Shown: positions 1-64,000 of the stretch, piece by piece
How positions within the stretch are numbered: position 1 is the stretch's first letter
Layout of the letters: each line of letters opens with the position of its first letter
Source: Amphiscolops sp. MND2022
Taxonomy: Eukaryota
DNA: 64,000 nucleotides
Direction of reading: 5' to 3'
NCBI GenBank assembly: GCA_964187785.1
Contig: OZ076409.1
Coordinates: 496,001-560,000 of the forward strand
Program-made: the position numbers and the translations under genes
Notes under the pieces: model-generated
What the model saw: the letters and a program-made list of their open reading frames with translations, nothing else
Database searches by the model: none
What the model was told of the DNA's origin: nothing

Positions 1-3000
1 CACTTGTAACTTCTACTGGCACTTGGCATAGAGGTTACGGTTTTTTTGAGGTCTGCCAAGCAGAAGAACGTGGGTTCGAGTCCAACCTTGACGAAAATTT
101 TTTTGTGCAGGTTTTTTGGCTTTGTGATACTTTTTCGCAATTTCTTTATATGTCTCTAAAGGGTCCCCTTTCATTTTTTCCTATTTTGCAAAAGAATGGA
201 TGTTCAAAAACACCCAAAGGCCCCCTTTCACATTTTTTGACACTATGCGACTCACCAGAGACCAAAATATTCGAAAAAATTCAAAATAAAATCGGATTTT
301 TTTCACTTTTTTCCTCACGCGGAAACAAGAGAATACTTGACACAATGAAGTCCTTTTGCTATTTTTGAGCCTTAGATATGGAGCCGACTTGGGCCGTTCC
401 CGGCTTGTTTTTTCTTCAGACAACAATCCCCACACTAATCGGTTCACTCTTTAGAAACAATCCTGAAACCACCTAAGGCTAAGTAAACTTAACCCAAAAG
501 TCCCCCTTTCAGTTCTACTTTTTCAAGGTAACCTACAAAACCGGACGGTACTAAAAGAGTCTCCCCTTTCGATTTTTTTCGGCACTGTGTGACTTTTTTC
601 GAAAAAATTTTTAATGTTCCAAAAGGGTCCCTCCTTCGAGTTTTTTCATAATTTGCAACTGAATGTGTGTTAATGCATCCCAAAGGGTCCCCCCTTTTAC
701 ATTTTTTGGCACTATGCGACTTTTTTTGGATTTTTTTTCTTCAAAAATTACAAGCTTTTTTCCAAAAAAATTTTTTCCGCTTTTTGAGGCCAAAAGGCCA
801 ATTCCGGTCAGCGGAATTCAGTGCAAAAGGGTCCCCCCTTTCATTTTTTACTATTTTACCGTAGCCCTACAAAACCGGACGAGACTAAAGCGTCCCCTCT
901 TTTGATTTCTTTCGGCATTGTGCGACTTTTTTTCAAAAATTCTTTAATGTATCAAAAAAGTCCCCCTTTCGAGTTTTTGATATTTTGCAACAGAATATAT
1001 GTTAATAAAGCCTAAAGGGTCTCCCTTTTACATTTTTCGGCATTATAAGACATTTTCTGAAAGAAAAAAATTCAAAAATTTCAAGTGTTTTCCAAGAAAA
1101 TTTTTTCCCGCTTTTTGAGCCTTAGATATGGGGCCGACTTTAGACGATCTCGTCTTGTTTTTTTTTCAGCTGACAATCTCACTCTGAATGGTCCATTTTT
1201 TACAATTTTCATGATCCACTAACTGTCACACTTGTAACTTCTACTGGCACTTGGCATAGAGGTTACGGTTTTTTTGAGGTCTGCCAAGCAGAAGAACGTG
1301 GGTTCGAGTCCAACCTTGACGAAAATTTTTTGTGCAGGTTTTTTGGCTTTGTGATACTTTTTCGCAATTTCTTTATATGTCTCTGAAGGGTCCCCCTTCA
1401 TTTTTTCCTATTTTGCAAAAGAATGGATGTTCAAAAACTCCCAAAGGCCCCTTTTCACATTTTTCGACACTATGCGACTCACCAGAGACCAAAAAAAATT
1501 CGAAAAAATTCAAAATAAAATCGGATTTTTTTCACTTTTTTCCTCACGCGGATACAAGAGAATACTTGACACAATGAAGTCCTTTTGCTATTTTTGAGCC
1601 TTAGATATGGAGCCGACTTGGGCCGTTCCCGGCTTGTTTTTTCTTCAGACTACAATCCTCACACTGATCGGTTCACTCTTTAGAAACAATCCTGAAACCA
1701 CCTAAGGCCAAGTCCGGCCAAAGCAAACTTAGCCCAAAAGTCCCCCTTTCAGTTCTACTTTTTCAAGGTAACCTACAAAACCGGACGGTACTAAAAGAGT
1801 CTCCCCTTTCGATTTTTTTTCGGCACTGTGCGACTTTTTTTCGAAAAAATTTTTAATGTTCCAAAAGGGTCCCCCCTTCGAGTTTTTTCATAATTTGCAA
1901 CTGAATGTGTGTTAAGGCACTATGCGACTTTTTTTGGAAATTTTTTTTCAAAAATTACAAGCATTTTTCCAAAATTTTTTTTCCGCTTTTTGAGGCCAAA
2001 AGGCCAAGTCCGGTCAGCGGAATTCAGTGCAAAAGGGTCCCCCCTTTCATTATTTACTATTTTACCGTAGCCTACAAAACCGGACGAGACTAAAGGGTCC
2101 CCCCTTTCGATTTCTTTCGGCATTGTGCGACTTTTTTTCAAAAATTATTTATTGTATCAAAAAAGTCCCCCTTTCGAGTTTTTTGATATTTTGCAACAGA
2201 ATATATGTTAATAAAGCCCAAAGGGTCTCCCTTTTACATTTTTCGGCACTATGCGACATTTTCTGAAAGAAAAAAATTCAAAAATTTCAAGTTTTTTCCC
2301 AAAAAATTTTTTCGATTTTTGAGCCTTAGATATGGGGCCGACTTTAGACGATCTCGTCTTGTTTTTCTTTTTCAGCTGACAATCTCACTCTGAATGGTCC
2401 ACTTTTTACAATTTTCATGATCCACTAACTGCCACACTTGTAACTTCTACTGGCACTTGGCATAGAGGTTACGGTTTTTTTGAGGTCTGCCAAGCAGAAG
2501 AACGTGGGTTCGAGTCCAACCTTGACGAAAATTTTTTTGTGCAGGTTTTTTGGCTTTGTGATACTTTTTCGCAATTTCTTTATATGTCTCTAAAGGGTCC
2601 CCTTTCATTTTTTCCTATTTTGCAAAAGAATGGATGTTCAAAAACACCCAAAGGCCCCGTTTCACATTTTTCGACACTATGCGACTCACCAGAGACCAAA
2701 ATATTCGAAAAAATTCAAAATAAAATCGGATTTTTTTCACTTTTTTCCTCACGCGGAAACAAGAGAATACTTGACACAATGAAGTCCTTTTGCTATTTTT
2801 GAGCCTTAGATATGGAGCCGACTTGGGCCGTTCCCGGCTTGTTTTTTCTTCAGACAACAATCCCCACACTAATCGGTTCACTCTTTAGAAACAATCCTGA
2901 AACCACCTAAGGCTAAGTAAACTTAACCCAAAAGTCCCCCTTTCAGTTCTACTTTTTCAAGGTAACCTACAAAACCGGACGGTACTAAAAGAGTCTCCCC

Positions 3001-4503
3001 TTTCGATTTTTTTCGGCACTGTGTGACTTTTTTCGAAAAAATTTTTAATGTTCCAAAAGGGTCCCTCCTTCGAGTTTTTTCATAATTTGCAACTGAATGT
3101 GTGTTAATGCATCCCAAAGGGTCCCCCCTTTTACATTTTTTGGCACTATGCGACTTTTTTTGGAATTTTTTTTTCAAAAATTACAAGCTTTTTTCCAAAA
3201 AAATTTTTTCCGCTTTTTGAGGCCAAAAGGCCAATTCCGGTCAGCGGAATTCAGTGCAAAAGGGTCCCCCCTTTCATTTTTTACTATTTTACCGTAGCCC
3301 TACAAAACCGGACGAGACTAAAGCGTCCCCCCTTTTGATTTCTTTCGGCATTGTGCGACTTTTTTTCAAAAATTCTTTAATGTATCAAAAAAGTCCCCCT
3401 TTCGAGTTTTTGATATTTTGCAACAGAATATATGTTAATAAAGCCTAAAGGGTCTCCCTTTTACATTTTTCGGCATTATAAGACATTTTCTGAAAGAAAA
3501 AAAATCAAAAGTTTCAAGTTTTTTCCAAGAAAATTTTTTCCCGCTTTTTGAGCCTTAGATATGGGGCCGACTTTAGACGATCTCGTCTTGTTTTTTTTCA
3601 GCTGACAATCTCACTCTGAATGGTCCATTTTTTACAATTTTCATGATCCACTAACTGTCACACTTGTAACTTCTACTGGCACTTGGCATAGAGGTTACGG
3701 TTTTCTTGAGGTCTGCCAAGCAGAAGAACGTGGGTTCGAGTCCAACCTTGACGAATTTTTTTTGTGCAGGTTTTTCGGCTTTTTGATACTTTTTCGCATC
3801 TTCTTTAAGTGTCTCTATAGGGTTCCCCTTCATTTTTTCCTATTTTGCAAAAGAATGGATGTTCAAAAACTCCCAAAGGCCCCCTTTCACATTTTTCGGC
3901 ACTATGCGACTCACCAGAGACCAAAAAAAAATTCGAAAAAATTCAAAATAAAATCGGATTTTTTTTCAATTTTTTCCTCACGCGGATACAAGAGAATACT
4001 TGACACAATGAAGTCCTTCTGCTATTTTTGAGCCTTAGATATGGAGCCGACTTGGGCCGTTCCCGGCTTGTTTTTTCTTCAGACGACAATCCTCACACTG
4101 ATCGGTTCTTTCTTTAGAAACAATCCTGAAACCACCTAAGGCCAAGTCCGGCCAAAGCAAACTTAGCCCAAAAGTCCCCTTTCATTTTTACTTTTTCAAG
4201 GTAACCTAAAAAACCGGACGGGACTAAAAGAGTCTCCCCTTTCGATTTTTTTTCGGTACTGTGCGGCTATTTTCGAAAAAATTATCAATGTCACAAATGG
4301 GTCCCCCTTCGAGTTTTTTTCATATTGTGCAACTGAATGTATGTTAATAAATCCCAAAAGGTCCCCCTTTTACATTTTCCGGCACTATGCGACATTTTCA
4401 GAAAGAAAAAAATTCAAAAATTTCAAGTCTTTTTCGAAAAATTTTTTTCCCGCTTTTTGAGCCTTAGATATTGCGCCGACTTTAGACATTCTCGTCTTGT
4501 TTT
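1..4503. repeat. Tandem array of ~1.2-kb composite units built from Helentron-type non-autonomous (HINE/DINE-1-like) elements; A/B higher-order dimer
   Basis: CACTTGTAACTTCTACTGGC recurs at 1, 1229, 2435 and 3661 (periods 1228/1206/1226). Unit 1 resembles unit 3 and unit 2 resembles unit 4 (for example, GCCAAGTCCGGCCAAAG occurs only in units 2 and 4). Each unit has two element ends of the type GAGCCTTAGATATGGNGCCGACTT...CTTGTT. Confidence 0.9.
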
Positions 4504-5734
4504 TGAATGCGAAGGTTAGCTTTTCTGGGAAATTAGTTCAGGTGCAAATTGCGGAAAGTTAGAAGCGCAGGATGTTAATAGAATTGTGAGCGGTTCAAAT
4601 TGCACAGGACGAAATTATGTGGTCACTGGTCTCTTACTCGTAACTGGATGCAGGCGGAGCTGTCAGCGTACGAATAGTTATTTCCAGGAAAGCGCCTCTC
4701 GCTGCTACGAGAAATGAACAAACTAGCACTGCCTCACTGCTTCCAAATTGGACGGGACCAATTGGGACGATAGAAGTCTGGAAAAAATCACGGCTTTTGT
4801 ACCATCTCATCTTACGGGAAATATTAAAGGGCGACCCTCTGTGCTTTTAGTTTGCACTCAGTTGCAAAATATTGCAGTGTTCAGAAGGGGCGGAGCATCT
4901 AACTAGTAGTATTTTATGGACAATCCAAAAATACTTTGATACTTCAAACCAGGCAGGAACGTCCCAAGTCCGCGCTACCTTCAAGGCTTAGAAACCGCAA
5001 AGTTTTATTCTGAAAACTCGAAACTCCACTTCCTCTTAAGTGAAATGCAACTTACTTTTGGCATAACCCTTTGGGCTTTTTGAACATCCAATTTCTTGCA
5101 AAATATCAAAAAAATCGAAAGCCGGACCCTTTAGTCCAGTACGATTTTGTATCGTTAAAAAGGAATAATGAAAGGGGCCCTTCGCGCCAAATTATATACA
5201 TTTCCGAAGTGTTCGTTTAGTTGAACAAACTAAACAAAAAAGTGTCCTTTTCAGTGGGTGTTTTGAGAAAAACAGGCGCTAAGGTGATTAGGACAAGGCT
5301 TGCAAAGAATACTAGTTTACACCAGATAAATTCAGGATAAAAACTGTTCGAATACAGGGACCTTGATGTAAAAGATAGTACCGTGAAGTTGAAAATTGAA
5401 GTTCACTGACTTTAGGAATACTTCGACTAAAGAATGAAAAGCTTGAAAGTGGATAACTTTCATCTTGATAGTGAACCTTGATCGAATTTGAGAGAAAATA
5501 CTTTTTGTCGAAAATTGAGCACGTTAAATAACACTACTATTTTTTTCTACGGGAAGGCTTCGAGAGTGCTCGTGAAAATGTTGAACTGTCGTGTCAAAAT
5601 CTCGGGTGGCGTTTGATAGATTGAAAAGTCGCATTTGATCATGCGTCTTTTTCCGTGACTGAAGGAAAATGTTCTGAGGAGCAATCATAGAGGGACGGAA
5701 AATTTTCTACGAGAGGGCCCCAAGAATTGATCAT
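4460..5734 (+). repeat. Left arm of ~1.25-kb inverted duplication (partner 25933-27235)
   Basis: TTTTGAATGCGAAGGTTAGC...GAGAGGGCCCCAAGAATTGATCAT is the reverse complement of ATGATCAATTCTTGGGGCCCTCTC...GCTAACCTTCGCATTCAAAA. Confidence 0.92.
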
Positions 5735-7617
5735 GGAAATAAACGAGGCAATTAAACGAATACCTCAAATGGTTCCCGAAATTTTATTGACTAAACCGCA
5801 AAACGCGGGATTTCAAGTTAGTTGTTCAACAGGAAGACCCCCAGAGTGCACCGTGAAAAGTTATTCACCCATCATGTCAGTAGCTCAAATGGTTCCGAAG
5901 ATAATAGTAGCCAACGGATTAGAAACCATTAGTGTTCAGATTCGACCATCAAGTTTTCTGAGGGGAAAAGTTTATGTTGGAACATCCGTCGACCAAAACT
6001 TTTTTACTAGATGGTAGTCCAGAGTCGTTCGGATTTTTTTCGAACCGGAACGCGCCGACTAAAAACGGCAGTGATGGTCTCGCGTTGGAAGCGATTCGGA
6101 CTTGCATTTATATTGCAATATTTATAAATTGCATTCATATTGCAATATTACTTTTCAATGCTGAAAATTTTTGCTGTTTCCAATGAACCTTGTCCTTGTT
6201 TCCGGGAATTTCTTTGGAAAAAGACGGTGGGGTAAGAAAATAATATTAGCTATTTCAGGTTTTTAAAAATGTGCATAAAACATTATCATCAATGGTAGAA
6301 ATGTTAAATACAAAATTGTAAATTGCTGCAACACTGCCCAATGCTCTGCTCCGATTCAAATTCACAGAAAATGAAGGGATTGTAAAAATATAAAGAATAG
6401 CAACTAATTGATAGAAAACATTCAAGACACGATAGGCAGTGGTTGTGTGTCGGCGGCGGCATCCACCTTTACACTTTCTCCTTAATGCTTAAACACCTCG
6501 AGCAATAAATAACGTGCCATGGCGATTAAAGTCGAACGCATCCAAATATTGGACAATATGCGGCGTTGTTATTTCAACAGAAGGAAGAAAACATTACTAG
6601 TAAACACTTAATTAGTCAATACATGTTCGCTGTGACACCAATTTCGGATAAAAGAAAACCTGAGAAAACAATATAGTCGCAAAAAAGTTGGTTGTGCGCG
6701 TTTCATTCCAGGATTTGCCAGCTTACGCAGACATAAACAGACTCGACTCAAATCATCATCGAGAACCATAGAACCAATACAATCGACAACGGTCTTGTTT
6801 ATCAAAGGCCGCATATTGAAGAACCTGTTACGGCAACCGCGGTTAACAGGAGTTTCTCTCTGATCGGACGTGGGAAGCAAGAGTCCCTGGGTTCGAATCC
6901 CGCGCTAGACAATTTTTTAAATATTTGCAAAGGTACACGAAAGACCAAAGGGTCGCCGTTTTTCGGCTAAGTGCTACTTTTTACGATAATGTTTTTTTCC
7001 ACTAGAGGTTCCGTTGCTTCGTTTTTTTGCCCTTAGCTTATAAACTCAAAAACGCGTTTTTTGAGCCCAAAGGGTCACACTTTTAGGTAATGTGGTCGGC
7101 ACGCACCGTGAGAGATTTCTTAAGTGGTTTTTTGGGACATTACGTGTGGTGGGTGGTGTCCTGTCTGTCCTTCACACAGCCACGTGTTGAGGTAGTGGAA
7201 TTACTGCACTGCGTTAACTGCACATCCAATTACTGTATTAGACATTGAGTTCATACGTACATGTAGGTCATTGCTATCTACAGTGGTAGTAGTGGTAGCT
7301 TTACAGTGAATTTCTTTACTCATTCATTCAACATAAACATTTCAAACTGATAGAAAATAAAGCGGCGGCGAGGGCGACTGTACTGTATCACAAAAGTTGG
7401 TCTTTGTCAAAATGACCAGCATTGAAGAAGTGTTAGAAAAGACCATTTCTCTTTCTCTCTGTCTCTGTTTTATTGCACATGGTACAAGGAGAAGGGTGAG
7501 GTTGAACTAAAGCTGCAGCCTCCACTACTTGTGTATTTGTCACCGTACTTCGTCGCCATGTGCACTGATTGTCTCTACTGATTGACTACAGTACATGTAC
7601 ACATGGTCAGTGGTCAC

Positions 7618-10600
7618 TCACGTCTTGCTGCTCTTTTCTGATTGGCTCAGCAGCTCCACACTTTCTGATGACGTCACAAGTTTCACCGCTTCTGGACTGG
7701 TCGGGGTCAGCTGACAGTCTGAAAATCAAATCAAATCAGGTCAGGTCAAGTCAGTTAACTGTTCACTTCACTATACATAGTACTGTACTTCAGTCATAGT
7801 CACTGTATATAGTCCCTGTCTGTACTGTACTTCACTCCGAAGCTCAGCAGAAATTATTTTTTTCTGGAACTGTAAACAGGTAGAATAAGATATACGTGCA
7901 AAAAACGATTTAGGCTATTTCACTGTTCACTTTTACTGAGTCCTGTGCAAGCAGTGTTGGGAAAAAATCGGATTTTTATTTAAAAAATCAATAAATCGGA
8001 TTTTTTTTATTTGAATCGGATTTTTTTTTATTTAAATCAAAGTCACCTACAGTGTTAGTTTGAAAACATTTTCACTGCATAATTCAGATGATACACTTAG
8101 AAAGCATAATATAATACTTCACAATCATCGGGACATGTTCAAGGTTTTCAGAACGGAAACCATCTTTGCTGATTTTTCCACTCCTAGGCGATTGCACTCC
8201 TTGGAGTGTACCCAACTTTAGGTTGAAAAATTCTCTCCAGGTCCGCCGTTGAGGGTTAACAGCTCAGGATGCACTGAATAGTTTCCTTCACTATATACAA
8301 ATAACACAGAATTGATCCAACTAAAAACGCTTTGATTTAAATGTTGATTTAAATCGGATTTTTACTGTTGATTTAAATCAATTGATTTAAATCAGCCAAC
8401 ACTGTGTGCAAGTGAAATCAGTCAAATACATGCTGCAGAGAACTCGGTTGACCTCTTACACAATTGTGCAGTGTTGTACCCTGTTTACCACAGTAATGTC
8501 ATTCATTTCTGAATAATCTACACTTACATCAAAGCAAGCCTCATGAATTGCAAACTTGACTGAATTTTCACTTGGAGACAACTGGTAAACTCGGAAAACT
8601 CCAAACATAAAATTTTCAGTGTGGAATCAGAAATATATCATGGACAACAAAAGTCATAGCCATCGACATTGAGGATTTGAATGTCTGCCTTAATGGATAC
8701 TGCAACGACTCTTTTTTCGTTGCACCAGAAAAGGATGCATTTGACAAAGAAATTCATGGCAGCGAGAGAGGAGAGCACGATTTCAGAATCCTTAATCTCA
8801 AAAACAGCAATGATATCCGAATCCTAAATATCTTAAATGTAAAAATATTTCACACGACACCGGGGCGCGAACGAAAGCTTACCTCTGCACCACGGAGAGT
8901 TAAAACGGAGTGATTTTTAGTTTTATTTAATCCACACTGTACACGTTGCGGTGTTTCCATGAAATTTTTGACCACACGGTTTTACTCTTAAGCAATGAAC
9001 TTTGCTCTTGAAATCTGTCGTTGAATTGAGTTCGAATCAACCACAGTCTAAACAAACACCCTCTCCCATTTCCCTCCCAACTCAATAAACTCCCACCCTC
9101 ACACGCACAAAAGAGTTTCACACACTCATCCTTTATTCTGATAAATCTTGAGATAGTCATCCCAAACAAAGGTAGTTTTGTTTGGCTTCCAGTGTTTCTT
9201 CTTGTGCTCCCTAAATATTCTTAAGGAGAAAAACAATATACAAAGGGGAAAAACTTAATAACGCGACTTGATGAAAACGGACTGCAGAAGTTTGCTGTTC
9301 TAAATTCTTTGTTACAGCAGGCCTTCTTTTTAATTATCTTCCAAGTTTTTTGTCACACATGCTTGCATTGTTTCCAGTGTCCCTCGATTTGCGCTCATCT
9401 CTGCCCGCCGCATTTGGTTTTAAATTTAGTTTCTTCTGATCAGTAACAGTTCCGTGCCAATATATTTGATTGTACTTTCAATCTAAAATGAACCCAATAT
9501 CTGCACCCTTTTCCTCTGTGCAATCTTTCACCTCCTCTTCCCTCTCTCTATCGTTCAATTCATCTTACTCCCCTTCCTTTCTTTAAAAGTTTCGTCGCCT
9601 GGTTACACAACGTCTACGTCTGATTCACCCGTCAGCCAAAAAACTCACAAACCGAAAAGCCTACTGGCTCGTTTAATAAAAGCCGGCAAATTACAAAAAA
9701 ATAAAAGATGTCTTTTACCGGAAGATTCCAATCCGTGAGACGGACTCCATTGACATTTTAATAGGCAATACTTTGGAATCGCGAGTTTTAAAGGTTATGC
9801 CCTCAGTATAGTTCCCGGTAAGATTTACGAGCGGGACAGATATAGAGTTGTTGTCGCAAACGGGGACAGGGGAGGCAGCATTGGACTAGGCAGTAGCTTG
9901 GGTGGAACTATAAAAGCGGCAACTGCTGGTGCAGAGACAAAAGTGAACCACATCTCAAGTAGGCTTGAAATCTGCTCAACAAAAGACCTGAATTACTGCC
10001 CTTCCCACACAATCCCGAAGGTGGCCACCGGTATGTACGGAACTTTTGAAGCTGTTCTGCAGCCAGCTCCCCATGGGACTGGAATCAAAGGTTGTTGTAA
10101 CCAGAGTTTTGCTAAAATTAAGTGGAGTACACGATAGCTATACTGTTCCTACTGTGATTGAAAAGAAAACTGATTGAAAAGCTTGAAGATACCTGAATTC
10201 GTTTCTGGTTTTGAACATTATGCTTAAAATTATCTGTGAAATTATCTGCAATTTTCAGTGAACGTGATTTAATTGTTTCGCATTTTGTAAACGTATGCTG
10301 GTATTGACCTCATAAATTGAGAAAGTTCTTGTGAATTCTGTTTTGGAATATCATTTGCAATACTATATTTGGAAAAGTCTTTTAAAAAGGTTTAAGACCC
10401 AGGTCGCCAGTAGTTAAATCTACAGAGGTGGTTCCAATCCTTGATTACGTGTTAAGTCGCTACGTGTTAAGGGGATGTGTATAATTGAGTGTGCCTGTGT
10501 GCGTATAAGGGAAAAAGGTTTCAACGAAAAAACATTGAATTATTTCTTGTCAAACTGACTCCTTCGATGTCTCACATGGTTTCTTGGTAGCCAGAAGATC

Positions 10601-13600
10601 TACGGCGCACTTGAAATCACATTGCGTTGCTTTTCCGCGCCACAGTGTAGAATTCTAAATATCGCAACTACGCCATTATGAAATAATTCAAGGGTCGAAT
10701 TTATCGCAAACTGTCCCAATCACGAAAACGGTCAGTACAAAAGTTTCCTAGAGCTTTATTTAGAGTACAAAAATGTTTTAATATATTTTTAGTCGCGGCC
10801 GTGCACGGTCGTTTGAGTTTCAGTGCAACTGTTGCAATGGAAAACTACGTATAACCCAAATATGCTCGTGTTTATTCAATCGTATATTATTTTTGGCATG
10901 CAGTATGCTTTTGTGTTCAGAAATATTGACTGCATATGAACCTATATACGACTGTTTTTTTCAGTCAATTTCTTAGACAATTTCAGCCTTTAGTACGCTA
11001 GTGTTTGATGAAAGGTAGACAGCATATATCCTATGTATGCTTGTGTGTATGTAATGCATATATCCTATATAAGCCCATTAATATTCAAACTTGGTCGATT
11101 TTGATGCATTTTTAAAACGACGTTTTCACTTGTCAATCTGATTTCCAGTTGCTCAGCCTATGAAGTTAAAGCAAAAACAGTTCTAGCAAAACTATTGAAG
11201 CCACTCAAAAAATATCGCAAACAATACAAAGGTACTTGAGCTTTGAAAAACAAGAACTTAGTTGGATAAGTATCAAGTTTCTATTCGCTGTCTCTCTAAA
11301 AAATCACTGATTCTGGTCAGGTTCCGTCGTTTCCTTGGTCCTCGTCGCTTCCAAAGTCCACATATCGTTCGATATCAGACAGCAGGTTTCTTTGTATGGG
11401 TGCCGAATCTGTATCCGATTTTTCTAATCACATTGTAGTGAAAGTCATTCATACTTTGCGGGATCTAGAATGGTAACTCCCACAAAAGTGGGCTTGTTCC
11501 ATAAGATCTTTTTCTTCCTCAAAATCAAAGCAGACAAGTTCTGGTCGAAGATTTTAAATTCGTGGAGTACGTTATGAAGTTTGCTTCACCTCATCTTCTA
11601 AGCGCTCACAGTGCAAGTTTATTCTCCTTCGTTTACTTTCAAGTGTTTTTCCGTAGCAGCGATTGTTCAAGAGTTTGTAGAAATCTCCATTGTAGAAATC
11701 ATTCCAATTTGTTTTCTGCTTGTCGTTTAGCTGACTTCACCTAAATGTATGGTTTCAGACAACACTCCTGATGAAACTGTAGTAGGTTTGCTGATGTAAA
11801 GTTGTTCAGCGGTAGTGGAAATTTTTCCACGATTCTCCTTTACAGGTTTTTGCCCTCTAGTAAAACACCTTAAGTTTCTTCTTGCGTGGGGTCATGGTTT
11901 CCGAGATACTTGTTGTTCGTTTTCTTGAGTCGACACTCGAAAACCGAACCGACTCCACCGCGTATCATGTTTTTAACCATCTACAAGTGCTCTCGCTCTG
12001 TAATTAGACAAAGAACTGCTCAGCAAGTTCAGGAGAAACGTATCGCCTGACAAGCGTGAGCTCGAAAGGCATTGAAGGCAGTTCAGTTCAAAAGTTTCAT
12101 AGCACCCTTCGGAATTCTTCGGCTACACAAGCTAGCAGTAGTGTATGTTTTCAAATAAAAATCATGTCACATAGGCGAAGCGGTGCTTCGCAACAGATGA
12201 AGCATCGATTATTTTAATATGCGTATATATACAGTATTATTTTAATCGCATGCGTATATATTCAACAGTTCAACTTTGTTCAATAACGTCCCTATGGCAC
12301 AGTGGTCAACGCTTATGCCGTGCAATCGGGAGGCTGCAGGTTCGAATCTCTCTGGGGTTTTGGCTTTTGTCTAAAAGGCGCTCATTATGAAGTTGGCTAT
12401 TGTGGAAAAAAAACTTATTTAGCTGGACTGCAATGCACATTGACTTCGTCATGTGCAATAATCACCGAGGTTTTAACAAATGAAGGATTTAAAAACAAAA
12501 TTTGTGTTGCCATTGTTCGTCAATAACGCTCTGCTCTCCTTTTTCCAGCGAGTTTTCCAGGAATCTATGAGAGGTAACGCAGTATCATGGAATTTTGAAC
12601 GGTCATGAAAATATGAATAAGGATAAAAAGCTTTTCTGTGAAGCAACCGTCTTTTTTTCTGGATAACTACTAGAGTGACTATCTAAACAAGTGAATTTAT
12701 CTGTTGGAAGATTGCTGACTAATTGTTCCAGCGAGTTTGCTGAAACGGAAAGAATCGACAAACCTGTGATACTCGTAAACTGTTTCGTTTTCAAACCGTT
12801 TTCAGTCAGTGCTTCATGAAGAGAAACGCGGCTATACAGTGGCTTTATGTTTAAATCCACACAAACTGACCAAAATAGTTCTTTAAAGTTCTACGACACT
12901 GTAGGGTGTCAAATTGAACCAGTCGGCCCAAAGAACAAAAAAAAGTTGTTCCTTTTTTCAGCGCAACATACAAAACTGGGCGAGACTAAATGATCTGTTT
13001 TTCGGCTTTGTGACTTTTTCGGAAAACTTTTATTCAATTCAAAGGGTCCCCTGTCAATTCTTTTTGATGTTTTGCGACAGAAATAATGCAAAAGCCCAAA
13101 GTCCCGCCACTCGATTGTTCTTGGCCTTGTGAGATTTTTTTTCGGAACACTTTTATCCATTTCAAAGGGTCCCCGGTCAATTCTTTTTGATGTTTTGCAA
13201 CAGAAACTTTGACCAATCCCAAAAGGTCCCCCGGCGCGCCAAATCGGTCCAACTTCCGAGTTTTTCGAGTACTGTGAAAAAGAAACCGCGCTATTTTTAG
13301 CCTCAGATATGGCACCGACCTATTCCGTTCCAGGTTTGTCTTTATACGAGCAAACTCTCACGGTAAAAATCTACACTTAGACAATTTTTGCTTGTTTGTG
13401 GTAGAACATTTATTCTGCAGTCTTTGATACTTGTGTGCAACGACAAATTAGGTTGAGCGTTTTACGCTTTAGGTTGCATTCTTTGTGAGCGACTCCCAGA
13501 GAGTTACCACTATAATGGCCAGGCCCAGCATTTTATCCTCTTCGCCGAAAGGTTTCTCATTAATCCAGCGGTGAATTATTTCACCTGGATCTACTGGTGC

Positions 13601-16600
13601 TTCTCTCTTGAAATATCGATGAGTCTTTCTTCGCATGCAATTCGCGAGCAATTGTTTCTGGTGCTTTCACAGCTTTTCTATGCAATCTGATCACTCCAAT
13701 TGTACAATAAGTGGTTCAGCGTTCCATGCTCCACGCCCACTTAAAAATTTGCATGCCTCGTGGAGCTCTACAGTTTTGTCTCACCTGACATTGAGCTACT
13801 GGTTGGATGATTGATTCCAATGTCAAAATATATTGTCACGGCAACCAACCAGCGTACCTTGTAGTTCCAGAATTTCACATTGTTTTTTCTTCGGTCGGTA
13901 TGTTCATAATTGCGGGTTCGTTGTGAAGACAGCTCTTCATATGTCTTCCGTAAACGCCACTCGACGGAGAGATGTGCACGCAATTACAATTGTTCTCAAT
14001 GATTGTTTCTCTTTTTCACCGTACCAATGAAGTTTTTGAGAAGAGAGGTTATTAAAACATAGTGATGCGTGAAGTCATCCTCCAACAGCAACAAGTCAAC
14101 GTCGAGAAGATTGCGCTTTCTTGACACTCGAACAGTACAATTGACTTCTCATCGAACCTGACAACATTAAAGGAAACGCTGGCGTATTTGCGTTAAACGT
14201 CAAACAAACGTTGGTAAAATTTTTGATCTAGTTTTTTTCGCATTTAAATGAAAATTACTCACTGAAAATTGATTCTGCATCTGTTGATTTCTTCGCTACG
14301 TGGAATTTGTCTAAGACCCATGAGTGTTCTGGGATTTCGAGTCGTGGGTGTTGTCCGGGTGGAGTCAGTGCTGGTCGATACTTTCGATGCCACGCTGCAG
14401 TGGAACAGTATAGAAAGCAATCGTGGTCTTCACGGTTGCGTATATTCAATAATGAAGTGCTGCCTTACAACTGGTTGGGTAGCGCGATATATGGCGAACT
14501 CGTCACAGGGGCAAAGAGTGCCAGTCCAATATTAAGTTGAACAATTTTAACAACTATCCAACCGCTTTCCGAAGGTGTTAAGAAGGCCATCATTTTTTCC
14601 ACCATTTCCAAGTACTCTTCGTCTTCCAAACCCTCCTTGTAGACTGGTTGCATGTTGGAGCGCAGAAAGATAGTTAACCTTCTTCTTCTTCTGACAGTGG
14701 CTTCTCTAATTCGATTATTGCACAAAACTGTACCTTTTGCGAATAGCGAACAAGTGTTTAGAAGAACAATGCTGTGAACTTCTGCCTTTTTTTCCATGAA
14801 TTCAAATAAGTCCTCTTCGTTGCCCAGATTAGGGTACTTTCAGCGATCCCTTCATTGCTGTACTGGTTGGAGTTTTGTTGTTCTCCGACTTCACCTCTTT
14901 TATGAGGCTAGGTATATCACGCACTTATTCCTGGTGATTATAGAGAGACTCTGTGTCCTCAAATGCTGTTGGATAAGCTTAAAGAAATGCTATGGATAGG
15001 TTCATTATGCACGTTTTTGAAAAGCAAAGACATTCGGAGAATGAATTTTGTTTTGGAAGGACACGAAGAGCATTGTTAAAGGACACAAACAGCATATATG
15101 GCCGACGTAATTGTGAATTTCTCACGTATGGCAGTTCAAATTTTGATGCCAAGGAAAATTTTTTTATCACATTGAGGGCAATAACTCTGTCTTTTCGAAG
15201 TACTTTGATAAATATGAGATCGAAGGTGGCTATTCAAACCCACTCGATAGACAGAAGTAATGATCAAATTTATGGCTTAGTCCAGTTTTCTAAAACATAA
15301 AAAAATTTCTGAAAATTGAAAAAAAAACACCTTTGGTTGACTTAACCGCTTCCTTTTCGTTTGAAGTGTTTCTTTGTTGCGGTACCATCTTTGCCAAGAC
15401 TAGTCTTGAGAACTTTAGCATTTTTGAGCGTTTCAAAATCAACAATGAAAAGAACACTTGATATCAACAAATCATTGTCAAGATGACATCATTTGCGACA
15501 GTTTCTGGAATAGTTCAAAATCCGACTTTTCTCTTCGCTTCCGACTTATTCGATTTTAACTTCATGAATTACTACGAAGAACCCATCTACGAGGAACCAC
15601 GCACCAGAGTAGCACTTGACCCTGGAGTAATCCCCATCCGTTCGTGTTTGCGATCAGAGGACGAACTCCAGTCATGACACGGAAGTACCCGTGCAGAAGT
15701 AGGCTTTTTTTATAATTTCACAATAAACAACTACGACATTGCTGAGGAAACCTACGTCGACATGTCTGGCTCCAAACACTTGCCACACCATCAACGAACA
15801 GACTTACACGGCAAATTTCGCTACCAGGGGTCTTCAGTAGTGGCGTCAACATTTACGACACTTCGACGCCTCACAATTATTGAAGTCGCTTCGAGGAGAC
15901 GTATTTCTGGCGCGAAATTAGTGCGAAAAGAAGCTTCTGTCGACGGTGACAAAACTCAGACTTTCGTCGTCTTTGATTCTCTTCCCGACTGCAGGGAAGC
16001 AAACATTCGTTTTGCTTGTGGACCGTCTTGACAAAATTGTAGCATATTTGATATAATTCCCAATGTCTCAGTTTTCATTTACCTCAATTAATTTGTGAAT
16101 GTCATTCCATATATTTCTAAGTTCAATTTCAGTTTTGTCAAACGCCTGACGGTCAATATTGATAATTTCTCTTCCTCCTAATTGAATGTCTAGTCTTTAT
16201 TTTTCTGTAAAAATTTGAAAAACTCAAACAATTAATTGAGACTTCCACAATCGTAGATCATACATTGTTAAGTATCATACAATAAAACGATGTATAAAAC
16301 AGAAAAGCTTTTCATTTGAGTATGGTATACTGGGAAAATAACTAAAAATGAAGAGAGCAATATGAATTCAGAAGAGTCCCCATACGTTTGATGTTAGTTT
16401 CTGCAAGGGTTTCTTGACACTCCAAAGTTCTCTCACTCCAAAGTCTGCGAATCATAGCCGGTCACAAATCATAGCCACCTGCCAATTTGTACTTGAGATG
16501 TACGCATCTGTTCATTAGACGCCACAATTCTACCTCGTCAATTATTTTTCAGTCTCAATTCCAGTTTTATTAGGGCGGTGTTTTTTTTACTTTTTTACGA

Positions 16601-19600
16601 ATTGATGTAGATAATCAGAAACGGTTATTTTCCGCACATGTAAATTGGCTTGTGCAATTTCAACTTTAAAAACGACGTCTTTGGCATCATCGTCAAAAAG
16701 AACGCAAAACTCTGGCCTGTTCGGAGGAAAGTTAAACGAAGGGTAACTCCGCCAAGCAAATGCTTGCCACACGTGAAGAAGTCAGCGGCAATTTTTCCGA
16801 TCAAGGTAATTGTCTTTAAAGATCGCGTCTCTTGATCCCTGCTAGTGAAGGCAGGGCTAGTGAAATCTGAACGATCTTTTTTTATAGTTATAACATTGAC
16901 GTTTCAACCAAATGTCCTAACTCTTTGTTGTCCGTTTCCAGGAGTGCTCTTGGTTCATAATATCCTTTTGCGGAGGAAATCCTCACCTCGTTCGCAATAA
17001 GATTGTGATCTGAAGAAAGAGAATGAAAGCATTTTTCACAAATACTGGTGAATCAGTGTTCGCAGCTCTCGCCGCATCAAACCGCAAAGCATTTCCGTTC
17101 CCGCTCTTGATGGTATACTCAACTTCCAGATGATTATTTTACAAGTCAATAAAATTTGGTTCGATCACTAGTCACGACCAATTGCAAAGTTGGTCCGTTG
17201 GGGCATAGAGAGGTCCAATTCGTCAAATCAAAAGTCAAAGCAACCCTTCAGTGTTAAAAAATGAGACTCTGCCCGTGACTGATAACAATTCAATTTGAAC
17301 TTCTGGTATCGTTGTAGTAATCAACTTTTGAACTGCAGTTCCGTGAAGATCTTGAGGTCTGTAACTGATTAGGTTTTGAGATAGTCTCCAACCACTGGTC
17401 TTGAAATTTCGATAATGCAACGAGTTATTCGAGTTAATCATGATGTTCAAGTTTACAAAAAACATGGACGTAGCAGCTGTTAGATCAGGTGGATGTTTTT
17501 GACTGGCTGTTGCATTGTAGCCACTTTTATGTTGATTCCAATGGAGAACCCTTTTCGGTTGGGATTTATTCTATTCCCAAGAACTCAAACACGCTCCGAT
17601 GTCTGACACTTATAACATATCCATCAGCAAAGTTGAGTTCAACGCCATCTTTCTCGAATAACGTAAATGTTAAAGGTTTTCAGTTACAAGAGTTTCAGTT
17701 CGATTTTCTAGTTTCTCGAGAATACTCTCCAGCTTCAAAGTCGGCATTGTCGTACCAATCCTCCTGTCTCACTACGACGCTTGCACCATCCCTCTTAATT
17801 GTCACTGGCGTGTTGTCATATGGGGTTCTAGGAAAGTAAATAATGAAGCCAGTTGTCGTAATGTTTTTTACACTGGCTGGGTGAATAATTTTGGTCAACG
17901 CTACTCTTCAATCACCTTCCAAGGTGATTGGATGAGCCAGCAAGTTTCTCAAGACACACATTGTGTTATCCTTGTAAATGTTCATCGAGCATGTTGACTC
18001 GAGATAACTACCAAACGCGCCAATTTGTCTAGGTCAATTCTGGTTCGTAAAACTTGCCTTGAATAATTTCACCGTTACCGTCAGTCAGGTTGTGCGTGGG
18101 TGGATTAAATGTTGCAATTCTTGTGATGATAAATATCTCATGTGAAATTTTGATAGTACTTTTTCGAATGGTAAATACTCCTTGGCTATCCCAACTGGTC
18201 TGGAACTTGAAATTGCGGTTTTCTGACACAATTCACTGAATTTTCTGCTGCAAGAGATCGTAAATGAGCGCTACCTTTGTGACTCGATTATTATGCGAGT
18301 TGGTGGTGTCAAGCAATTGACTCAAATTGATTATGCAATGAATGGTAAGCCCATTAGTGTTCCAAAAAATGATAGATGTTTTTGAGCGACCTAATGTTCC
18401 TCTCTGCATAACCTGACCTGGTTTCACTTTGAGTTGAGTACGTTTCAATTCCTTCTCGATCGCAAAGATTCTTGAAGGCTCCTCTGAAATCTCCCTCGTT
18501 CGTCCAAACTTTCTGCTACTTTTGCTTTTGAATCAATTTTCTGAAGGTACGAGCAATTTCTTCAGCGCCCTTTGACCTCAAAGGTGAAACTCGTAGATAT
18601 CGGACAAAACAACCACCATCCACCACTAGAAGAAAATATTACAACCAATTGTTGTAATTCGCCAGCTTGTCAACATACCCAACATCGATTGACAATAATT
18701 CGTTAGTGTCGTAAGCAATTAACTTTAAGGCGAGGAAAGTTTCTCGGTACTTGTCTATACTTCGTGTGGACATTCTTTATTTGCAAAAAGTTCTTTCTTC
18801 CGCGAGTTTTGTTGGTTTTTGTAGCTTCCATACGCAACACCCTTTGTGTAAATTTGTTCAAACACTCAAATCATTCTGAGAGACTTTCCCAGCCATTCTG
18901 ACAGACTTCCTCAATTTCTTTTTTCAGAACCTTTGCTAGGTTACTGCTCCAGTCGGTTCACTTTGTTCTGTTCATTTTTTCGAAACTGGTTTAGGGACGT
19001 TCGGTTTCGAAACAGTCCTAGGTCGTTTTAGCTTTACAATCTGCTTTACTTCAGAATTCTCAATTGCGGTGATATGTCCAGGCTATATAGTATTCTTTTA
19101 TAGTCAGGGTCTTTTCGAAACATTATGGTCCAGCTTTGTTGAAAATCAAATAGGAAGGTGTTTTCATCCGCTAAGGTTGTTCGGTCATCAAATTCAACTT
19201 TACGATCATCGTCGATGGAAATTTTGTCGCTGCTGGTAATTTTGTCCAATACTGACTCTTCCTGTTTTGAGGGTTTAAGCATAGATAATGAGCTTTTATT
19301 ATCTTCTGGATTTGTTTGTCTTTTATACATTCTCTGGTTTCTTTCTCTTCAAAAAGTTTTCAGGTTCACATTGGAGGATTGTCAGAAGTTTCGCCTTTTC
19401 AACATCTGAGTTCTTGCAAGTCATCCATTGCTCTAGGTTGTTTCTTGATGTAATTATCTTTGGCAGTAAATAACAAGTAACAGAATTCACCAATCTGCTG
19501 CAATATTTTGTTTCCCTTTGCTGTAGAAACAGCTTGTCGTCGCTCCAGTCGGCTTATTGGATGATTGGAAGCAAAAGTATCAATTCCTTGTAGAACGGTA

Positions 19601-22600
19601 GCTGGAAATTGAATGTTTCCAATATTGATGTTAACAGCGCGCTCGCACAGAAACTTGATTGTCGCATCACTGCAGCTATGCAAATCTTTTCGCAATTGAT
19701 TGCTTTTCTTGTTTTTCTGCCAATGCTTCAGTATATGTTTCTCCCGTTCATTCGTACGAGGCGTTTCTTTAGCTAATGACGGTGGAATGGAAAAGTCAGT
19801 TGGCCCGGTTCCACAATGTTGGAGCAATAAAGCAAAGCGTCACTTGTTCGTGGGTCAAAATCAATCATCAAATGACCATAATGTTCATTTCTGACAATTT
19901 TACTGCATTTGCTGAACATCCCGTGGTGATTTAAAGAGAATCATAAGGGTCGTGTTGAGATCAATGTGCGTGACCACTCGCTCTGGTGAAACAAATTATG
20001 TTTGACAAATATGCAATTCACCTTTTCATGTCGGCCAGAGACTGCACGTTTCACAAAACCCTTCTCATTGTAGATCTCTTCACAGGAGTTATCCAAAACC
20101 AACAAACAATTTTCAAGCGATTTAATTATTTCAAACTCTAAGCATGGTTGGAATTCTATCTTCGATCTTGTCTTGCATTTCATTGAAAAGTGCTGGTACT
20201 CTTTGTAAAAATATTAAATTTTCCGAAACTTGGTTTGAATTTTGTTGGCGATGCAAGCATTTCGGAAATCAGTCGAGTTTTACTAGAACCGCTTGGTCCT
20301 ACCACTGAAGAGTCGGTCGTTTGTGAAAATGACTTTCAAAATGTTGGGTTTGGTAGTATGTAACCAACTACTGCGTATAACAGGCTCACCCAAAATGACA
20401 TGCCTCCACAGGAGGGTTTCTCAGGTGCAATTTTCAAGAGACGTGTGACTTCTATTATGAAGATTGAAGCTGCCTGGGTGAAAAATGCAACTTCAAATCG
20501 TGGTAAAGTAACTAAATTAAAATGCTCCACAAGGAACTTTCGCTCGCGCTGTTTCCAATGGTGTGTTCTACTGCTATGCAATCAGCTATATCAACCGCTT
20601 GCTCGTTCATTTCGATAAAAAATGATTTTGATTGCAAAAAATTTCTCACATACATTCAAATCATGCATCACAAGTATGAAAAAATATTTCTACTGAAACC
20701 ATCAGGACTTTTTTATTCGAAAATCACAAGATTTGCCTTTCGCATGAGATTGGAACATTGCAATTTGTGTTTTTCCAGATGTACATTGAAGGTCATCTGG
20801 AATTTGTTTGGGTAGTCGCATATCATTTGGCCCGGACATGATGATGGCTTTCCTGTCATTGGGCAGTCGAGTAGGTTGATTTTTTCTTCCATCAAGTTTC
20901 GCGATCGATGGTTTGTGATGATTGCTAATAAAAGTTGCAGTAACATTGAATACGGTGTCAGTTGACCGAATGGCAGCATTTAAGCAATGTATTTTTCCAA
21001 AGTCAGGTGAATTATAGCTTTTTAAAGAACGTTATGAACTGCAATCTGAGCTATTTCTTCACAAGGCTCATTGCAACGTGATGTATGTAAATTGGCATTA
21101 TCTCCCGCTGCCATTGGATTACGAATTCGGTTACCCTTGGACAACCAACCTATTCCACGTCCACAGTGTTGAATGAATGACTGCGTAAGTAGTTGCACTT
21201 GGCTTCGCGTAGAACACTGCGTTTGGGAAACGAATTGCTAAACTGCTATAAAATTGATAAACAAATGAGTATTCGTGAGTTCGAGTTCCAGTATAGACCA
21301 TGCAATTGTTTGCTACACTAAAGGTATGTACGCCTTCTCTCGGCGGGTACTTGACACTGGCTTCAGTGATAATGTTTTTTGATATGAGGGACCATTGACT
21401 GAAATTTTTCTCAAGTAGGGCTCGTTTTTGTGCTTGAAACTTTCAAAGTCTATGACAACGTAACCCAACTTCAACATTTTAGGCTATGGAAACCCGTTTT
21501 GAGATATTTTATCTGCAAAAGAAAAAGTGTAATGGTTCCGACTGAAGCCGACAGAGGAATGAAATCGATCAGTTGTTTTCAAAAGACAAGCTAATCGATA
21601 AACGTTGCTCGTCTTGAAAATCCAGCAGTTGTGATTCTCAATGCCTTTTGGTAAAGCTTTAGGAATGTATTGATATCAACCTATAGGCGATTTTTGTGGA
21701 TGTCATGAAGGATGAAAATTAGTAATCCAATGTTGAAAGGTTGCTGTAACGAAAAACTCCTTTCAGCATTCCAGCAACAAAAATTAATCATAGTATTGAA
21801 TTCTGTATATGAACCGCAATGCTTCTTGACACGTTGCTCTCAGTGAACCAATGGTTCTGTACTGACGATTCCGGTCACAATCTAAACCCTTCACAATGAA
21901 ACCGTGATGAACAGCCAACTGCTGCTTTTTTATGATTCTCACTAGTGGCTAAATTTCTTTTTATACAGCCAGTTTTTTTATATACGGCCAGTTTTTATAT
22001 ATACGAAGTTTTTATACAGCCAGTTGTTTCGGAGTAGTTGTATTTTGTCTTCCAACAGTTCGAATAATCCTCGTTTTTGTATTTGTCTGCAAAGTCCGAT
22101 CACATAATGGCGGAATCGAACGCTACGATCTCTAGTGTATGCTTTTCAACAAGCTAATGCTTTCGATTTCAAATATCTGATATCATCGATTGAACAATTT
22201 ATTTGAATTCTATTGCCATGCATAGCGTCGACCGTTCCTGGTGATGTAATTGACCAAATGAATGTAATGGTACAACGGGTATTTTTCACAACGTTTACCG
22301 CCGTAAGGGTCAGGACATTGGCAAGCTTTTACTCCTACGTCTTCAACGATGAAACACTTTCCTTCATTCTGACAGTATACTTCTGAGTCATTTGCGCACT
22401 TGGTTCCGTTGTGAGTCCTACTGTAGGTGATGAAAAGTATTCAACTGTGAGGTAAACGTGTGTGATAATGATCTGTTTGTTTAATCCCTGCAATATTGCA
22501 CCAGTGTAAATTAAAGTCAAGGCAACTAGAATTAAAGTTCCAAAAACAATAAAAAAAATCCGGCAAGCAACTGCAATCGATTCATTTTCTGGTGATAATG

Positions 22601-25599
22601 ACATTGATGATTTTGTCGGATGCGAGGTTTCGAGTATAAATTTGACGTTTTAGGGTTCTTCGATTCTATCCAATAAAATAACACTTCGAATGATTTCAAC
22701 TTCCACTGGCCAATGATTGCTAATAAAAGTTGCAGTAACATTGAATACGGTGTCAGTTGACCGAATGGCAGCATTTAAGCAATGTATTTTTCCAAAGTCA
22801 GGTGAATTATAGCTTTTTAAAGAACGTTATGAACTGCAATCTGAGCTATTTCTTCACAAGGCTCATTGCAACGTGATGTATGTAAATTGGCATTATCTCC
22901 CGCTGCCATTGGATTACGAATTCGGTTACCCTTGGACAACCAACCTATTCCACGTCCACAGTGTTGAATGAATGACTGCGTAAGTAGTTGCACTTGGCTT
23001 CGCGTAGAACACTGCGTTTGGGAAACGAATTGCTAAACTGCTATAAAATTGATAAACAAATGAGTATTCGTGAGTTCGAGTTCCAGTATAGACCATGCAA
23101 TTGTTTGCTACACTAAAGGTATGTACGCCTTCTCTCGGCGGGTACTTGACACTGGCTTCAGTGATAATGTTTTTTGATATGAGGGACCATTGACTGAAAT
23201 TTTTCTCAAGTAGGGCTCGTTTTTGTGCTTGAAACTTTCAAAGTCTATGACAACGTAACCCAACTTCAACATTTTAGGCTATGGAAACCCGTTTTGAGAT
23301 ATTTTATCTGCAAAAGAAAAAGTGTAATGGTTCCGACTGAAGCCGACAGAGGAATGAAATCGATCAGTTGTTTTCAAAAGACAAGCTAATCGATAAACGT
23401 TGCTCGTCTTGAAAATCCAGCAGTTGTGATTCTCAATGCCTTTTGGTAAAGCTTTAGGAATGTATTGATATCAACCTATAGGCGATTTTTGTGGATGTCA
23501 TGAAGGATGAAAATTAGTAATCCAATGTTGAAAGGTTGCTGTAACGAAAAACTCCTTTCAGCATTCCAGCAACAAAAATTAATCATAGTATTGAATTCTG
23601 TATATGAACCGCAATGCTTCTTGACACGTTGCTCTCAGTGAACCAATGGTTCTGTACTGACGATTCCGGTCACAATCTAAACCCTTCACAATGAAACCGT
23701 GATGAACAGCCAACTGCTGCTTTTTTATGATTCTCACTAGTGGCTAAATTTCTTTTTATACAGCCAGTTTTTATATATACGGCCAGTTTTTATATATACG
23801 AAGTTTTTATACAGCCAGTTGTTTCGGAGTAGTTGTATTTTGTCTTCCAACAGTTCGAATAATCCTCGTTTTTGTATTTGTCTGCAAAGTCCGATCACAT
23901 AATGGCGGAATCGAACGCTAGGATCTCTAGTGTATGCTTTTCAACAAGCTAATGCTTTCGATTTCAAATATCTGATATCATCGATTGAACAATTTATTTG
24001 AATTCTATTGCCATGCATAGCGTCGACCGTTCCTGGTGATGTAATTGACCAAATGAATGTAATGGTACAACGGGTATTTTTCACAACGTTTACCGCCGTA
24101 AGGGTCAGGACATTGGCAAGCTTTTACTCCTACGTCTTCAACGATGAAACACTTTCCTTCATTCTGACAGTATACTTCTGAGTCATTTGCGCACTTGGTT
24201 CCGTTGTGAGTCCTACTGTAGGTGATGAAAAGTATTCAACTGTGAGGTAAACGTGTGTGATAATGATCTGTTTGTTTAATCCCTGCAATATTGCACCAGT
24301 GTAAATTAAAGTCAAGGCAACTAGAATTAAAGTTCCAAAAACAATAAAAAAATCCGGCAAGCAACTGCAATCGATTCATTTTCTGGTGATAATGACATTG
24401 ATGATTTTGTCGGATGCGAGGTTTCGAGTATAAATTTGACGTTTTAGGGTTCTTCGATTCTATCCAATAAAATAACACTTCGAATGATTTCAACTTCCAC
24501 TGGCGCAGTTGGTAAGCCGCCTGACTACGGTCCTATTAGATAGAGTTCGAATTTCCCGCCGTATCGAAAGGTTTTCAATAGGATCCGGTCCAAGAAGAGG
24601 ACTTCTAAGATGGCTATGACCCGGACCCGGCAATATTATGATGCATATACAACCCCACTACTTTGAAGTTTTAGATTTTTATCTAGTTTACGAATATGTT
24701 TCTTTGAACATGACGCGATGAGAATGGTAAAAGTTACGATAGTCCGATTTCAGTCAAATTTAAGTCAAAATAGAGGTCTTCTCATTTTTGATCTACTTTC
24801 ACTCAATTTTTGAAAAATTTCACGTCCAATGGACCCCCTAATTTTACTAAAGCCCCTGATATGCTTTCATTTACAAATCACTCTAAAATAGTAGCATAAA
24901 CAACCCCTAAAATTAGGCTTTTTCGAAAACACATGTATTAAGATATGATTTCGAAGTTTAACAACTCGAAGCAAAGATCATACTAATACAATTTATAATA
25001 TTTTCAAGAAAAAATCATATTGTCAGATTCGAAATGCTCGGGAGAATTTTCCGGTCAAAATCATTCCGAAATGGAACAAGCCGAGAACGGCAAAAGTCGG
25101 CGCCCCGCTTAAGGCTCAAAAATAGCAAAAGGACTTCAAAGCGTTAAGTATTCTCTTCCATATTACCCGAGAATTCGAAAGGGGGAGTGCTAAAAGGGGA
25201 TCCTTTGGTGATTTTTCAACATCCATTCTGTTGCAAAATATCACAAAATTAAAGTGGGACTTTTTGGAGACATTAAAAAGTGTTTGGAAAAAGACTCAGA
25301 GTGCTGCTACTCAAAATGCGGCCGTAGTACATGTATTACTGACCGTGCTGCTGTTGTTGTTGTTGTTGCCTGTGTTGCAGCAGCAGCAGCGAGAAGGAGG
25401 ACCTGGAGAAGGACTGCACGAGGGAGTGGTCGTCGAGGGCGTCGAAGTTGTCCATGCCCACGTGCGACACGTGCACGAAGTTGGAGGGCCCGCTGATCAT
25501 GCTCGCGTCCAGGGCACTGTGGGGGCTGTGCGGCGGCTGCGTCTCCCTGCGCGGGGAGGAGACACAGCTGAGCAGCATCGTCCACACACTCAGCACCAT
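7618..25599 (-). CDS. CDC42 small effector (SPEC/CDC42SE)-like CRIB protein; exon 25599-25344, putative last exon 7718-7618
   Basis: MVLSVWTMLLSCVSS...LDASMISGPSNFVHVSHVG contains the CRIB motif (ISxPxNFxHxxHVG) and an N-terminal W..L.C stretch typical of CDC42SE. There is an acceptor ttccag just upstream of the ATG. Donor G|gtcagt at 25343 is phase-compatible with acceptor ttttcag|AC at 7718 (DCQLTPTSPEAVKLV...SKT*), and a minus-strand AATAAA lies at ~7468-7473. Without splicing the ORF stops at 25336. The CRIB exon is well supported; the distal exon link is inference. Confidence 0.7.
7952..8404. mobile_element. hAT-type MITE
   Basis: TIRs CAGTGTTGG...CCAACACTG; perfect 8-bp TSD TGTGCAAG (7944-7951 and 8405-8412); subterminal GATTTAAATC/AATCGGATT repeats. 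Confidence 0.88.
9640..10150 (+). pseudogene. RPS2: Highly divergent, intronless 40S ribosomal protein S2 (uS5)-like pseudogene
   Basis: Across three frameshifts it reads LARLIKAGKLQK/IKDVFYRKIPIRETDSIDILIGNTLESRVLKVMP/RYRVVVANGDRGGSIGLG...HTIPKVATGMYGTFEAVLQPAPHGTGI/TRVLLKLSGVHDSYT. This is colinear with eukaryotic RPS2 LGRLVK..PIKESEIID..VLKIMP..VAIGDYNGHVGLG..HTVPCKVTG..LIPAPRGTGI..GIDDCYT. Confidence 0.78.
12170..12440 (+). repeat. Interspersed repeat with a tRNA-derived (A box/B box) segment, inserted in pPolB
   Basis: GGCGAAGCGGTGCTTCGC hairpin end (near-identical copy at ~44060); TGGCACAGTGG and GGTTCGAATC boxes at ~12295-12350; interrupts the pPolB homology. Confidence 0.55.
12880..13340. 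mobile_element. HINE/DINE-1-like element inserted in pPolB
   Basis: Family end AGCCTCAGATATGGCACCGACCTATTCCGTTCCAGGTTTGT at ~13300-13340 and family core (AAAGGGTCCCC, TTTTCGGC repeats). Confidence 0.7.
16400..17240 (-). pseudogene. Major capsid protein (hexon-like double jelly-roll) remnant
   Basis: GPTLQLVVTSDR..FIDL.NNHLEV; PVFVKNAFHSLSSD (compare PVNNxLHSLFS); FKVEIAQANLHVRKITVSD (compare kI..A.L.VRKV.vsp); position next to the penton-like gene. Confidence 0.72.
17240..18010 (-). pseudogene. Minor capsid protein (penton-like) remnant
   Basis: N-terminal S..SMNIYKDNT...RNLLAHPITLEGD*RVALTKIIHP and FEAGEY motifs; C-terminal EVQIELLSVTGRVSFF. Lies between integrase and MCP, as in adintoviruses. 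Confidence 0.7.
18029..18897 (-). pseudogene. Polinton retroviral-like (rve) integrase remnant
   Basis: HTKYRQ..FPRLKV/AYDTNELLSIDVGYVDKLANYN..YFLLVVD..RYLRVSPLRSKGAEEI..KVWTNEGDFRG; C-terminal PPTHNLTDGNGEIIQGKFYEPEL. Confidence 0.88.
19440..19760 (-). pseudogene. Small conserved Polinton/adintovirus accessory protein
   Basis: CSDATIKFLCERAVNINIGNIQF...RRQAV resembles the recurrent LCECALNILxGNVP family found between ATPase and integrase; recognised from memory only. Confidence 0.55.
19850..20335 (-). pseudogene. A32-like (FtsK/HerA) DNA-packaging ATPase remnant
   Basis: Walker A VVGPSGSSKT (~20280-20305), Walker B LLVLDNS, then SGRHEKVNCIFVKHNLFHQSEWSRT (GRH...QN-type motif). Confidence 0.85.
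20918..24504. repeat. Near-identical 1.8-kb direct tandem duplication (20918-22710 / 22713-24504) inside the Polinton remnant
   Basis: ATGATTGCTAATAAAAGTTGCAG at 20918 and 22713; both copies end TTCCACTGGC (22710, 24504); only a few differences are visible. Confidence 0.95.
20990..21477 (-). pseudogene. Polinton-associated putative exonuclease-like accessory gene (second copy ~22785-23272)
   Basis: MLKLGYVVIDFESFKHKNEPYLRKIS...LHGLYWNS...EAKCNYL..DVE*VGCP resembles the VIDxEGF..HGLxW..GCP family seen in Polintons; contains stops and frameshifts. Confidence 0.5.
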
Positions 25600-25932
25600 G
25601 GCCACCACGCCTCACATCTCATCTGGAAGATAACAAGACGCGATATCACTTTCCGCTAAAAAGGTGACGCATCAGCATCCTGTGCCAACTGCGCCATGGT
25701 GACTAGAATTTACTAAATGGAGTAACAAAGTAGAGATTTGGCAGAATTTGTAAAAACAAGACGAGAACGTCTAAAGTCGGCGCTATATCTAAGGCTCAAA
25801 AAGCGCAAAGTTTTTAAAACATTCCCAGCACTTATTTACGAAAAGCTCAGAAAACAGTTTCGAGACACCCAAAGGGTGCCTTCTATGCTCGATAAGACTC
25901 GGAAAGCACTTTTTCCCCAACTGGAAACGAAA

Positions 25933-27235
25933 ATGATCAATTCTTGGGGCCCTCTCGTAGAAGATTTTCCGTCCCTCTATGATTGCTCCTCAGAACATTT
26001 TCCTTCAGTCACGGAAAAAGACGCATGATCAAATGCGACTTTTTAATCTATCAAACGCCACCCGAGATTTTGACACGACAGTTCAACATTTTCACGAGCA
26101 CTCTCGAAGCCTTCCCGTAGAAAAAAATAGTAGTGTTATTTAACGTGCTCAATTTTCGACAAAAAGTATTTTCTCTCAAATTCGATCAAGGTTCACTATC
26201 AAGATGAAAGTTATCCACTTTCAAGCTTTTCATTCTTTAGTCGAAGTATTCCTAAAGTCAGTGAACTTCAATTTTCAACTTCACGGTACTATCTTTTACA
26301 TCAAGGTACCTGTATTCGAACAGTTTTTATCCTGAATTTATCTGGTGTAAACTAGTATTCTTTGCAAGCCTTGTCCTAATCACCTTAGCGCCTGTTTTTC
26401 TCAAAACACCCACTGAAAAGGACACTTTTTTGTTTAGTTTGTTCAACTAAACGAACACTTCGGAAATGTATATAATTTGGCGCGAAGGGCCCCTTTCATT
26501 ATTCCTTTTTAACGATACAAAATCGTACTGGACTAAAGGGTCCGGCTTTCGATTTTTTTGATATTTTGCAAGAAATTGGATGTTCAAAAAGCCCAAAGGG
26601 TTATGCCAAAAGTAAGTTGCATTTCACTCAAGAAGAAGTAGAGTTTCGAGTTTTCAGAATAAAACTTTGCGGTTTCTAAGCCTTAAAGGTAGCGCGGACT
26701 TGGGACGTTCCTGCCTGGTTTGAAGTACCTGAAAGTATTTTTGGATTCTCCATAAAATACTAATAGTTAGATGCTCCGCACCATCTGAACACTGCAATAT
26801 TTTGCAACTGAGTGCAAACTAAAAGCACAGAGGGTCGCCCTTTAATATTTCTCCGTAAGATGAGATACAAAAGCCGTGAATGCGATTTTTTCCAGACTTC
26901 TATCGTCCCAATTGGTCACGTCCAATTTGGATGCAGTGAGGCAGCGCTACTCTAAGTCATTAGCTAGTTTGTTCATTTCTCGTAGCAGCGAGAAGCGCTT
27001 TCCTGGAAATAACTATTCGTACGCTGACAGCTCCGCCTGCATCCAGTTACGAGTAAGAAAGAGACCAGTGACCAGATAATTTCGTCCTGTGCAATTTGAA
27101 CCGCTCACAATTCTATTAACATCCTGCGTTTCCAACTTTCCGCAATTTGCACCTGAACTAATTTCCCAGAAAAGCTAACCTTCGCATTCAAAAACAAGAC
27201 GAGAATGTCTAAAGTCGGCGCTATATCTAAGGCTC
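25933..27235 (-). repeat. Right arm of ~1.25-kb inverted duplication (partner 4460-5734)
   Basis: Reverse-complement match to 4460-5734, including the same HINE-end/flank junction. Confidence 0.92.
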
Positions 27236-27672
27236 AAAAAGGGCAAAACATTTTTTTGGAAGAAAAACTTGAAAATTTTGAAAACTTTTTTCTTTCGGAA
27301 AACATCGCATAGTGCCGAGAAATTTAAAAGGGGGACACTTTAGGATTTATTAACATAAACTCTGTTGCAAAAAAATGAAGGGGCCTTTGATGCAATCAAA
27401 AATTTTTCGAAAGTCTCATAATGCCGAAAATAATTTTAGTTAAAAACACCAAGATAGCCAAAGGGGGATCCTTAGTATGTTTTCGAGGTTCAGCTCGTCG
27501 GTTTTGTTTTGGACGAGGTTCTGACGTATCCCGTATGTTTTGGATATGCTTAGTTCAAGTTGAACAAATGAACAAAAAAGTGGACCTTTAAGTGTGAGGT
27601 ATGTGGTCTGGAAGAAAAAAAGGTCACTGTAAGAGTGGCGCATTTTTTGCTTAACAAAAAGCGCGAACTAAA
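27192..27672. mobile_element. HINE/DINE-1-like non-autonomous element
   Basis: Starts AACAAGACGAGAATGTCTAAAGTCGGCGC; ends GTCACTGTAAGAGTGGCGCATTTT..AAAAAGCGCGAACTAAAAA (subterminal inverted repeat and hairpin). Confidence 0.75.
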
Positions 27673-28379
27673 AATGCAAACTAAACAAACTAATATCAAA
27701 GAACGGTTGATGTCTCCGAGTTACATTCCGAATAAACAACTCCATAGAAGTAAGTGGGAGACATTTTCGCTGCAATGTTAAGAATAGTGCGAGGAACGAA
27801 TTATTTCGAAATGAGGCCATTTTGCACAACTTGAGGAAGTGTTGTTGAACAAGACTCCGTTCATTTCGTCACAAGCGAGATCATTGTCCTACTTGTCTGC
27901 GAGGAAATAACTCGTATCATGAGAGGAAATGAGCTTAATTGCATTAATGGGCACAATGCAGCACAACTGATTTGAGAGAGAGAGAGAAAGCTGTGGTGAA
28001 CTATCATTGTACACTAATAATGTGTGCCTTCCAGTTGGTGTGAAATAGGCGGAATAGGAATGAATATGAATGAGAACATTGATTGGAACAGACTAGAATC
28101 CATTACCAACTGCCTGGCTAGTAAGTGCCCCCCCCCCACCGGAAAAGGGCAATTCAATACAATGTACACATGACGTCATTTCGCCGCAGTCATTGCACAT
28201 GGAACTCCGGTGACTACGTTTCTCATCTGCTGGTTCGGGTCCCTCAACACATCATAAAACAAGCTGCGAATGGCCCAGGTCGGCGCCTCGCTCAGCGTTC
28301 ACAAAAATCAAGTGAATATGCATATTTATCTTTTTAAATATGCAGAGACACTATTGTAAAAATTTATCAAAATACCCGA

Positions 28380-29122
28380 AGATTTTGAAACGATTTTTAC
28401 CAAATGTGGAAGAAGCATCAAAAAACTTTTTTCAAAAATTATTTTTCGAAAATTGATTTCTTCGGAAAAAAGTACCGAAGAATAAGATGCTTTAAGCTCG
28501 CCAAACGGTTTTTTCAGGCCGAAAAAAAACTATGGAAGTGAAGGGGGTGCCCTTTGACCGATCGATTTTTTTCGCATAAAAGTGGGCAGTGTCGGAAAAA
28601 ACTGTAGGTCTTTTCCACAATTACTGAGAAAACTCTCATCAGTTCCACAGGACCACAAAATGTTCAAAGTCACCTTTAGGACTCGGAAAGAACCTAAAAA
28701 AGCAGAAATTAAACCAAAAAAAGTCGAAAAAAACAGAACTTTTGAAAATTCTTCGTTAAATCGCATCGGGCCGGAAAAACCTAAGGTGGCTCTCCATGAT
28801 CGCAAAACGCTTAGTTTCTGCCAAAAATCAACGGAGGGCACTTCGATTGAAAAAAAAACTTCAAAGGCGCATAGTGCAGAAAAAAACACAAAGGGACCCT
28901 TTGGTCTCCCCTTTTTATGCAAGCAAAAAATTGGTTTAGTGAGAGACTCGAACCCAAGAACTCCTGCTTCTCAGACCTCAGAAAATCCGCGGTAACCTCT
29001 ATCCCAAGTGGCAGTTATGTGCTTATAGGCAGAAATGTGCTTGTAGAAACCTGTTTATTCGCTGGTCTTAAAAAAGCCACTGTGATAGTCGCTTCTTTTC
29101 TTCGAAAAGCGCCGCCTAAAAA
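28380..29122. mobile_element. HINE/DINE-1-like element (degenerate)
   Basis: Family core and end GCCACTGTGATAGTCGCTTCTTTTCTTCGAAAAGCGCCGCCTAAAAA. Confidence 0.65.
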
Positions 29123-30205
29123 TTTAGAATCTAAAAAACATCGCAAAATATTCAAGCTGAGATTGTGACATCATCATGTAGAATATGCCAAGCATAAGGC
29201 ACCGTCAATGCAAAGAGTGCTTTCAGAAGATAGTACAGATTAACAAATTCACATACTTTGAGCAAACAATGGAAGCACTTGTTTCCACTGTCGTCATCCC
29301 AATAAATAATCAACCCAATTATGTTGTGAGGGAAGCATCAGTGAAAAGGCGCCCTGTCTAAGACTTCAATAGCTAATTATAAACCAATTTACCGATTGGG
29401 AGACATTTCGGAACAAAGAACCAACCCATTATTAGATCAAAATATCAATTTGCAACCAAGTTTGAAGCAGTCGAATTGTTGATTGTGGGCCCTTGTAGAA
29501 ACCTTCAAATGGCCGCCATAGCTCAGACACTTCATGCATTTGGAGCCAGTACTGCAGACTGTCGCTTTAGACCAACAGAGTTTTAGAAACAGTTTTAGCC
29601 CGTCCGACAATCAGTGGCCAGAAGATGTAAAGAGTGTCTGTCCTAAAGGAACGGGAAAGGGTCCTCCTTTGACATTTTTGGCAGAAACAGCATTTTAGAA
29701 TATTCAACAGACATCTTGCTGTAGCTTTCTCTCCAAAAAACGTGAGCAACCAAAAAGGCCTTTTGAACACATTGTTGAGGTAATAGAGCTCAACCAAAGT
29801 ACCGGCAGAATTATATAACGAGTACATTTCACGGGAAGCGTTCAATCCAATCTTGGGCTATGGGCTTAATAGATATTTGGATGAAGAATGATACCCCTTT
29901 TTCACTGCATATAAAAATTTTGTATTCACTCCTTTCAAAGCACTCACAGAACTGGCTAATTAATCAGTCAGTAGTCAAAACTCGCTCGCTTCATGTCAGT
30001 TAAAGCTGACAAAAGGTATGGCTGACGACAGTTCAAGTGTTGCATGCATCTGATGAAAGTGCTTTCCTTTCAGTGGGGCGCGCAACTAACACCTTAAAAA
30101 GGTCAACACGAGTTCGGCTGGAATTAAGTCGCCATTGTTGATGTTATCTTCGATAGAAAACCGCCCGCTGTCAGTAGGTTCAACTCACTTGCAAATTGTT
30201 CCAGA

Positions 30206-30530
30206 CAGTGAATTGTACACGATACATGATAGGATACACGACTTTTTTGCTTTTCAATACACGAACTTACACGATTTTTTGAAATATACAACAGAATTTG
30301 GAACGCAGAAAATGTGCCAGTAGTGTTTAAAAAAATCCTTGAAATTTTAGTCATTCCAGCAAGCTCAGGAGCAGTCGAAATGCTATTTTTCAAAGTAACA
30401 TACGATGCGTCAATAGAAGAAAACGTATGTCGCCAGAAAACTTCGAAATTCTTTTATTTTCAGAAACGATACACGAAAATACGCAATTTTTTAAACTGCA
30501 CAAATACACGTGTGACAGACGAAAAGCTAC
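30206..30530 (+). mobile_element. hAT-derived non-autonomous fragment (related to 52403-52809)
   Basis: CAGTGAATTG start, ACACGA repeats, and a remnant of the hAT C-terminal dimerisation motif (LEILVIPASSGAVEMLF). Confidence 0.65.
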
Positions 30531-30598
30531 TGAAAAGGAATGAGAAGCCGCCGCAGTTTGAAACTTTTGCGGCATGTAAGTCAAGTTCGACTGCTTTG

Positions 30599-33500
30599 CC
30601 GTATTTCTTCGAATACAGGCCCGGCTTGTAAGTTTTTTTTTCGTAGCAATTTCGCGGCCTATATTCCAAGAAATACGGTTGTCTTTACTTCTAGGATGAA
30701 ATTTTCAGCCTCAATGTTCAGGCTTCAGGATGAAATAGGGGCCGCCTATATTGGAAGAAATACGGTTGTCTTTACTTCTAGGATGAAATTTTCAGCCTCA
30801 ATGTTCAGGCTTCAGGATGAAATAGGGGCCGCCTATATTGGAAGAAATACGGTTGTCTTTACTTCTAGGATGAAATTTTCAGCCTCAATGTTCAGGCTTC
30901 AGGATGAAATAGGGGCGGGCCTATATTCGAAGAAATACGGTTGTCTTTACTTCTAGGATGAAATTTTCAGCCTCAATGTTCAGGCTTCAGGATGAAATAG
31001 GGGCCGCCTATATTAGAAGAAATACGGTTGTCTTTACTTCTAGGATGAAATTTTCAGCCTCAATGTTCAGGCTTCAGGATGAAATAGGGGCCGCCTATAT
31101 TGGAAGAAATACGGTTGTCTTTACTTCTAGGATGAAATTTTCAGCCTCAATGTTCAGGCTTCAGGATGAAATAGGGGCCGCCTATATTCGAAGAAATACG
31201 GTTGTCTTTACTTCTAGGATGAAATTTTCAGCCTCAATGTTCAGGCTTCAGGATGAAATAGGGGCCGCCTATATTGGAAGAAATACGGTTGTCTTTACTT
31301 CTAGGATGAAATTTTCAGCCTCAATGTTCAGGCTTCAGGATGAAATAGGGGCCGCCTATATTCGAAGAAATACGGTTGTCTTTACTTCTAGGATGAAATT
31401 TTCAGCCTCAATGTTCAGGCTTCAGGATGAAATAGGGGCCGCCTATATTCGAAGAAATACGGTTGTCTTTACTTCTAGGATGAAATTTTCAGCCTCAATG
31501 TTCAGGCTTCAGGATGAAATAGGGGCCGGCCTATATTGGAAGAAATACGGTTGTCTTTACTTCTAGGATGAAATTTTCAGCCTCAATGTTCAGGCTTCAG
31601 GATGAAATAGGGGCCGCCTATATTCGAAGAAATACGGTTGTCTTTACTTCTAGGATGAAATTTTCAGCCTCAATGTTCAGGCTTCAGGATGAAATAGGGG
31701 CCGCCTATATTCGAAGAAATACGGTTGTCTTTACTTCTAGGATGAAATTTTCAGCCTCAATGTTCAGGCTTCAGGATGAAATAGGGGCCGGCCTATATTG
31801 GAAGAAATACGGTTGTCTTTACTTCTAGGATGAAATTTTCAGCCTCAATGTTCAGGCTTCAGGATGAAATAGGGGCCGCCTATATTCCAAGAAATACGGT
31901 TGTCTTTACTTCTAGGATGAAATTTTCAGCCTCAATGTTCAGGCTTCAGGATGAAATAGGGGCCGGCCTATATTGGAAGAAATACGGTTGTCTTTACTTC
32001 TAGGACGAAATTTTCAGCCTCAATGTTCAGGCTTCAGGATGAAATAGGGGCCGCCTATATTCGAAGAAATACGGTTGTCTTTACTTCTAGGATGAAATTT
32101 TCAGCCTCAATGTTCAGGCTTCAGGATGAAATAGGGGCCGGCCTATATTGGAAGAAATACGGTTGTCTTTACTTCTAGGATGAAATTTTCAGCCTCAATG
32201 TTCAGGCTTCAGGATGAAATAGGGGCCGCCTATATTCCAAGAAATACGGTTGTCTTTACTTCTAGGATGAAATTTTCAGCCTCAATGTTCAGGCTTCAGG
32301 ATGAAATAGGGGCCGGCCTATATTGGAAGAAATACGGTTGTCTTTACTTCTAGGATGAAATTTTCAGCCTCAATGTTCAGGCTTCAGGATGAAATAGGGG
32401 CCGCCTATATTCGAAGAAATACGGTTGTCTTTACTTCTAGGATGAAATTTTCAGCCTCAATGTTCAGGCTTCAGGATGAAATAGGGGCCGGCCTATATTG
32501 GAAGAAATACGGTTGTCTTTACTTCTAGGATGAAATTTTCAGCCTCAATGTTCAGGCTTCAGGATGAAATAGGGGCCGGCCTATATTGGAAGAAATACGG
32601 TTGTCTTTACTTCTAGGATGAAATTTTCAGCCTCAATGTTCAGGCTTCAGGATGAAATAGGGGCCGCCTATATTCGAAGAAATACGGTTGTCTTTACTTC
32701 TAGGATGAAATTTTCAGCCTCAATGTTCAGGCTTCAGGATGAAATAGGGGCCGCCTATATTCGAAGAAATACGGTTGTCTTTACTTCTAGGATGAAATTT
32801 TCAGCCTCAATGTTCAGGCTTCAGGATGAAATAGGGGCCGGCCTATATTGGAAGAAATACGGTTGTCTTTACTTCTAGGATGAAATTTTCAGCCTCAATG
32901 TTCAGGCTTCAGGATGAAATAGGGGCCGCCTATATTCCAAGAAATACGGTTGTCTTTACTTCTAGGATGAAATTTTCAGCCTCAATGTTCAGGCTTCAGG
33001 ATGAAATAGGGGCCGGCCTATATTGGAAGAAATACGGTTGTCTTTACTTCTAGGATGAAATTTTCAGCCTCAATGTTCAGGCTTCAGGATGAAATAGGGG
33101 CCGCCTATATTCGAAGAAATACGGTTGTCTTTACTTCTAGGATGAAATTTTCAGCCTCAATGTTCAGGCTTCAGGATGAAATAGGGGCCGGCCTATATTG
33201 GAAGAAATACGGTTGTCTTTACTTCTAGGATGAAATTTTCAGCCTCAATGTTCAGGCTTCAGGATGAAATAGGGGCCGCCTATATTCCAAGAAATACGGT
33301 TGTCTTTACTTCTAGGATGAAATTTTCAGCCTCAATGTTCAGGCTTCAGGATGAAATAGGGGCCGGCCTATATTGGAAGAAATACGGTTGTCTTTACTTC
33401 TAGGATGAAATTTTCAGCCTCAATGTGGCTTCAGGATGAAATAGGGGCCGCCTATATTCGAAGAAATACGGTTGTCTTTACTTCTAGGATGAAATTTTCA

Positions 33501-34986
33501 GCCTCAATGTTCAGGCTTCAGGATGAAATAGGGGCCGGCCTATATTGGAAGAAATACGGTTGTCTTTACTTCTAGGATGAAATTTTCAGCCTCAATGTTC
33601 AGGCTTCAGGATGAAATAGGGGCCGCCTATATTCCAAGAAATACGGTTGTCTTTACTTCTAGGATGAAATTTTCAGCCTCAATGTTCAGGCTTCAGGATG
33701 AAATAGGGGCCGCCTATATTCGAAGAAATACGGTTGTCTTTACTTCTAGGATGAAATTTTCAGCCTCAATGTTCAGGCTTCAGGATGAAATAGGGGCCGG
33801 CCTATATTGGAAGAAATACGGTTGTCTTTACTTCTAGGATGAAATTTTCAGCCTCAATGTTCAGGCTTCAGGATGAAATAGGGGCGGGCCTATATTGGAA
33901 GAAATACGGTTGTCTTTACTTCTAGGATGAAATTTTCAGCCTCAATGTTCAGGCTTCAGGATGAAATAGGGGCCGGCCTATATTGGAAGAAATACGGTTG
34001 TCTTTACTTCTAGGATGAAATTTTCAGCCTCAATGTTCAGGCTTCAGGATGAAATAGGGGCGGGCCTATATTGGAAGAAATACGGTTGTCTTTACTTCTA
34101 GGATGAAATTTTCAGCCTCAATGTTCAGGCTTCAGGATGAAATAGGGGCGGGCCTATATTCGAAGAAATACGGTTGTCTTTACTTCTAGGATGAAATTTT
34201 CAGCCTCAATGTTCAGGCTTCAGGATGAAATAGGGGCCGCCTATATTCGAAGAAATACGGTTGTCTTTACTTCTAGGATGAAATTTTCAGCCTCAATGTG
34301 GCTTCAGGATGAAATAGGGGCGGGCCTATATTGGAAGAAATACGGTTGTCTTTACTTCTAGGATGAAATTTTCAGCCTCAATGTTCAGGCTTCAGGATGA
34401 AATAGGGGCCGCCTATATTCCAAGAAATACGGTTGTCTTTACTTCTAGGATGAAATTTTCAGCCTCAATGTTCAGGCTTCAGGATGAAATAGGGGCGGGC
34501 CTATATTGGAAGAAATACGGTTGTCTTTACTTCTAGGATGAAGTTTTCAGCCTCAATGTTCAGGCTTCAGGATGAAATAGGGGCCGCCTATATTCGAAGA
34601 AATACGGTTGTCTTTACTTCTAGGATGAAATTTTCAGCCTCAATGTGGCTTCAGGATGAAATAGGGGCGGGCCGGCCTATATTCGAAGAAATACGGTTGT
34701 CTTTACTTCTAGGATGAAATTTTCAGCCTCAATGTGGCTTCAGGATGAAATAGGGGCGGGCCGGCCTATATTCGAAGAAATACGGTTGTCTTTACTTCTA
34801 GGATGAAATTTTCAGCCTCAATGTTCAGGCTTCAGGATGAAATAGGGGCGGGCCGGCCTATATTCGAAGAAATACGGTTGTCTTTACTTCTAGGATGAAA
34901 TTTTCAGCCTCAATGTTCAGGCTTCAGGATGAAATAGGGGCCGGCCGGCCTATATTCGAGGACGACTTCTATTCGAAGAAAGACGG
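30599..34986. repeat. 87/88-bp satellite (~49 units, ~30655-34960) expanded inside a Tc1/mariner(pogo)-type MITE
   Basis: Unit GCCTATATTCGAAGAAATACGGTTGTCTTTACTTCTAGGATGAAATTTTCAGCCTCAATGTTCAGGCTTCAGGATGAAATAGGGGCC. Flanked by inverted CCGTATTTCTTCGAATA (30599) and TATTCGAAGAAAGACGG-TA (34986). An unexpanded relative lies at 49101-49260. Confidence 0.92.
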
Positions 34987-35419
34987 TACCTAAAGAATGT
35001 TTCCAAGTGCCGAGTATGGAACGCAAACAGAATTGCGTTAGGGTGGTGGTGGTGCTAAGAGAAGTGGTGCTATATAAATGAAGACCTTGATTCGGACATT
35101 GGTTCGAAAGAAGGCTGCCGCCGCCGACCGCTGTTTGCTGAAATGGTTTTTAGGCACCAGCGGCATTTGCAATCTTGATCAAAGCGAAGCAGCAATGTTA
35201 GGAAGGAACAACAGCGAAATACAAAAAGTGAGCAGTCTGTGAATGTCTCAACTCACACAATATTCTGATGGCTAGCTAGTTTAGCGAGCTGTGACCTGGA
35301 ACAAAAGCTTCAACTGACATTTTTGTAACCCTTCTCAACTGGGTGGGTCTTACAATCTTAAAATTCTTACTTAGCAAATTTAAATAAAATACTTTAAAAG
35401 CTTGCGAAGTAGTATTTTT

Positions 35420-35815
35420 ACATCATCTAAGAAACTCAAAGGGACCAAAGGGACTTAGAGTATTTTCGGCTCTGTGAGACTTTTTTTCGAAAAAAAAAAT
35501 TTCCCAAAGGGTCCCCCCTTCAATTGTTTGGAGTTTTCCGACAGAACGGATGTTGAAAAATCCCAAAGCGTCTCCCCTTTCAGTTTTTCGGCATTGTGAG
35601 ACTTTAAAAAAAATTTTCACCAAAAGTGCCCCTCCTTCAATTTTTTTTGATGATTTGCGACAGAATGGATGAAAAATTTCAAAGTGTCGCCTCTGGTGTG
35701 CCAATTCGGTTCAACTCTTGGGTTTTTCCGGTACCGTAAAAGAGAATACTTGGAAGTCCTTTTGCTGTTTTTGAGCCTTAGATATGGCGCTGACTTGGGC
35801 CGTTCCCGGCTTGTT
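35420..35815. mobile_element. HINE/DINE-1-like element
   Basis: Ends GAGCCTTAGATATGGCGCTGACTTGGGCCGTTCCCGGCTTGTT. Confidence 0.7.
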
Positions 35816-36096
35816 CTCTTATGAAGCCGGGCAAAAGCTTCAAAAACTATGGTACCCAAAGGTGGCACCCTTTGAAAACACTAGAGATTGCTTTCTAGTA
35901 AGATAGGAAGGCCTATAGAAATTCTGTAAAAAGTGGACCTTTCAGTGTGAGGAGGTCTGTTGTCTAGAGAAAAAATTCTAGGCACTGCAAGATTCGGGCA
36001 TTTTTTGTTTCACAAAAAGCGACGATCAAAAACGGCCAAACTTCAACCAATCAAATCATTGTATATCTACGGACAAGATGTCATTTACATGAGGGG

Positions 36097-36339
36097 TGTT
36101 ACGTAACATTGATGTTACTCAGAAGTCAAACTTGAACTTTGATTGCAAGAATAATTGACTAATGACTCATAAGTTCTAATGCGGTAAAACAGTGTGGACA
36201 AATGTGGTATGTAACTCTACTTCTACTTATTCGACGATTTATAAAGACTATCAGGTAATCCCTTTTTGTTGTTTCTAGTATTGAATTACAACTATTCTGA
36301 AGGTTGGATTTTGCAAACACTAACTGTCCACACGAAGCA
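36097..36339 (+). repeat. 5' LTR
   Basis: TGTTACGTAAC...ACACGAAGCA; TATAAA at 36240. Confidence 0.95.
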
Positions 36340-36374
36340 TTCAATACACAAAAGGCAACTGTTACGAAAAAAGA

Positions 36375-39300
36375 ATGGAAGGGGCTTCTCAAACGTCTTT
36401 GGAAAGATCTAGGAGTCTTGCTCTGAGGAACTTCAAAAAAGCAGCTAGTCGCTACGAAACATTCCTGTCAAGTAACGAATTAGATAACGAGGAACACGAT
36501 GTGTTGTTCCAAGATCTTTTCAAGTCCTGGAATGAATTGATTGAAAAACACGAAAAACTTGTTCTACAAAAAACTGATGCTAGTGAAGAGGATTTTGCTT
36601 TCATCGATGAGAATGAATTGCTTTTCCATACATTACGCTCGCAAAGTTTACAGTTCAAGAAAAAAAAGAAAAAAATTAAAGAAGAACAAGTTAACCTCGA
36701 GCAAAAGAAAATCCAAGATGAACCTACGGAGAAGCAAACACAAAATATAGAAAATGCAAAAATTCAAATGACTACACTTTGTTCAAGCTACGAAATGGAA
36801 ATGAATCGACTACAAAATATTGTTCTGAGCTTTACAGATGCAGCATTAACAAGTGAGAAAGCTTTGAGAGATATTAAACGTGATTTTGAACACCAAACAG
36901 AAAAAGTCTCGCATCTGTTCAACATCACGGCTCAACATGCCGAGACAAACGATTTGGAATTGACCATAAAGGCGTCCTTTATTGATTTAGAGCAAAATTT
37001 CAATGTGCAATTCTACAAAAAAGTAAACGTGATCCAAGGAAATGAAACAAAAAACCCTACGACGGCTAAACATCCATCTACTCATTTGGAGAAAATTAAA
37101 TTTCCAGTTTTTAATGGCAAAACCAGGGACTGGCCTAAGTTCAAGAAAGATTTCCAGTCGCAAGTAGTGCCCTTCATAACCGAGGACACAACTAAATGTT
37201 ATACGCTTAGAAACGCGCTTCCTGAAGATGCAAAAGTTTGGGTTAGAAACATGGACAATTTTGTTGAAATGTGGAAAAGGTTAGACGAAAAGTATGGTGA
37301 TGAAGGCAAAATGGTTGACATAATTCTTGCAGATGTCAAAAATTTCGAACAGATCAAAGATAACGAAAACAAACGTTTAATACAGTTCATTGATGTCTTG
37401 GAAAAGGTAAACTTGGAAATGAAATTTCTGGGCAGAGAGTCAGAATTACAAAACACTACGATAGTCAATATCATCGAAAGAAAGCTACCGAATGATTTGA
37501 AAATGAAATGGATAGAGCGCATTTATGAACAAAACAGCAGAGTTGACAAACTGAATAAATTCCCTGATCTGCTGGCGTTTTTGTTAGAACGGAAACTGAT
37601 GTTAGAGTACAATGAGGACAAACTGGAAAGTACTTCAGAACCAAGCCTAACGGCTAAAATTCACTTGGCTCGCAAACAGGAAGAAGTCCGAGGAACTGAA
37701 ACAATGCGAAAAGCAACAACAGCTTGTTTACTTCATAGTACAGGCGTACACAAAACAGAAGATTGTCGATTGTTTTTGCAAAAGACTGTTAAAGACAGAA
37801 GCGCTTTAGCTAAAGAAAAGAAAGCTTGTTTCAACTGCCTGCTGATAGGGCATACTGCCAGAAATTGCCGGAATAAAGCAGCGTGTCCAAAGAAAGAGTG
37901 TGGTAAAAACCATCACAAGCTTTTGCACGATGATTTCTGGGAAGAAGGCCAAAGTAAGGTGAAATTGTCAGTCAATTGTAATTTAGGTCGTCAATCAAGT
38001 TCCTTCAGCGATTCCACTTTTCTACAGATTATGCCTGTAAAGTTAGAGAGCAAAACAGCAGCAGACACAGTGTTAGCTATATGGGACTCGGCTTCCACTG
38101 TTTCTCTTATTTTGAATTCTACAGCCAAAAATTTACGGCTGCCTGGTCGGCCCGTCTCCGTGGTGATGGAAACTCTCGGTAGTGTGTCTAAAATACAGAC
38201 CAAACTGTATCAGGTACATGTCAAGGACAAATGTGGTAACACAATACGCTTTGAAGCATTCGGTGTTCCTGAAATTTCAAAGGATTTCTACAATTTGGCA
38301 TGTAACGTTAGACACTTCCCGGAAGAATTTGCCGAGGACGAAGAAGTTTCAGGTAAACTGCAGCTGCTATTTGGATTAAATGTAGCTCAGTTTCATCCGG
38401 TACCCGTGAAATCACAAGGTAGTCTAGTACTTTTTGAAAACGTTTTTGGGTTCTGTGTTGGAGGCACATTGTCAGATGGACATTGCGACAGGTTTCCAAA
38501 GGTCAACCTAAGTTTAACGAAAGTCAACTTGTCAGATTTTTTTGGAACTGAAAATATGGGAGTATCTTGCACACCGAAGTGCGCAAACTGTAAATGTGGC
38601 AATTGTCCTCTAGGTGCAGCGGAATTTTCAATTAAAGATCAGAAAGAGATTGAAATGATTGACAAAGGTTTAAAACTGGAAGATGGTGTATGGACAGCAA
38701 CTTATCCTTGGGTCAAAGATCCTAAGTATCTGCCTAATAATAAACCTTTTGCGGAAAGGCTTTTAGTCGGGACCGAGAAAAGACCTTTGAAAAATCCTGA
38801 GCATGCGAAAGTGTATCAAGAACAAATGCAGGACATGCTAGACAGACAGGTAGCTCGAAAACTTGACCGAAATGACTTGAACTACGATGGGCCAGTACAC
38901 TATATCACTCATCATGAAGTTCTGAAGGAGGAATCTACAACAACTCCTTGCAGGATTGTTTTCAATGCGTCTGCAAACTATTGCGGACATAGTTTGAATG
39001 ACTATTGGGCAAAAGGACCCGATCTTTTGAACGATTTGAAGGGCATTTTGATCAAGTTCAGAGAAGAAGTGGGTTACATCGGAGACATACGGAAAATGTA
39101 TCATACGGTAAGGATCACGATTCCTGATCAACAAACACACAGATTTCTGTGGAGAGATCTGAATCCAGAGAAAAAACCAGAAGAATACATGATGGAAGTG
39201 AGGTCCTTCGGGGACAAACCTGCAGCTACAATCGTTCAGCTGGCTCTGCGGAAAACCGCAGACCTGGCAACAAATGACCAATCAGAAGCAAAAGCAGTCA

Positions 39301-41855
39301 TTTATACGTCAACGTATATGGATGATATCATCAGCAGCGTTAATACAATAGGCGAAGCTGCCAAACAGACAACATCAATTGATAATTTACTCCAGAAAGG
39401 TTCATTCCGAGTTAAAAAATGGGTTTATTCAGGCGACAGCGACAGTGAAGTACCATTAATGGGTAGTATTGAGGATCAAAAGGTTCTGGGCATGGTATGG
39501 GACAATGGTAAGGATGTTTTGAAGTACACGTCCAAAGTGAAAATCAAAGAGCCCGGTAAGAAAGGAAAAAAGTTGATTTTCAATACACTGGAGCAATTAG
39601 AATCAGAAGCCCCGACTTGCTTAACAAGGCGTCAAGTGCTGTGTCAAATGAATTCAGTGTTTGATCCATTGGGTTTAGTAGCACCGTTTGTCTTGAAAGG
39701 CAAACTATTGATGCGCGAAACGTGGGAAACTGAAAAAGAGCTCGCTTGGGATGATAACCTCGCGGCTGACGTTAGTGCATCTTGGTTGTTATTCTTCAAA
39801 GAATTGTTTCAGTTAAAAAAGGTTGAGATCAGGCGTTGCGCCAGATCTAGTTTCACAGCAGTAGGGTCACCAACTCTAGTGTTATTCAGTGACGCTTCAC
39901 AGGTAGCATTTGGTGCTTGTGCGTACGTTGTATGGCATGACAAAGCTGGCAAAGGTTCAGCTAGATTGTTGGCCGCTAAAAGTAGACTGGCACCAACAAA
40001 ACGGGTGTCAATAGTACGCTTGGAACTTTGTGGAGCACTCATGGCGGTTAGATTGAAAAGGTTTCTTTGCAAACATAGCAGGTGGGCGTTTGCAAAGATC
40101 ATGTACATTGTCGACTCCGAAATTGTAAGAGCCATGTTACAAAAGGATTCATATGGGTTCAACACGTTCACCGGTCTGCACGTCGGTGAAATACAGACCA
40201 CTGAAGATCCTCACGACTTCTACTGGATAGCAGGAGGAAAGAACATAGCGGATCTACTTTCTAGAGGTTCAACACCCGATAAATTGTTAGAACACTCCGA
40301 ATGGCAGCGAGGGCCCGAATTCTTGCAATGGCCAGTGCAAGAGTGGCCTTTACAGCAACGGCAATACCGATTAGAAAATTTACCTGAGTTGATGCAAACT
40401 ACAACATTAACAAATGTTTTGCAATTAGAGTGCGAGGTTGTGGATGCAAAGAGGTTTACCAGCGTCAGAATATTGAAGCGCACGTTGGCAAGAGTACAAG
40501 CGGTGTTTTCGGGAACTAAAAAATCTTTGACTCGCATCTTTGAAAATCCAACAAAGGAGTGTATAGAGAAAGCTTGGACTTTGTTACTCCTGTGCGAGCA
40601 GAAGGTTCTTCAAGAGGACTATCAGAAAGGAAAATTCAGCAATTTGGGTGCCGACAAAAACAAGAATGGTATTATCGTGGTAGGAGCAAGGGTTGGTGCG
40701 GCAGTGCCATTGTTGAGGCAGTCATCGTTATCTGATTTGTTAGTCCGGGATGCGCATAATCAAGGGCACTTGGGTGTTGCAGCAACTACAAGCAAAGTGA
40801 GAGCACTGGCCTGGGTAATCAACCTGCCCAAGCTTTCGAAAAAAGTTGTTAGAAGTTGTTATGGCTGTCGGCTTTACAATAAGGAGACAGTGCAGCAATT
40901 TTTAGGGTCACCGCCAGACGAGAGGCTGAAACCATCTTTACCATTCACTAACGTTTGCTTGGATTTGTTTGGACCATTCAACGTCCGTCTAACGATGTCT
41001 AAAACTGACATTGGAAAAGCATACGGAGTTATAATTACCTGTATGTTCACAAGAGCAATTCACCTCGACGTTGCAGCGGAGTACTCTACTGAAGCGTTTT
41101 TACAGGCTTTCAGAAGGTTTACATCGGTTAGGGGAACTCCCGAAGTTAAATTTTCCGATTCAGGCACACAACTGGTGGGCGCTAATGCTATCATTCAGGC
41201 AGCAATGCGAGAGATGGATCGCAAACATGCGACCGAGGCTTGCAAAGACATTCGTTGGGAGTTTGCACCGGGCGGAGCACCATGGAGACAAGGCTGCGCA
41301 GAGTCATTAATAAAAACGGTGAAGAAAAGTTTGTTCTTTGCTGTGGGGAGACAAAAACTATCAATTCTAGAGTTACAAACAGTTTTGTTTGAGGCGGCTA
41401 ACTTGATCAATTCTCGACCGATGGGTACACACCCTACTCATCCCGATGATGGCTGCTACTTGTCGCCAAACGAGATGCTACTGGGAAAGTCAGCAGGCGG
41501 AAGTATCGTCTTAGCCAATGAACGAAATAAACTTGGGCACAGGCTGAGCTTGGTGGAAAATGTGCTAAAAGGATTTTGGAAGAGATGGCAAATGTTGTAC
41601 ATGTATAGCATGGCTCACTTGAAAAAGTGGACCAAGAAACATAGAAATGTTCAAAAGGGTGAAGTGGTGTTGGTAGAAGACAACAATGCACTGAGAGGTC
41701 ACTGGACTATTGGTAGAGTTAAAGAATGCTACCCCGGAAGAGATGGGTTGGTCCGTGATGTCGAGGGCGAGATCGTCAAAGCAAATGGAGTGAAGACAAC
41801 AGTGTCCAGACCAGTACAAAAACTCTCCAGTTTGGTACCTATTGAAGAACAATAG
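36375..41855 (+). CDS. BEL/Pao gag-pol polyprotein (1826 aa)
   Basis: Gag (KFPVFNG..DWPKF), zinc knuckles CFNCLLIGHTARNC and CPKKECGKNHHKLLH, aspartic protease WDSAS, RT (CRIVFNAS, YMDD), Pao RNase H/peptidase A17 (FSDAS, ELCGA, DSEI), integrase (H..H..CYGC, DLFGP, SDSGT, AESLIK) and C-terminal W..GRV...PGRDGLVR. Domain order PR-RT-RH-IN. Confidence 0.96.
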   Translation: MEGASQTSLERSRSLALRNFKKAASRYETFLSSNELDNEEHDVLFQDLFKSWNELIEKHEKLVLQKTDASEEDFAFIDENELLFHTLRSQSLQFKKKKKKIKEEQVNLEQKKIQDEPTEKQTQNIENAKIQMTTLCSSYEMEMNRLQNIVLSFTDAALTSEKALRDIKRDFEHQTEKVSHLFNITAQHAETNDLELTIKASFIDLEQNFNVQFYKKVNVIQGNETKNPTTAKHPSTHLEKIKFPVFNGKTRDWPKFKKDFQSQVVPFITEDTTKCYTLRNALPEDAKVWVRNMDNFVEMWKRLDEKYGDEGKMVDIILADVKNFEQIKDNENKRLIQFIDVLEKVNLEMKFLGRESELQNTTIVNIIERKLPNDLKMKWIERIYEQNSRVDKLNKFPDLLAFLLERKLMLEYNEDKLESTSEPSLTAKIHLARKQEEVRGTETMRKATTACLLHSTGVHKTEDCRLFLQKTVKDRSALAKEKKACFNCLLIGHTARNCRNKAACPKKECGKNHHKLLHDDFWEEGQSKVKLSVNCNLGRQSSSFSDSTFLQIMPVKLESKTAADTVLAIWDSASTVSLILNSTAKNLRLPGRPVSVVMETLGSVSKIQTKLYQVHVKDKCGNTIRFEAFGVPEISKDFYNLACNVRHFPEEFAEDEEVSGKLQLLFGLNVAQFHPVPVKSQGSLVLFENVFGFCVGGTLSDGHCDRFPKVNLSLTKVNLSDFFGTENMGVSCTPKCANCKCGNCPLGAAEFSIKDQKEIEMIDKGLKLEDGVWTATYPWVKDPKYLPNNKPFAERLLVGTEKRPLKNPEHAKVYQEQMQDMLDRQVARKLDRNDLNYDGPVHYITHHEVLKEESTTTPCRIVFNASANYCGHSLNDYWAKGPDLLNDLKGILIKFREEVGYIGDIRKMYHTVRITIPDQQTHRFLWRDLNPEKKPEEYMMEVRSFGDKPAATIVQLALRKTADLATNDQSEAKAVIYTSTYMDDIISSVNTIGEAAKQTTSIDNLLQKGSFRVKKWVYSGDSDSEVPLMGSIEDQKVLGMVWDNGKDVLKYTSKVKIKEPGKKGKKLIFNTLEQLESEAPTCLTRRQVLCQMNSVFDPLGLVAPFVLKGKLLMRETWETEKELAWDDNLAADVSASWLLFFKELFQLKKVEIRRCARSSFTAVGSPTLVLFSDASQVAFGACAYVVWHDKAGKGSARLLAAKSRLAPTKRVSIVRLELCGALMAVRLKRFLCKHSRWAFAKIMYIVDSEIVRAMLQKDSYGFNTFTGLHVGEIQTTEDPHDFYWIAGGKNIADLLSRGSTPDKLLEHSEWQRGPEFLQWPVQEWPLQQRQYRLENLPELMQTTTLTNVLQLECEVVDAKRFTSVRILKRTLARVQAVFSGTKKSLTRIFENPTKECIEKAWTLLLLCEQKVLQEDYQKGKFSNLGADKNKNGIIVVGARVGAAVPLLRQSSLSDLLVRDAHNQGHLGVAATTSKVRALAWVINLPKLSKKVVRSCYGCRLYNKETVQQFLGSPPDERLKPSLPFTNVCLDLFGPFNVRLTMSKTDIGKAYGVIITCMFTRAIHLDVAAEYSTEAFLQAFRRFTSVRGTPEVKFSDSGTQLVGANAIIQAAMREMDRKHATEACKDIRWEFAPGGAPWRQGCAESLIKTVKKSLFFAVGRQKLSILELQTVLFEAANLINSRPMGTHPTHPDDGCYLSPNEMLLGKSAGGSIVLANERNKLGHRLSLVENVLKGFWKRWQMLYMYSMAHLKKWTKKHRNVQKGEVVLVEDNNALRGHWTIGRVKECYPGRDGLVRDVEGEIVKANGVKTTVSRPVQKLSSLVPIEEQ

Positions 41856-41867
41856 CGGGCCCCGGAG

Positions 41868-42110
41868 TGTTACGTAACATTGATGTTACTCAGAAGTCAA
41901 ACTTGAACTTTGATTGCAAGAATAATTGACTAATCACTCATAAGTTCTAATGCGGTAAAACAGTGTGGACAAATGTGGTATGTAACTCTACTTCTACTTA
42001 TTCGACGATTTATAAAGACTATCAGGTAATCCCTTTTTGTTGTTTCTAGTATTGAATTACAACTATTCTGAAGGTTGGATTTTGCAAACACTAACTGTCC
42101 ACACGAAGCA
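41868..42110 (+). repeat. 3' LTR
   Basis: Copy of 36097-36339, preceded by the PPT-position sequence GCGGGCCCCGGAG. Confidence 0.95.
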
Positions 42111-42611
42111 AGGGGAGAGGAAAACTTTCTGGAACAAACTTTCCTCCTCCACGCACACACATGTTGAGAAGCAACGCGGCAAAAAAGGATGATTCACATC
42201 ATTTCGATGAGCTTCAAATCAAAATTAAATTTAGGGCTTTTCAATTGTTTGTCGGCTCAACGCATCCCTCGCCTGGACGGTTTAATAGATGAAAAAACAT
42301 GGTGTTCATGGTACAACTAATCAAAGGTACAATTGACTAATAATGTATAAATGATGTTTTTGAAGCAATCAGTTAGATTAATTTATGGCTGGTATATTCA
42401 TTCAACTAGAGTATTTCTTCAACTTCAAATCTGTCCAGTACATTTGGTAGAAGTCGCCAAATTGTCAAGTGATAATTTAGTGGAAGCTGTCCAGTAATTT
42501 GTCCCGCAATGAAAATCATTTCAAATCCAATCCCAATCCAATCCAATCTACTCCAATCAGCTCCTCGTAATTAGCCCCCCCCCCACCCAACTGACTCAAT
42601 TGGTGTGGCAT

Positions 42612-45600
42612 TCATGGTGATTCGGGGGTCTGTTGGTCGTGCGGGGTACTGCTGCTGCTGCTCACTTTGAGATTGTAGAGCGCGAAGTGTAGTAAGAGCA
42701 TGTGTGTCTCTCTGACGTAATGGAAAGTGGCCGAGTACTCAGAACAGCACCTTTCGCCCTGAAACAACACAGTCTATCTCTCTCACACACAATTGACACA
42801 CCTCCTTCTACTCCATACAGCAGTACGGTAACGCCACTCCATTGCTTAGAAAAGCAAGTTCAAATACATAGTTTCTTAAAGCTGTCATAGATACTAAAAA
42901 GCAAACTACGAAAGTTTCTTGCAACTTTTTGCAATTCCACAAATATTCGTTTGAAATTTCGGCTACAATAAATACGCAAGAATGTGCAAATTTTGATCGA
43001 AGTCAATCAAAATAGCACTTCTATGAAGTTAAGAAGTCAAAACATTGATTCTCTAAAATTTTCTGTTAACATATTTACCCCCAAATCACCTATGCGATGG
43101 CGTATTTGTTGTAATTCCGAACCAATTGGCAATTAAGACAATTGAGAGTTCAGGGGTTTTAAGGAGTTTCAAAATGGAAAACGTTCCCAAAAAGTAAATT
43201 TCAAGTTACAAAAAGTTTGAAAAAAACTCAAACTCCGATTAAAATTTAATCAAAATTGTTGTAACTTTTGCAATCGGTGTCGTAGAAATTTTGAAAACTA
43301 GGAAAAATTCCTAGAAATTTTAGACGCTGACTAGTTTCCGCTTCTGTGGCCAATTTTGAGGTATTTGGATTGGATTTTTACTTCAAGCTATGGTGTCGCG
43401 TTATTTTAAGTCCCGTTTACGGATTGTTCTCTAGAATAACGCTCCACACTAGCGTTATTAGATACGTTGGAAATTTGTGCCATTTCAAAATTAGCTTCAT
43501 GAATTTCAGTTCAGTTACGCAGAGAAAAGCCTCTGGTTGTACTTCAAAACAACGCTAGAGGTTGTACTATCATCATCAAGGAGTGATCTTGAAAAATTTG
43601 AATCGAAATTCAGTGTCTCAGATACAACACTGTCACTGTCGTGGAAGAAGGAATTCAAGTGGAAAAACTCAGTGTCGCTGGGTATCGAGATTAAGTCTTC
43701 TTAATCATCAGCAAGGGGGAGAAGGGTTGGAGAAAGGCCAGCTTCCAGGGTAATTAAAGAAGCATATCTGGAATTACTATGTTACTACACTCCTGTTTAA
43801 TCATTAATATTTCCGCCCCCCAAATTTATTTGTGAATGGGGGAGGAAAATCATAATCTGTCTTGTATTTTTTTCCAAATTCCGCCAAATCTCCACTTTAT
43901 TACTGCATTTAGTGAAATCTAGTCACCATGGCGCAGGTGGTAGTGCGTCTTCCTGGCAGACACGAGGTCGCGGGTTCGAACCCGTGCTGATGCGTTACAT
44001 TTTTAGCGGAAAATATCCCGGTGCTTAGCGGACGTCTTGTATAACATAATTAACACAGAGGCGAAGCCGTGCTTCGCAAACACTTGCGAAGAAAGTTGCG
44101 AACTTTTGAAGAAAACCAAATAAGCAATATCATACAGGGAACTAATGATAAAAGAACATTAAAATTTCATCAAATTTACAGCGCCAAAAATACCCGAAGG
44201 GATACGCATATATCTCGAAAATCATTCTTCCCCAACTGGAAACAGCAAAAACCCATCATTCTCAACCAAAAACCTTTCAAAAAACAGAAAATAGAGGAAA
44301 CTTTTTTCGAAATAAAATTTTTGATGAAGGTCTCCGGTAAGTTGCATAATGCCGAAAACCTTGAGATGTCCTTTATGCTCGTAAAACGTTTCGTTTCTAG
44401 TAAAAATTGATAGAGAGCTTCGATGAAAACAAATTAGAAAAAAAAGTGGCATAGAAAAAACACCGGTCCTTAAAAAAACAAAAATCGGATATAGAGTGCT
44501 GGGCCTGAGAAAACCTAATTTTAAGACAAAAATGATTCATTTAAAAAAATCTCACAATGCCGAAAACTGTGAAAGTGGGGCTGTTTGAGATTTTCAAACA
44601 TCCATTGTGTTGCAAAATTTCAAAAAAATTAAGGGGAACCTTTGGTACAATCAAAAAATTTGAACAATTTTCGGAAAAAAAAACAAAAAATGCTTCAAAA
44701 AAAATCGGATATAGCATGCTGGGCCTCAGAAAACCTAATTTTAAGACAAAAATTATTCACTTTGAAATTTCTCACAATGCCGAAAACTGTAAAAGGGGGC
44801 CCTTTGAGATTTTTTAACAAGCATTCTGTTGCAAAATTTCAAAAAAATTGAAGGGGAACCTTTGGAGTCGTTGAAAAATTTCGAAAAAAAAACAAAAAAC
44901 ATGAGAATTTTTAAGTCTCATAGTGCCGAAAAATCTGAAAGAAGAGACCCTTTGGGATTTTTCAACATTCGTTCTGTTGCAAAATATCAAAAAAATTGAA
45001 GGCAGGGCCCTTTGGGGGACATTGAAAAAATTTCGAAAAAATCTCACAAAGCCGAAAAGGGTAGGGGGTCTCAGTGCCGAAAAAGTGAGCAGCTTCTGCT
45101 TCGGATTACTTGTTAAAAAAATAGCGCATACGCACGGGTTCGAACACGGACCCCCTCGGTTGAAAAGCAAGCATCTTACCACTAGACCACGAACGCCTGA
45201 ATTATGCGACTTGCGGGCTGAAACGAGAGTTGTCGCGCGGAAAAAAAGCACCCGCACTTTCCCATAACACTTGCTTATCGCAAGTGTAACCACTGTACCA
45301 GTTCACACCGCCTTTGATTTTTCTCGAACTACAAGCTTTGTTATTTGAACAAGAGAAAACACAACGACCAAGCGTACAAGCGTACAACGACACATATTGG
45401 CATGAAATAGAAATTTGTACAGAAAAAACCGGCGACACTAACCTTTACCGGCTAGTGTAATTAAAATGTGCCGTGAAATGAACGCACACCAATGGAGATT
45501 AACAGCTGAAAAGCAGACCCGAAATCAGGTTCAATGTGATTAACCTCGACAGTGATTTCGTCCTCAAATGAGGACAGCGATTTTTTCTATCAATAAAAAT

Positions 45601-48600
45601 TACGAAACGCAAAAAGCATATAGGAAAACGAAAATTTGTTTTTCTCATCGACAATGTATTGGACTATCTGGGGCGAGTTGTTATTTGTGTCAATATAGTT
45701 TGTTTCCCGAATCACCGGCTAAAAAGTAACGGGAAAAAGTCAAAATTTGCAAAAAAAAATATATTTTTCAGAAAATTCCCCTTTTCTCCATAAAAACACC
45801 TGTTTGCACACTCTAGTAACACAATTTGCCACCATTGAAAACGCATATAGGACATTTTTCAAAGAAGCTTCAGCTAAGAGTTCGGCCGGCATTTGAAAGG
45901 CCCGGCGAGCATTTGAAAGCTTAGGTAAAGGGCTTTCAGGGGCAGAAAATCGATTTGAGCTGAGGTATATTCGAGAACGAGATATTACTGGTGGAGAAAT
46001 GAAGCTTTGAAAAAATGTTGCCAATTTTTTGTCAATTTCTCAACTTCTCGGTGTACTGTCGAGGTTAACGATGAATTAGCAAGGGCGGAATGGAGGATGA
46101 ATGAACAAATCAAATATGTGTGTGTAGCGTAATGTACCTGAAAGTGTCTGTGCAGAGAGTAGCGGTGGTACCAGTTCATGTGCAGTAGTGGTTCGAACTC
46201 CCTCCCGGGTGCGAGGGCATGGAACAGCTCTCTGCCCCTCACGTCCACCGTCTTGTCCGGAAAGACTCCCGCCTCTGCCAGACACCGGCCTACAGCGACA
46301 CAGGGCGTGCAACTCTGAAGGAAATAAATATGAAGCATAGCATATCGACGAGTACAGTCCATCCACCTTCTTTCCATGTTCAAGGTGCAAGTTTGTCTGT
46401 CTGATTTAAAAAAAAATACATTTCTGGTTTGTAAGAAACAGCATTTCATTCTTCCACTTCGGTCTCATTTTGAAGAATGAGTCCTTGCGTGAAGCGATCA
46501 TCAAATGCCGATCAAAATGTATAAACTTATCTACATGTTCAACTGGTTTCAAACAGACAAGTTCAACTTGTTTTTGCCATCTTTTCTACTTTCATTTTTT
46601 AGCTTTCCACAAGATAAAACATTCAAACATTTGCTCGTCTTTGACAACACTAGTTAACAGGAAGATTTCAACATCTAAACACACATTATCAAAATTGATG
46701 GACCCCAAACCCAAAAGATCTGCAGCACTGGCATTGACTTTGCATTATTCTATGGATTTTAAATTAATTGATGCTTTCCAAAGTGAGCTCGCATGCTCAT
46801 TTGTTCAACAAGTACATTCATTATTCATCAGTCTACACAAGGATGCCAAAAATCTGTTTATTGGAAAAAATCATTATACATGTTCTTTATCGAAAAATTT
46901 TTGTATATTTTTTTATTTCGAAATAAACAATTATATTATATAAGTATCAAATTGTACCAAAGTGAGTTAAACAGCATTCAACTGTCTATAGAGAAATGCC
47001 ATTTCCCTGCTTTCTGAAATCCAAAATTGCTTCAAGTGGGGCAACATCTTGACATTGGGCGGGCCCGGGTTCTTCCGTCGCTCCCAATTTTCTTCAAAAA
47101 GCCATAGTCAATCTGCCCTCTTTTTAACCCATTTTGATCGGAAAAGGAAATTGTTTCAAAACATCTTTTTCTTTACCTACTGTTTTAAAACACGACAACC
47201 CTGGGTCTACTCCATAACTTGTGACCGGCCACAGAGCTACACTCCCATTCACCCACCCACCCACGCCCGCCCCACATGCACACTCACCGAGCAGCAGGTC
47301 CTCGGGGCCGATGAAGAGGCGGGAGCACCTGTTGCTGTGGGTTTGGGTTTGGGTTGAGTCACTGTCGCCTCTCAGCACAGGAGTCACCAGGCGCATCGAC
47401 TGTCTGCTGAGAACGTAGCCCGCGCCCCCACTGTTGTAGCCCTTCTGAACAACAACGACACAACACAACTTGAATCATCACGTCAATTAGAAGATGAGTC
47501 GACGAGACGTTTCGTCAATACAAAATTAATCATCAGGTCGTGAAAAAGCGAAAAACTGAATATCGAGAGAAAATCGCAGCTCAGTTTTGAGCTCAGTGAA
47601 CATTGAAACAATCAAAAACAAGACATGCCTGTCGAAAGTTGCAACCCGCTCAAGGGATGAGCTCTGCTTTGTAACCAATTAGGCCAAGTTGCGTGAACAA
47701 AGCCTGTTAAAAAAACTGGACCATTCAGAGACATTCTGTGGTCTAACGAAAAACTAGTCACTGCAATGGACGGGCACATTTTTCACAAAATGCTGCTAAT
47801 GTGACCCGACTAAAAACGCAGCGCGATGTGCAGCTGCCAATATTGTTAGGGAGTTTGTATTATAGCTCTACCGCCATGGCTGTCCCCCCGCAATGATGGA
47901 GTTAGCCAGTGGCACTCACATGCACGTATTTCCTGAAAGTCTTTCCGAAGTAGTGAGGCACACTTGCGTTGTAGCTGCTTAGGAACAGGCGCAAGTTCTC
48001 CATTATGACGTAAGTGTCGTCGTCGGCCTTCAAGAACCAATCATATTCGTCCAAAACGTAGTTCTCGCCGATGAACAGAATGCTCTGTCTGGTTTTGGCC
48101 CACAACCACTTCCTGCCTTTTCTGCCCAGCTCAAACACCTCCACACACAAAGCACAGCAGACATCAACAGCAGCAGAAAAATTATCAGTGATCTATTTCA
48201 TTTTTGCCTTTTTTAGACGGTGCTTTTGGTAGAAAAACGCAGACTATAGCAGTGACTTTTTCAAGACCAACGAAGTGACATATTTTATAAGCTTTATAAG
48301 CTGGCTTCCACTAACTGCCACACTGATGTAACTTCTACTGCCACTTGGCATAGAGGTTAATTAGGATTTTTTGAGGTCTGCCAAGCAGGACAAGGGTTCG
48401 AGTCTCGCCCTTGACCAATTTTTTTGTGCATGTAATTTCGGCTTTGTGAGATTTTTTTCGCAAATTTTTTAAAATGTCTCCGAGAGGTCCCCCTTCAATT
48501 TTTATATTTTGCACGGAATGGATTTTCAAAAAATCCCAAAGGGTCCCCTTTTTTCGGCACTATGCGACTTTCCGGAGATTTAAAAAATTTCGAAAAAAAA

Positions 48601-51600
48601 TTCGGGTACTGTAGAGAGTACTTGACGCTTGGAAGTCCTTTGCTATTTTTGAGCCTTGGAATATGGCGCCAACCTGGGCCGTTCTCGGCTTGTTCTTTCT
48701 AACAGTTTTCTAAACTAACTTAATAAGGACCGCGCGTACTGAAACCGGGATTTGGTGTAAAAAGATGGAATTTTTTGCCCTTATTACATGGAGGGCGTGT
48801 CCGTGAAAAGAGTTTGGGTGTCAGTACGCTACAAGCTGCAGAGCCTCCTTACAGTGTCAATAACGGCACTTTGAAATAAATTTGTAAAACATCGGTAAGT
48901 GGAGGGTAATTTATAAATTAGGACAGTGTATCTCAAATTTTATTGATCGTCGCAAATTATATGGTTTCACGGGAAGCACCGGAGGGATTGTCAGATTTAT
49001 AACAGACCTCCCTCGTGAACTATAGCACCGATAGATGACTCTACGATTGCTTGTTGGATCTATTTCATTGCTCAAAGTTGTCAACGCAGCAGGATAAAAA
49101 CCGTCTTTCTTCGAATACAGGCCGCGGCTGGTAACAGTTTTTCCCGTAGTGATTGCGCGGCCTATATTCAAAGAAATAGGGTAAGCTATGGCTTGAAGAT
49201 AAATTTTCCAGCCTTAATGCGGCTTCTAATCGGGGGCGACTTCTATTCGAAGCAATGTGGTATTTGAGACCTGACCTTCATCAGTAGTCTGAATTGCATT
49301 CAATTTAATTCAAACCAGAGCCGCATGTGCGGGAAAGGAGTCCGCTTAGGTCTTTTCCTTCTGACTCGCTCGAATCCCAGTCATAGGCTTTAGATGAAAT
49401 TGCAAATATAGGACCTAATATGGTGTAGAATGACGGCAGAAAATTTTGTTCGAATCGTATGGACAGTTTTTGAGATACAAGAAAAAAGTCCAAAAACGGC
49501 TGTTTTTTAGCAATTTTTGGGCTAATTTTTGTAGAAGGTTTGTGCAAAATTTTATAAAAATAGTACGGTCAGTTTTTGAGAAATTTTCATTGAAATGTCA
49601 GGAGAGAGGTAAACGATTGCATGAATAGTCGAAAATTTTTAAAAAGTGACACGACCCAACTGCACATTCAAATCGTGCAGTGATCGGTGTTAGGGTTAGG
49701 GCAAGACTGGATTGGATGCGTGGTGGTTCATGAATAGAAAGAACAACATCATGTTGATGTGTGCTGCAGCAGGTGCCTCGAAAGGTTGCAAGGGGTGGTT
49801 GTGGGGGGTGCTGGCGGTGAACTGGTCCGAGATGAAGATGGCCTTGTCGCAAGAGGGCGCCCACGTCAGCGCCACCGCCTTCGCTCTGGACGCCAGCGAC
49901 TTGTTGTGCGTGAGGATGAAGCAGAACACACGCGGAGGGGGAGGGGGCGGGACAGGGGAGTCACTCAGAGAAGAGGAGGAGGAGGAGTTGAAGGGAAAGA
50001 GCAGAGAGAGGGAAGAGGAGGAGTTAGAAGAGAGGACAGAAAAACGAGACCACCCACCCTGTACACGCCGCCCTACATGAGCCAGTAGAAAGATGATCGA
50101 GTGATAAACACTTTTGTAACAGGAGAAAAAAAAAACAGAACAAAACATATTTTGCAACCCACTGGAGTTTCACAAAGCCGAAAGGGTTCCCTCTAAACAA
50201 TTTTAAGTCTTAGATATAGCGCCGACTTTGGCCGTTCCAGGCTTCTTTATGGTAAATGGAACTCACGGCGACAAAACTGAGGGTTCCCCTCCTTTGCTTT
50301 GCAAGACATTCAACAAACAGTTCTATAAACACAGCTGGTGTAGGTTGTAGTGGTTATCACACTACGAACACGTTGCTTTCGTGTCGAGTTAGAAAAGTTA
50401 AAAGCTAAAAATTTCGACCGAGTACACACCTCAAAACGTTCACCCCTAAATAGACCATGGTACGATTTCGTACCAGTTACTTTCTGCAAGCTTCTGAAGG
50501 CACACTAGCTGAACGTATAGAAAAAAAACTCGAACAAAATTTTTAGACGATATTACAGAGCATTGCACGCATTTTCGCGAAATTTTGACTTGATGTCTCT
50601 GAAATCAAAAACGCGGGACCAAAAAATCGACCAAAAAAACTAAGTGCAGACTACCAATCATCATCACAAAACCTTTGACAACAGTCAATAGCTAAGAATT
50701 TTTATAAATGATAGCTGTTAAAATTTGATATTTTTTCGATATATTTACGGTTGATTCGAACCCTAGACTGTCTAGCTACAGCTATACAAATGAGCGGTCA
50801 AACAAAACAGACATTTAAAATAGTACAAATAATTTTTGGGCATAAAAGCTGAGACTGCCTAACTTTTTCCAAAGAAGCTAGCGTGTATCTATCAAAGTTC
50901 CAGCAGAAGCTGCACACTGAGGCAACTGCTGTGCAAGGCTCACGAATAGGGAGGGGGGGAGGGGAGGGGAGGGGAGGGGAACTTGTGATGTAACAGAGCG
51001 GAAAAGTTTGAATTGGAATTCCGCCGTACTCTCTCGCTCTCTCATACACTTCAAAATAGTTCAACAATGAGGGGAAAATTGATTGTGCGGAAGAAAAGAA
51101 TTGGACATTGCCCTAGTGAAGGAGAGAGTAGAGAGAAAGGGTGGCTATGGAAAGGGTACATGAAATACAACATGCATGTATTTTCTTTCCACCTTTCAAT
51201 ACACGTGACGTGACCATAAGTACGGTATGATGAGGAGTGGGTTTAGTATCATTTCACCCCACATTTAAATTATCAAATGCGTCTCAGATTAATGACTAAA
51301 GCCACCCAGTTTCAGTCTTAGCGCTAATAGAAAAGCGTCTTGAATCTAATTACCAATTAGATAAGCAAACGATGCTTGCAATGTGAACCACAAAATCGGA
51401 ACCGAAAAGTTTCACTTATCGGAATTGTAATGCACCTGAACTGAACAAGGTGCTGAAAAAAAAACATTTTTTTTCTGTCAATCAGCCAATCTTCAATTAT
51501 GGATGCTGAGAATCTTCAGCAAAAATTTCTCATTCCGTTTTATTAGTCACATATGGCCCGAATCTGACAATCAAATCAAAGTTAATTCAAAGACAGTAGA

Positions 51601-51862
51601 CATCAAAGTTTAATTACCAATTGGTTCAGGTGAGAAGCTTATGGGGTGAAATGATTTCGGGGTGAAATGAACGCACACCGATGGGCGAGGGTTGGGTTGG
51701 GTTGTTGATGAGAAAAGAAGCAGTGGACTAACCAACAATGTGCATGTGTCGTCGTCGGCCGGCAGGGGAGGAGGAGACTGACGAGGAGTACAAGAGAGCA
51801 CAAGAGGCGGCGGTGAAGAGGGCGACCAGAATGGCCACTGACACTGACTGCGTCCTCCACAT
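42612..51862 (-). CDS. C1GALT1: Core 1 beta-1,3-galactosyltransferase (T-synthase, GT31)-like; exons 51862-51733, 50072-49777, 48138-47920, 47444-47288, 46289-46138, 42758-42612 (~366 aa)
   Basis: N-terminal TM segment; RVFCFILT..RAKAVALTWAPSCDK; LWAKT; YDWFLKADDDTYVIMENLR; GYNSGGAGYVLSR; EDLLLGRCL; GRELFH; CCSEYSATFHYV. All exon phases are compatible. The start codon could lie further upstream, and this may be a paralogue rather than the orthologue. Confidence 0.9.
43878..44040 (+). repeat. Repeat family with a tRNA-derived core (internally deleted inverted copy at ~25632-25750)
   Basis: TGGCGCAGGTGG A box and GGTTCGAACCC B box; flanks are shared with the reverse complement of 25632-25750. 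Confidence 0.65.
45125..45196 (-). pseudogene. tRNA-Glu(TTC)-like pseudogene embedded in a repeat
   Basis: GCGTTCG TGGTCTAGTGGTAAGAT..CTTGC TTTTCAA CCGAG..GTTCGAAC..CGTATGC: acceptor and D arms pair, T-stem is mispaired. Confidence 0.5.
48210..48695. mobile_element. HINE/DINE-1-like element in the C1GALT1-like intron
   Basis: TTTTAGACGGTGCTTTT..GCAGACTATAGCAGTGAC start; GGCGCCAACCTGGGCCGTTCTCGGCTTGTT end. Confidence 0.75.
49101..49260. mobile_element. Short MITE, unexpanded relative of the satellite-bearing element
   Basis: CCGTCTTTCTTCGAATACAGG...GCGGCCTATATTCAAAGAAATA...GCGACTTCTATTCGAAGCAATGTGG-TA. Confidence 0.75.
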
Positions 51863-52402
51863 CTTCCTGCTTCTTCGGGGAGGGGAAGAACCCCAACAAC
51901 TGCGGCTGCTGCTCCTCGTGGTGTCTCTTGGCTTCCTCCCCCTTTCTGTCTCCTCCTCCTCTTTCTGCACCACTCTTTCCTCCACACACACAACAGACGA
52001 CTGCATAAGAGGGGGGGGGGGTAGGGATTACTGCTGCTGTTAACTGCAGACAACCGGGGTTTTATTACATTGGAAGAAACTATTCATCACGAAAAGACAG
52101 TAAGTAGTTTTTAGTGTTTAGACTCAAAATCTGTCGTCATTTGAGAGCAAGTCAATTCCAACAAATAGAGCGAAATGATACAACTTCGGCAAGAGTTTGT
52201 CCGAGATGTTCGAGTTTACTACTTCTTACAATACTTCTTAGTTTCTGTTTGACAAGTGACACCATCTTACCAACAACCAATCGAGGAGTGATTGAAATAT
52301 TGCAGCGACACCAAATAACAGCTGCTATCTAAAGTGCATTCTATGTACTGTGAATTACATTCCATTCTATAATGGTGTGTGTGTGTGATTTGTACATGAA
52401 AA

Positions 52403-52809
52403 CAGTGAATTGAATTGTACACAATACACGACAGGATACGCAATTTTTTGCTTTTTAAATACACGAATCTGCACGATACGCGATTTTTTGAAATACAGAC
52501 GAAAAATACACGACGTTACGATAAGAGTGACAACGGGACGCAGACAATGTGTCAGTCGTGTTCAAAAAATTGATCCTTGACATTTTAGCCGTTCCAGCTA
52601 GCTCAGGAGCAGTCGAAATGCTATTTTCTCAATGTAACTTACGATGCGCAAATAGAAAAAACCGTTTGTTGCCGAAAAACTTCGAAGTTTTTCATTTTTC
52701 AGAAGAGATACACGAAAATACACAATTTTTGAAAATATACGAATTCACGTAATGGTTTTTGCAAATACACGATACATGAAAAACTCGATACACGACAATT
52801 AATTCACTG
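52403..52809 (+). mobile_element. hAT-derived non-autonomous element
   Basis: TIRs CAGTGAATT/AATTCACTG; internal LDILAVPASSGAVEMLFS..RKNRL (hAT dimerisation domain remnant); no clear TSD. Confidence 0.7.
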
Positions 52810-54035
52810 TTTGTTACTTAGACAGAGAACAACAGAACAGAAGAGAACAGCTGCGTGTGTAATCCCTGTGTGAGCCCCCCAGCCCCCGTTAGTTGGTATA
52901 CCAGTGAGGAGCGTGCTGCAACAACGGATGCTTCATCCACATTGGCGCCTCCCAGACTCCCAAACATGGGTGCCCCCAAGAGCCCACTGCGACAACATGC
53001 AGACACACCCATCCTCACCACAGAGAGATTGGCGAGTCTCTCTCTTACACTACCCCTACCCACTCCACTGAGGCATCAACAATCGAATGAGCACATGGCA
53101 GATACATGCACACACAATCTGAAACAGGGGCCACATCCCACCACCCATTCATTTGTATTGATTGACTTCCCCCAGGTAAGATCCAAAATCCCCCCAGGTG
53201 AGATCAAGCTTCATTTCGACACCAATATTGAGGCAAAAAGTTAATTACATACATTCAATCAACTTATCGAGACGCTTATTGAGCAACGGCATATTTTCAG
53301 TCTTGAACTATTTGACCAACATTTATACAAAAAATTGTTGGAAGTTTGCACAAAAGGGATAAATTTGCGTTGAAGTAATGCGCGAAAAAAACCTGTGAGA
53401 TTTTCCATCAATATTTAAAAATTGATTGAAACCCTTTTTTTCAAAATCATTGATAGTAGTCAATGATTGCAATTATAACACATTTTTTGATAATCATTAC
53501 GATAAGTAGATGGAATAAGAATTGGTCACTTACGATTCCTATTAGATAAGATGAAATACGACAAACGTTTATAGAACGCTATTATCAACGACGAAATTTC
53601 TGAAAACTGAATTTCAGACGACGAAATTTTTGACAACGAGATTTGCGAGGATGAAATTTCTGGTAACCCAGGAAACGGTCATATTATTGTTCAAAATCTA
53701 CAAAAGACTGTTCAAAGATACAGAATGTGCGCCCTAATGACAGTCCAACTGAGCCCCAAACCCAAACTGAGACAACCAAGTCACACCGATTGGACATCAT
53801 AATGTTATATACGACGTTCTATCGAAAGACGTTATTTCATTGTTCCAATTGAAAAGTTACAAATTTTCAACATTGATCAGAGTCGAGAACCACGCTTTAT
53901 CTGGCATTTGCTCAGACTACTTGGATAAAAAATCCAATGGGAACTTGGATAAAACGGCATCAGTTAACTAGGTATTAGCCCACTTTCCATCAGATGTGTT
54001 TTTATCAGAAACTGGTACTGATATGAATTGATTTA

Positions 54036-56188
54036 AACAAGACGGGAACGTCTAAAGTCGGCACTATATCTAGGGCTCAAAAAGCGCAAAACATTTTTTA
54101 TGGAAAAAAAATTGAAATTTTCGAAAAACTTTCTTTCGGAAAATGTCGCACAGTGCCGAAAAAAATCAAAAGGGGGGACCCTTAAGCCTCGGTCGGTTTT
54201 GTAGGTTACGTTTTAAAAAGAAAAATGAAAAGGGGGACCCTTTCGAGACAAAAAATTTGCACAGTGCCGAAAAAAAAACGAAAAATCGAAAGGGGGGACT
54301 CTTTAGTCCCGTCCGGTTTTGTAGATTACCTTGAAAAAGTAAAAAATGAAAGGGACTTTGCACTGTTTGCCTTGACCCCTTTGCCGGACTGGGCGCCTTA
54401 GGTGGTTTCAGGATTGTTTCTAAAAAGTGGATCGATCAGTGTGAGGATTGTAGTCTGAAGAAAAAACAAGACGGGAACGTCCCAAGTCGGCGCCATATCT
54501 TAGGCTCAAAAATATTCAAGGAACAACTATGTAAATCTCATTGCAATATCTTTGATAAATTGTTGAGTTTCAATCATAAATAAACAGTTTCTTTGTAAAT
54601 TTCTCCAAGCTTCAGTTCGAATTAGGTTTCTGTGCCGACTTTGTTGTCTTTATCTTCTTAATCAACTTTCTTCGCTTCAGTCAAATACTTCGGAAGGATT
54701 CGAACAACTATTGGAAATATCTGGAAAAAAAATATTTTTTTTTTCAAAGAAGTTTTTGGTAAAAAAAGTCGCACAATGCCGAAAAACCTAAAAAGAGGTC
54801 ATTTAGGCCCATTCAACGTTTTCTACAAACCGAAAACTTGAAAAAATGCAAGGTGGTACCCTTTGATAAAATTCAAAATTTTTCGAAAAAAGTCGCATAG
54901 TGCCGAAAAAAAACCCAAAGGGGGGACCCTTTGGTCTCACCTGTACTTTTGGAAGCATTAAAAATTTATGGTTTAGTGCGAGAATCGAACCTACGCTCTC
55001 CGGCTTGGTCGAAGATGAACAAAAATGAAAGATGAACAAATATGAAAGATGAACAAATTGTAAGAAAAGTGGACCACTCAGAGTGAGATTGTCAACTGAA
55101 AAAAAACTACTCACTGTAAGAGTCGGGCTTTTTTCCCTAAGGGAAAAGGCGCCGACTAAAAACAGTCACTGCTATAGTCGGGCATTTTTCCCTTAATGGA
55201 AAAGCGCCCACTTAAAATACAGGAGTTTGGAAGTGATTATATACGAGCTTCCTCCTTGGGGAGGGGTGCACCTAATTAGAACAAGACGAGAACCACTCAA
55301 GTCGGCGCCCCGCTTGAAGCTCAAAAAGCGCATTTTTTTCAAGATGCTCAGGGCTTTTGTAAGGAAACTCTCAAACATGAGGAGAGTGGTGCCGAATTTA
55401 CCGAGGGAGTCTAGAAAACGCCCTTGTCTAACTGGACAAAAAACATCGGAGAAGCAAATCGGGCAATTTTGTTTCGAAAAAAGTTGCAGTGGCAAAAGAC
55501 GCTAAGAAGACCGACTCTTTTGTCTCTAATAGTTTCAGGAATACTGTAAATATTACTTTTGGTCTCGATGGACTCCTTGGGTGGCCTTTAAAACATAGAG
55601 GCGTGAAGCAACCGAGTTTGTTAAGTAAAATTAACTGAATAACAAGCCGGGAACGGCCCAAGTCGGCGCCATATCTAAGGCTCAAAAATAGCAAAAGGAC
55701 TTCAATGTGTCAGGTATTCTCTTCTACAAAACCCACGTGAGAAAAAACTAGAAAAAAAATTAAATTTTTTTTTTGAATTTTTTTTGATTTTTTTTGGTCC
55801 TCGGTAAGTCGCATAGTGCCGACAAATGTAAAAGGGGGCATTTGGGAGTTTTTGAACATCCATTCTTTGGAAAAATGGGAAAAAAATGAAGGGGGACCCT
55901 CTGGAGACATTAAAAAAATTTGCGAAAAAAAGTCTCACAAAGCCGAAAACAAACCTGCACAAAAAAATTTTGGTCATGGCGGGACTCGAACCCATGTCAT
56001 TTTGCTTGTCAGACCTCGAAAAAGCCGTAGTGGCCAAGTGGCAGTGAAGTAGTGTGGCACAGTTTAGTGTTAGTGCCGGTTTAGTGCCAACTTATAAAAT
56101 TTATAAAATCTGTCAGTTCGTTGATCTTAAAAAAAAAAGAAGTCACTACTATAGTCTGCGTTTTTCTTCGAAAAGCGCCGACTAAAAA
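54036..56188. mobile_element. Cluster of head-to-tail HINE/DINE-1-like elements
   Basis: AACAAG..AAGTCGGC(A/G)C starts at ~54036, 54464, 55280 and 55640; hairpin ends (AGTCGGGC..AAAAG(G)CGCCGACTAAAAA and variants) at ~55160, 55215 and 56188. Confidence 0.8.
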
Positions 56189-56511
56189 ATGCACGATTTA
56201 CGGTGACTGAAAAAAAGTTGCCAAAAAAGCGCCAACTTGAAAAAGTCTCATGCTACCATTATTTTCACAGTTATTTAAAAAATTTGGAAAGAGCAAAACA
56301 AAACTCAATTCACATTTGTCATGTCTCGTCTAAAAGAGTTTTGGCTTTGAAAAATTAGATAATTCCAAATCACCGTGGCCATGGCAAAAACGAATTGGTC
56401 GAAAGCGTGAATTAACTAAACCATGAAGAAGAGATTGACAAAAACAACAATGAGCAATGGGACACAAGTGGGAGAGAGGAGGGAGACAACATAGCAATAG
56501 GAGTGGCGGCA

Positions 56512-57396
<885 letters not shown>

Positions 57397-59150
57397 CTGC
57401 ACTCTGAAACTCAACAACTAGCTGCTGCTGGGAAAATTATACTTAGTGCCAATTGAATTTGACAATTTGACAAGTAAACAAAAGTACAGATCACCTTTGA
57501 CGATTTTGGAAAGATCGCCTGGGGAAAAGACCGGCCGAGTTTGATGCTTTAGTAATAATCCAACTCACACATTAAAATGCTAAGTATGTGCTAATTAATA
57601 TTCGAAAATTGAATAGAGTGGAGAATGTAAAAACTACGATTGGGACACAAAGAAATCCGGTTAATTTGCTTCAACCTATTCAACTTCTCGTCCTAAAGTT
57701 AACCCCAATGAACCTAGTGATGCTTTAAAGCAGCCTACCTTTTCTTCCAAATTCTGATTCCTTTTGCCAGTAGCCCATTCTCTCTAGCACGGTTTTTTTT
57801 CAACAAGTAATCGGTACCTAGCTTGATTTGAATGGCACAAGCATTAGAAAAAGGGAAAATATCTCCAAACCTGAGAAAAATGGGTTTTTTGCACAAAAAA
57901 AGAGTTATATTTCCTCAAAATTCAGATTTTGACGAAATCCTGTTTTCTCAAAAGTCTTTGATCAATAGAAAAAACCAACCACATACCCTTCCACAACAAG
58001 TCCTGGTGCAACAAACCCCTATAATATTCTGTTGTTACTACAAGCCCCCGCGCAGCGGGCCGCACGAAGTGCGGAACTGCCGCGAAGCGGCGGTACCGGA
58101 AAAAGAGACTAAAATTCTGAAGGAAGGGGCGCGCGGCGACAGGGGCTCACCTGACCAAAATGAAAGCCCAATATCAGACCTTTCAAACGCGCTATAGTTC
58201 GTTCCTCTGGTACGCGTAGTTGTGGAGATATTGATGATTGAAATTTTTTTGGCAAATTTTTCGAAAATTTTAAAAAACGCCCAGGTCGATTGGGGTTAAT
58301 GACTCGTAAACTTTTCTACTTCTTTCCTTTTATTATACTAATGCAAGCGCTTTCCATTCAGATTCGCCGAAAGTACATTGAACATCGCATCGCGCCTTTG
58401 ACGATTGAAAACCATGTTGATGATCATTGATTGAAACATTCGGTAGTGAACACTTGATTTAATAACAGTTTTCAACTGAGAACAGTAAAAGGAATACCAA
58501 TTTCGAAAAATTCACTGACGTATTCAAACTCTTGGGCTTTGTTACTTGAACCAAAAAAAAATCCAACTAGTAAGCGTACATGATGTTTCGTACTCGTATT
58601 TAATGCAGGCGAAACTCTCGGCGTACGAAGAATGATGTGTTCGCTCCATCTCAATAAAAGCAGTCTAGCTGCTACGAGAATTGGGGACGAAATGGGACGA
58701 TAGATAAGAGAAAAAAGTACCTTGGACGATTCCTATAACATTTCAGCTCCTCGAGCAGAAAAAAACACATGTTGAGTGAGCAGAGAATCTTGTGGCTTTA
58801 AATTTATGATTCAATTGAGAAAATTGACAGAAGCTTGGCTCTATAACAAGACTTCTTTGACGAACTGTTGCCAAAACGAACTAAGAGCAAAAATGAAGCT
58901 CACTCTAAGTGCACATCACAGGTTCATAAACTTAGCTTGAGCGAAACGTGGACTAGAGAGTGAATGTGGAGAAATGAAAGAACGTCTAAAGGATTAAAAT
59001 CTTTTTATAAAGTTTCCGTTATAAGTTCAACTCAATGGAAACAAAAAACAATTACTCAAAACAAGTCACTTGAAAAATAGAGAGAGCACCGGAAAAAGAG
59101 GCGAAAAAGGTTGCGTGTGAATTTGACTGGATTGAACATCTTATCCAGTC

Positions 59151-62100
59151 TTATTCGTTGAAGACAGCAACTTCGTGGGGCTCAAAAGTCTTCTGTCTGA
59201 GATGCTGCAAGTTGAGAGACTGCATGCGATTGAACACTTCTAGACGCTTCTGAGCCAGTTGCTGCGCTCTGCACATACATACATACCCACTCATTGCTAA
59301 TTAGTCAACAATATTCAAAACCCCACAGGACCGAAAATAACCAAAGAGGTCATCTTTAAGACTTGAAAAATGGGTTTTGCTCAGCATAAAACCTCAAAAA
59401 CAAAAATTGCGAAAAAGTTTTCGGTAAGTCACACAGTGCCCAAACCCCACAAGGAGCCTTTATGTTCGCAAAACGCTTGCTTTGTTCCTGCTAAAAGTCT
59501 AAGGGTGCTTCGGTTTTGATCATTCAGAAGGAATGTCGCATAGTGCCGAAAAAATCCAAAAGGGGGAAGAAAGCTTTGGTATTTCCTTTACCTGAGGTAG
59601 AGGCCTGCATTAACTGAAGACTCAATCAATTCTAGACCAAATTTTTTCGATTCTCAGTGCCAGTTTCGAGAATAACTTCTCGATAAGAAATCAAAACGCG
59701 AAAATCGGTTCCACTGAAACGATTGCTTCGTGTGCTTCAACAAAACACAAAACATTGCTTAAAACCATTTTCCCTGAAAGTATGACAAAAAACGTATAAT
59801 GATGTTTGGGCAGTTATCTTTTCGGCTGTGAGGGAATAGAGGTGATCGATAGCATAGCAATGAATGGGGGGGAGGGGGTGCCTGCCTGCGGACGAAGTTG
59901 GGGTCTCCCACGAGGCGGTTGGCCTTGAGCAGCTGGTTGTTGAGGGTGTTGAGCACCTGTTCGGGTGGCAGCAGACGCCTCTTGCTCACTCCCTCCAGCA
60001 GCGCCCTGTGCATGTCCCCGTGAGTGGAAAACCTGTTGAGGATGTGGGCCACCTCGATGAAGTTGAGGGGACCTGCAATCACCACCACCACTCAGAAAAC
60101 AAGTTACTCTTGCTCTTGGACATAGCTTACAAAAAACAATTTGACAGGAACAAAAGGTTTGTAGACGTGATCGGCGATTGATTGTATTATTTAACACTAA
60201 TTGGACGATGGTACCAAAAATCAAAAAAAAATTGAGCGCAGATTTTCCGTTTTTCCAGTTTTCGTTTCTGGCCACTCTATCCCACTTGTATCAAGGTTGG
60301 GTCAAAGTGGCCCCAGCATGTTTTGAAACATGCTGAAATGCAGTGAGAAACACCAAGCGTGAAAGTTTTGGTGCCAAGTCCGGAGTCAGTGTGGCGAAGC
60401 CCCTAGCCCAGCAGTCGGACTTGAATGGTTTAGGAGATATAGTGGTTTTAAGTTTAAGCACCAGATTTTTGGATGGATCCGGAAAATTCGTTGTCCATTT
60501 AGGGAGAAGCAATAGTAAAAATGCTACCACCACTTCACTTCAGACAAACCCAAGTCAAATCAAGACAAAAATTGATAATCTGTTCCAATGCAGCGCATAC
60601 ACTTTTCGATCGAACTTGATACAAATTGATAACAGAACGTTAGTTCAGTGCTTCTCCTCTTCATTTTTCGTTGTGAACATACGCGAATAAGTTGATGCTA
60701 TTAACATGAAGATTGCAGCTACGTCACAAGTGAGTTGTATCGAAACAGAATAGAACATGGGCGGCTGTGATGGAGTTTACGAAACATAATACATGTATAC
60801 GCTGCATACAAGGTCCATGATTGTTGCTACACTTTGTCAAAACAAGCTTGACATACACGATGGGAATGTCGCTTCTAATACAATACGATTCCTTTGTAGC
60901 ATTGAGCTATGTGTACAGTACACTAATCTTTAAAAGCCCACCACACAGATAGGCCGTAGGCTAGAATTGCTTAGCAAAATCAGTTGATTTGTTGGCAAAA
61001 TTGTTGATAAGCAATTGCTTAAAAAGTTGACCTGAACGGGACTCGAACTCTCGACTCCTGGTGTGACAGGTATGCTCATAAACCAAGTGTGCCATTGGGA
61101 CACGCTATATCACCGTATTCTAGAGCACACAATTTGGACTATATTTCGCCTAATGGCTTTGACGACGCTGACGTTCATTTTTCTTGATAAGCAATACAGT
61201 TGTTCTGATTCTCCATTCATCACTAAGCTAAAATACGGCAAAAAGAATTGTTTTTAGCCGGCGCGCCTTTTCCCTTATGGAAAAAAGCCCGACTATTACA
61301 GTGGGTAGTTTTTTTCAGTTCACTCTGACTGAATGGTCCACTTTTTTGTTCATTTGTTCAACTTTTTAGCCGAGATATTTTAGTACAAATATAACGTTTC
61401 AAAGTTTGGATGTAACGTTTTCAAAGTTAAAGTTCGGATGTAACGGTTTGTTCGGATGTAACGGTTTGTTCGGATGTAACGGTTTCAAAGTTCGGATATA
61501 ACGATTTCAAAGTTTGGATGTAACGTTTTCAAAGTTCTTATATAACGTTTTCAAAATTCGGATATAACGTTTTCATTTTTCCCCAATTTTTTTTCGTTTT
61601 TTTCTCGAAATTTCACAATTTGTTGAGTCTTAGATATGGCGCCGACTTGGCTTGTTCTAGCCTACAGGATTGCTTGGGAATTGCTTCATTTCAGAGCATT
61701 TGTAGCCTACGTAGCTTATCAAAAATAAGAGTGTGTTGTCACTACCTTCGGCCTTTATCCTGGCGTTGAGTTTGATGGGGAAGCGAGCAGTGCGGATCTT
61801 GTGTGTGCGTGCGACGTCAAAAGAGGCGCCCTTGCGGACTATTTTGTCGACGAGGCCCCCTATGACGAAGATGTCTTCGGGGTCGTACTCTTCTAGGTCG
61901 TGGGGCGAGTCAGGGCTGAGGTAGACGAGTTGCTTGGCGGGGAACACTTGCACACAGCTCAGTGACGTCACGGTGGCTCCCACGTGCTCAACTCCATTCA
62001 CGTACTTGTCGAGGAACCTGTACACGCGGGAGCTCTCCTCAAACTGGGTCACGTACAGGTGGAAGGGCTCGGGGATCTTGCTGAAACAAGACAAGGGCTG

Positions 62101-63299
62101 GGGGGTTAATTGGGTTGGGTTGGATTGGGTACGAAGTGACGAACGATTGGCTACGAACGAGCATTTCAAACGGCCAAAAGGAGACATGCAATACAACACA
62201 TGGCGGCTATTCACAAGTCCGAAAATATATTTGTGTTGCACAAGTCCGAAAATAAATTTGGGCTGTACAAGTCCGAAAAATACTTATCACATTTGTTGTA
62301 TGGCTCGGTCGCTTCGCTCCCTTCGCCAAGTAGCAACATTGAGGCATGGCCATATGGCACGTCTCTTCGTTCCTGCATTTAGGGTACTAGGAGTATGTGA
62401 GCATAGCTGACTAGGGGAAATAGATAAATTCATTTTTCCATCTTTGAACGGACTTCGGTTCGACCCCGTCAGCCAATCAGATTGCAGAGAATTATACAGT
62501 GGTAAGTATTTCTTACGCTGGGATTTCTGAAATCTTATTGGACGAGAAAATTTAATTTTATTTTTTTCGGACTTGTGACCCGACACCCAAGTTGGGTGAC
62601 CCAACATTCAGCAGAGCTGCAGAGTTTAACATTTGGAGGCGTTTCAGCCGGCAGCCAATCATGGAATTGATCGGTCCACTGTAACATGTACATGTATGTA
62701 TTTGCATGAGAGGAGTCAACAGAACATAAAATACAGTGTGAAACCGAGTGAATCATTGCCCAATTAAATTTCAATATGTCATCGAAGATAACGCGTGAAA
62801 TAATTTTTTGTTTGAAAATACGTAAAATGGCGTGAAATTGAGAAAATACAAAAATGTAAGTTTTAGCCGAAAAACTTTTTGATTCTAATAATCAGCACCG
62901 ATAGAGCTCATTTTTGCAGCCAACTGAATGAGCGTGTGGTTTTGAAAACTATATTCTGAAGTACTTGTTCTTGTAAGTCAGTTCCAAAGATTTTCAAAAT
63001 GTAAACAAAAATGCGTGAAATAGCACCAAAATTAGCGTGACACGGAAGCGTGAAATTGTGCCCGCCTAGATACAGTGTGGGTGGCGGGGGGGGGGGTATG
63101 GTATACATTTACATGGTATGTGGTGTACATGCAGCAGTACTCACGAGAAGAAGGAGAGCATGACGAGTATCTGTCTGGCCATGTCCTTGACCGCGTGCTC
63201 GTTCATGAGGTGATCGTAGCCCATGTCCAGCACCACCGGCAGCCCCACTCTCGCGCCCACCCCCAGTCTGTCTCTGCCGGCATTCTTGCCCACCCGCAC
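59151..63299 (-). CDS. TRMT10C: tRNA m1G9/m1A9 methyltransferase, TRMT10C (MRPP1)-like, 5'-partial; exons 63299-63145, 62080-61746, 60072-59886, 59268-59151
   Basis: GLPVVLDMGYDHLM..Q; EPFHLY; VFPAKQLVYLSPDSP..IFVIGGLVDK..GAS..ARFPI; HIL..HGDMHRAL..VSKR: Trm10 SPOUT domain with TRMT10C-like features. Phases are compatible. The paralogue assignment and the frame of the last exon are less certain. Confidence 0.82.
61030..61102 (-). repeat. tRNA-derived (Asp-like) SINE-type segment
   Basis: TGGCACACTTGG A box, CTGTCAC loop, GAGTTCGAGTCCC B box; stems are degenerate. Confidence 0.4.
61252..61655. mobile_element. HINE/DINE-1-like element with an internal ~18-21-bp minisatellite
   Basis: TTTTAGCCGGCGCGCCTTTTCCC..CCCGACT start; (GGATGTAACGTTTTCAAAGTTC)n at ~61390-61572; GATATGGCGCCGACTTGGCTTGTT end. 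Confidence 0.8.
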
Positions 63300-64000
63300 C
63301 TGCACCGTTGACAACGCAGTGAGCCACGTGCTGCAACGACAAACAAGACGGGAACGTCTCAAGTCGGCTAAGCCATATCTAAGGCTCCAAAAGCGCAGAT
63401 TTGAAATATGCGTAGGACGTGTTCATGAAAAACTCCTAATCTCGGACCTCCGCCTCCTCCTTACAAAAACGCAATGTAGTTCGGATATAACAATTACAGT
63501 GCAAGGCAAGCTATTTTGCTGCTTGTCGTGGATTCCGGGACACGAAAATTGAGAAAAGTCGTGGAATCCAGGAAAAAATTTCCCTTTGATGTTGAGCGTG
63601 TCTTGAATTCCACGACAGTGCTTGTCCTGGATTCCACGCCAATACTGCTGCTATAATGACGCTTTTGCCGCTGCTCTCTGATTGGTCCGCTGATTTTGAG
63701 TGATCATTATTGGAAAGGCAAAAGAACTTAAATTAAATCAATTTTATATCAACGGAAATTGTTTTGATTGACACGAAAAATCCCAAAGTACGAATAGAGA
63801 TACTCAAGACTGGTACCAAAATTGCAGCATGTCATCAAATAATGGCAGATTGTGATGATCTGGCAGTTTGTTCAAAACTGGTACTAAACTTTGAAAAATA
63901 CGAATATTTGTGTAATATAATATTAATTTTGCATGATCATCATTGGAAAGGCAGATGAACTTCAATTGAATCAATTTTATATAGATGGAAATTGTTTTCA

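What the first reader, a model, noticed from the sequence alone, without database searches (positions are those of the whole stretch)
36240..36360. BEL/Pao retrotransposon with no tRNA PBS: possible Tf1-like self-priming
Seen: the 5' LTR (ends 36339) is followed by TTCAATACACAAAAGG, not the TGG... complement of a tRNA CCA end, and the ORF starts only 35 nt later. Seen: TTCAATAC (36340-36347) is the exact reverse complement of GTATTGAA inside the LTR (36278-36285). That site is about 38 nt downstream of TATAAA (36240), near the expected transcript 5' end. The next block, ACAAAAGG, can pair with CCTTTTTGT (36261-36269) with one bulge. Known: fission yeast Tf1 (Ty3/gypsy) primes reverse transcription by folding the mRNA 5' end onto the PBS. 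Inference: this recently active BEL/Pao element may self-prime, which I do not know to be established for this superfamily.
Basis: partly seen in the sequence, partly recalled or inferred. Interest (0 to 1): 0.78.

Follow-up and report, generated by a model that had tools for sequence, protein, structure and literature searches.

The report
BEL/Pao retrotransposons that prime themselves
A young BEL/Pao retrotransposon and three sister families in the same animal genome have no tRNA landing site; instead, the eight bases after the left repeat pair with eight bases inside that repeat, which suggests they start reverse transcription with a piece of their own RNA.

Summary
The element (window 36097-42110) is a 6014-bp BEL/Pao LTR retrotransposon. 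Its 243-nt LTRs differ at 1 base, its target duplication is AGGGG, and it has one open 1826-aa frame. TTCAATAC follows the 5' LTR directly and is the exact reverse complement of GTATTGAA at 36278-36285. On its own this is weak: 258 of 20000 shuffles give such a match.

Relatives give the real support. Three sister families in the same genome share 48-52% protein identity with this element, and their LTRs are about 50% identical to its LTR. All keep an exact 8-nt pairing in the same place, but as TTCAAATC/GATTTGAA, so an AT-to-TA swap occurs on both sides. In all four families the pairing starts at the first base after the LTR and stops at an A/A mismatch next to a YAG motif.

A distant BEL/Pao element in the same genome has an 18-nt perfect tRNA-Lys site, which serves as a positive control.

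Best reading: self-primed reverse transcription of the Tf1 type, about 0.7.

- **Not shown:** the transcript start, the cleavage, and the primer itself.
- **tRNA sampling:** only five anticodon classes were sampled.
- **Literature:** I found no report of self-priming in BEL/Pao in the library searched.
- **Earlier scan:** it noted a similar BEL group in another genome.

The parts
36092..36096 (.). 5-bp target site duplication AGGGG (left copy)
   Evidence: Identical to 42111-42115.
36097..36339 (+). 5' LTR, 243 nt, TG...CA
   Evidence: Direct repeat with 41868-42110. The two copies differ at 1 of 243 bases, position 36164.
36240..36245 (+). TATAAA, the only TATA-like hexamer in the LTR
   Evidence: It lies 37 nt upstream of the A at 36277. 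The sister families have no TATAAA/TATATA.
36276..36277 (+). TA just before the pairing site. The A at 36277 is the inferred first base of the RNA (YA|G context shared by all four families).
   Evidence: The context is CTA|G, TCA|G, GTA|G and TTA|G in families A-D. The A faces an A at PBS position 9 in all four. The RNA start is inferred, not measured.
36278..36285 (+). GTATTGAA, the proposed self-primer (its 3' A at 36285 would carry the priming 3'-OH after cleavage)
   Evidence: Exact reverse complement of 36340-36347. The counterpart in families B-D is GATTTGAA. The pairing is intact in 14 of 22 family-A junctions.
36286..36339 (+). Rest of R-U5 (54 nt) between the primer and the PBS
   Evidence: In families B-D this stretch is similar between families (z 3.4-4.3), while the 60 nt upstream of the site are not (z 0.1-1.4).
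36340..36347 (+). Primer binding site TTCAATAC, starting at the first base after the LTR
   Evidence: There is no TGG here. The best complement to 16 sampled host tRNAs is 7 nt, and it is internal to the tRNA.
36348..36355 (+).
   Evidence: It pairs with 36261-36269 with one bulge. Families B, C and D have no equivalent when their post-PBS and upstream sequences are compared. The partner lies upstream of the inferred RNA start.
36375..41855 (+). Single open reading frame, 1826 aa: gag-protease-RT-RNase H-integrase polyprotein
   Evidence: Pfam hits are DUF1759, Peptidase_A17 (Pao), Integrase_H2C2 and DUF5641.
37110..37529 (+). Gag-type domain DUF1759 (aa 246-385)
   Evidence: Pfam E 1.6e-14.
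37827..37868 (+). CCHC zinc knuckle (aa 485-498)
   Evidence: Motif search.
38082..38096 (+). Protease motif WDSAS (aa 570-574)
   Evidence: Motif search. Its reading as the aspartic protease active site comes from general knowledge.
39315..39326 (+). Reverse transcriptase YMDD (aa 981-984)
   Evidence: Motif search.
39624..40118 (+). Pfam PF05380 'Pao retrotransposon peptidase' domain (aa 1084-1248), the BEL/Pao hallmark
   Evidence: Pfam E 1.2e-42. It lies downstream of YMDD.
40722..40883 (+). Integrase zinc-binding domain (aa 1450-1503)
   Evidence: Pfam E 7.4e-08.
41541..41831 (+). DUF5641 (aa 1723-1819), C-terminal domain common in BEL/Pao polyproteins
   Evidence: Pfam E 1.3e-21.
41856..41867 (+). 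Plus-strand primer region CGGGCCCCGGAG, between the stop codon and the 3' LTR
   Evidence: The ...CCGGAG|TGT junction is shared by families A, C and D; family B has GGCGGGAG|TGT.
41868..42110 (+). 3' LTR
42111..42115 (.). Target site duplication AGGGG (right copy)

Best explanation
The element belongs to a small clade of BEL/Pao LTR retrotransposons: four families in this genome, A (the window's family), B, C and D. This clade has replaced the tRNA primer binding site with an 8-nt sequence complementary to its own LTR.

Proposed mechanism, by analogy with Tf1:
1. Transcription starts at or just before the A at 36277. RNA bases 2-9 (GUAUUGAA) fold back, or pair in trans within an RNA dimer, onto UUCAAUAC right after U5.
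2. The element's RNase H cuts after the paired GAA.
3. The freed 3'-OH primes minus-strand strong-stop DNA at the last base of U5. This fits the LTR ending exactly where the pairing begins.
4. Plus-strand synthesis copies the primer back into the PBS, so a change in the LTR site is passed on to the PBS. That would explain the concerted AT-to-TA swap between family A and families B-D.

Shown: the anatomy, the conservation, the covariation, recent transposition of all four families, and the lack of a tRNA-type site.
Inferred: the RNA start, the cleavage, and the identity of the primer.
For: 1. It is a BEL/Pao element and a young insertion. Pfam finds PF05380, DUF1759, DUF5641 and Integrase_H2C2. 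The LTRs differ at 1 of 243 bases, the duplication is 5 bp, and the frame is open.
2. The exact 8-nt pairing starts at PBS base 1.
3. Sister families have 48-52% protein identity to A and 59-66% to each other. Their LTRs are 46-55% identical to each other and to A.
4. In 7 of 7 full elements of B, C and D, the first 8 nt after the LTR are TTCAAATC. The exact complement GATTTGAA lies 65-82 nt before the LTR end. These copies have LTR pairs 96.0-99.6% identical, and the copies I checked by eye have 5-bp duplications. This PBS type therefore supports transposition.
5. The two states differ by AT versus TA on both sides, and complementarity is kept.
6. In all four families the pairing ends at an A/A mismatch after exactly 8 nt, next to YA|G. 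It extends into U5 by at most 1 nt.
7. Families B, C and D agree for only 9 nt after the LTR and then diverge. In contrast, a distant BEL/Pao element (27% protein identity) has an 18-nt perfect complement of host tRNA-Lys(UUU)+CCA, placed 2 nt after its LTR.
8. Chance per family: 258, 718, 713 and 873 of 20000 shuffles anywhere in the LTR; 117, 235, 246 and 263 of 20000 in the last 100 nt.
9. Genome-wide, 39 of 50 matches to AGATTTGAA-N53-83-TTCAAATCA are B, C or D copies. 16 of 22 matches to AGTATTGAA-N53-83-TTCAATACA are A copies. None of the 18 and 9 matches to the two crossed combinations is from these families.
10. In family A, 14 of 22 junctions keep 8 of 8 pairs, including all 10 copies with at least 93.9% LTR identity.
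11. The minimum-energy fold of the RNA from the inferred start to PBS+4 closes with this helix in 4 of 4 families.
12. Among B, C and D, sequence downstream of the site is similar (z 3.4-4.3) while the 60 nt upstream are not (z 0.1-1.4). This is what a U3/R border at the site would give.
Against: - The RNA 5' end is unmapped, so the defining Tf1 feature (the primer is the first bases of the mRNA) is inferred only.
- Promoter support is weak. TATAAA lies 37 nt upstream of the inferred start, further than usual, and families B-D have no TATAAA/TATATA.
- 8 bp is shorter than the 11 bp of Tf1 (PMC7175516 passage).
- The covariation is one event on one branch, A versus (B,(C,D)). The 8 imperfect family-A copies show only one-sided changes.
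- Folding support is uneven. z-scores are -1.0 to -2.6. Helix probability is 0.93-0.98 in A, 0.55-0.96 in B, 0.17-1.0 in C, and at most 0.07 in D, where a local hairpin with a nearby TTCAA competes.
- Host tRNAs were sampled poorly: 16 distinct sequences of Arg(TCT, TCG), Lys(TTT) and Pro(TGG, CGG), out of 117,979 first-look candidates.
- tRNA-like repeats that carry the 8-mer in the anticodon-arm position do exist: 33 matches against 5 controls, and 11 against 3.
- All evidence is from one genome.
Confidence: 0.7

Rival explanations
1. A host RNA is the primer: a 5' tRNA half (as in copia), a tRNA-like SINE transcript, or another small RNA ending in ...GAUUUGAA (families B-D) or ...GUAUUGAA (family A). 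The LTR-internal match would then be irrelevant to priming.
For: - The genome holds very many tRNA-like sequences (117,979 first-look candidates).
- The 8-mers followed by a B-box-like GGTTCRANYC at 8-22 nt occur 33 times (control 5) and 11 times (control 3).
- One of these (L093) has a perfect anticodon stem-loop with loop TTTGAAA, and several end in a T run.
- Half-tRNA priming is known in Ty1/copia (PMC6317226 passages).
Against: - It does not explain why each of four families carries the exact complement in its own LTR at the same relative place, or why LTR site and PBS changed together.
- 0 of the 11 tRNA-like loci I fetched (11 of the 44 matches) is called a tRNA by ARAGORN. The best Rfam tRNA score is 25.4 bits, below the 29-bit threshold. 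They are heterogeneous single copies.
- Beyond the 8 nt forced by the pattern, L093 matches the PBS complement of B-D for 1 more base.
- Mature tRNA 3' ends (CCA) are excluded because there is no TGG.
- The 16 sampled tRNAs give at most 7, 5, 5 and 5 nt, none at a 3' end.
Confidence: 0.12
2. The element does prime itself, but not from the RNA 5' end. In this reading the LTR site marks the end of R (the cleavage/polyadenylation site) or lies in U3. The primer then comes from the 3' part of the genomic RNA, or from a second RNA, rather than from a Tf1-like 5' fold-back.
For: - The earlier scan note e1-7468529 (unchecked, another genome).
- The site ends in GAA, which is a plausible cleavage context.
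- In family A the only hexamer resembling a poly(A) signal is TATAAA, 32-40 nt upstream of the site, and a GT-rich stretch (GGTTGGATTTTG) follows 17 nt downstream.
- The TATA-to-site spacing is long for a transcription start.
Against: - A poly(A) tail would leave the 3' end unpaired, because the U5 bases facing it are not U. A further trimming step would be needed.
- No AATAAA or ATTAAA lies upstream of the site in families B-D (LTR sequences).
- The pairing has a fixed 5' boundary (8 nt, A/A mismatch, YAG context) in all four families. An RNA 5' end predicts this; a 3' end does not.
- Between-family similarity begins at the site and runs downstream.
- This route has no experimental precedent, whereas the 5' route is proven for Tf1.
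Confidence: 0.12
3. The complementarity is chance, or serves another RNA structure (packaging, dimerisation, translation control), and the real primer and its site are unknown.
For: - For the window element alone the match occurs in 1.3% of shuffles.
- An unrelated ~190-nt repeat family carries the same two 9-mers at similar spacing inside the repeat.
- The crossed-pattern controls give 9-18 unrelated matches genome-wide.
Against: - Four families with LTRs only 46-55% identical keep an exact pairing that begins at the first base after the LTR. That is exactly where a primer's 3' end must sit to produce the observed LTR boundary.
- No other candidate PBS exists between the LTR and the start codon, which is 35 nt away in A and closer in B and C.
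Confidence: 0.04

Closest known systems
Tf1, Tf2 (S. pombe) and Tj1 (S. japonicus): self-primed Ty3/gypsy elements of the Tf1/sushi group
   Same: - No tRNA-type PBS.
- The sequence right after the 5' LTR is complementary to an upstream LTR sequence taken to be the RNA 5' end.
- RNase H is proposed to free the primer.
Sources: PMC7175516 and PMC4600332 passages.
   Different: - A different superfamily: BEL/Pao domains, no Ty3/gypsy signature or chromodomain found by Pfam.
- 8 paired bases instead of 11.
- The RNA start and cleavage are proven for Tf1 and only inferred here.
- Animal host.
[quoted passage not shown]
   Same: Self-priming was inferred from sequence alone, by PBS complementarity to the LTR and absence of a tRNA match (PMC6317226 passages).
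   Different: Those cases cover the two other LTR-retrotransposon superfamilies. The papers I saw list none for BEL/Pao.
Canonical BEL/Pao elements with tRNA primer sites
   Same: The same polyprotein architecture and 5-bp duplications. Examples are the element in L061 of this genome and Achilles of the olive fly, whose PBS is complementary to 18 nt of tRNA-Tyr (PMC4580426 passage).
   Different: L061 has TGGCGCCCCACAAGGGAC, an 18-nt perfect complement of host tRNA-Lys(UUU)+CCA, and no LTR complement of 6 nt or more. The window's clade has neither a TGG nor a tRNA match.
copia-type priming by a 5' half of tRNA
   Same: The PBS does not begin with TGG. The primer 3' end would lie in an anticodon loop, and the 8-mers here do end in UUGAA, which resembles some anticodon loops (my recollection of tRNA-Gln and tRNA-Ser loops, not a tool result).
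   Different: - No host tRNA with the needed sequence was found.
- A half-tRNA primer does not predict a matching, covarying site inside the element's own LTR.

Membership tests
BEL/Pao LTR retrotransposons | Polyprotein with the Pao/BEL hallmark domains | tested here: met
   PF05380 E 1.2e-42, DUF1759 E 1.6e-14, DUF5641 E 1.3e-21, Integrase_H2C2 E 7.4e-08.
BEL/Pao LTR retrotransposons | LTRs with TG...CA ends, a target site duplication, and the order gag-PR-RT-RH-IN | tested here: met
   243-nt LTRs and a 5-bp AGGGG duplication. CCHC at aa 485, protease motif at aa 570, YMDD at aa 981, integrase zinc domain at aa 1450.
Self-primed LTR retrotransposons (Tf1-type mechanism) | No PBS complementary to a tRNA 3' end next to the 5' LTR | tested here: met
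   No TGG between the LTR end and the start codon. The best complement to 16 sampled host tRNAs+CCA is 7 nt and internal, while the control element gives 18 nt. The tRNA sample is incomplete.
Self-primed LTR retrotransposons (Tf1-type mechanism) | The sequence directly after the 5' LTR is complementary to a sequence in the LTR | tested here: met
   Exact 8 nt in the window copy and in 7 of 7 full elements of three sister families.
Self-primed LTR retrotransposons (Tf1-type mechanism) | The complementary LTR sequence is the first bases of the element's mRNA | not testable with these tools
   No transcript data could be laid on the region. Indirect only: a YA|G context, a sharp 5' end of pairing in 4 of 4 families, and a similarity boundary at the site.
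Self-primed LTR retrotransposons (Tf1-type mechanism) | Pairing is kept in relatives through changes on both sides | tested here: met
   GTATTGAA/TTCAATAC in A versus GATTTGAA/TTCAAATC in B-D. This is one event on the tree.
Self-primed LTR retrotransposons (Tf1-type mechanism) | RNase H cleavage of the RNA duplex frees the primer | not testable with these tools
   Biochemical. Known for Tf1, between bases 11 and 12 (PMC7175516 passage).
Self-primed LTR retrotransposons (Tf1-type mechanism) | Supporting RNA structure (a U5-IR-like stem-loop) around the primer-PBS duplex | tested here: inconclusive
   The minimum-energy folds close with the duplex in 4 of 4 families, but the inner helices differ and z is only -1.0 to -2.6. 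Helix probability is at most 0.07 in family D.
Tf1/sushi group (Ty3/gypsy chromoviruses), phylogenetic membership | Ty3/gypsy-type polyprotein with a chromodomain integrase | tested here: not met
   Pfam reports only BEL/Pao-type domains and no chromodomain. The element works like Tf1 but is not a member of that group.
Half-tRNA-primed elements (copia type) | PBS complementary to an internal tRNA stretch ending in the anticodon arm | tested here: inconclusive
   No match in the 16 sampled tRNAs. Of 44 genome matches to 8-mer plus B-box, 11 were examined and 0 of 11 is a bona fide tRNA. The full tRNA set was not available.

The most novel reading that the evidence does not exclude
Self-primed reverse transcription is so far proven only for Tf1 and inferred only for some Ty3/gypsy and Ty1/copia lineages. 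On this reading it also operates in a clade of animal BEL/Pao elements, with a primer of only 8-9 nt taken from the very start of the RNA.

It would then exist in all three LTR-retrotransposon superfamilies. That would mean either repeated loss of tRNA priming or survival of the hairpin priming that has been proposed as ancestral (PMC3601003 passage).

The concerted AT-to-TA swap would be a natural record of the primer being copied into the PBS at each cycle.
Probability: 0.55. Interest if true: 0.75.

Novelty: new variant of a known kind. Interest (0 to 1): 0.62.

Why it matters
How reverse transcription is primed is a core trait of retroelements, and in the papers I could read, BEL/Pao is the superfamily for which it is least described. 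Two large BEL/Pao surveys do not mention a primer site at all.

- A self-primed BEL/Pao clade would show that independence from host tRNAs arose, or persisted, in every LTR-retrotransposon superfamily.
- It would explain why tRNA-based annotation pipelines leave some BEL/Pao elements without a primer site.
- It would offer four young, diverged families with a short 8-bp primer duplex on which to study what RNase H recognises.
- It also gives a simple search rule for such elements: the reverse complement of the first 8 nt after the LTR lies 50-90 nt before the LTR end.

Tried and rejected
- **RNA evidence:** The look-up of sequencing runs for window 36000-37200, kind rna, listed no RNA holder, so read laying was not used and the transcript start stays unmapped.
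- **Fetch allowance:** Only one distant element (L061) and short stretches could be read.
- **Search for a fifth family:** a Gag N-terminus search scored 131 of 585 candidates. The 8 low-identity hits I fetched were decayed B, C or D copies. L044 is a rearranged C copy. L059 lacks its 5' end.
- **Second pairing block:** rejected, because families B-D have no counterpart.
- **Family D's TGGTACA at the LTR end as a tRNA site overlapping the LTR:** rejected, because A, B and C have no TGG there.
- **Resemblance of TTCAAATC/TTCAATAC to a tRNA T-loop:** it is in the sense orientation, not the complement, and the sampled host tRNAs have TTCGAGTC, TTCGAATC or TTCGATTC. I treat it as coincidence.
- **CACAAAAGG after the PBS in family A:** it resembles the distal part of a tRNA-Lys site (7-nt complement to tRNA-Lys positions 62-68). 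It is absent in B-D and was not pursued.
- **Rfam scan of the element:** only a chance lncRNA match, E 0.64.
- **Promoter motifs:** no consistent TATA spacing and no DPE at a fixed distance (by eye).
- **snRNAs, rRNAs and other small RNAs:** not compared with the PBS.
- **Tf1 primary papers and the 1997 list of self-primed elements:** not held.
- **Earlier-finding look-ups:** by sequence, by place and by relatives, none gave anything.

Full report
**1. What is there**

The window holds a complete LTR retrotransposon at 36097-42110 (6014 bp).
- The LTRs (36097-36339 and 41868-42110, TGTTAC...GAAGCA, 243 nt) differ at one base, 36164.
- A 5-bp duplication, AGGGG, flanks the element.
- One open frame (36375-41855, 1826 aa) matches four Pfam families: PF05380 'Pao retrotransposon peptidase' (E 1.2e-42), DUF1759, DUF5641 and Integrase_H2C2.
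- It contains a CCHC knuckle, a WDSAS protease motif and YMDD, in the order expected for BEL/Pao.

It is therefore a young BEL/Pao insertion. The host assembly is a 1.07-Gb eukaryote. The LTR plus leader gave 41 matches at 85-100% identity.

**2. The observation**

- TTCAATAC (36340-36347) begins at the first base after the LTR and is the exact reverse complement of GTATTGAA (36278-36285), 38 nt after TATAAA (36240).
- No TGG lies between the LTR and the ATGG of the start codon, 35 nt on.
- The bulged second pairing, ACAAAAGG with CCTTTTTGT (36261-36269), also exists.

Taken alone, the 8-mer match is only mildly unlikely. It occurs in 258 of 20000 dinucleotide shuffles of the LTR, and in 117 of 20000 within the last 100 nt.

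**3. Related families**

A protein search of the host genome found three further families. I call them B (L036, L039, L047), C (L037, L038, L041) and D (L042, L051, L050, L053, L056/57).

| Comparison | Protein identity (stops read as X) |
|---|---|
| A to B, C, D | 48-52% |
| B to C, B to D, C to D | 59%, 61%, 66% |

- This gives the tree A | (B, (C, D)).
- Their LTRs (272-327 nt) are 46-55% identical to each other and to A after alignment, which is close to unalignable.
- The seven full elements have LTR pairs 96.0-99.6% identical. The copies I checked by eye have 5-bp duplications, so these families also moved recently.

In 7 of 7 of these elements the first 8 nt after the LTR are TTCAAATC, and the exact complement GATTTGAA lies in the LTR 65-82 nt before its end. 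Three further 5' junctions (L047, L050, L053) show the same. One old D copy (L056/57, LTRs 96.6% identical) has a single PBS change.

Per-family chance of such a match is 718, 713 and 873 of 20000 shuffles.

**4. Covariation and boundaries**

- Family A has G-TA-TTGAA / TTCAA-TA-C. Families B-D have G-AT-TTGAA / TTCAA-AT-C. Two adjacent positions differ on both sides, and all eight pairs are kept.
- On the tree this is one event, so the covariation argument rests on a single compensated change plus deep conservation.
- In all four families the pairing stops after exactly 8 nt at an A/A mismatch. The LTR base before the site is A, preceded by C or T (CTA|G, TCA|G, GTA|G, TTA|G).
- Towards U5 the pairing extends by at most one base.
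- The duplex therefore begins where a primer's 3' end must sit to give the observed LTR boundary, and ends at a motif that could be an initiator.
- Families B, C and D share only 9 nt after the LTR and then diverge. This fits an 8-nt self primer better than a shared host primer.

**5. Population view**

In family A, 14 of 22 5' junctions keep 8 of 8 pairs. All 10 copies with at least 93.9% LTR identity to the window copy do. The 8 imperfect copies are all at or below 93.4% and show one-sided changes only, as expected for decay after insertion.

| Pattern (genome-wide) | Matches | Reversed-pattern control | From families A-D |
|---|---|---|---|
| AGATTTGAA-N53-83-TTCAAATCA | 50 | 8 | 17 B, 15 C, 7 D |
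| AGTATTGAA-N53-83-TTCAATACA | 22 | 1 | 16 A |
| Crossed: AGATTTGAA with TTCAATACA | 18 | 3 | 0 |
| Crossed: AGTATTGAA with TTCAAATCA | 9 | 1 | 0 |

This mostly reflects family inheritance. It also shows a background of about 10-20 unrelated matches per pattern.

**6. Control and tRNA tests**

- A distant BEL/Pao element from the same genome (L061; 27% protein identity over aa 230-1820) has TT followed by TGGCGCCCCACAAGGGAC after its LTR. That is an 18-nt perfect complement of host tRNA-Lys(UUU)+CCA, and the element has no LTR complement of 6 nt or more. The method therefore finds a classic site where one exists.
- The host tRNA sample is poor. The Rfam tRNA search scored 63 of 117,979 first-look candidates. 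The 20 stretches I fetched gave 18 genes and 16 distinct sequences, covering only Arg(TCT, TCG), Lys(TTT) and Pro(TGG, CGG).
- The longest complements of these tRNAs to the PBS regions of A-D are 7, 5, 5 and 5 nt, none at a 3' end. Mature CCA ends are excluded in any case, because there is no TGG.
- To probe half-tRNA priming I searched for each 8-mer followed at 8-22 nt by a B-box-like GGTTCRANYC. This gave 33 matches (control 5) and 11 matches (control 3).
- I fetched 11 of these 44. ARAGORN of 11 a tRNA, and the best Rfam tRNA score is 25.4 bits against a threshold of 29. They are heterogeneous, degenerate tRNA-like repeats.
- A host primer cannot be fully excluded, but it would not explain the matching, covarying site in each LTR.

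**7. RNA structure and the position of the site**

Structure:
- Folding the RNA from the inferred start to PBS+4 gives a minimum-energy structure closed by the primer-PBS helix in 4 of 4 families. The z-scores are unremarkable, -1.0 to -2.6.
- In longer contexts, helix probability is 0.93-0.98 for A, 0.55-0.96 for B, 0.17-1.0 for C, and at most 0.07 for D, where a nearby TTCAA forms a competing hairpin. Thermodynamics alone does not carry the case.

Position of the site:
- Among B, C and D, the stretch from the site to the LTR end is significantly similar (z 3.4-4.3), while the 60 nt upstream are not (z 0.1-1.4). For A against the others both are weak. This fits a U3/R border at the site.
- Promoter motifs are not consistent. 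TATAAA lies 37 nt upstream in A, and B-D have none.
- An earlier, unchecked note of this scan (e1-7468529, another genome) read a similar BEL group as pairing with the RNA's poly(A) site. I keep that as a rival. I rate it lower because a poly(A) tail would leave the 3' end unpaired, because B-D lack a canonical poly(A) signal upstream, and because the fixed 5' boundary of pairing is what an RNA 5' end predicts.

**8. Mechanism proposed**

By analogy with Tf1, whose first 11 RNA bases pair with the PBS and are cut off by RNase H between bases 11 and 12 (PMC7175516, passage read):
1. The RNA of these elements would start at the A before the site.
2. Bases 2-9 would pair with the PBS.
3. RNase H would cut after GAA.
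4. The 3'-OH would prime strong-stop DNA at the last U5 base.

Copying of the primer into the PBS during plus-strand synthesis is known for tRNA-primed elements as general retrovirology (my recollection). It would let a change in the LTR site spread to the PBS, which would account for the concerted swap. Everything from the RNA start onward is inference.

**9. Known and new**

- Self-priming is proven for Tf1. [quoted passage not shown]
- For BEL/Pao I found no such report. Four searches were answered. In the last of these, 9 papers hold both 'self-priming' and 'Pao'. By title, and in the 5 of these whose passages I read (PMC5445492, PMC6317226, PMC5443660, PMC3601003, PMC2864245), none is about BEL/Pao priming.
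- Two BEL/Pao surveys (PMC3118150, PMC554778) contain no occurrence of PBS, tRNA or priming.
- One BEL element, Achilles, is described with a tRNA-Tyr site (PMC4580426 passage).
- Subscription papers, including the 1997 list of self-primed elements and the early BEL papers, were not available. Priority therefore cannot be claimed firmly.

**10. Verdict**

I file the finding as a new variant of a known kind: Tf1-like self-priming in a different superfamily with a shorter duplex. Confidence is 0.7 that the primer is the element's own RNA, and somewhat lower that it is the very 5' end.

Noticed in passing
window 30657-34946: A satellite array of about 49 copies of an 87-nt unit with a 175-nt higher-order period (97% matches), 1.1 kb upstream of the element.
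   Followed up: partly
window 41856-41867; L036, L037, L042 just before their 3' LTRs: The plus-strand primer region is not a classic polypurine tract. It is a C-rich run ending in GGAG...CCCCGGAG|TGT in families A, C and D, and GGCGGGAG|TGT in B.
   Followed up: no
L037 and L042 LTRs, 2-9 nt after GATTTGAA: Families C and D carry a second TTCAA (CAATTCAAC / CAATTCAAG) just downstream of the proposed primer. It can trap the primer in a local hairpin. In D this outcompetes the long-range helix in the predicted ensemble, where helix probability is at most 0.07. It may be a switch, or just noise.
   Followed up: partly
LTRs of families A-D, 22-44 nt after the inferred RNA start (window about 36309-36320): A short block, TTTT(G/A)(A)CAAA(C/T)AC, is shared by all four otherwise diverged LTRs at a variable distance from the site. 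Its function is unknown. It could lie near the R/U5 border.
   Followed up: no
L101/L102 (G000 C1:80503960-80504420 and 80510609-80511069); also C4:6983053/6990583 and C7:68088262: A repeat of about 190 nt (TGTTAG...AACAC), found in pairs 6.6-7.5 kb apart on one strand, holds both AGTATTGAA and TTCAATACA inside the repeat. It may be the LTR of another element with an internal hairpin. It is unrelated in sequence to family A.
   Followed up: partly
L044 (G000 C4:82208029-82215096): A family C copy whose 5' LTR is cut about 130 nt before its end and joined directly to gag sequence, preceded by the 3' part of another copy. This is a rearranged or tandem arrangement.
   Followed up: partly
G000 C7:5.23-5.34 Mb, C1504, C8:47.9 Mb, C9:57.55 Mb: Dense clusters of tRNA-Lys(TTT), tRNA-Arg(TCT/TCG) and tRNA-Pro genes, with 117,979 first-look tRNA candidates genome-wide. 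This points to very abundant tRNA-derived repeats.
   Followed up: no
L061 (G000 C7:22267886-22277885, minus strand): A 7.3-kb BEL/Pao element of a distant lineage: 291-nt LTRs 99.7% identical, a 1768-aa frame, and a perfect 18-nt tRNA-Lys(UUU) primer site 2 nt after the LTR. The genome holds at least 6212 first-look PF05380 candidates.
   Followed up: yes
window 44477-44579 and 44697-44799: Two 103-nt direct repeats, 88% identical and 220 nt apart, downstream of the element. Not examined.
   Followed up: no

What the first reader, a model, noticed from the sequence alone, without database searches (positions are those of the whole stretch)
48139..59886. Unusually frequent GC-AG introns (3 of 10 reconstructed coding introns)
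Seen: homology-guided exon joins need GC donors in three different genes: C1GALT1-like GAG|gcacct (49776), POLR2K CAG|gcacgc (57303) and TRMT10C-like AG|gcaggc (59885; alternative CAG|gcaccc at 59881). No convincing GT donor lies nearby. All follow exon-terminal AG, and two or three begin GCAC rather than the usual GCAAG. Known: GC-AG introns are around 1% of introns in most animals. Inference: a lineage with relaxed or altered 5' splice-site recognition (U1/U6 variants), or intron gain by AG|G-duplicating insertions. The sample is small.
Basis: partly seen in the sequence, partly recalled or inferred. Interest (0 to 1): 0.7.

Follow-up and report, generated by a model that had tools for sequence, protein, structure and literature searches.

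The report
Hairpin-closed introns lacking GT donors
In this animal genome roughly one sampled intron in twelve starts with GC or GG instead of GT, and almost all of these have ends that can base-pair with each other, which suggests that RNA structure helps remove introns with weak start signals.

Summary
The three GC donors are at the stated places on the minus strand. Only POLR2K (CAG|GCACGC, intron 56650-57303) is firmly supported. The C1GALT1-like join is ambiguous between GC-AG, GG-AG and a poor GT-AG. The TRMT10-like join rests on an open frame, not on homology. I reconstruct 8 window introns: 5 GT-AG, 1 firm GC-AG and 2 uncertain.

No RNA run was listed, so I mapped 72 introns elsewhere in the genome (actins, tubulins, clathrin heavy chain, HSP70s): 66 GT-AG, 3 GC-AG and 3 GG-AG. 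Non-GT donors are therefore raised (8%), but not to 30%, and GG-AG is the more unusual class.

The main result is new. In non-GT introns the 5' end is complementary to a stretch just upstream of the 3' splice site. This holds for 8 of 9 non-GT introns against 2 of 68 GT-AG introns (Fisher 2e-8), and a cross-pairing control gives p = 1.5e-6. All three flagged introns show it.

U1 and U6 are unchanged at the bases that read donor position +2. The two intron-bearing stretches searched genome-wide are single copy.

Best reading: structure-assisted removal of weak-donor introns, possibly derived from transposons. This is inferred from DNA only; transcripts are needed.

The parts
57304..57396 (-). 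POLR2K coding exon 1 (31 codons, M...VQKQPQ).
   Evidence: Open frame. The sequence was read. The N-terminus resembles those of the homologues printed.
56650..57303 (-). POLR2K intron, 654 nt, GC-AG (CAG|GCACGC ... GGTCAG|GCC). This is the one firmly supported GC donor.
   Evidence: The gene region including this intron is single copy in the genome.
56512..56649 (-). POLR2K coding exon 2 including the stop codon (zinc ribbon).
   Evidence: Pfam PF03604, E 2e-18. It is 89-91% identical to animal RPABC4.
57262..57305 (-). 5' arm of the POLR2K intron helix. The core is the (GCAC)n...CCGCAT stretch.
   Evidence: duplexfold gives dG -36.6, shuffle z -3.7, and rank 1 of 77 in both directions. The helix is present in the MFE and centroid folds.
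56651..56697 (-). 3' arm of the POLR2K intron helix. The core ATGCGGTGTGTGTGC lies at about 56660-56674, 11-25 nt before the 3' splice site.
48139..49776 (-). GTGGAG|GTG). The alternatives are GG-AG 49777->48122 and GT-AG 49747->48122.
   Evidence: HMM scores 156.8, 159.3 and 157.0. The acceptor has G at -3, seen in 0 of 69 sampled acceptors.
49732..49778 (-). 5' arm of the C1GALT1-like intron 2 helix (core CAGCACACATCAAC).
   Evidence: dG -31.2, shuffle z -3.0, ranks 2 and 1 of 77.
48142..48198 (-). 3' arm of the C1GALT1-like intron 2 helix (core GTTGATGTCTGCTG).
59262..59881 (-). Putative TRMT10-like last intron (CAG|GCACCC ... GCGCAG|CAA). An equivalent reading is AG|GCAGGC 59885 -> 59269. 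It is not supported by homology.
   Evidence: It carries the same terminal helix as the other non-GT introns.
59855..59868 (-). 5' arm of a 14-bp helix (CCCATTCATTGCTA), at intron positions +14 to +27.
   Evidence: The helix is present in the MFE and centroid folds. Rank 1 of 77 in both directions.
59286..59299 (-). 3' arm of the 14-bp helix (TAGCAATGAGTGGG), 25-38 nt before the 3' splice site.
50073..51732 (-). C1GALT1-like intron 1, GT-AG (TTG|GTTAGT ... TGTAG|GG).
47445..47919 (-). C1GALT1-like intron 3, GT-AG (CAT|GTGAGT ... TTCAG|AAG).
46290..47287 (-). C1GALT1-like intron 4, GT-AG (CTCG|GTGAGT ... CTGTAG|GCC).
42759..46137 (-). C1GALT1-like intron 5, GT-AG (CAG|GTACAT ... TTTCAG|GGC).
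60073..61745 (-). TRMT10-like intron between the methyltransferase exon and the next exon, GT-AG (GAAG|GTAGTG ... TTGCAG|GTC).
   Evidence: A 66%-identical protein from elsewhere (P0242) reads straight across this join.

Best explanation
The flagged GC donors belong to a wider class of introns in this genome. These introns start with GC or GG rather than GT and end in AG. Their 5' end, often including the splice junction itself, is complementary to a stretch lying 2-40 nt upstream of the 3' splice site, so the RNA can close the intron with a helix.

Shown here:
- The class exists outside the window, including in the clathrin heavy-chain gene.
- It makes up about 8% of 72 sampled introns.
- The helix is strongly tied to the lack of GT.
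- All three flagged introns carry such a helix.

Inferred, not shown: these introns are still removed by the major spliceosome. All nine keep G at +1, AG at the 3' end and an AG| exon end. The helix would compensate for the poor fit of the donor to U1/U6 by holding the 5' splice site next to the branch and 3' site. In four cases the 3' arm ends in CCTG or CCCT opposite the exon-end AG|G of the donor, much as the 5' end of U1 would pair, with the base opposite +2 changed to match C or G.

The helices may have begun as terminal inverted repeats of DNA transposons. The three GG introns all start (C/A)AG|GGAT, which is like hAT ends (this resemblance is recalled, not tested).
For: Tally outside the window:
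- Actins: 13 GT, 1 GC, 2 GG, with 2 junctions unresolved and one stop-ridden locus dropped.
- Tubulins: 19 GT, 1 GC, 2 unresolved.
- Clathrin heavy chain: 21 GT, 1 GC, 1 GG.
- HSP70 family: 13 GT, with one odd copy dropped.

Helix test. I computed a duplex between 3 exon nt plus the first 45 intron nt and the last 60 intron nt, for the 77 of 78 collected introns that were long enough.
- Non-GT introns: mean dG -27.4, mean shuffle z -3.19, 8 of 9 with z <= -2.
- GT-AG introns: mean dG -14.3, mean z +0.13, 2 of 68 with z <= -2.
- Fisher p = 1.9e-8; Mann-Whitney p = 4e-6.
- Using only introns outside the window (6 against 63), p = 1e-5.
- An internal 60-nt segment pairs worse than the terminal segment in 9 of 9 non-GT introns (Wilcoxon p = 0.002).

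Cross-pairing control with natural sequences. An intron's own partner end ranks in the top 3 of 77 in both directions for 7 of 9 non-GT introns against 2 of 68 GT-AG introns. The residual z is -3.59 against -0.14 (p = 1.5e-6).

Geometry and example helices are, for example CAG|GCAAGGATTGTCA with TGACAATTCTTGCCTG, and CAG|GGATGTT with AACATCCCTG.

Whole-intron MFE and centroid folds keep the closing helix for POLR2K, the clathrin GG intron and the TRMT10 intron.

The GG donor of one actin gene is identical in two assembled contigs.

U1 and U6 are unchanged at the relevant bases.
Against: - There is no transcript evidence at all. Every junction is inferred from protein homology.
- Only 9 non-GT introns were found. 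Two of them lie in one divergent actin gene, and two of the three window cases are uncertain joins.
- I noticed the complementarity in several of these introns by eye before testing it.
- One GC-AG intron (clathrin, AAG|GCTAGA) has no significant helix (z -0.5).
- Four GT-AG introns also show terminal complementarity (residual z < -2).
- One of two GT-AG control introns also pairs its ends in the MFE fold, so MFE closure alone does not discriminate.
- A helix that buries the 5' splice site would normally hinder U1 binding. This fits a spliceosomal mechanism poorly for the four introns whose helix starts at the junction.
- The sample comes from conserved, many-copy families and may not represent the genome.
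Confidence: 0.5

Rival explanations
1. Hairpin-triggered, spliceosome-independent excision. Under this reading the paired intron ends are the recognition signal. The RNA is cut near the base of the helix and re-joined by an RNA ligase, as in the SOS splicing described for DNA transposons in C. elegans and human mRNAs. Here the process would be fixed as the routine way to remove some introns.
For: [quoted passage not shown] In four of the nine non-GT introns the helix starts at the junction itself and would mask the donor from U1. In those four, only 7-14 nt separate the helix from the 3' junction, which leaves little room for a branch site plus a pyrimidine tract.
Against: All nine introns keep G at +1, AG at the 3' end and an AG| exon end. 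That is what the spliceosome needs, and a structure-guided nuclease does not. The paper describes SOS splicing as cutting at multiple sites and leaving small indels. That is hard to reconcile with exact in-frame removal from clathrin heavy chain and POLR2K. My method only looked for G?-AG among equally scoring split points, so other cut sites within the short ties cannot be excluded.
Confidence: 0.15
2. Neutral relics. Under this reading the inverted repeats are just the ends of old DNA-transposon insertions that became introns. The spliceosome of this lineage tolerates C or G at +2 anyway, and the helix has no role in splicing.
For: Terminal inverted repeats define DNA transposons. Non-canonical introns derived from such elements are described in Fritillaria, Amoebophrya and euglenids (PMC11282704 and PMC7789003, passages). 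The three GG introns share (C/A)AG|GGAT, which recalls hAT ends (recalled, not tested). A hAT dimerisation remnant lies in the window at 52531-52749. Sampled GT donors are already loose at +3, which is A in 33, T in 19, C in 9 and G in 8 of 69.
Against: - I saw no target-site duplications next to the repeats (by eye).
- The POLR2K region and the clathrin GG intron each have only one match in the genome.
- The termini of the nine introns are unrelated to each other. Shared pieces are internal dispersed repeats.
- The actin GG intron occupies the same position and phase as GT-AG introns in two paralogues.
- If the arms were unselected and old enough to have lost their copies and duplications, 10-16 bp helices would be expected to have decayed.
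Confidence: 0.2
3. Altered snRNAs. Under this reading U1 or U6 variants read GC and GG donors directly.
For: The genome does hold several U1 variant families, such as ATACTAACCTG and ATATTTAAACCTG.
Against: None of the 23 U1 hits has G or C at the base that pairs with +2. The ATACTAACC variant fits +3 T, not +2. The three U6 genes read have a canonical ACAGAGA. This idea also does not explain the link with terminal helices.
Confidence: 0.05
4. Artefact. Under this reading the non-GT calls come from mis-joined exons, pseudogenes or assembly errors, and true junctions are GT-AG.
For: There is no RNA evidence. Two window joins are ambiguous. Two of the non-GT introns lie in one divergent actin copy.
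Against: The clathrin joins are exact against an 85-90% identical reference with no indel, and no GT lies among the tied split points. The GG donor is identical in two contigs. Random errors would not produce helices specifically in the non-GT set.
Confidence: 0.07

Closest known systems
Ordinary U2-type GC-AG introns of animals. A passage read in PMC7789003 cites 1.2-2.1% non-canonical introns in animal, fungal and plant intron sets, with GC-AG the most frequent.
   Same: GC at the donor, AG at the acceptor and an AG| exon end. Two of the sampled GC donors (GCAAGG, GCCAGT) look like this class.
   Different: The three window donors read GCAC, lacking the A at +4 and G at +5 that the sampled donors prefer. 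The sampled rate is about 4% rather than about 1%. They come together with GG-AG introns and with terminal helices.
Non-canonical introns of larvacean tunicates: Fritillaria borealis (AG-AC and AG-AT, thought to derive from MITEs; review PMC11282704, passages) and Oikopleura G*-AG introns (recalled).
   Same: An animal genome with many non-GT introns that may come from inverted-repeat transposons.
   Different: Here only position +2 departs, AG is kept at the 3' end, and the share is about 8% rather than most introns. The clathrin protein is about 76% identical to molluscs, hemichordates and arthropods alike, which gives no sign of a fast-evolving larvacean.
Euglenid nonconventional and 'intermediate' introns (review PMC11282704, passages).
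   Same: Base-pairing near both intron ends brings the ends together. The borders are not GT-AG.
   Different: Euglenid nonconventional introns lack conserved borders and leave as circles by an unknown route. The introns here keep G...AG and splice-site-like exon ends, closer to the 'intermediate' type, and they are in an animal.
SOS splicing of DNA transposons from C. elegans and human mRNAs (PMC12779559).
   Same: The trigger is pairing of inverted terminal repeats, and the sites are mostly not GU-AG.
   Different: SOS splicing is described as imprecise, with many isoforms, acting on transposon insertions. Here the elements are unique introns in conserved genes that must be removed exactly.
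Introner elements with inverted and direct repeats in Amoebophrya (PMC7789003, passages).
   Same: Inverted repeats of 8-20 nt between the 5' and 3' ends of non-canonical introns form a hairpin that joins the exon borders.
   Different: Those are repeated families with direct repeats at the borders and highly variable dinucleotides, in a dinoflagellate. Here there are no families and no direct repeats, only GC or GG donors, and the host is an animal.
U12-type introns with GG-AG ends (PMC2831892, passages).
   Same: GG-AG termini occur naturally in rare minor-class introns.
   Different: The GG donors here (GGATGT, GGATCT, GGATTT) lack the CC at +5 and +6 of the minor-class consensus (recalled). 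No U12 gene was found, although the search scored only 43 of 88069 candidates.

Membership tests
Canonical U2-type GC-AG introns | GC at +1 and +2, with AG at the 3' end. | tested here: met
Firm for POLR2K.
Canonical U2-type GC-AG introns | The rest of the donor matches the consensus strongly, to offset the C at +2 (recalled: AG|GCAAGT). | tested here: not met
   A position weight matrix from 69 GT-AG donors places POLR2K at the 68th percentile, C1GALT1-like at the 7th and TRMT10-like at the 9th. All three have C at +4.
U12-type (minor) introns | A 5' splice site of the form RTATCCTT and a TCCTTAAC branch site near the 3' end (recalled consensus). | tested here: not met
   Donors GCAC.. and GGAT[G/C/T]T lack CC at +5 and +6. 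Only one intron has TCCCTAAC near its 3' end (judged by eye).
U12-type (minor) introns | Presence of minor-spliceosome snRNAs. | tested here: inconclusive
   RF00007 gave no hit, but only 43 of 88069 candidates were scored. U11, U4atac and U6atac were not searched.
Transposon-derived introns (introners, MITE introns) | Terminal inverted repeats. | tested here: met
   8 of 9 non-GT introns have significant end complementarity.
Transposon-derived introns (introners, MITE introns) | Target-site duplication flanking the repeats. | tested here: not met
   None was seen by eye beyond the AG/G of the splice sites. No formal scan was run.
Transposon-derived introns (introners, MITE introns) | Many similar copies in the genome. 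| tested here: not met
   The POLR2K region and the clathrin GG intron each match only themselves. The termini are unrelated among the nine introns. Only two of the nine were searched genome-wide.
SOS splicing substrates | Base-paired inverted terminal repeats as the trigger. | tested here: met
   The defining feature is taken from PMC12779559.
SOS splicing substrates | Heterogeneous, mostly non-GU-AG junctions, and dependence on AKAP17A, CAAP1 and RTCB. | not testable with these tools
   This needs RNA and genetics. No RNA run was listed.
Euglenid-type nonconventional introns | End pairing with non-canonical borders, and excision as circles. | tested here: inconclusive
   The pairing is present. 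The borders are only mildly non-canonical (G[C/G]...AG). The form of the excised intron cannot be tested here.

The most novel reading that the evidence does not exclude
An animal lineage may have made RNA structure a routine part of splice-site definition. In a sizeable minority of introns, including ones in essential genes, a segment just upstream of the 3' splice site would pair with the 5' splice site in cis, in the register that U1 normally uses. This would free donor position +2 from the GU rule. Alternatively, an SOS-type, ligase-based excision system may have been recruited for constitutive and precise intron removal.
Probability: 0.2. Interest if true: 0.85.

Novelty: new variant of a known kind. 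Interest (0 to 1): 0.65.

Why it matters
If confirmed, this genome would be a natural experiment on how far 5' splice-site recognition can be handed from U1 to structure within the intron. It would also link three separate lines of work: transposon-derived introns, hairpin-triggered excision, and structure-bridged introns.

There is a practical consequence. Gene finders that allow only GT, or GT and GC, donors will mis-annotate a noticeable share of genes in this species, including clathrin heavy chain and POLR2K. Terminal complementarity could serve as a predictor of non-GT introns.

For the original claim, the correction matters in two ways. GC-AG is raised but nowhere near 30%. The rarer and more telling features are the GG-AG introns and the helices.

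Tried and rejected
- RNA evidence: the look-up of sequencing runs on window 52301-62300 listed no RNA holder.
- Retrocopies as a proxy for spliced mRNA: the POLR2K gene region matches only itself.
- Same-species proteins in the big collections: the best POLR2K hit is 91% identical. The 100% hit to the TRMT10 frame (P0241) is merely the window's own open frame.
- Earlier scan notes: nothing for this genome, its relatives, or the key words.
- Homology ranking of the C1GALT1-like join with an HMM of 92 homologues did not discriminate between models.
- Fringe-family paralogues mostly carry the relevant region in one exon and were too divergent to settle that join. They were not pursued.
- The first HSP70 reference was a BiP-like copy and left several junctions of the mitochondrial-type gene unresolved. 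I resolved them by eye from the flanks, using a recalled human sequence only as a guide.
- Whole-intron MFE closure as a test: dropped as a discriminator, because one of two GT-AG controls also pairs its ends.
- U12 search: no hit, but uninformative.
- Twin-intron (stwintron) and RNA-editing explanations were considered and set aside by inspection. No GT follows the first G, and C-to-U editing could not explain GG donors.
- Taxonomic placement from clathrin identities was inconclusive, at about 76% to several phyla.

Full report
**What the window holds.** The window is G000:C1:496001-560000 of a 1.07-Gb assembly in 1929 contigs. Base composition is about 40% G+C. The region 42-64 kb carries three genes on the minus strand:
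- a C1GALT1-like gene (Fringe-like domain)
- POLR2K (RPAB4 zinc ribbon)
- a TRMT10-type tRNA methyltransferase

Pfam supports all three. The POLR2K exon is 89-91% identical to animal proteins, so this is an animal genome. Elsewhere the window holds an intact BEL/Pao retrotransposon frame, a 4.3-kb satellite and a hAT remnant.

*POLR2K.* The join CAG|GCACGC ... GGTCAG|GCC is in phase. It gives ...[16 protein letters not shown], which fits the N-termini of the homologues printed. The only in-frame GT upstream (ATC|GTCCAG) has C at -1, a state absent from 69 sampled donors. I accept this GC-AG intron.

*C1GALT1-like.* I mapped six coding exons with ten homologues. Four of the five introns are clean GT-AG. 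The flagged join lies in a variable loop. An HMM of 92 homologues scored 5856 trial joins and did not separate these models:

| Model | Join | Score (bits) |
|---|---|---|
| GC-AG | 49776->48139 | 156.8 |
| GG-AG | 49777->48122 | 159.3 |
| GT-AG (poor donor) | 49747->48122 | 157.0 |

*TRMT10-like.* The intron between the methyltransferase exon and the next exon is GT-AG. A 66%-identical protein from elsewhere (P0242) reads across that join. The flagged last intron has no homology support. No homologue matches the proposed last exon, and the frame could simply run on to a stop.

My count for the window is therefore 8 introns: 5 GT-AG, 1 firm GC-AG and 2 uncertain.

**Is the genome unusual?** No RNA run was listed, so I sampled introns elsewhere by spliced alignment of very conserved proteins. 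The references were an intronless actin, near-intronless tubulins, a mollusc clathrin heavy chain and an HSP70 copy. At each junction I scored every split point against the reference. I then asked which dinucleotides occur among the best-scoring ties, giving GT-AG priority.

| Gene family | GT-AG | GC-AG | GG-AG | Not counted |
|---|---|---|---|---|
| Actins | 13 | 1 | 2 | 2 unresolved; 1 stop-ridden locus dropped |
| Tubulins | 19 | 1 | 0 | 2 unresolved |
| Clathrin heavy chain | 21 | 1 | 1 | none |
| HSP70 family | 13 | 0 | 0 | 1 odd copy dropped |
| Total | 66 | 3 | 3 | |

Of these 72 introns, 4.2% are GC-AG and 4.2% are GG-AG. The published background is 1.2-2.1% non-canonical introns in animal, fungal and plant intron sets, with GC-AG the most frequent. 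I take this from a passage of PMC7789003 that cites the survey, not from the survey itself. Non-GT donors are therefore raised here, but far below 3 in 10.

The GG-AG introns are the rarer kind. They sit in clathrin heavy chain (CAG|GGATGT) and in two actin genes (CAG|GGATCT and AAG|GGATTT). One of them occupies the same position and phase as GT-AG introns in two actin paralogues. The GG donor is identical in two assembled contigs.

**The unexpected feature.** While reading the 3' ends of the non-GT introns, I saw that each carries the reverse complement of its own 5' end a short way upstream of the 3' splice site.

| Intron | 5' arm | 3' arm |
|---|---|---|
| Clathrin GG | CAG\|GGATGTT | AACATCCCTG |
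| Actin GC | CAG\|GCAAGGATTGTCA | TGACAATTCTTGCCTG |
| POLR2K | (GCAC)n..CCGCAT | ATGCGGTGTGTGTGC |
| C1GALT1-like | CAGCACACATCAAC | GTTGATGTCTGCTG |
| TRMT10-like | CCCATTCATTGCTA | TAGCAATGAGTGGG |

I then tested this on all collected introns. I computed a duplex between 3 exon nt plus the first 45 intron nt and the last 60 intron nt, for the 77 of 78 introns long enough.

Results with shuffles of the 3' piece as the null:
- Non-GT introns have mean dG -27.4 and mean z -3.19; 8 of 9 have z <= -2.
- GT-AG introns have mean dG -14.3 and mean z +0.13; 2 of 68 have z <= -2.
- Fisher p = 1.9e-8 and Mann-Whitney p = 4e-6.
- Leaving out the window introns (6 against 63) still gives p = 1e-5.
- An internal segment of the same intron pairs worse than the terminal one in 9 of 9 non-GT introns (p = 0.002).

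A second null pairs each 5' end with the 3' ends of all other introns, which keeps natural composition and repeats:
- The intron's own partner is in the top 3 of 77 in both directions for 7 of 9 non-GT introns, against 2 of 68 GT-AG introns.
- The residual z is -3.59 against -0.14 (p = 1.5e-6).

Exceptions exist in both directions. One GC-AG intron (clathrin, AAG|GCTAGA) has no significant helix. Four GT-AG introns have residual z below -2.

Whole-intron folds keep the closing helix in the MFE and centroid structures for three non-GT introns. However, one of two GT-AG controls also pairs its ends, so I do not lean on that.

**What it is not.**
- *Changed U1 or U6.* The 23 U1 hits fall into several variant families, but none is changed at the base that pairs with +2. 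The three U6 genes read have a normal ACAGAGA box.
- *Minor-class introns.* The donors lack the minor-class motif (by eye; consensus recalled). The U12 search was uninformative.
- *Young repeat families.* The POLR2K region and the clathrin GG intron are single copy. The nine termini are unrelated to each other, and shared pieces are internal dispersed repeats. I saw no target-site duplications.

**How it most likely works.** All nine non-GT introns keep G at +1, AG at the 3' end and an AG| exon end. This points to the spliceosome. I therefore favour structure-assisted splicing, in which the helix holds a donor that fits U1/U6 poorly next to the branch and 3' site. In four introns the helix starts at the junction, and the 3' arm ends in CCTG or CCCT opposite the exon-end AG|G of the donor. 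The base opposite +2 matches C or G, so the arm pairs in the register that U1 uses. This reading is an inference.

The same geometry argues the other way too. A buried donor should hinder U1, and only 7-14 nt separate the helix from the 3' junction in those four introns. This keeps a spliceosome-independent, hairpin-triggered route open, like the SOS splicing recently described for transposons in worm and human mRNAs (PMC12779559; abstract and passages read). That system is described as imprecise, which fits essential genes poorly.

A third reading is that the repeats are inert transposon ends. The shared (C/A)AG|GGAT of the GG introns resembles hAT ends (recalled). The lack of copies and duplications, and the intron position shared with GT-AG paralogues, speak against recent insertion.

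**Comparison with known systems.** Related cases are:
- MITE-derived non-canonical introns of Fritillaria
- introners with inverted repeats in Amoebophrya
- euglenid nonconventional and intermediate introns (PMC11282704 and PMC7789003, passages)
- rare GG-AG minor-class introns (PMC2831892, passages)

None combines an animal host, unique (non-repeated) introns, strict G[C/G]...AG borders and terminal helices. I searched the paper library three times and found no description of this combination. The library is partial and the species is unknown to me, so prior description cannot be excluded.

**Verdict.** The real finding is broader than, and different from, 'many GC-AG introns'. Everything rests on DNA and homology, so transcripts are the decisive test.

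Noticed in passing
L098, L104, L105 (U1 hits on contigs C7 and C3); also L007, L099, L106: There are U1 snRNA variant families. Three genes start ATACTAACCTG, which would pair perfectly with GTTAGT donors. T at +3 is common in the sample (19 of 69 GT donors). Three others start ATATTTAAACCTG.
   Followed up: partly
window 36324-41852 (+): An uninterrupted 1843-codon frame with Pao retrotransposon peptidase, integrase zinc-binding, DUF1759 and DUF5641 domains. It looks like an apparently intact BEL/Pao retrotransposon.
   Followed up: partly
window 30657-34946: A 4.3-kb satellite array with an 87-bp unit (175-bp higher-order period), 97% matches and about 49 copies.
   Followed up: partly
window 52531-52749 (+): A remnant of a hAT transposase C-terminal dimerisation domain (E 5e-5), lying between the C1GALT1-like gene and POLR2K.
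   Followed up: no
window about 48430-48620, 54110-54330, 54760-54950, 55790-55960, 59390-59580: A dispersed short repeat (…GTCGCATAGTGCCGAAAAA…GGGGGACCCTT…) litters the introns and intergenic DNA. The same element accounts for the similarities between unrelated introns on other contigs. Next to one copy lies a tRNA-like 3' end (GGTTCGAGTC…) near 48390-48415, but ARAGORN calls no tRNA in 42-64 kb.
   Followed up: partly
TRMT10 intron 60073-61745; C1GALT1 intron 46290-47287; loci L083 and the clathrin region: A few GT-AG introns also show terminal complementarity (residual z below -2 in 4 of 68). End pairing is therefore not exclusive to non-GT introns.
   Followed up: partly
L033 (contig C2) against L015 and L036: A GG-AG intron in one actin gene sits at the same codon and phase as GT-AG introns in two paralogues. 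The donor dinucleotide therefore changed within an existing intron position.
   Followed up: partly
proteins P0242 and P0395 (from the large collections): Two proteins are 66% and 99% identical to single exons of this genome and read across exon joins (TRMT10 and clathrin). They suggest that sequence from a related organism exists in public collections. I did not trace their source.
   Followed up: no
L014 (contig C5:32248506-32252789): An actin-like locus with five in-frame stops, probably a pseudogene. I left it out of the tally.
   Followed up: no
window 49690-49705 (+): Two tandem TTAGGG units lie inside the C1GALT1-like intron.
   Followed up: no
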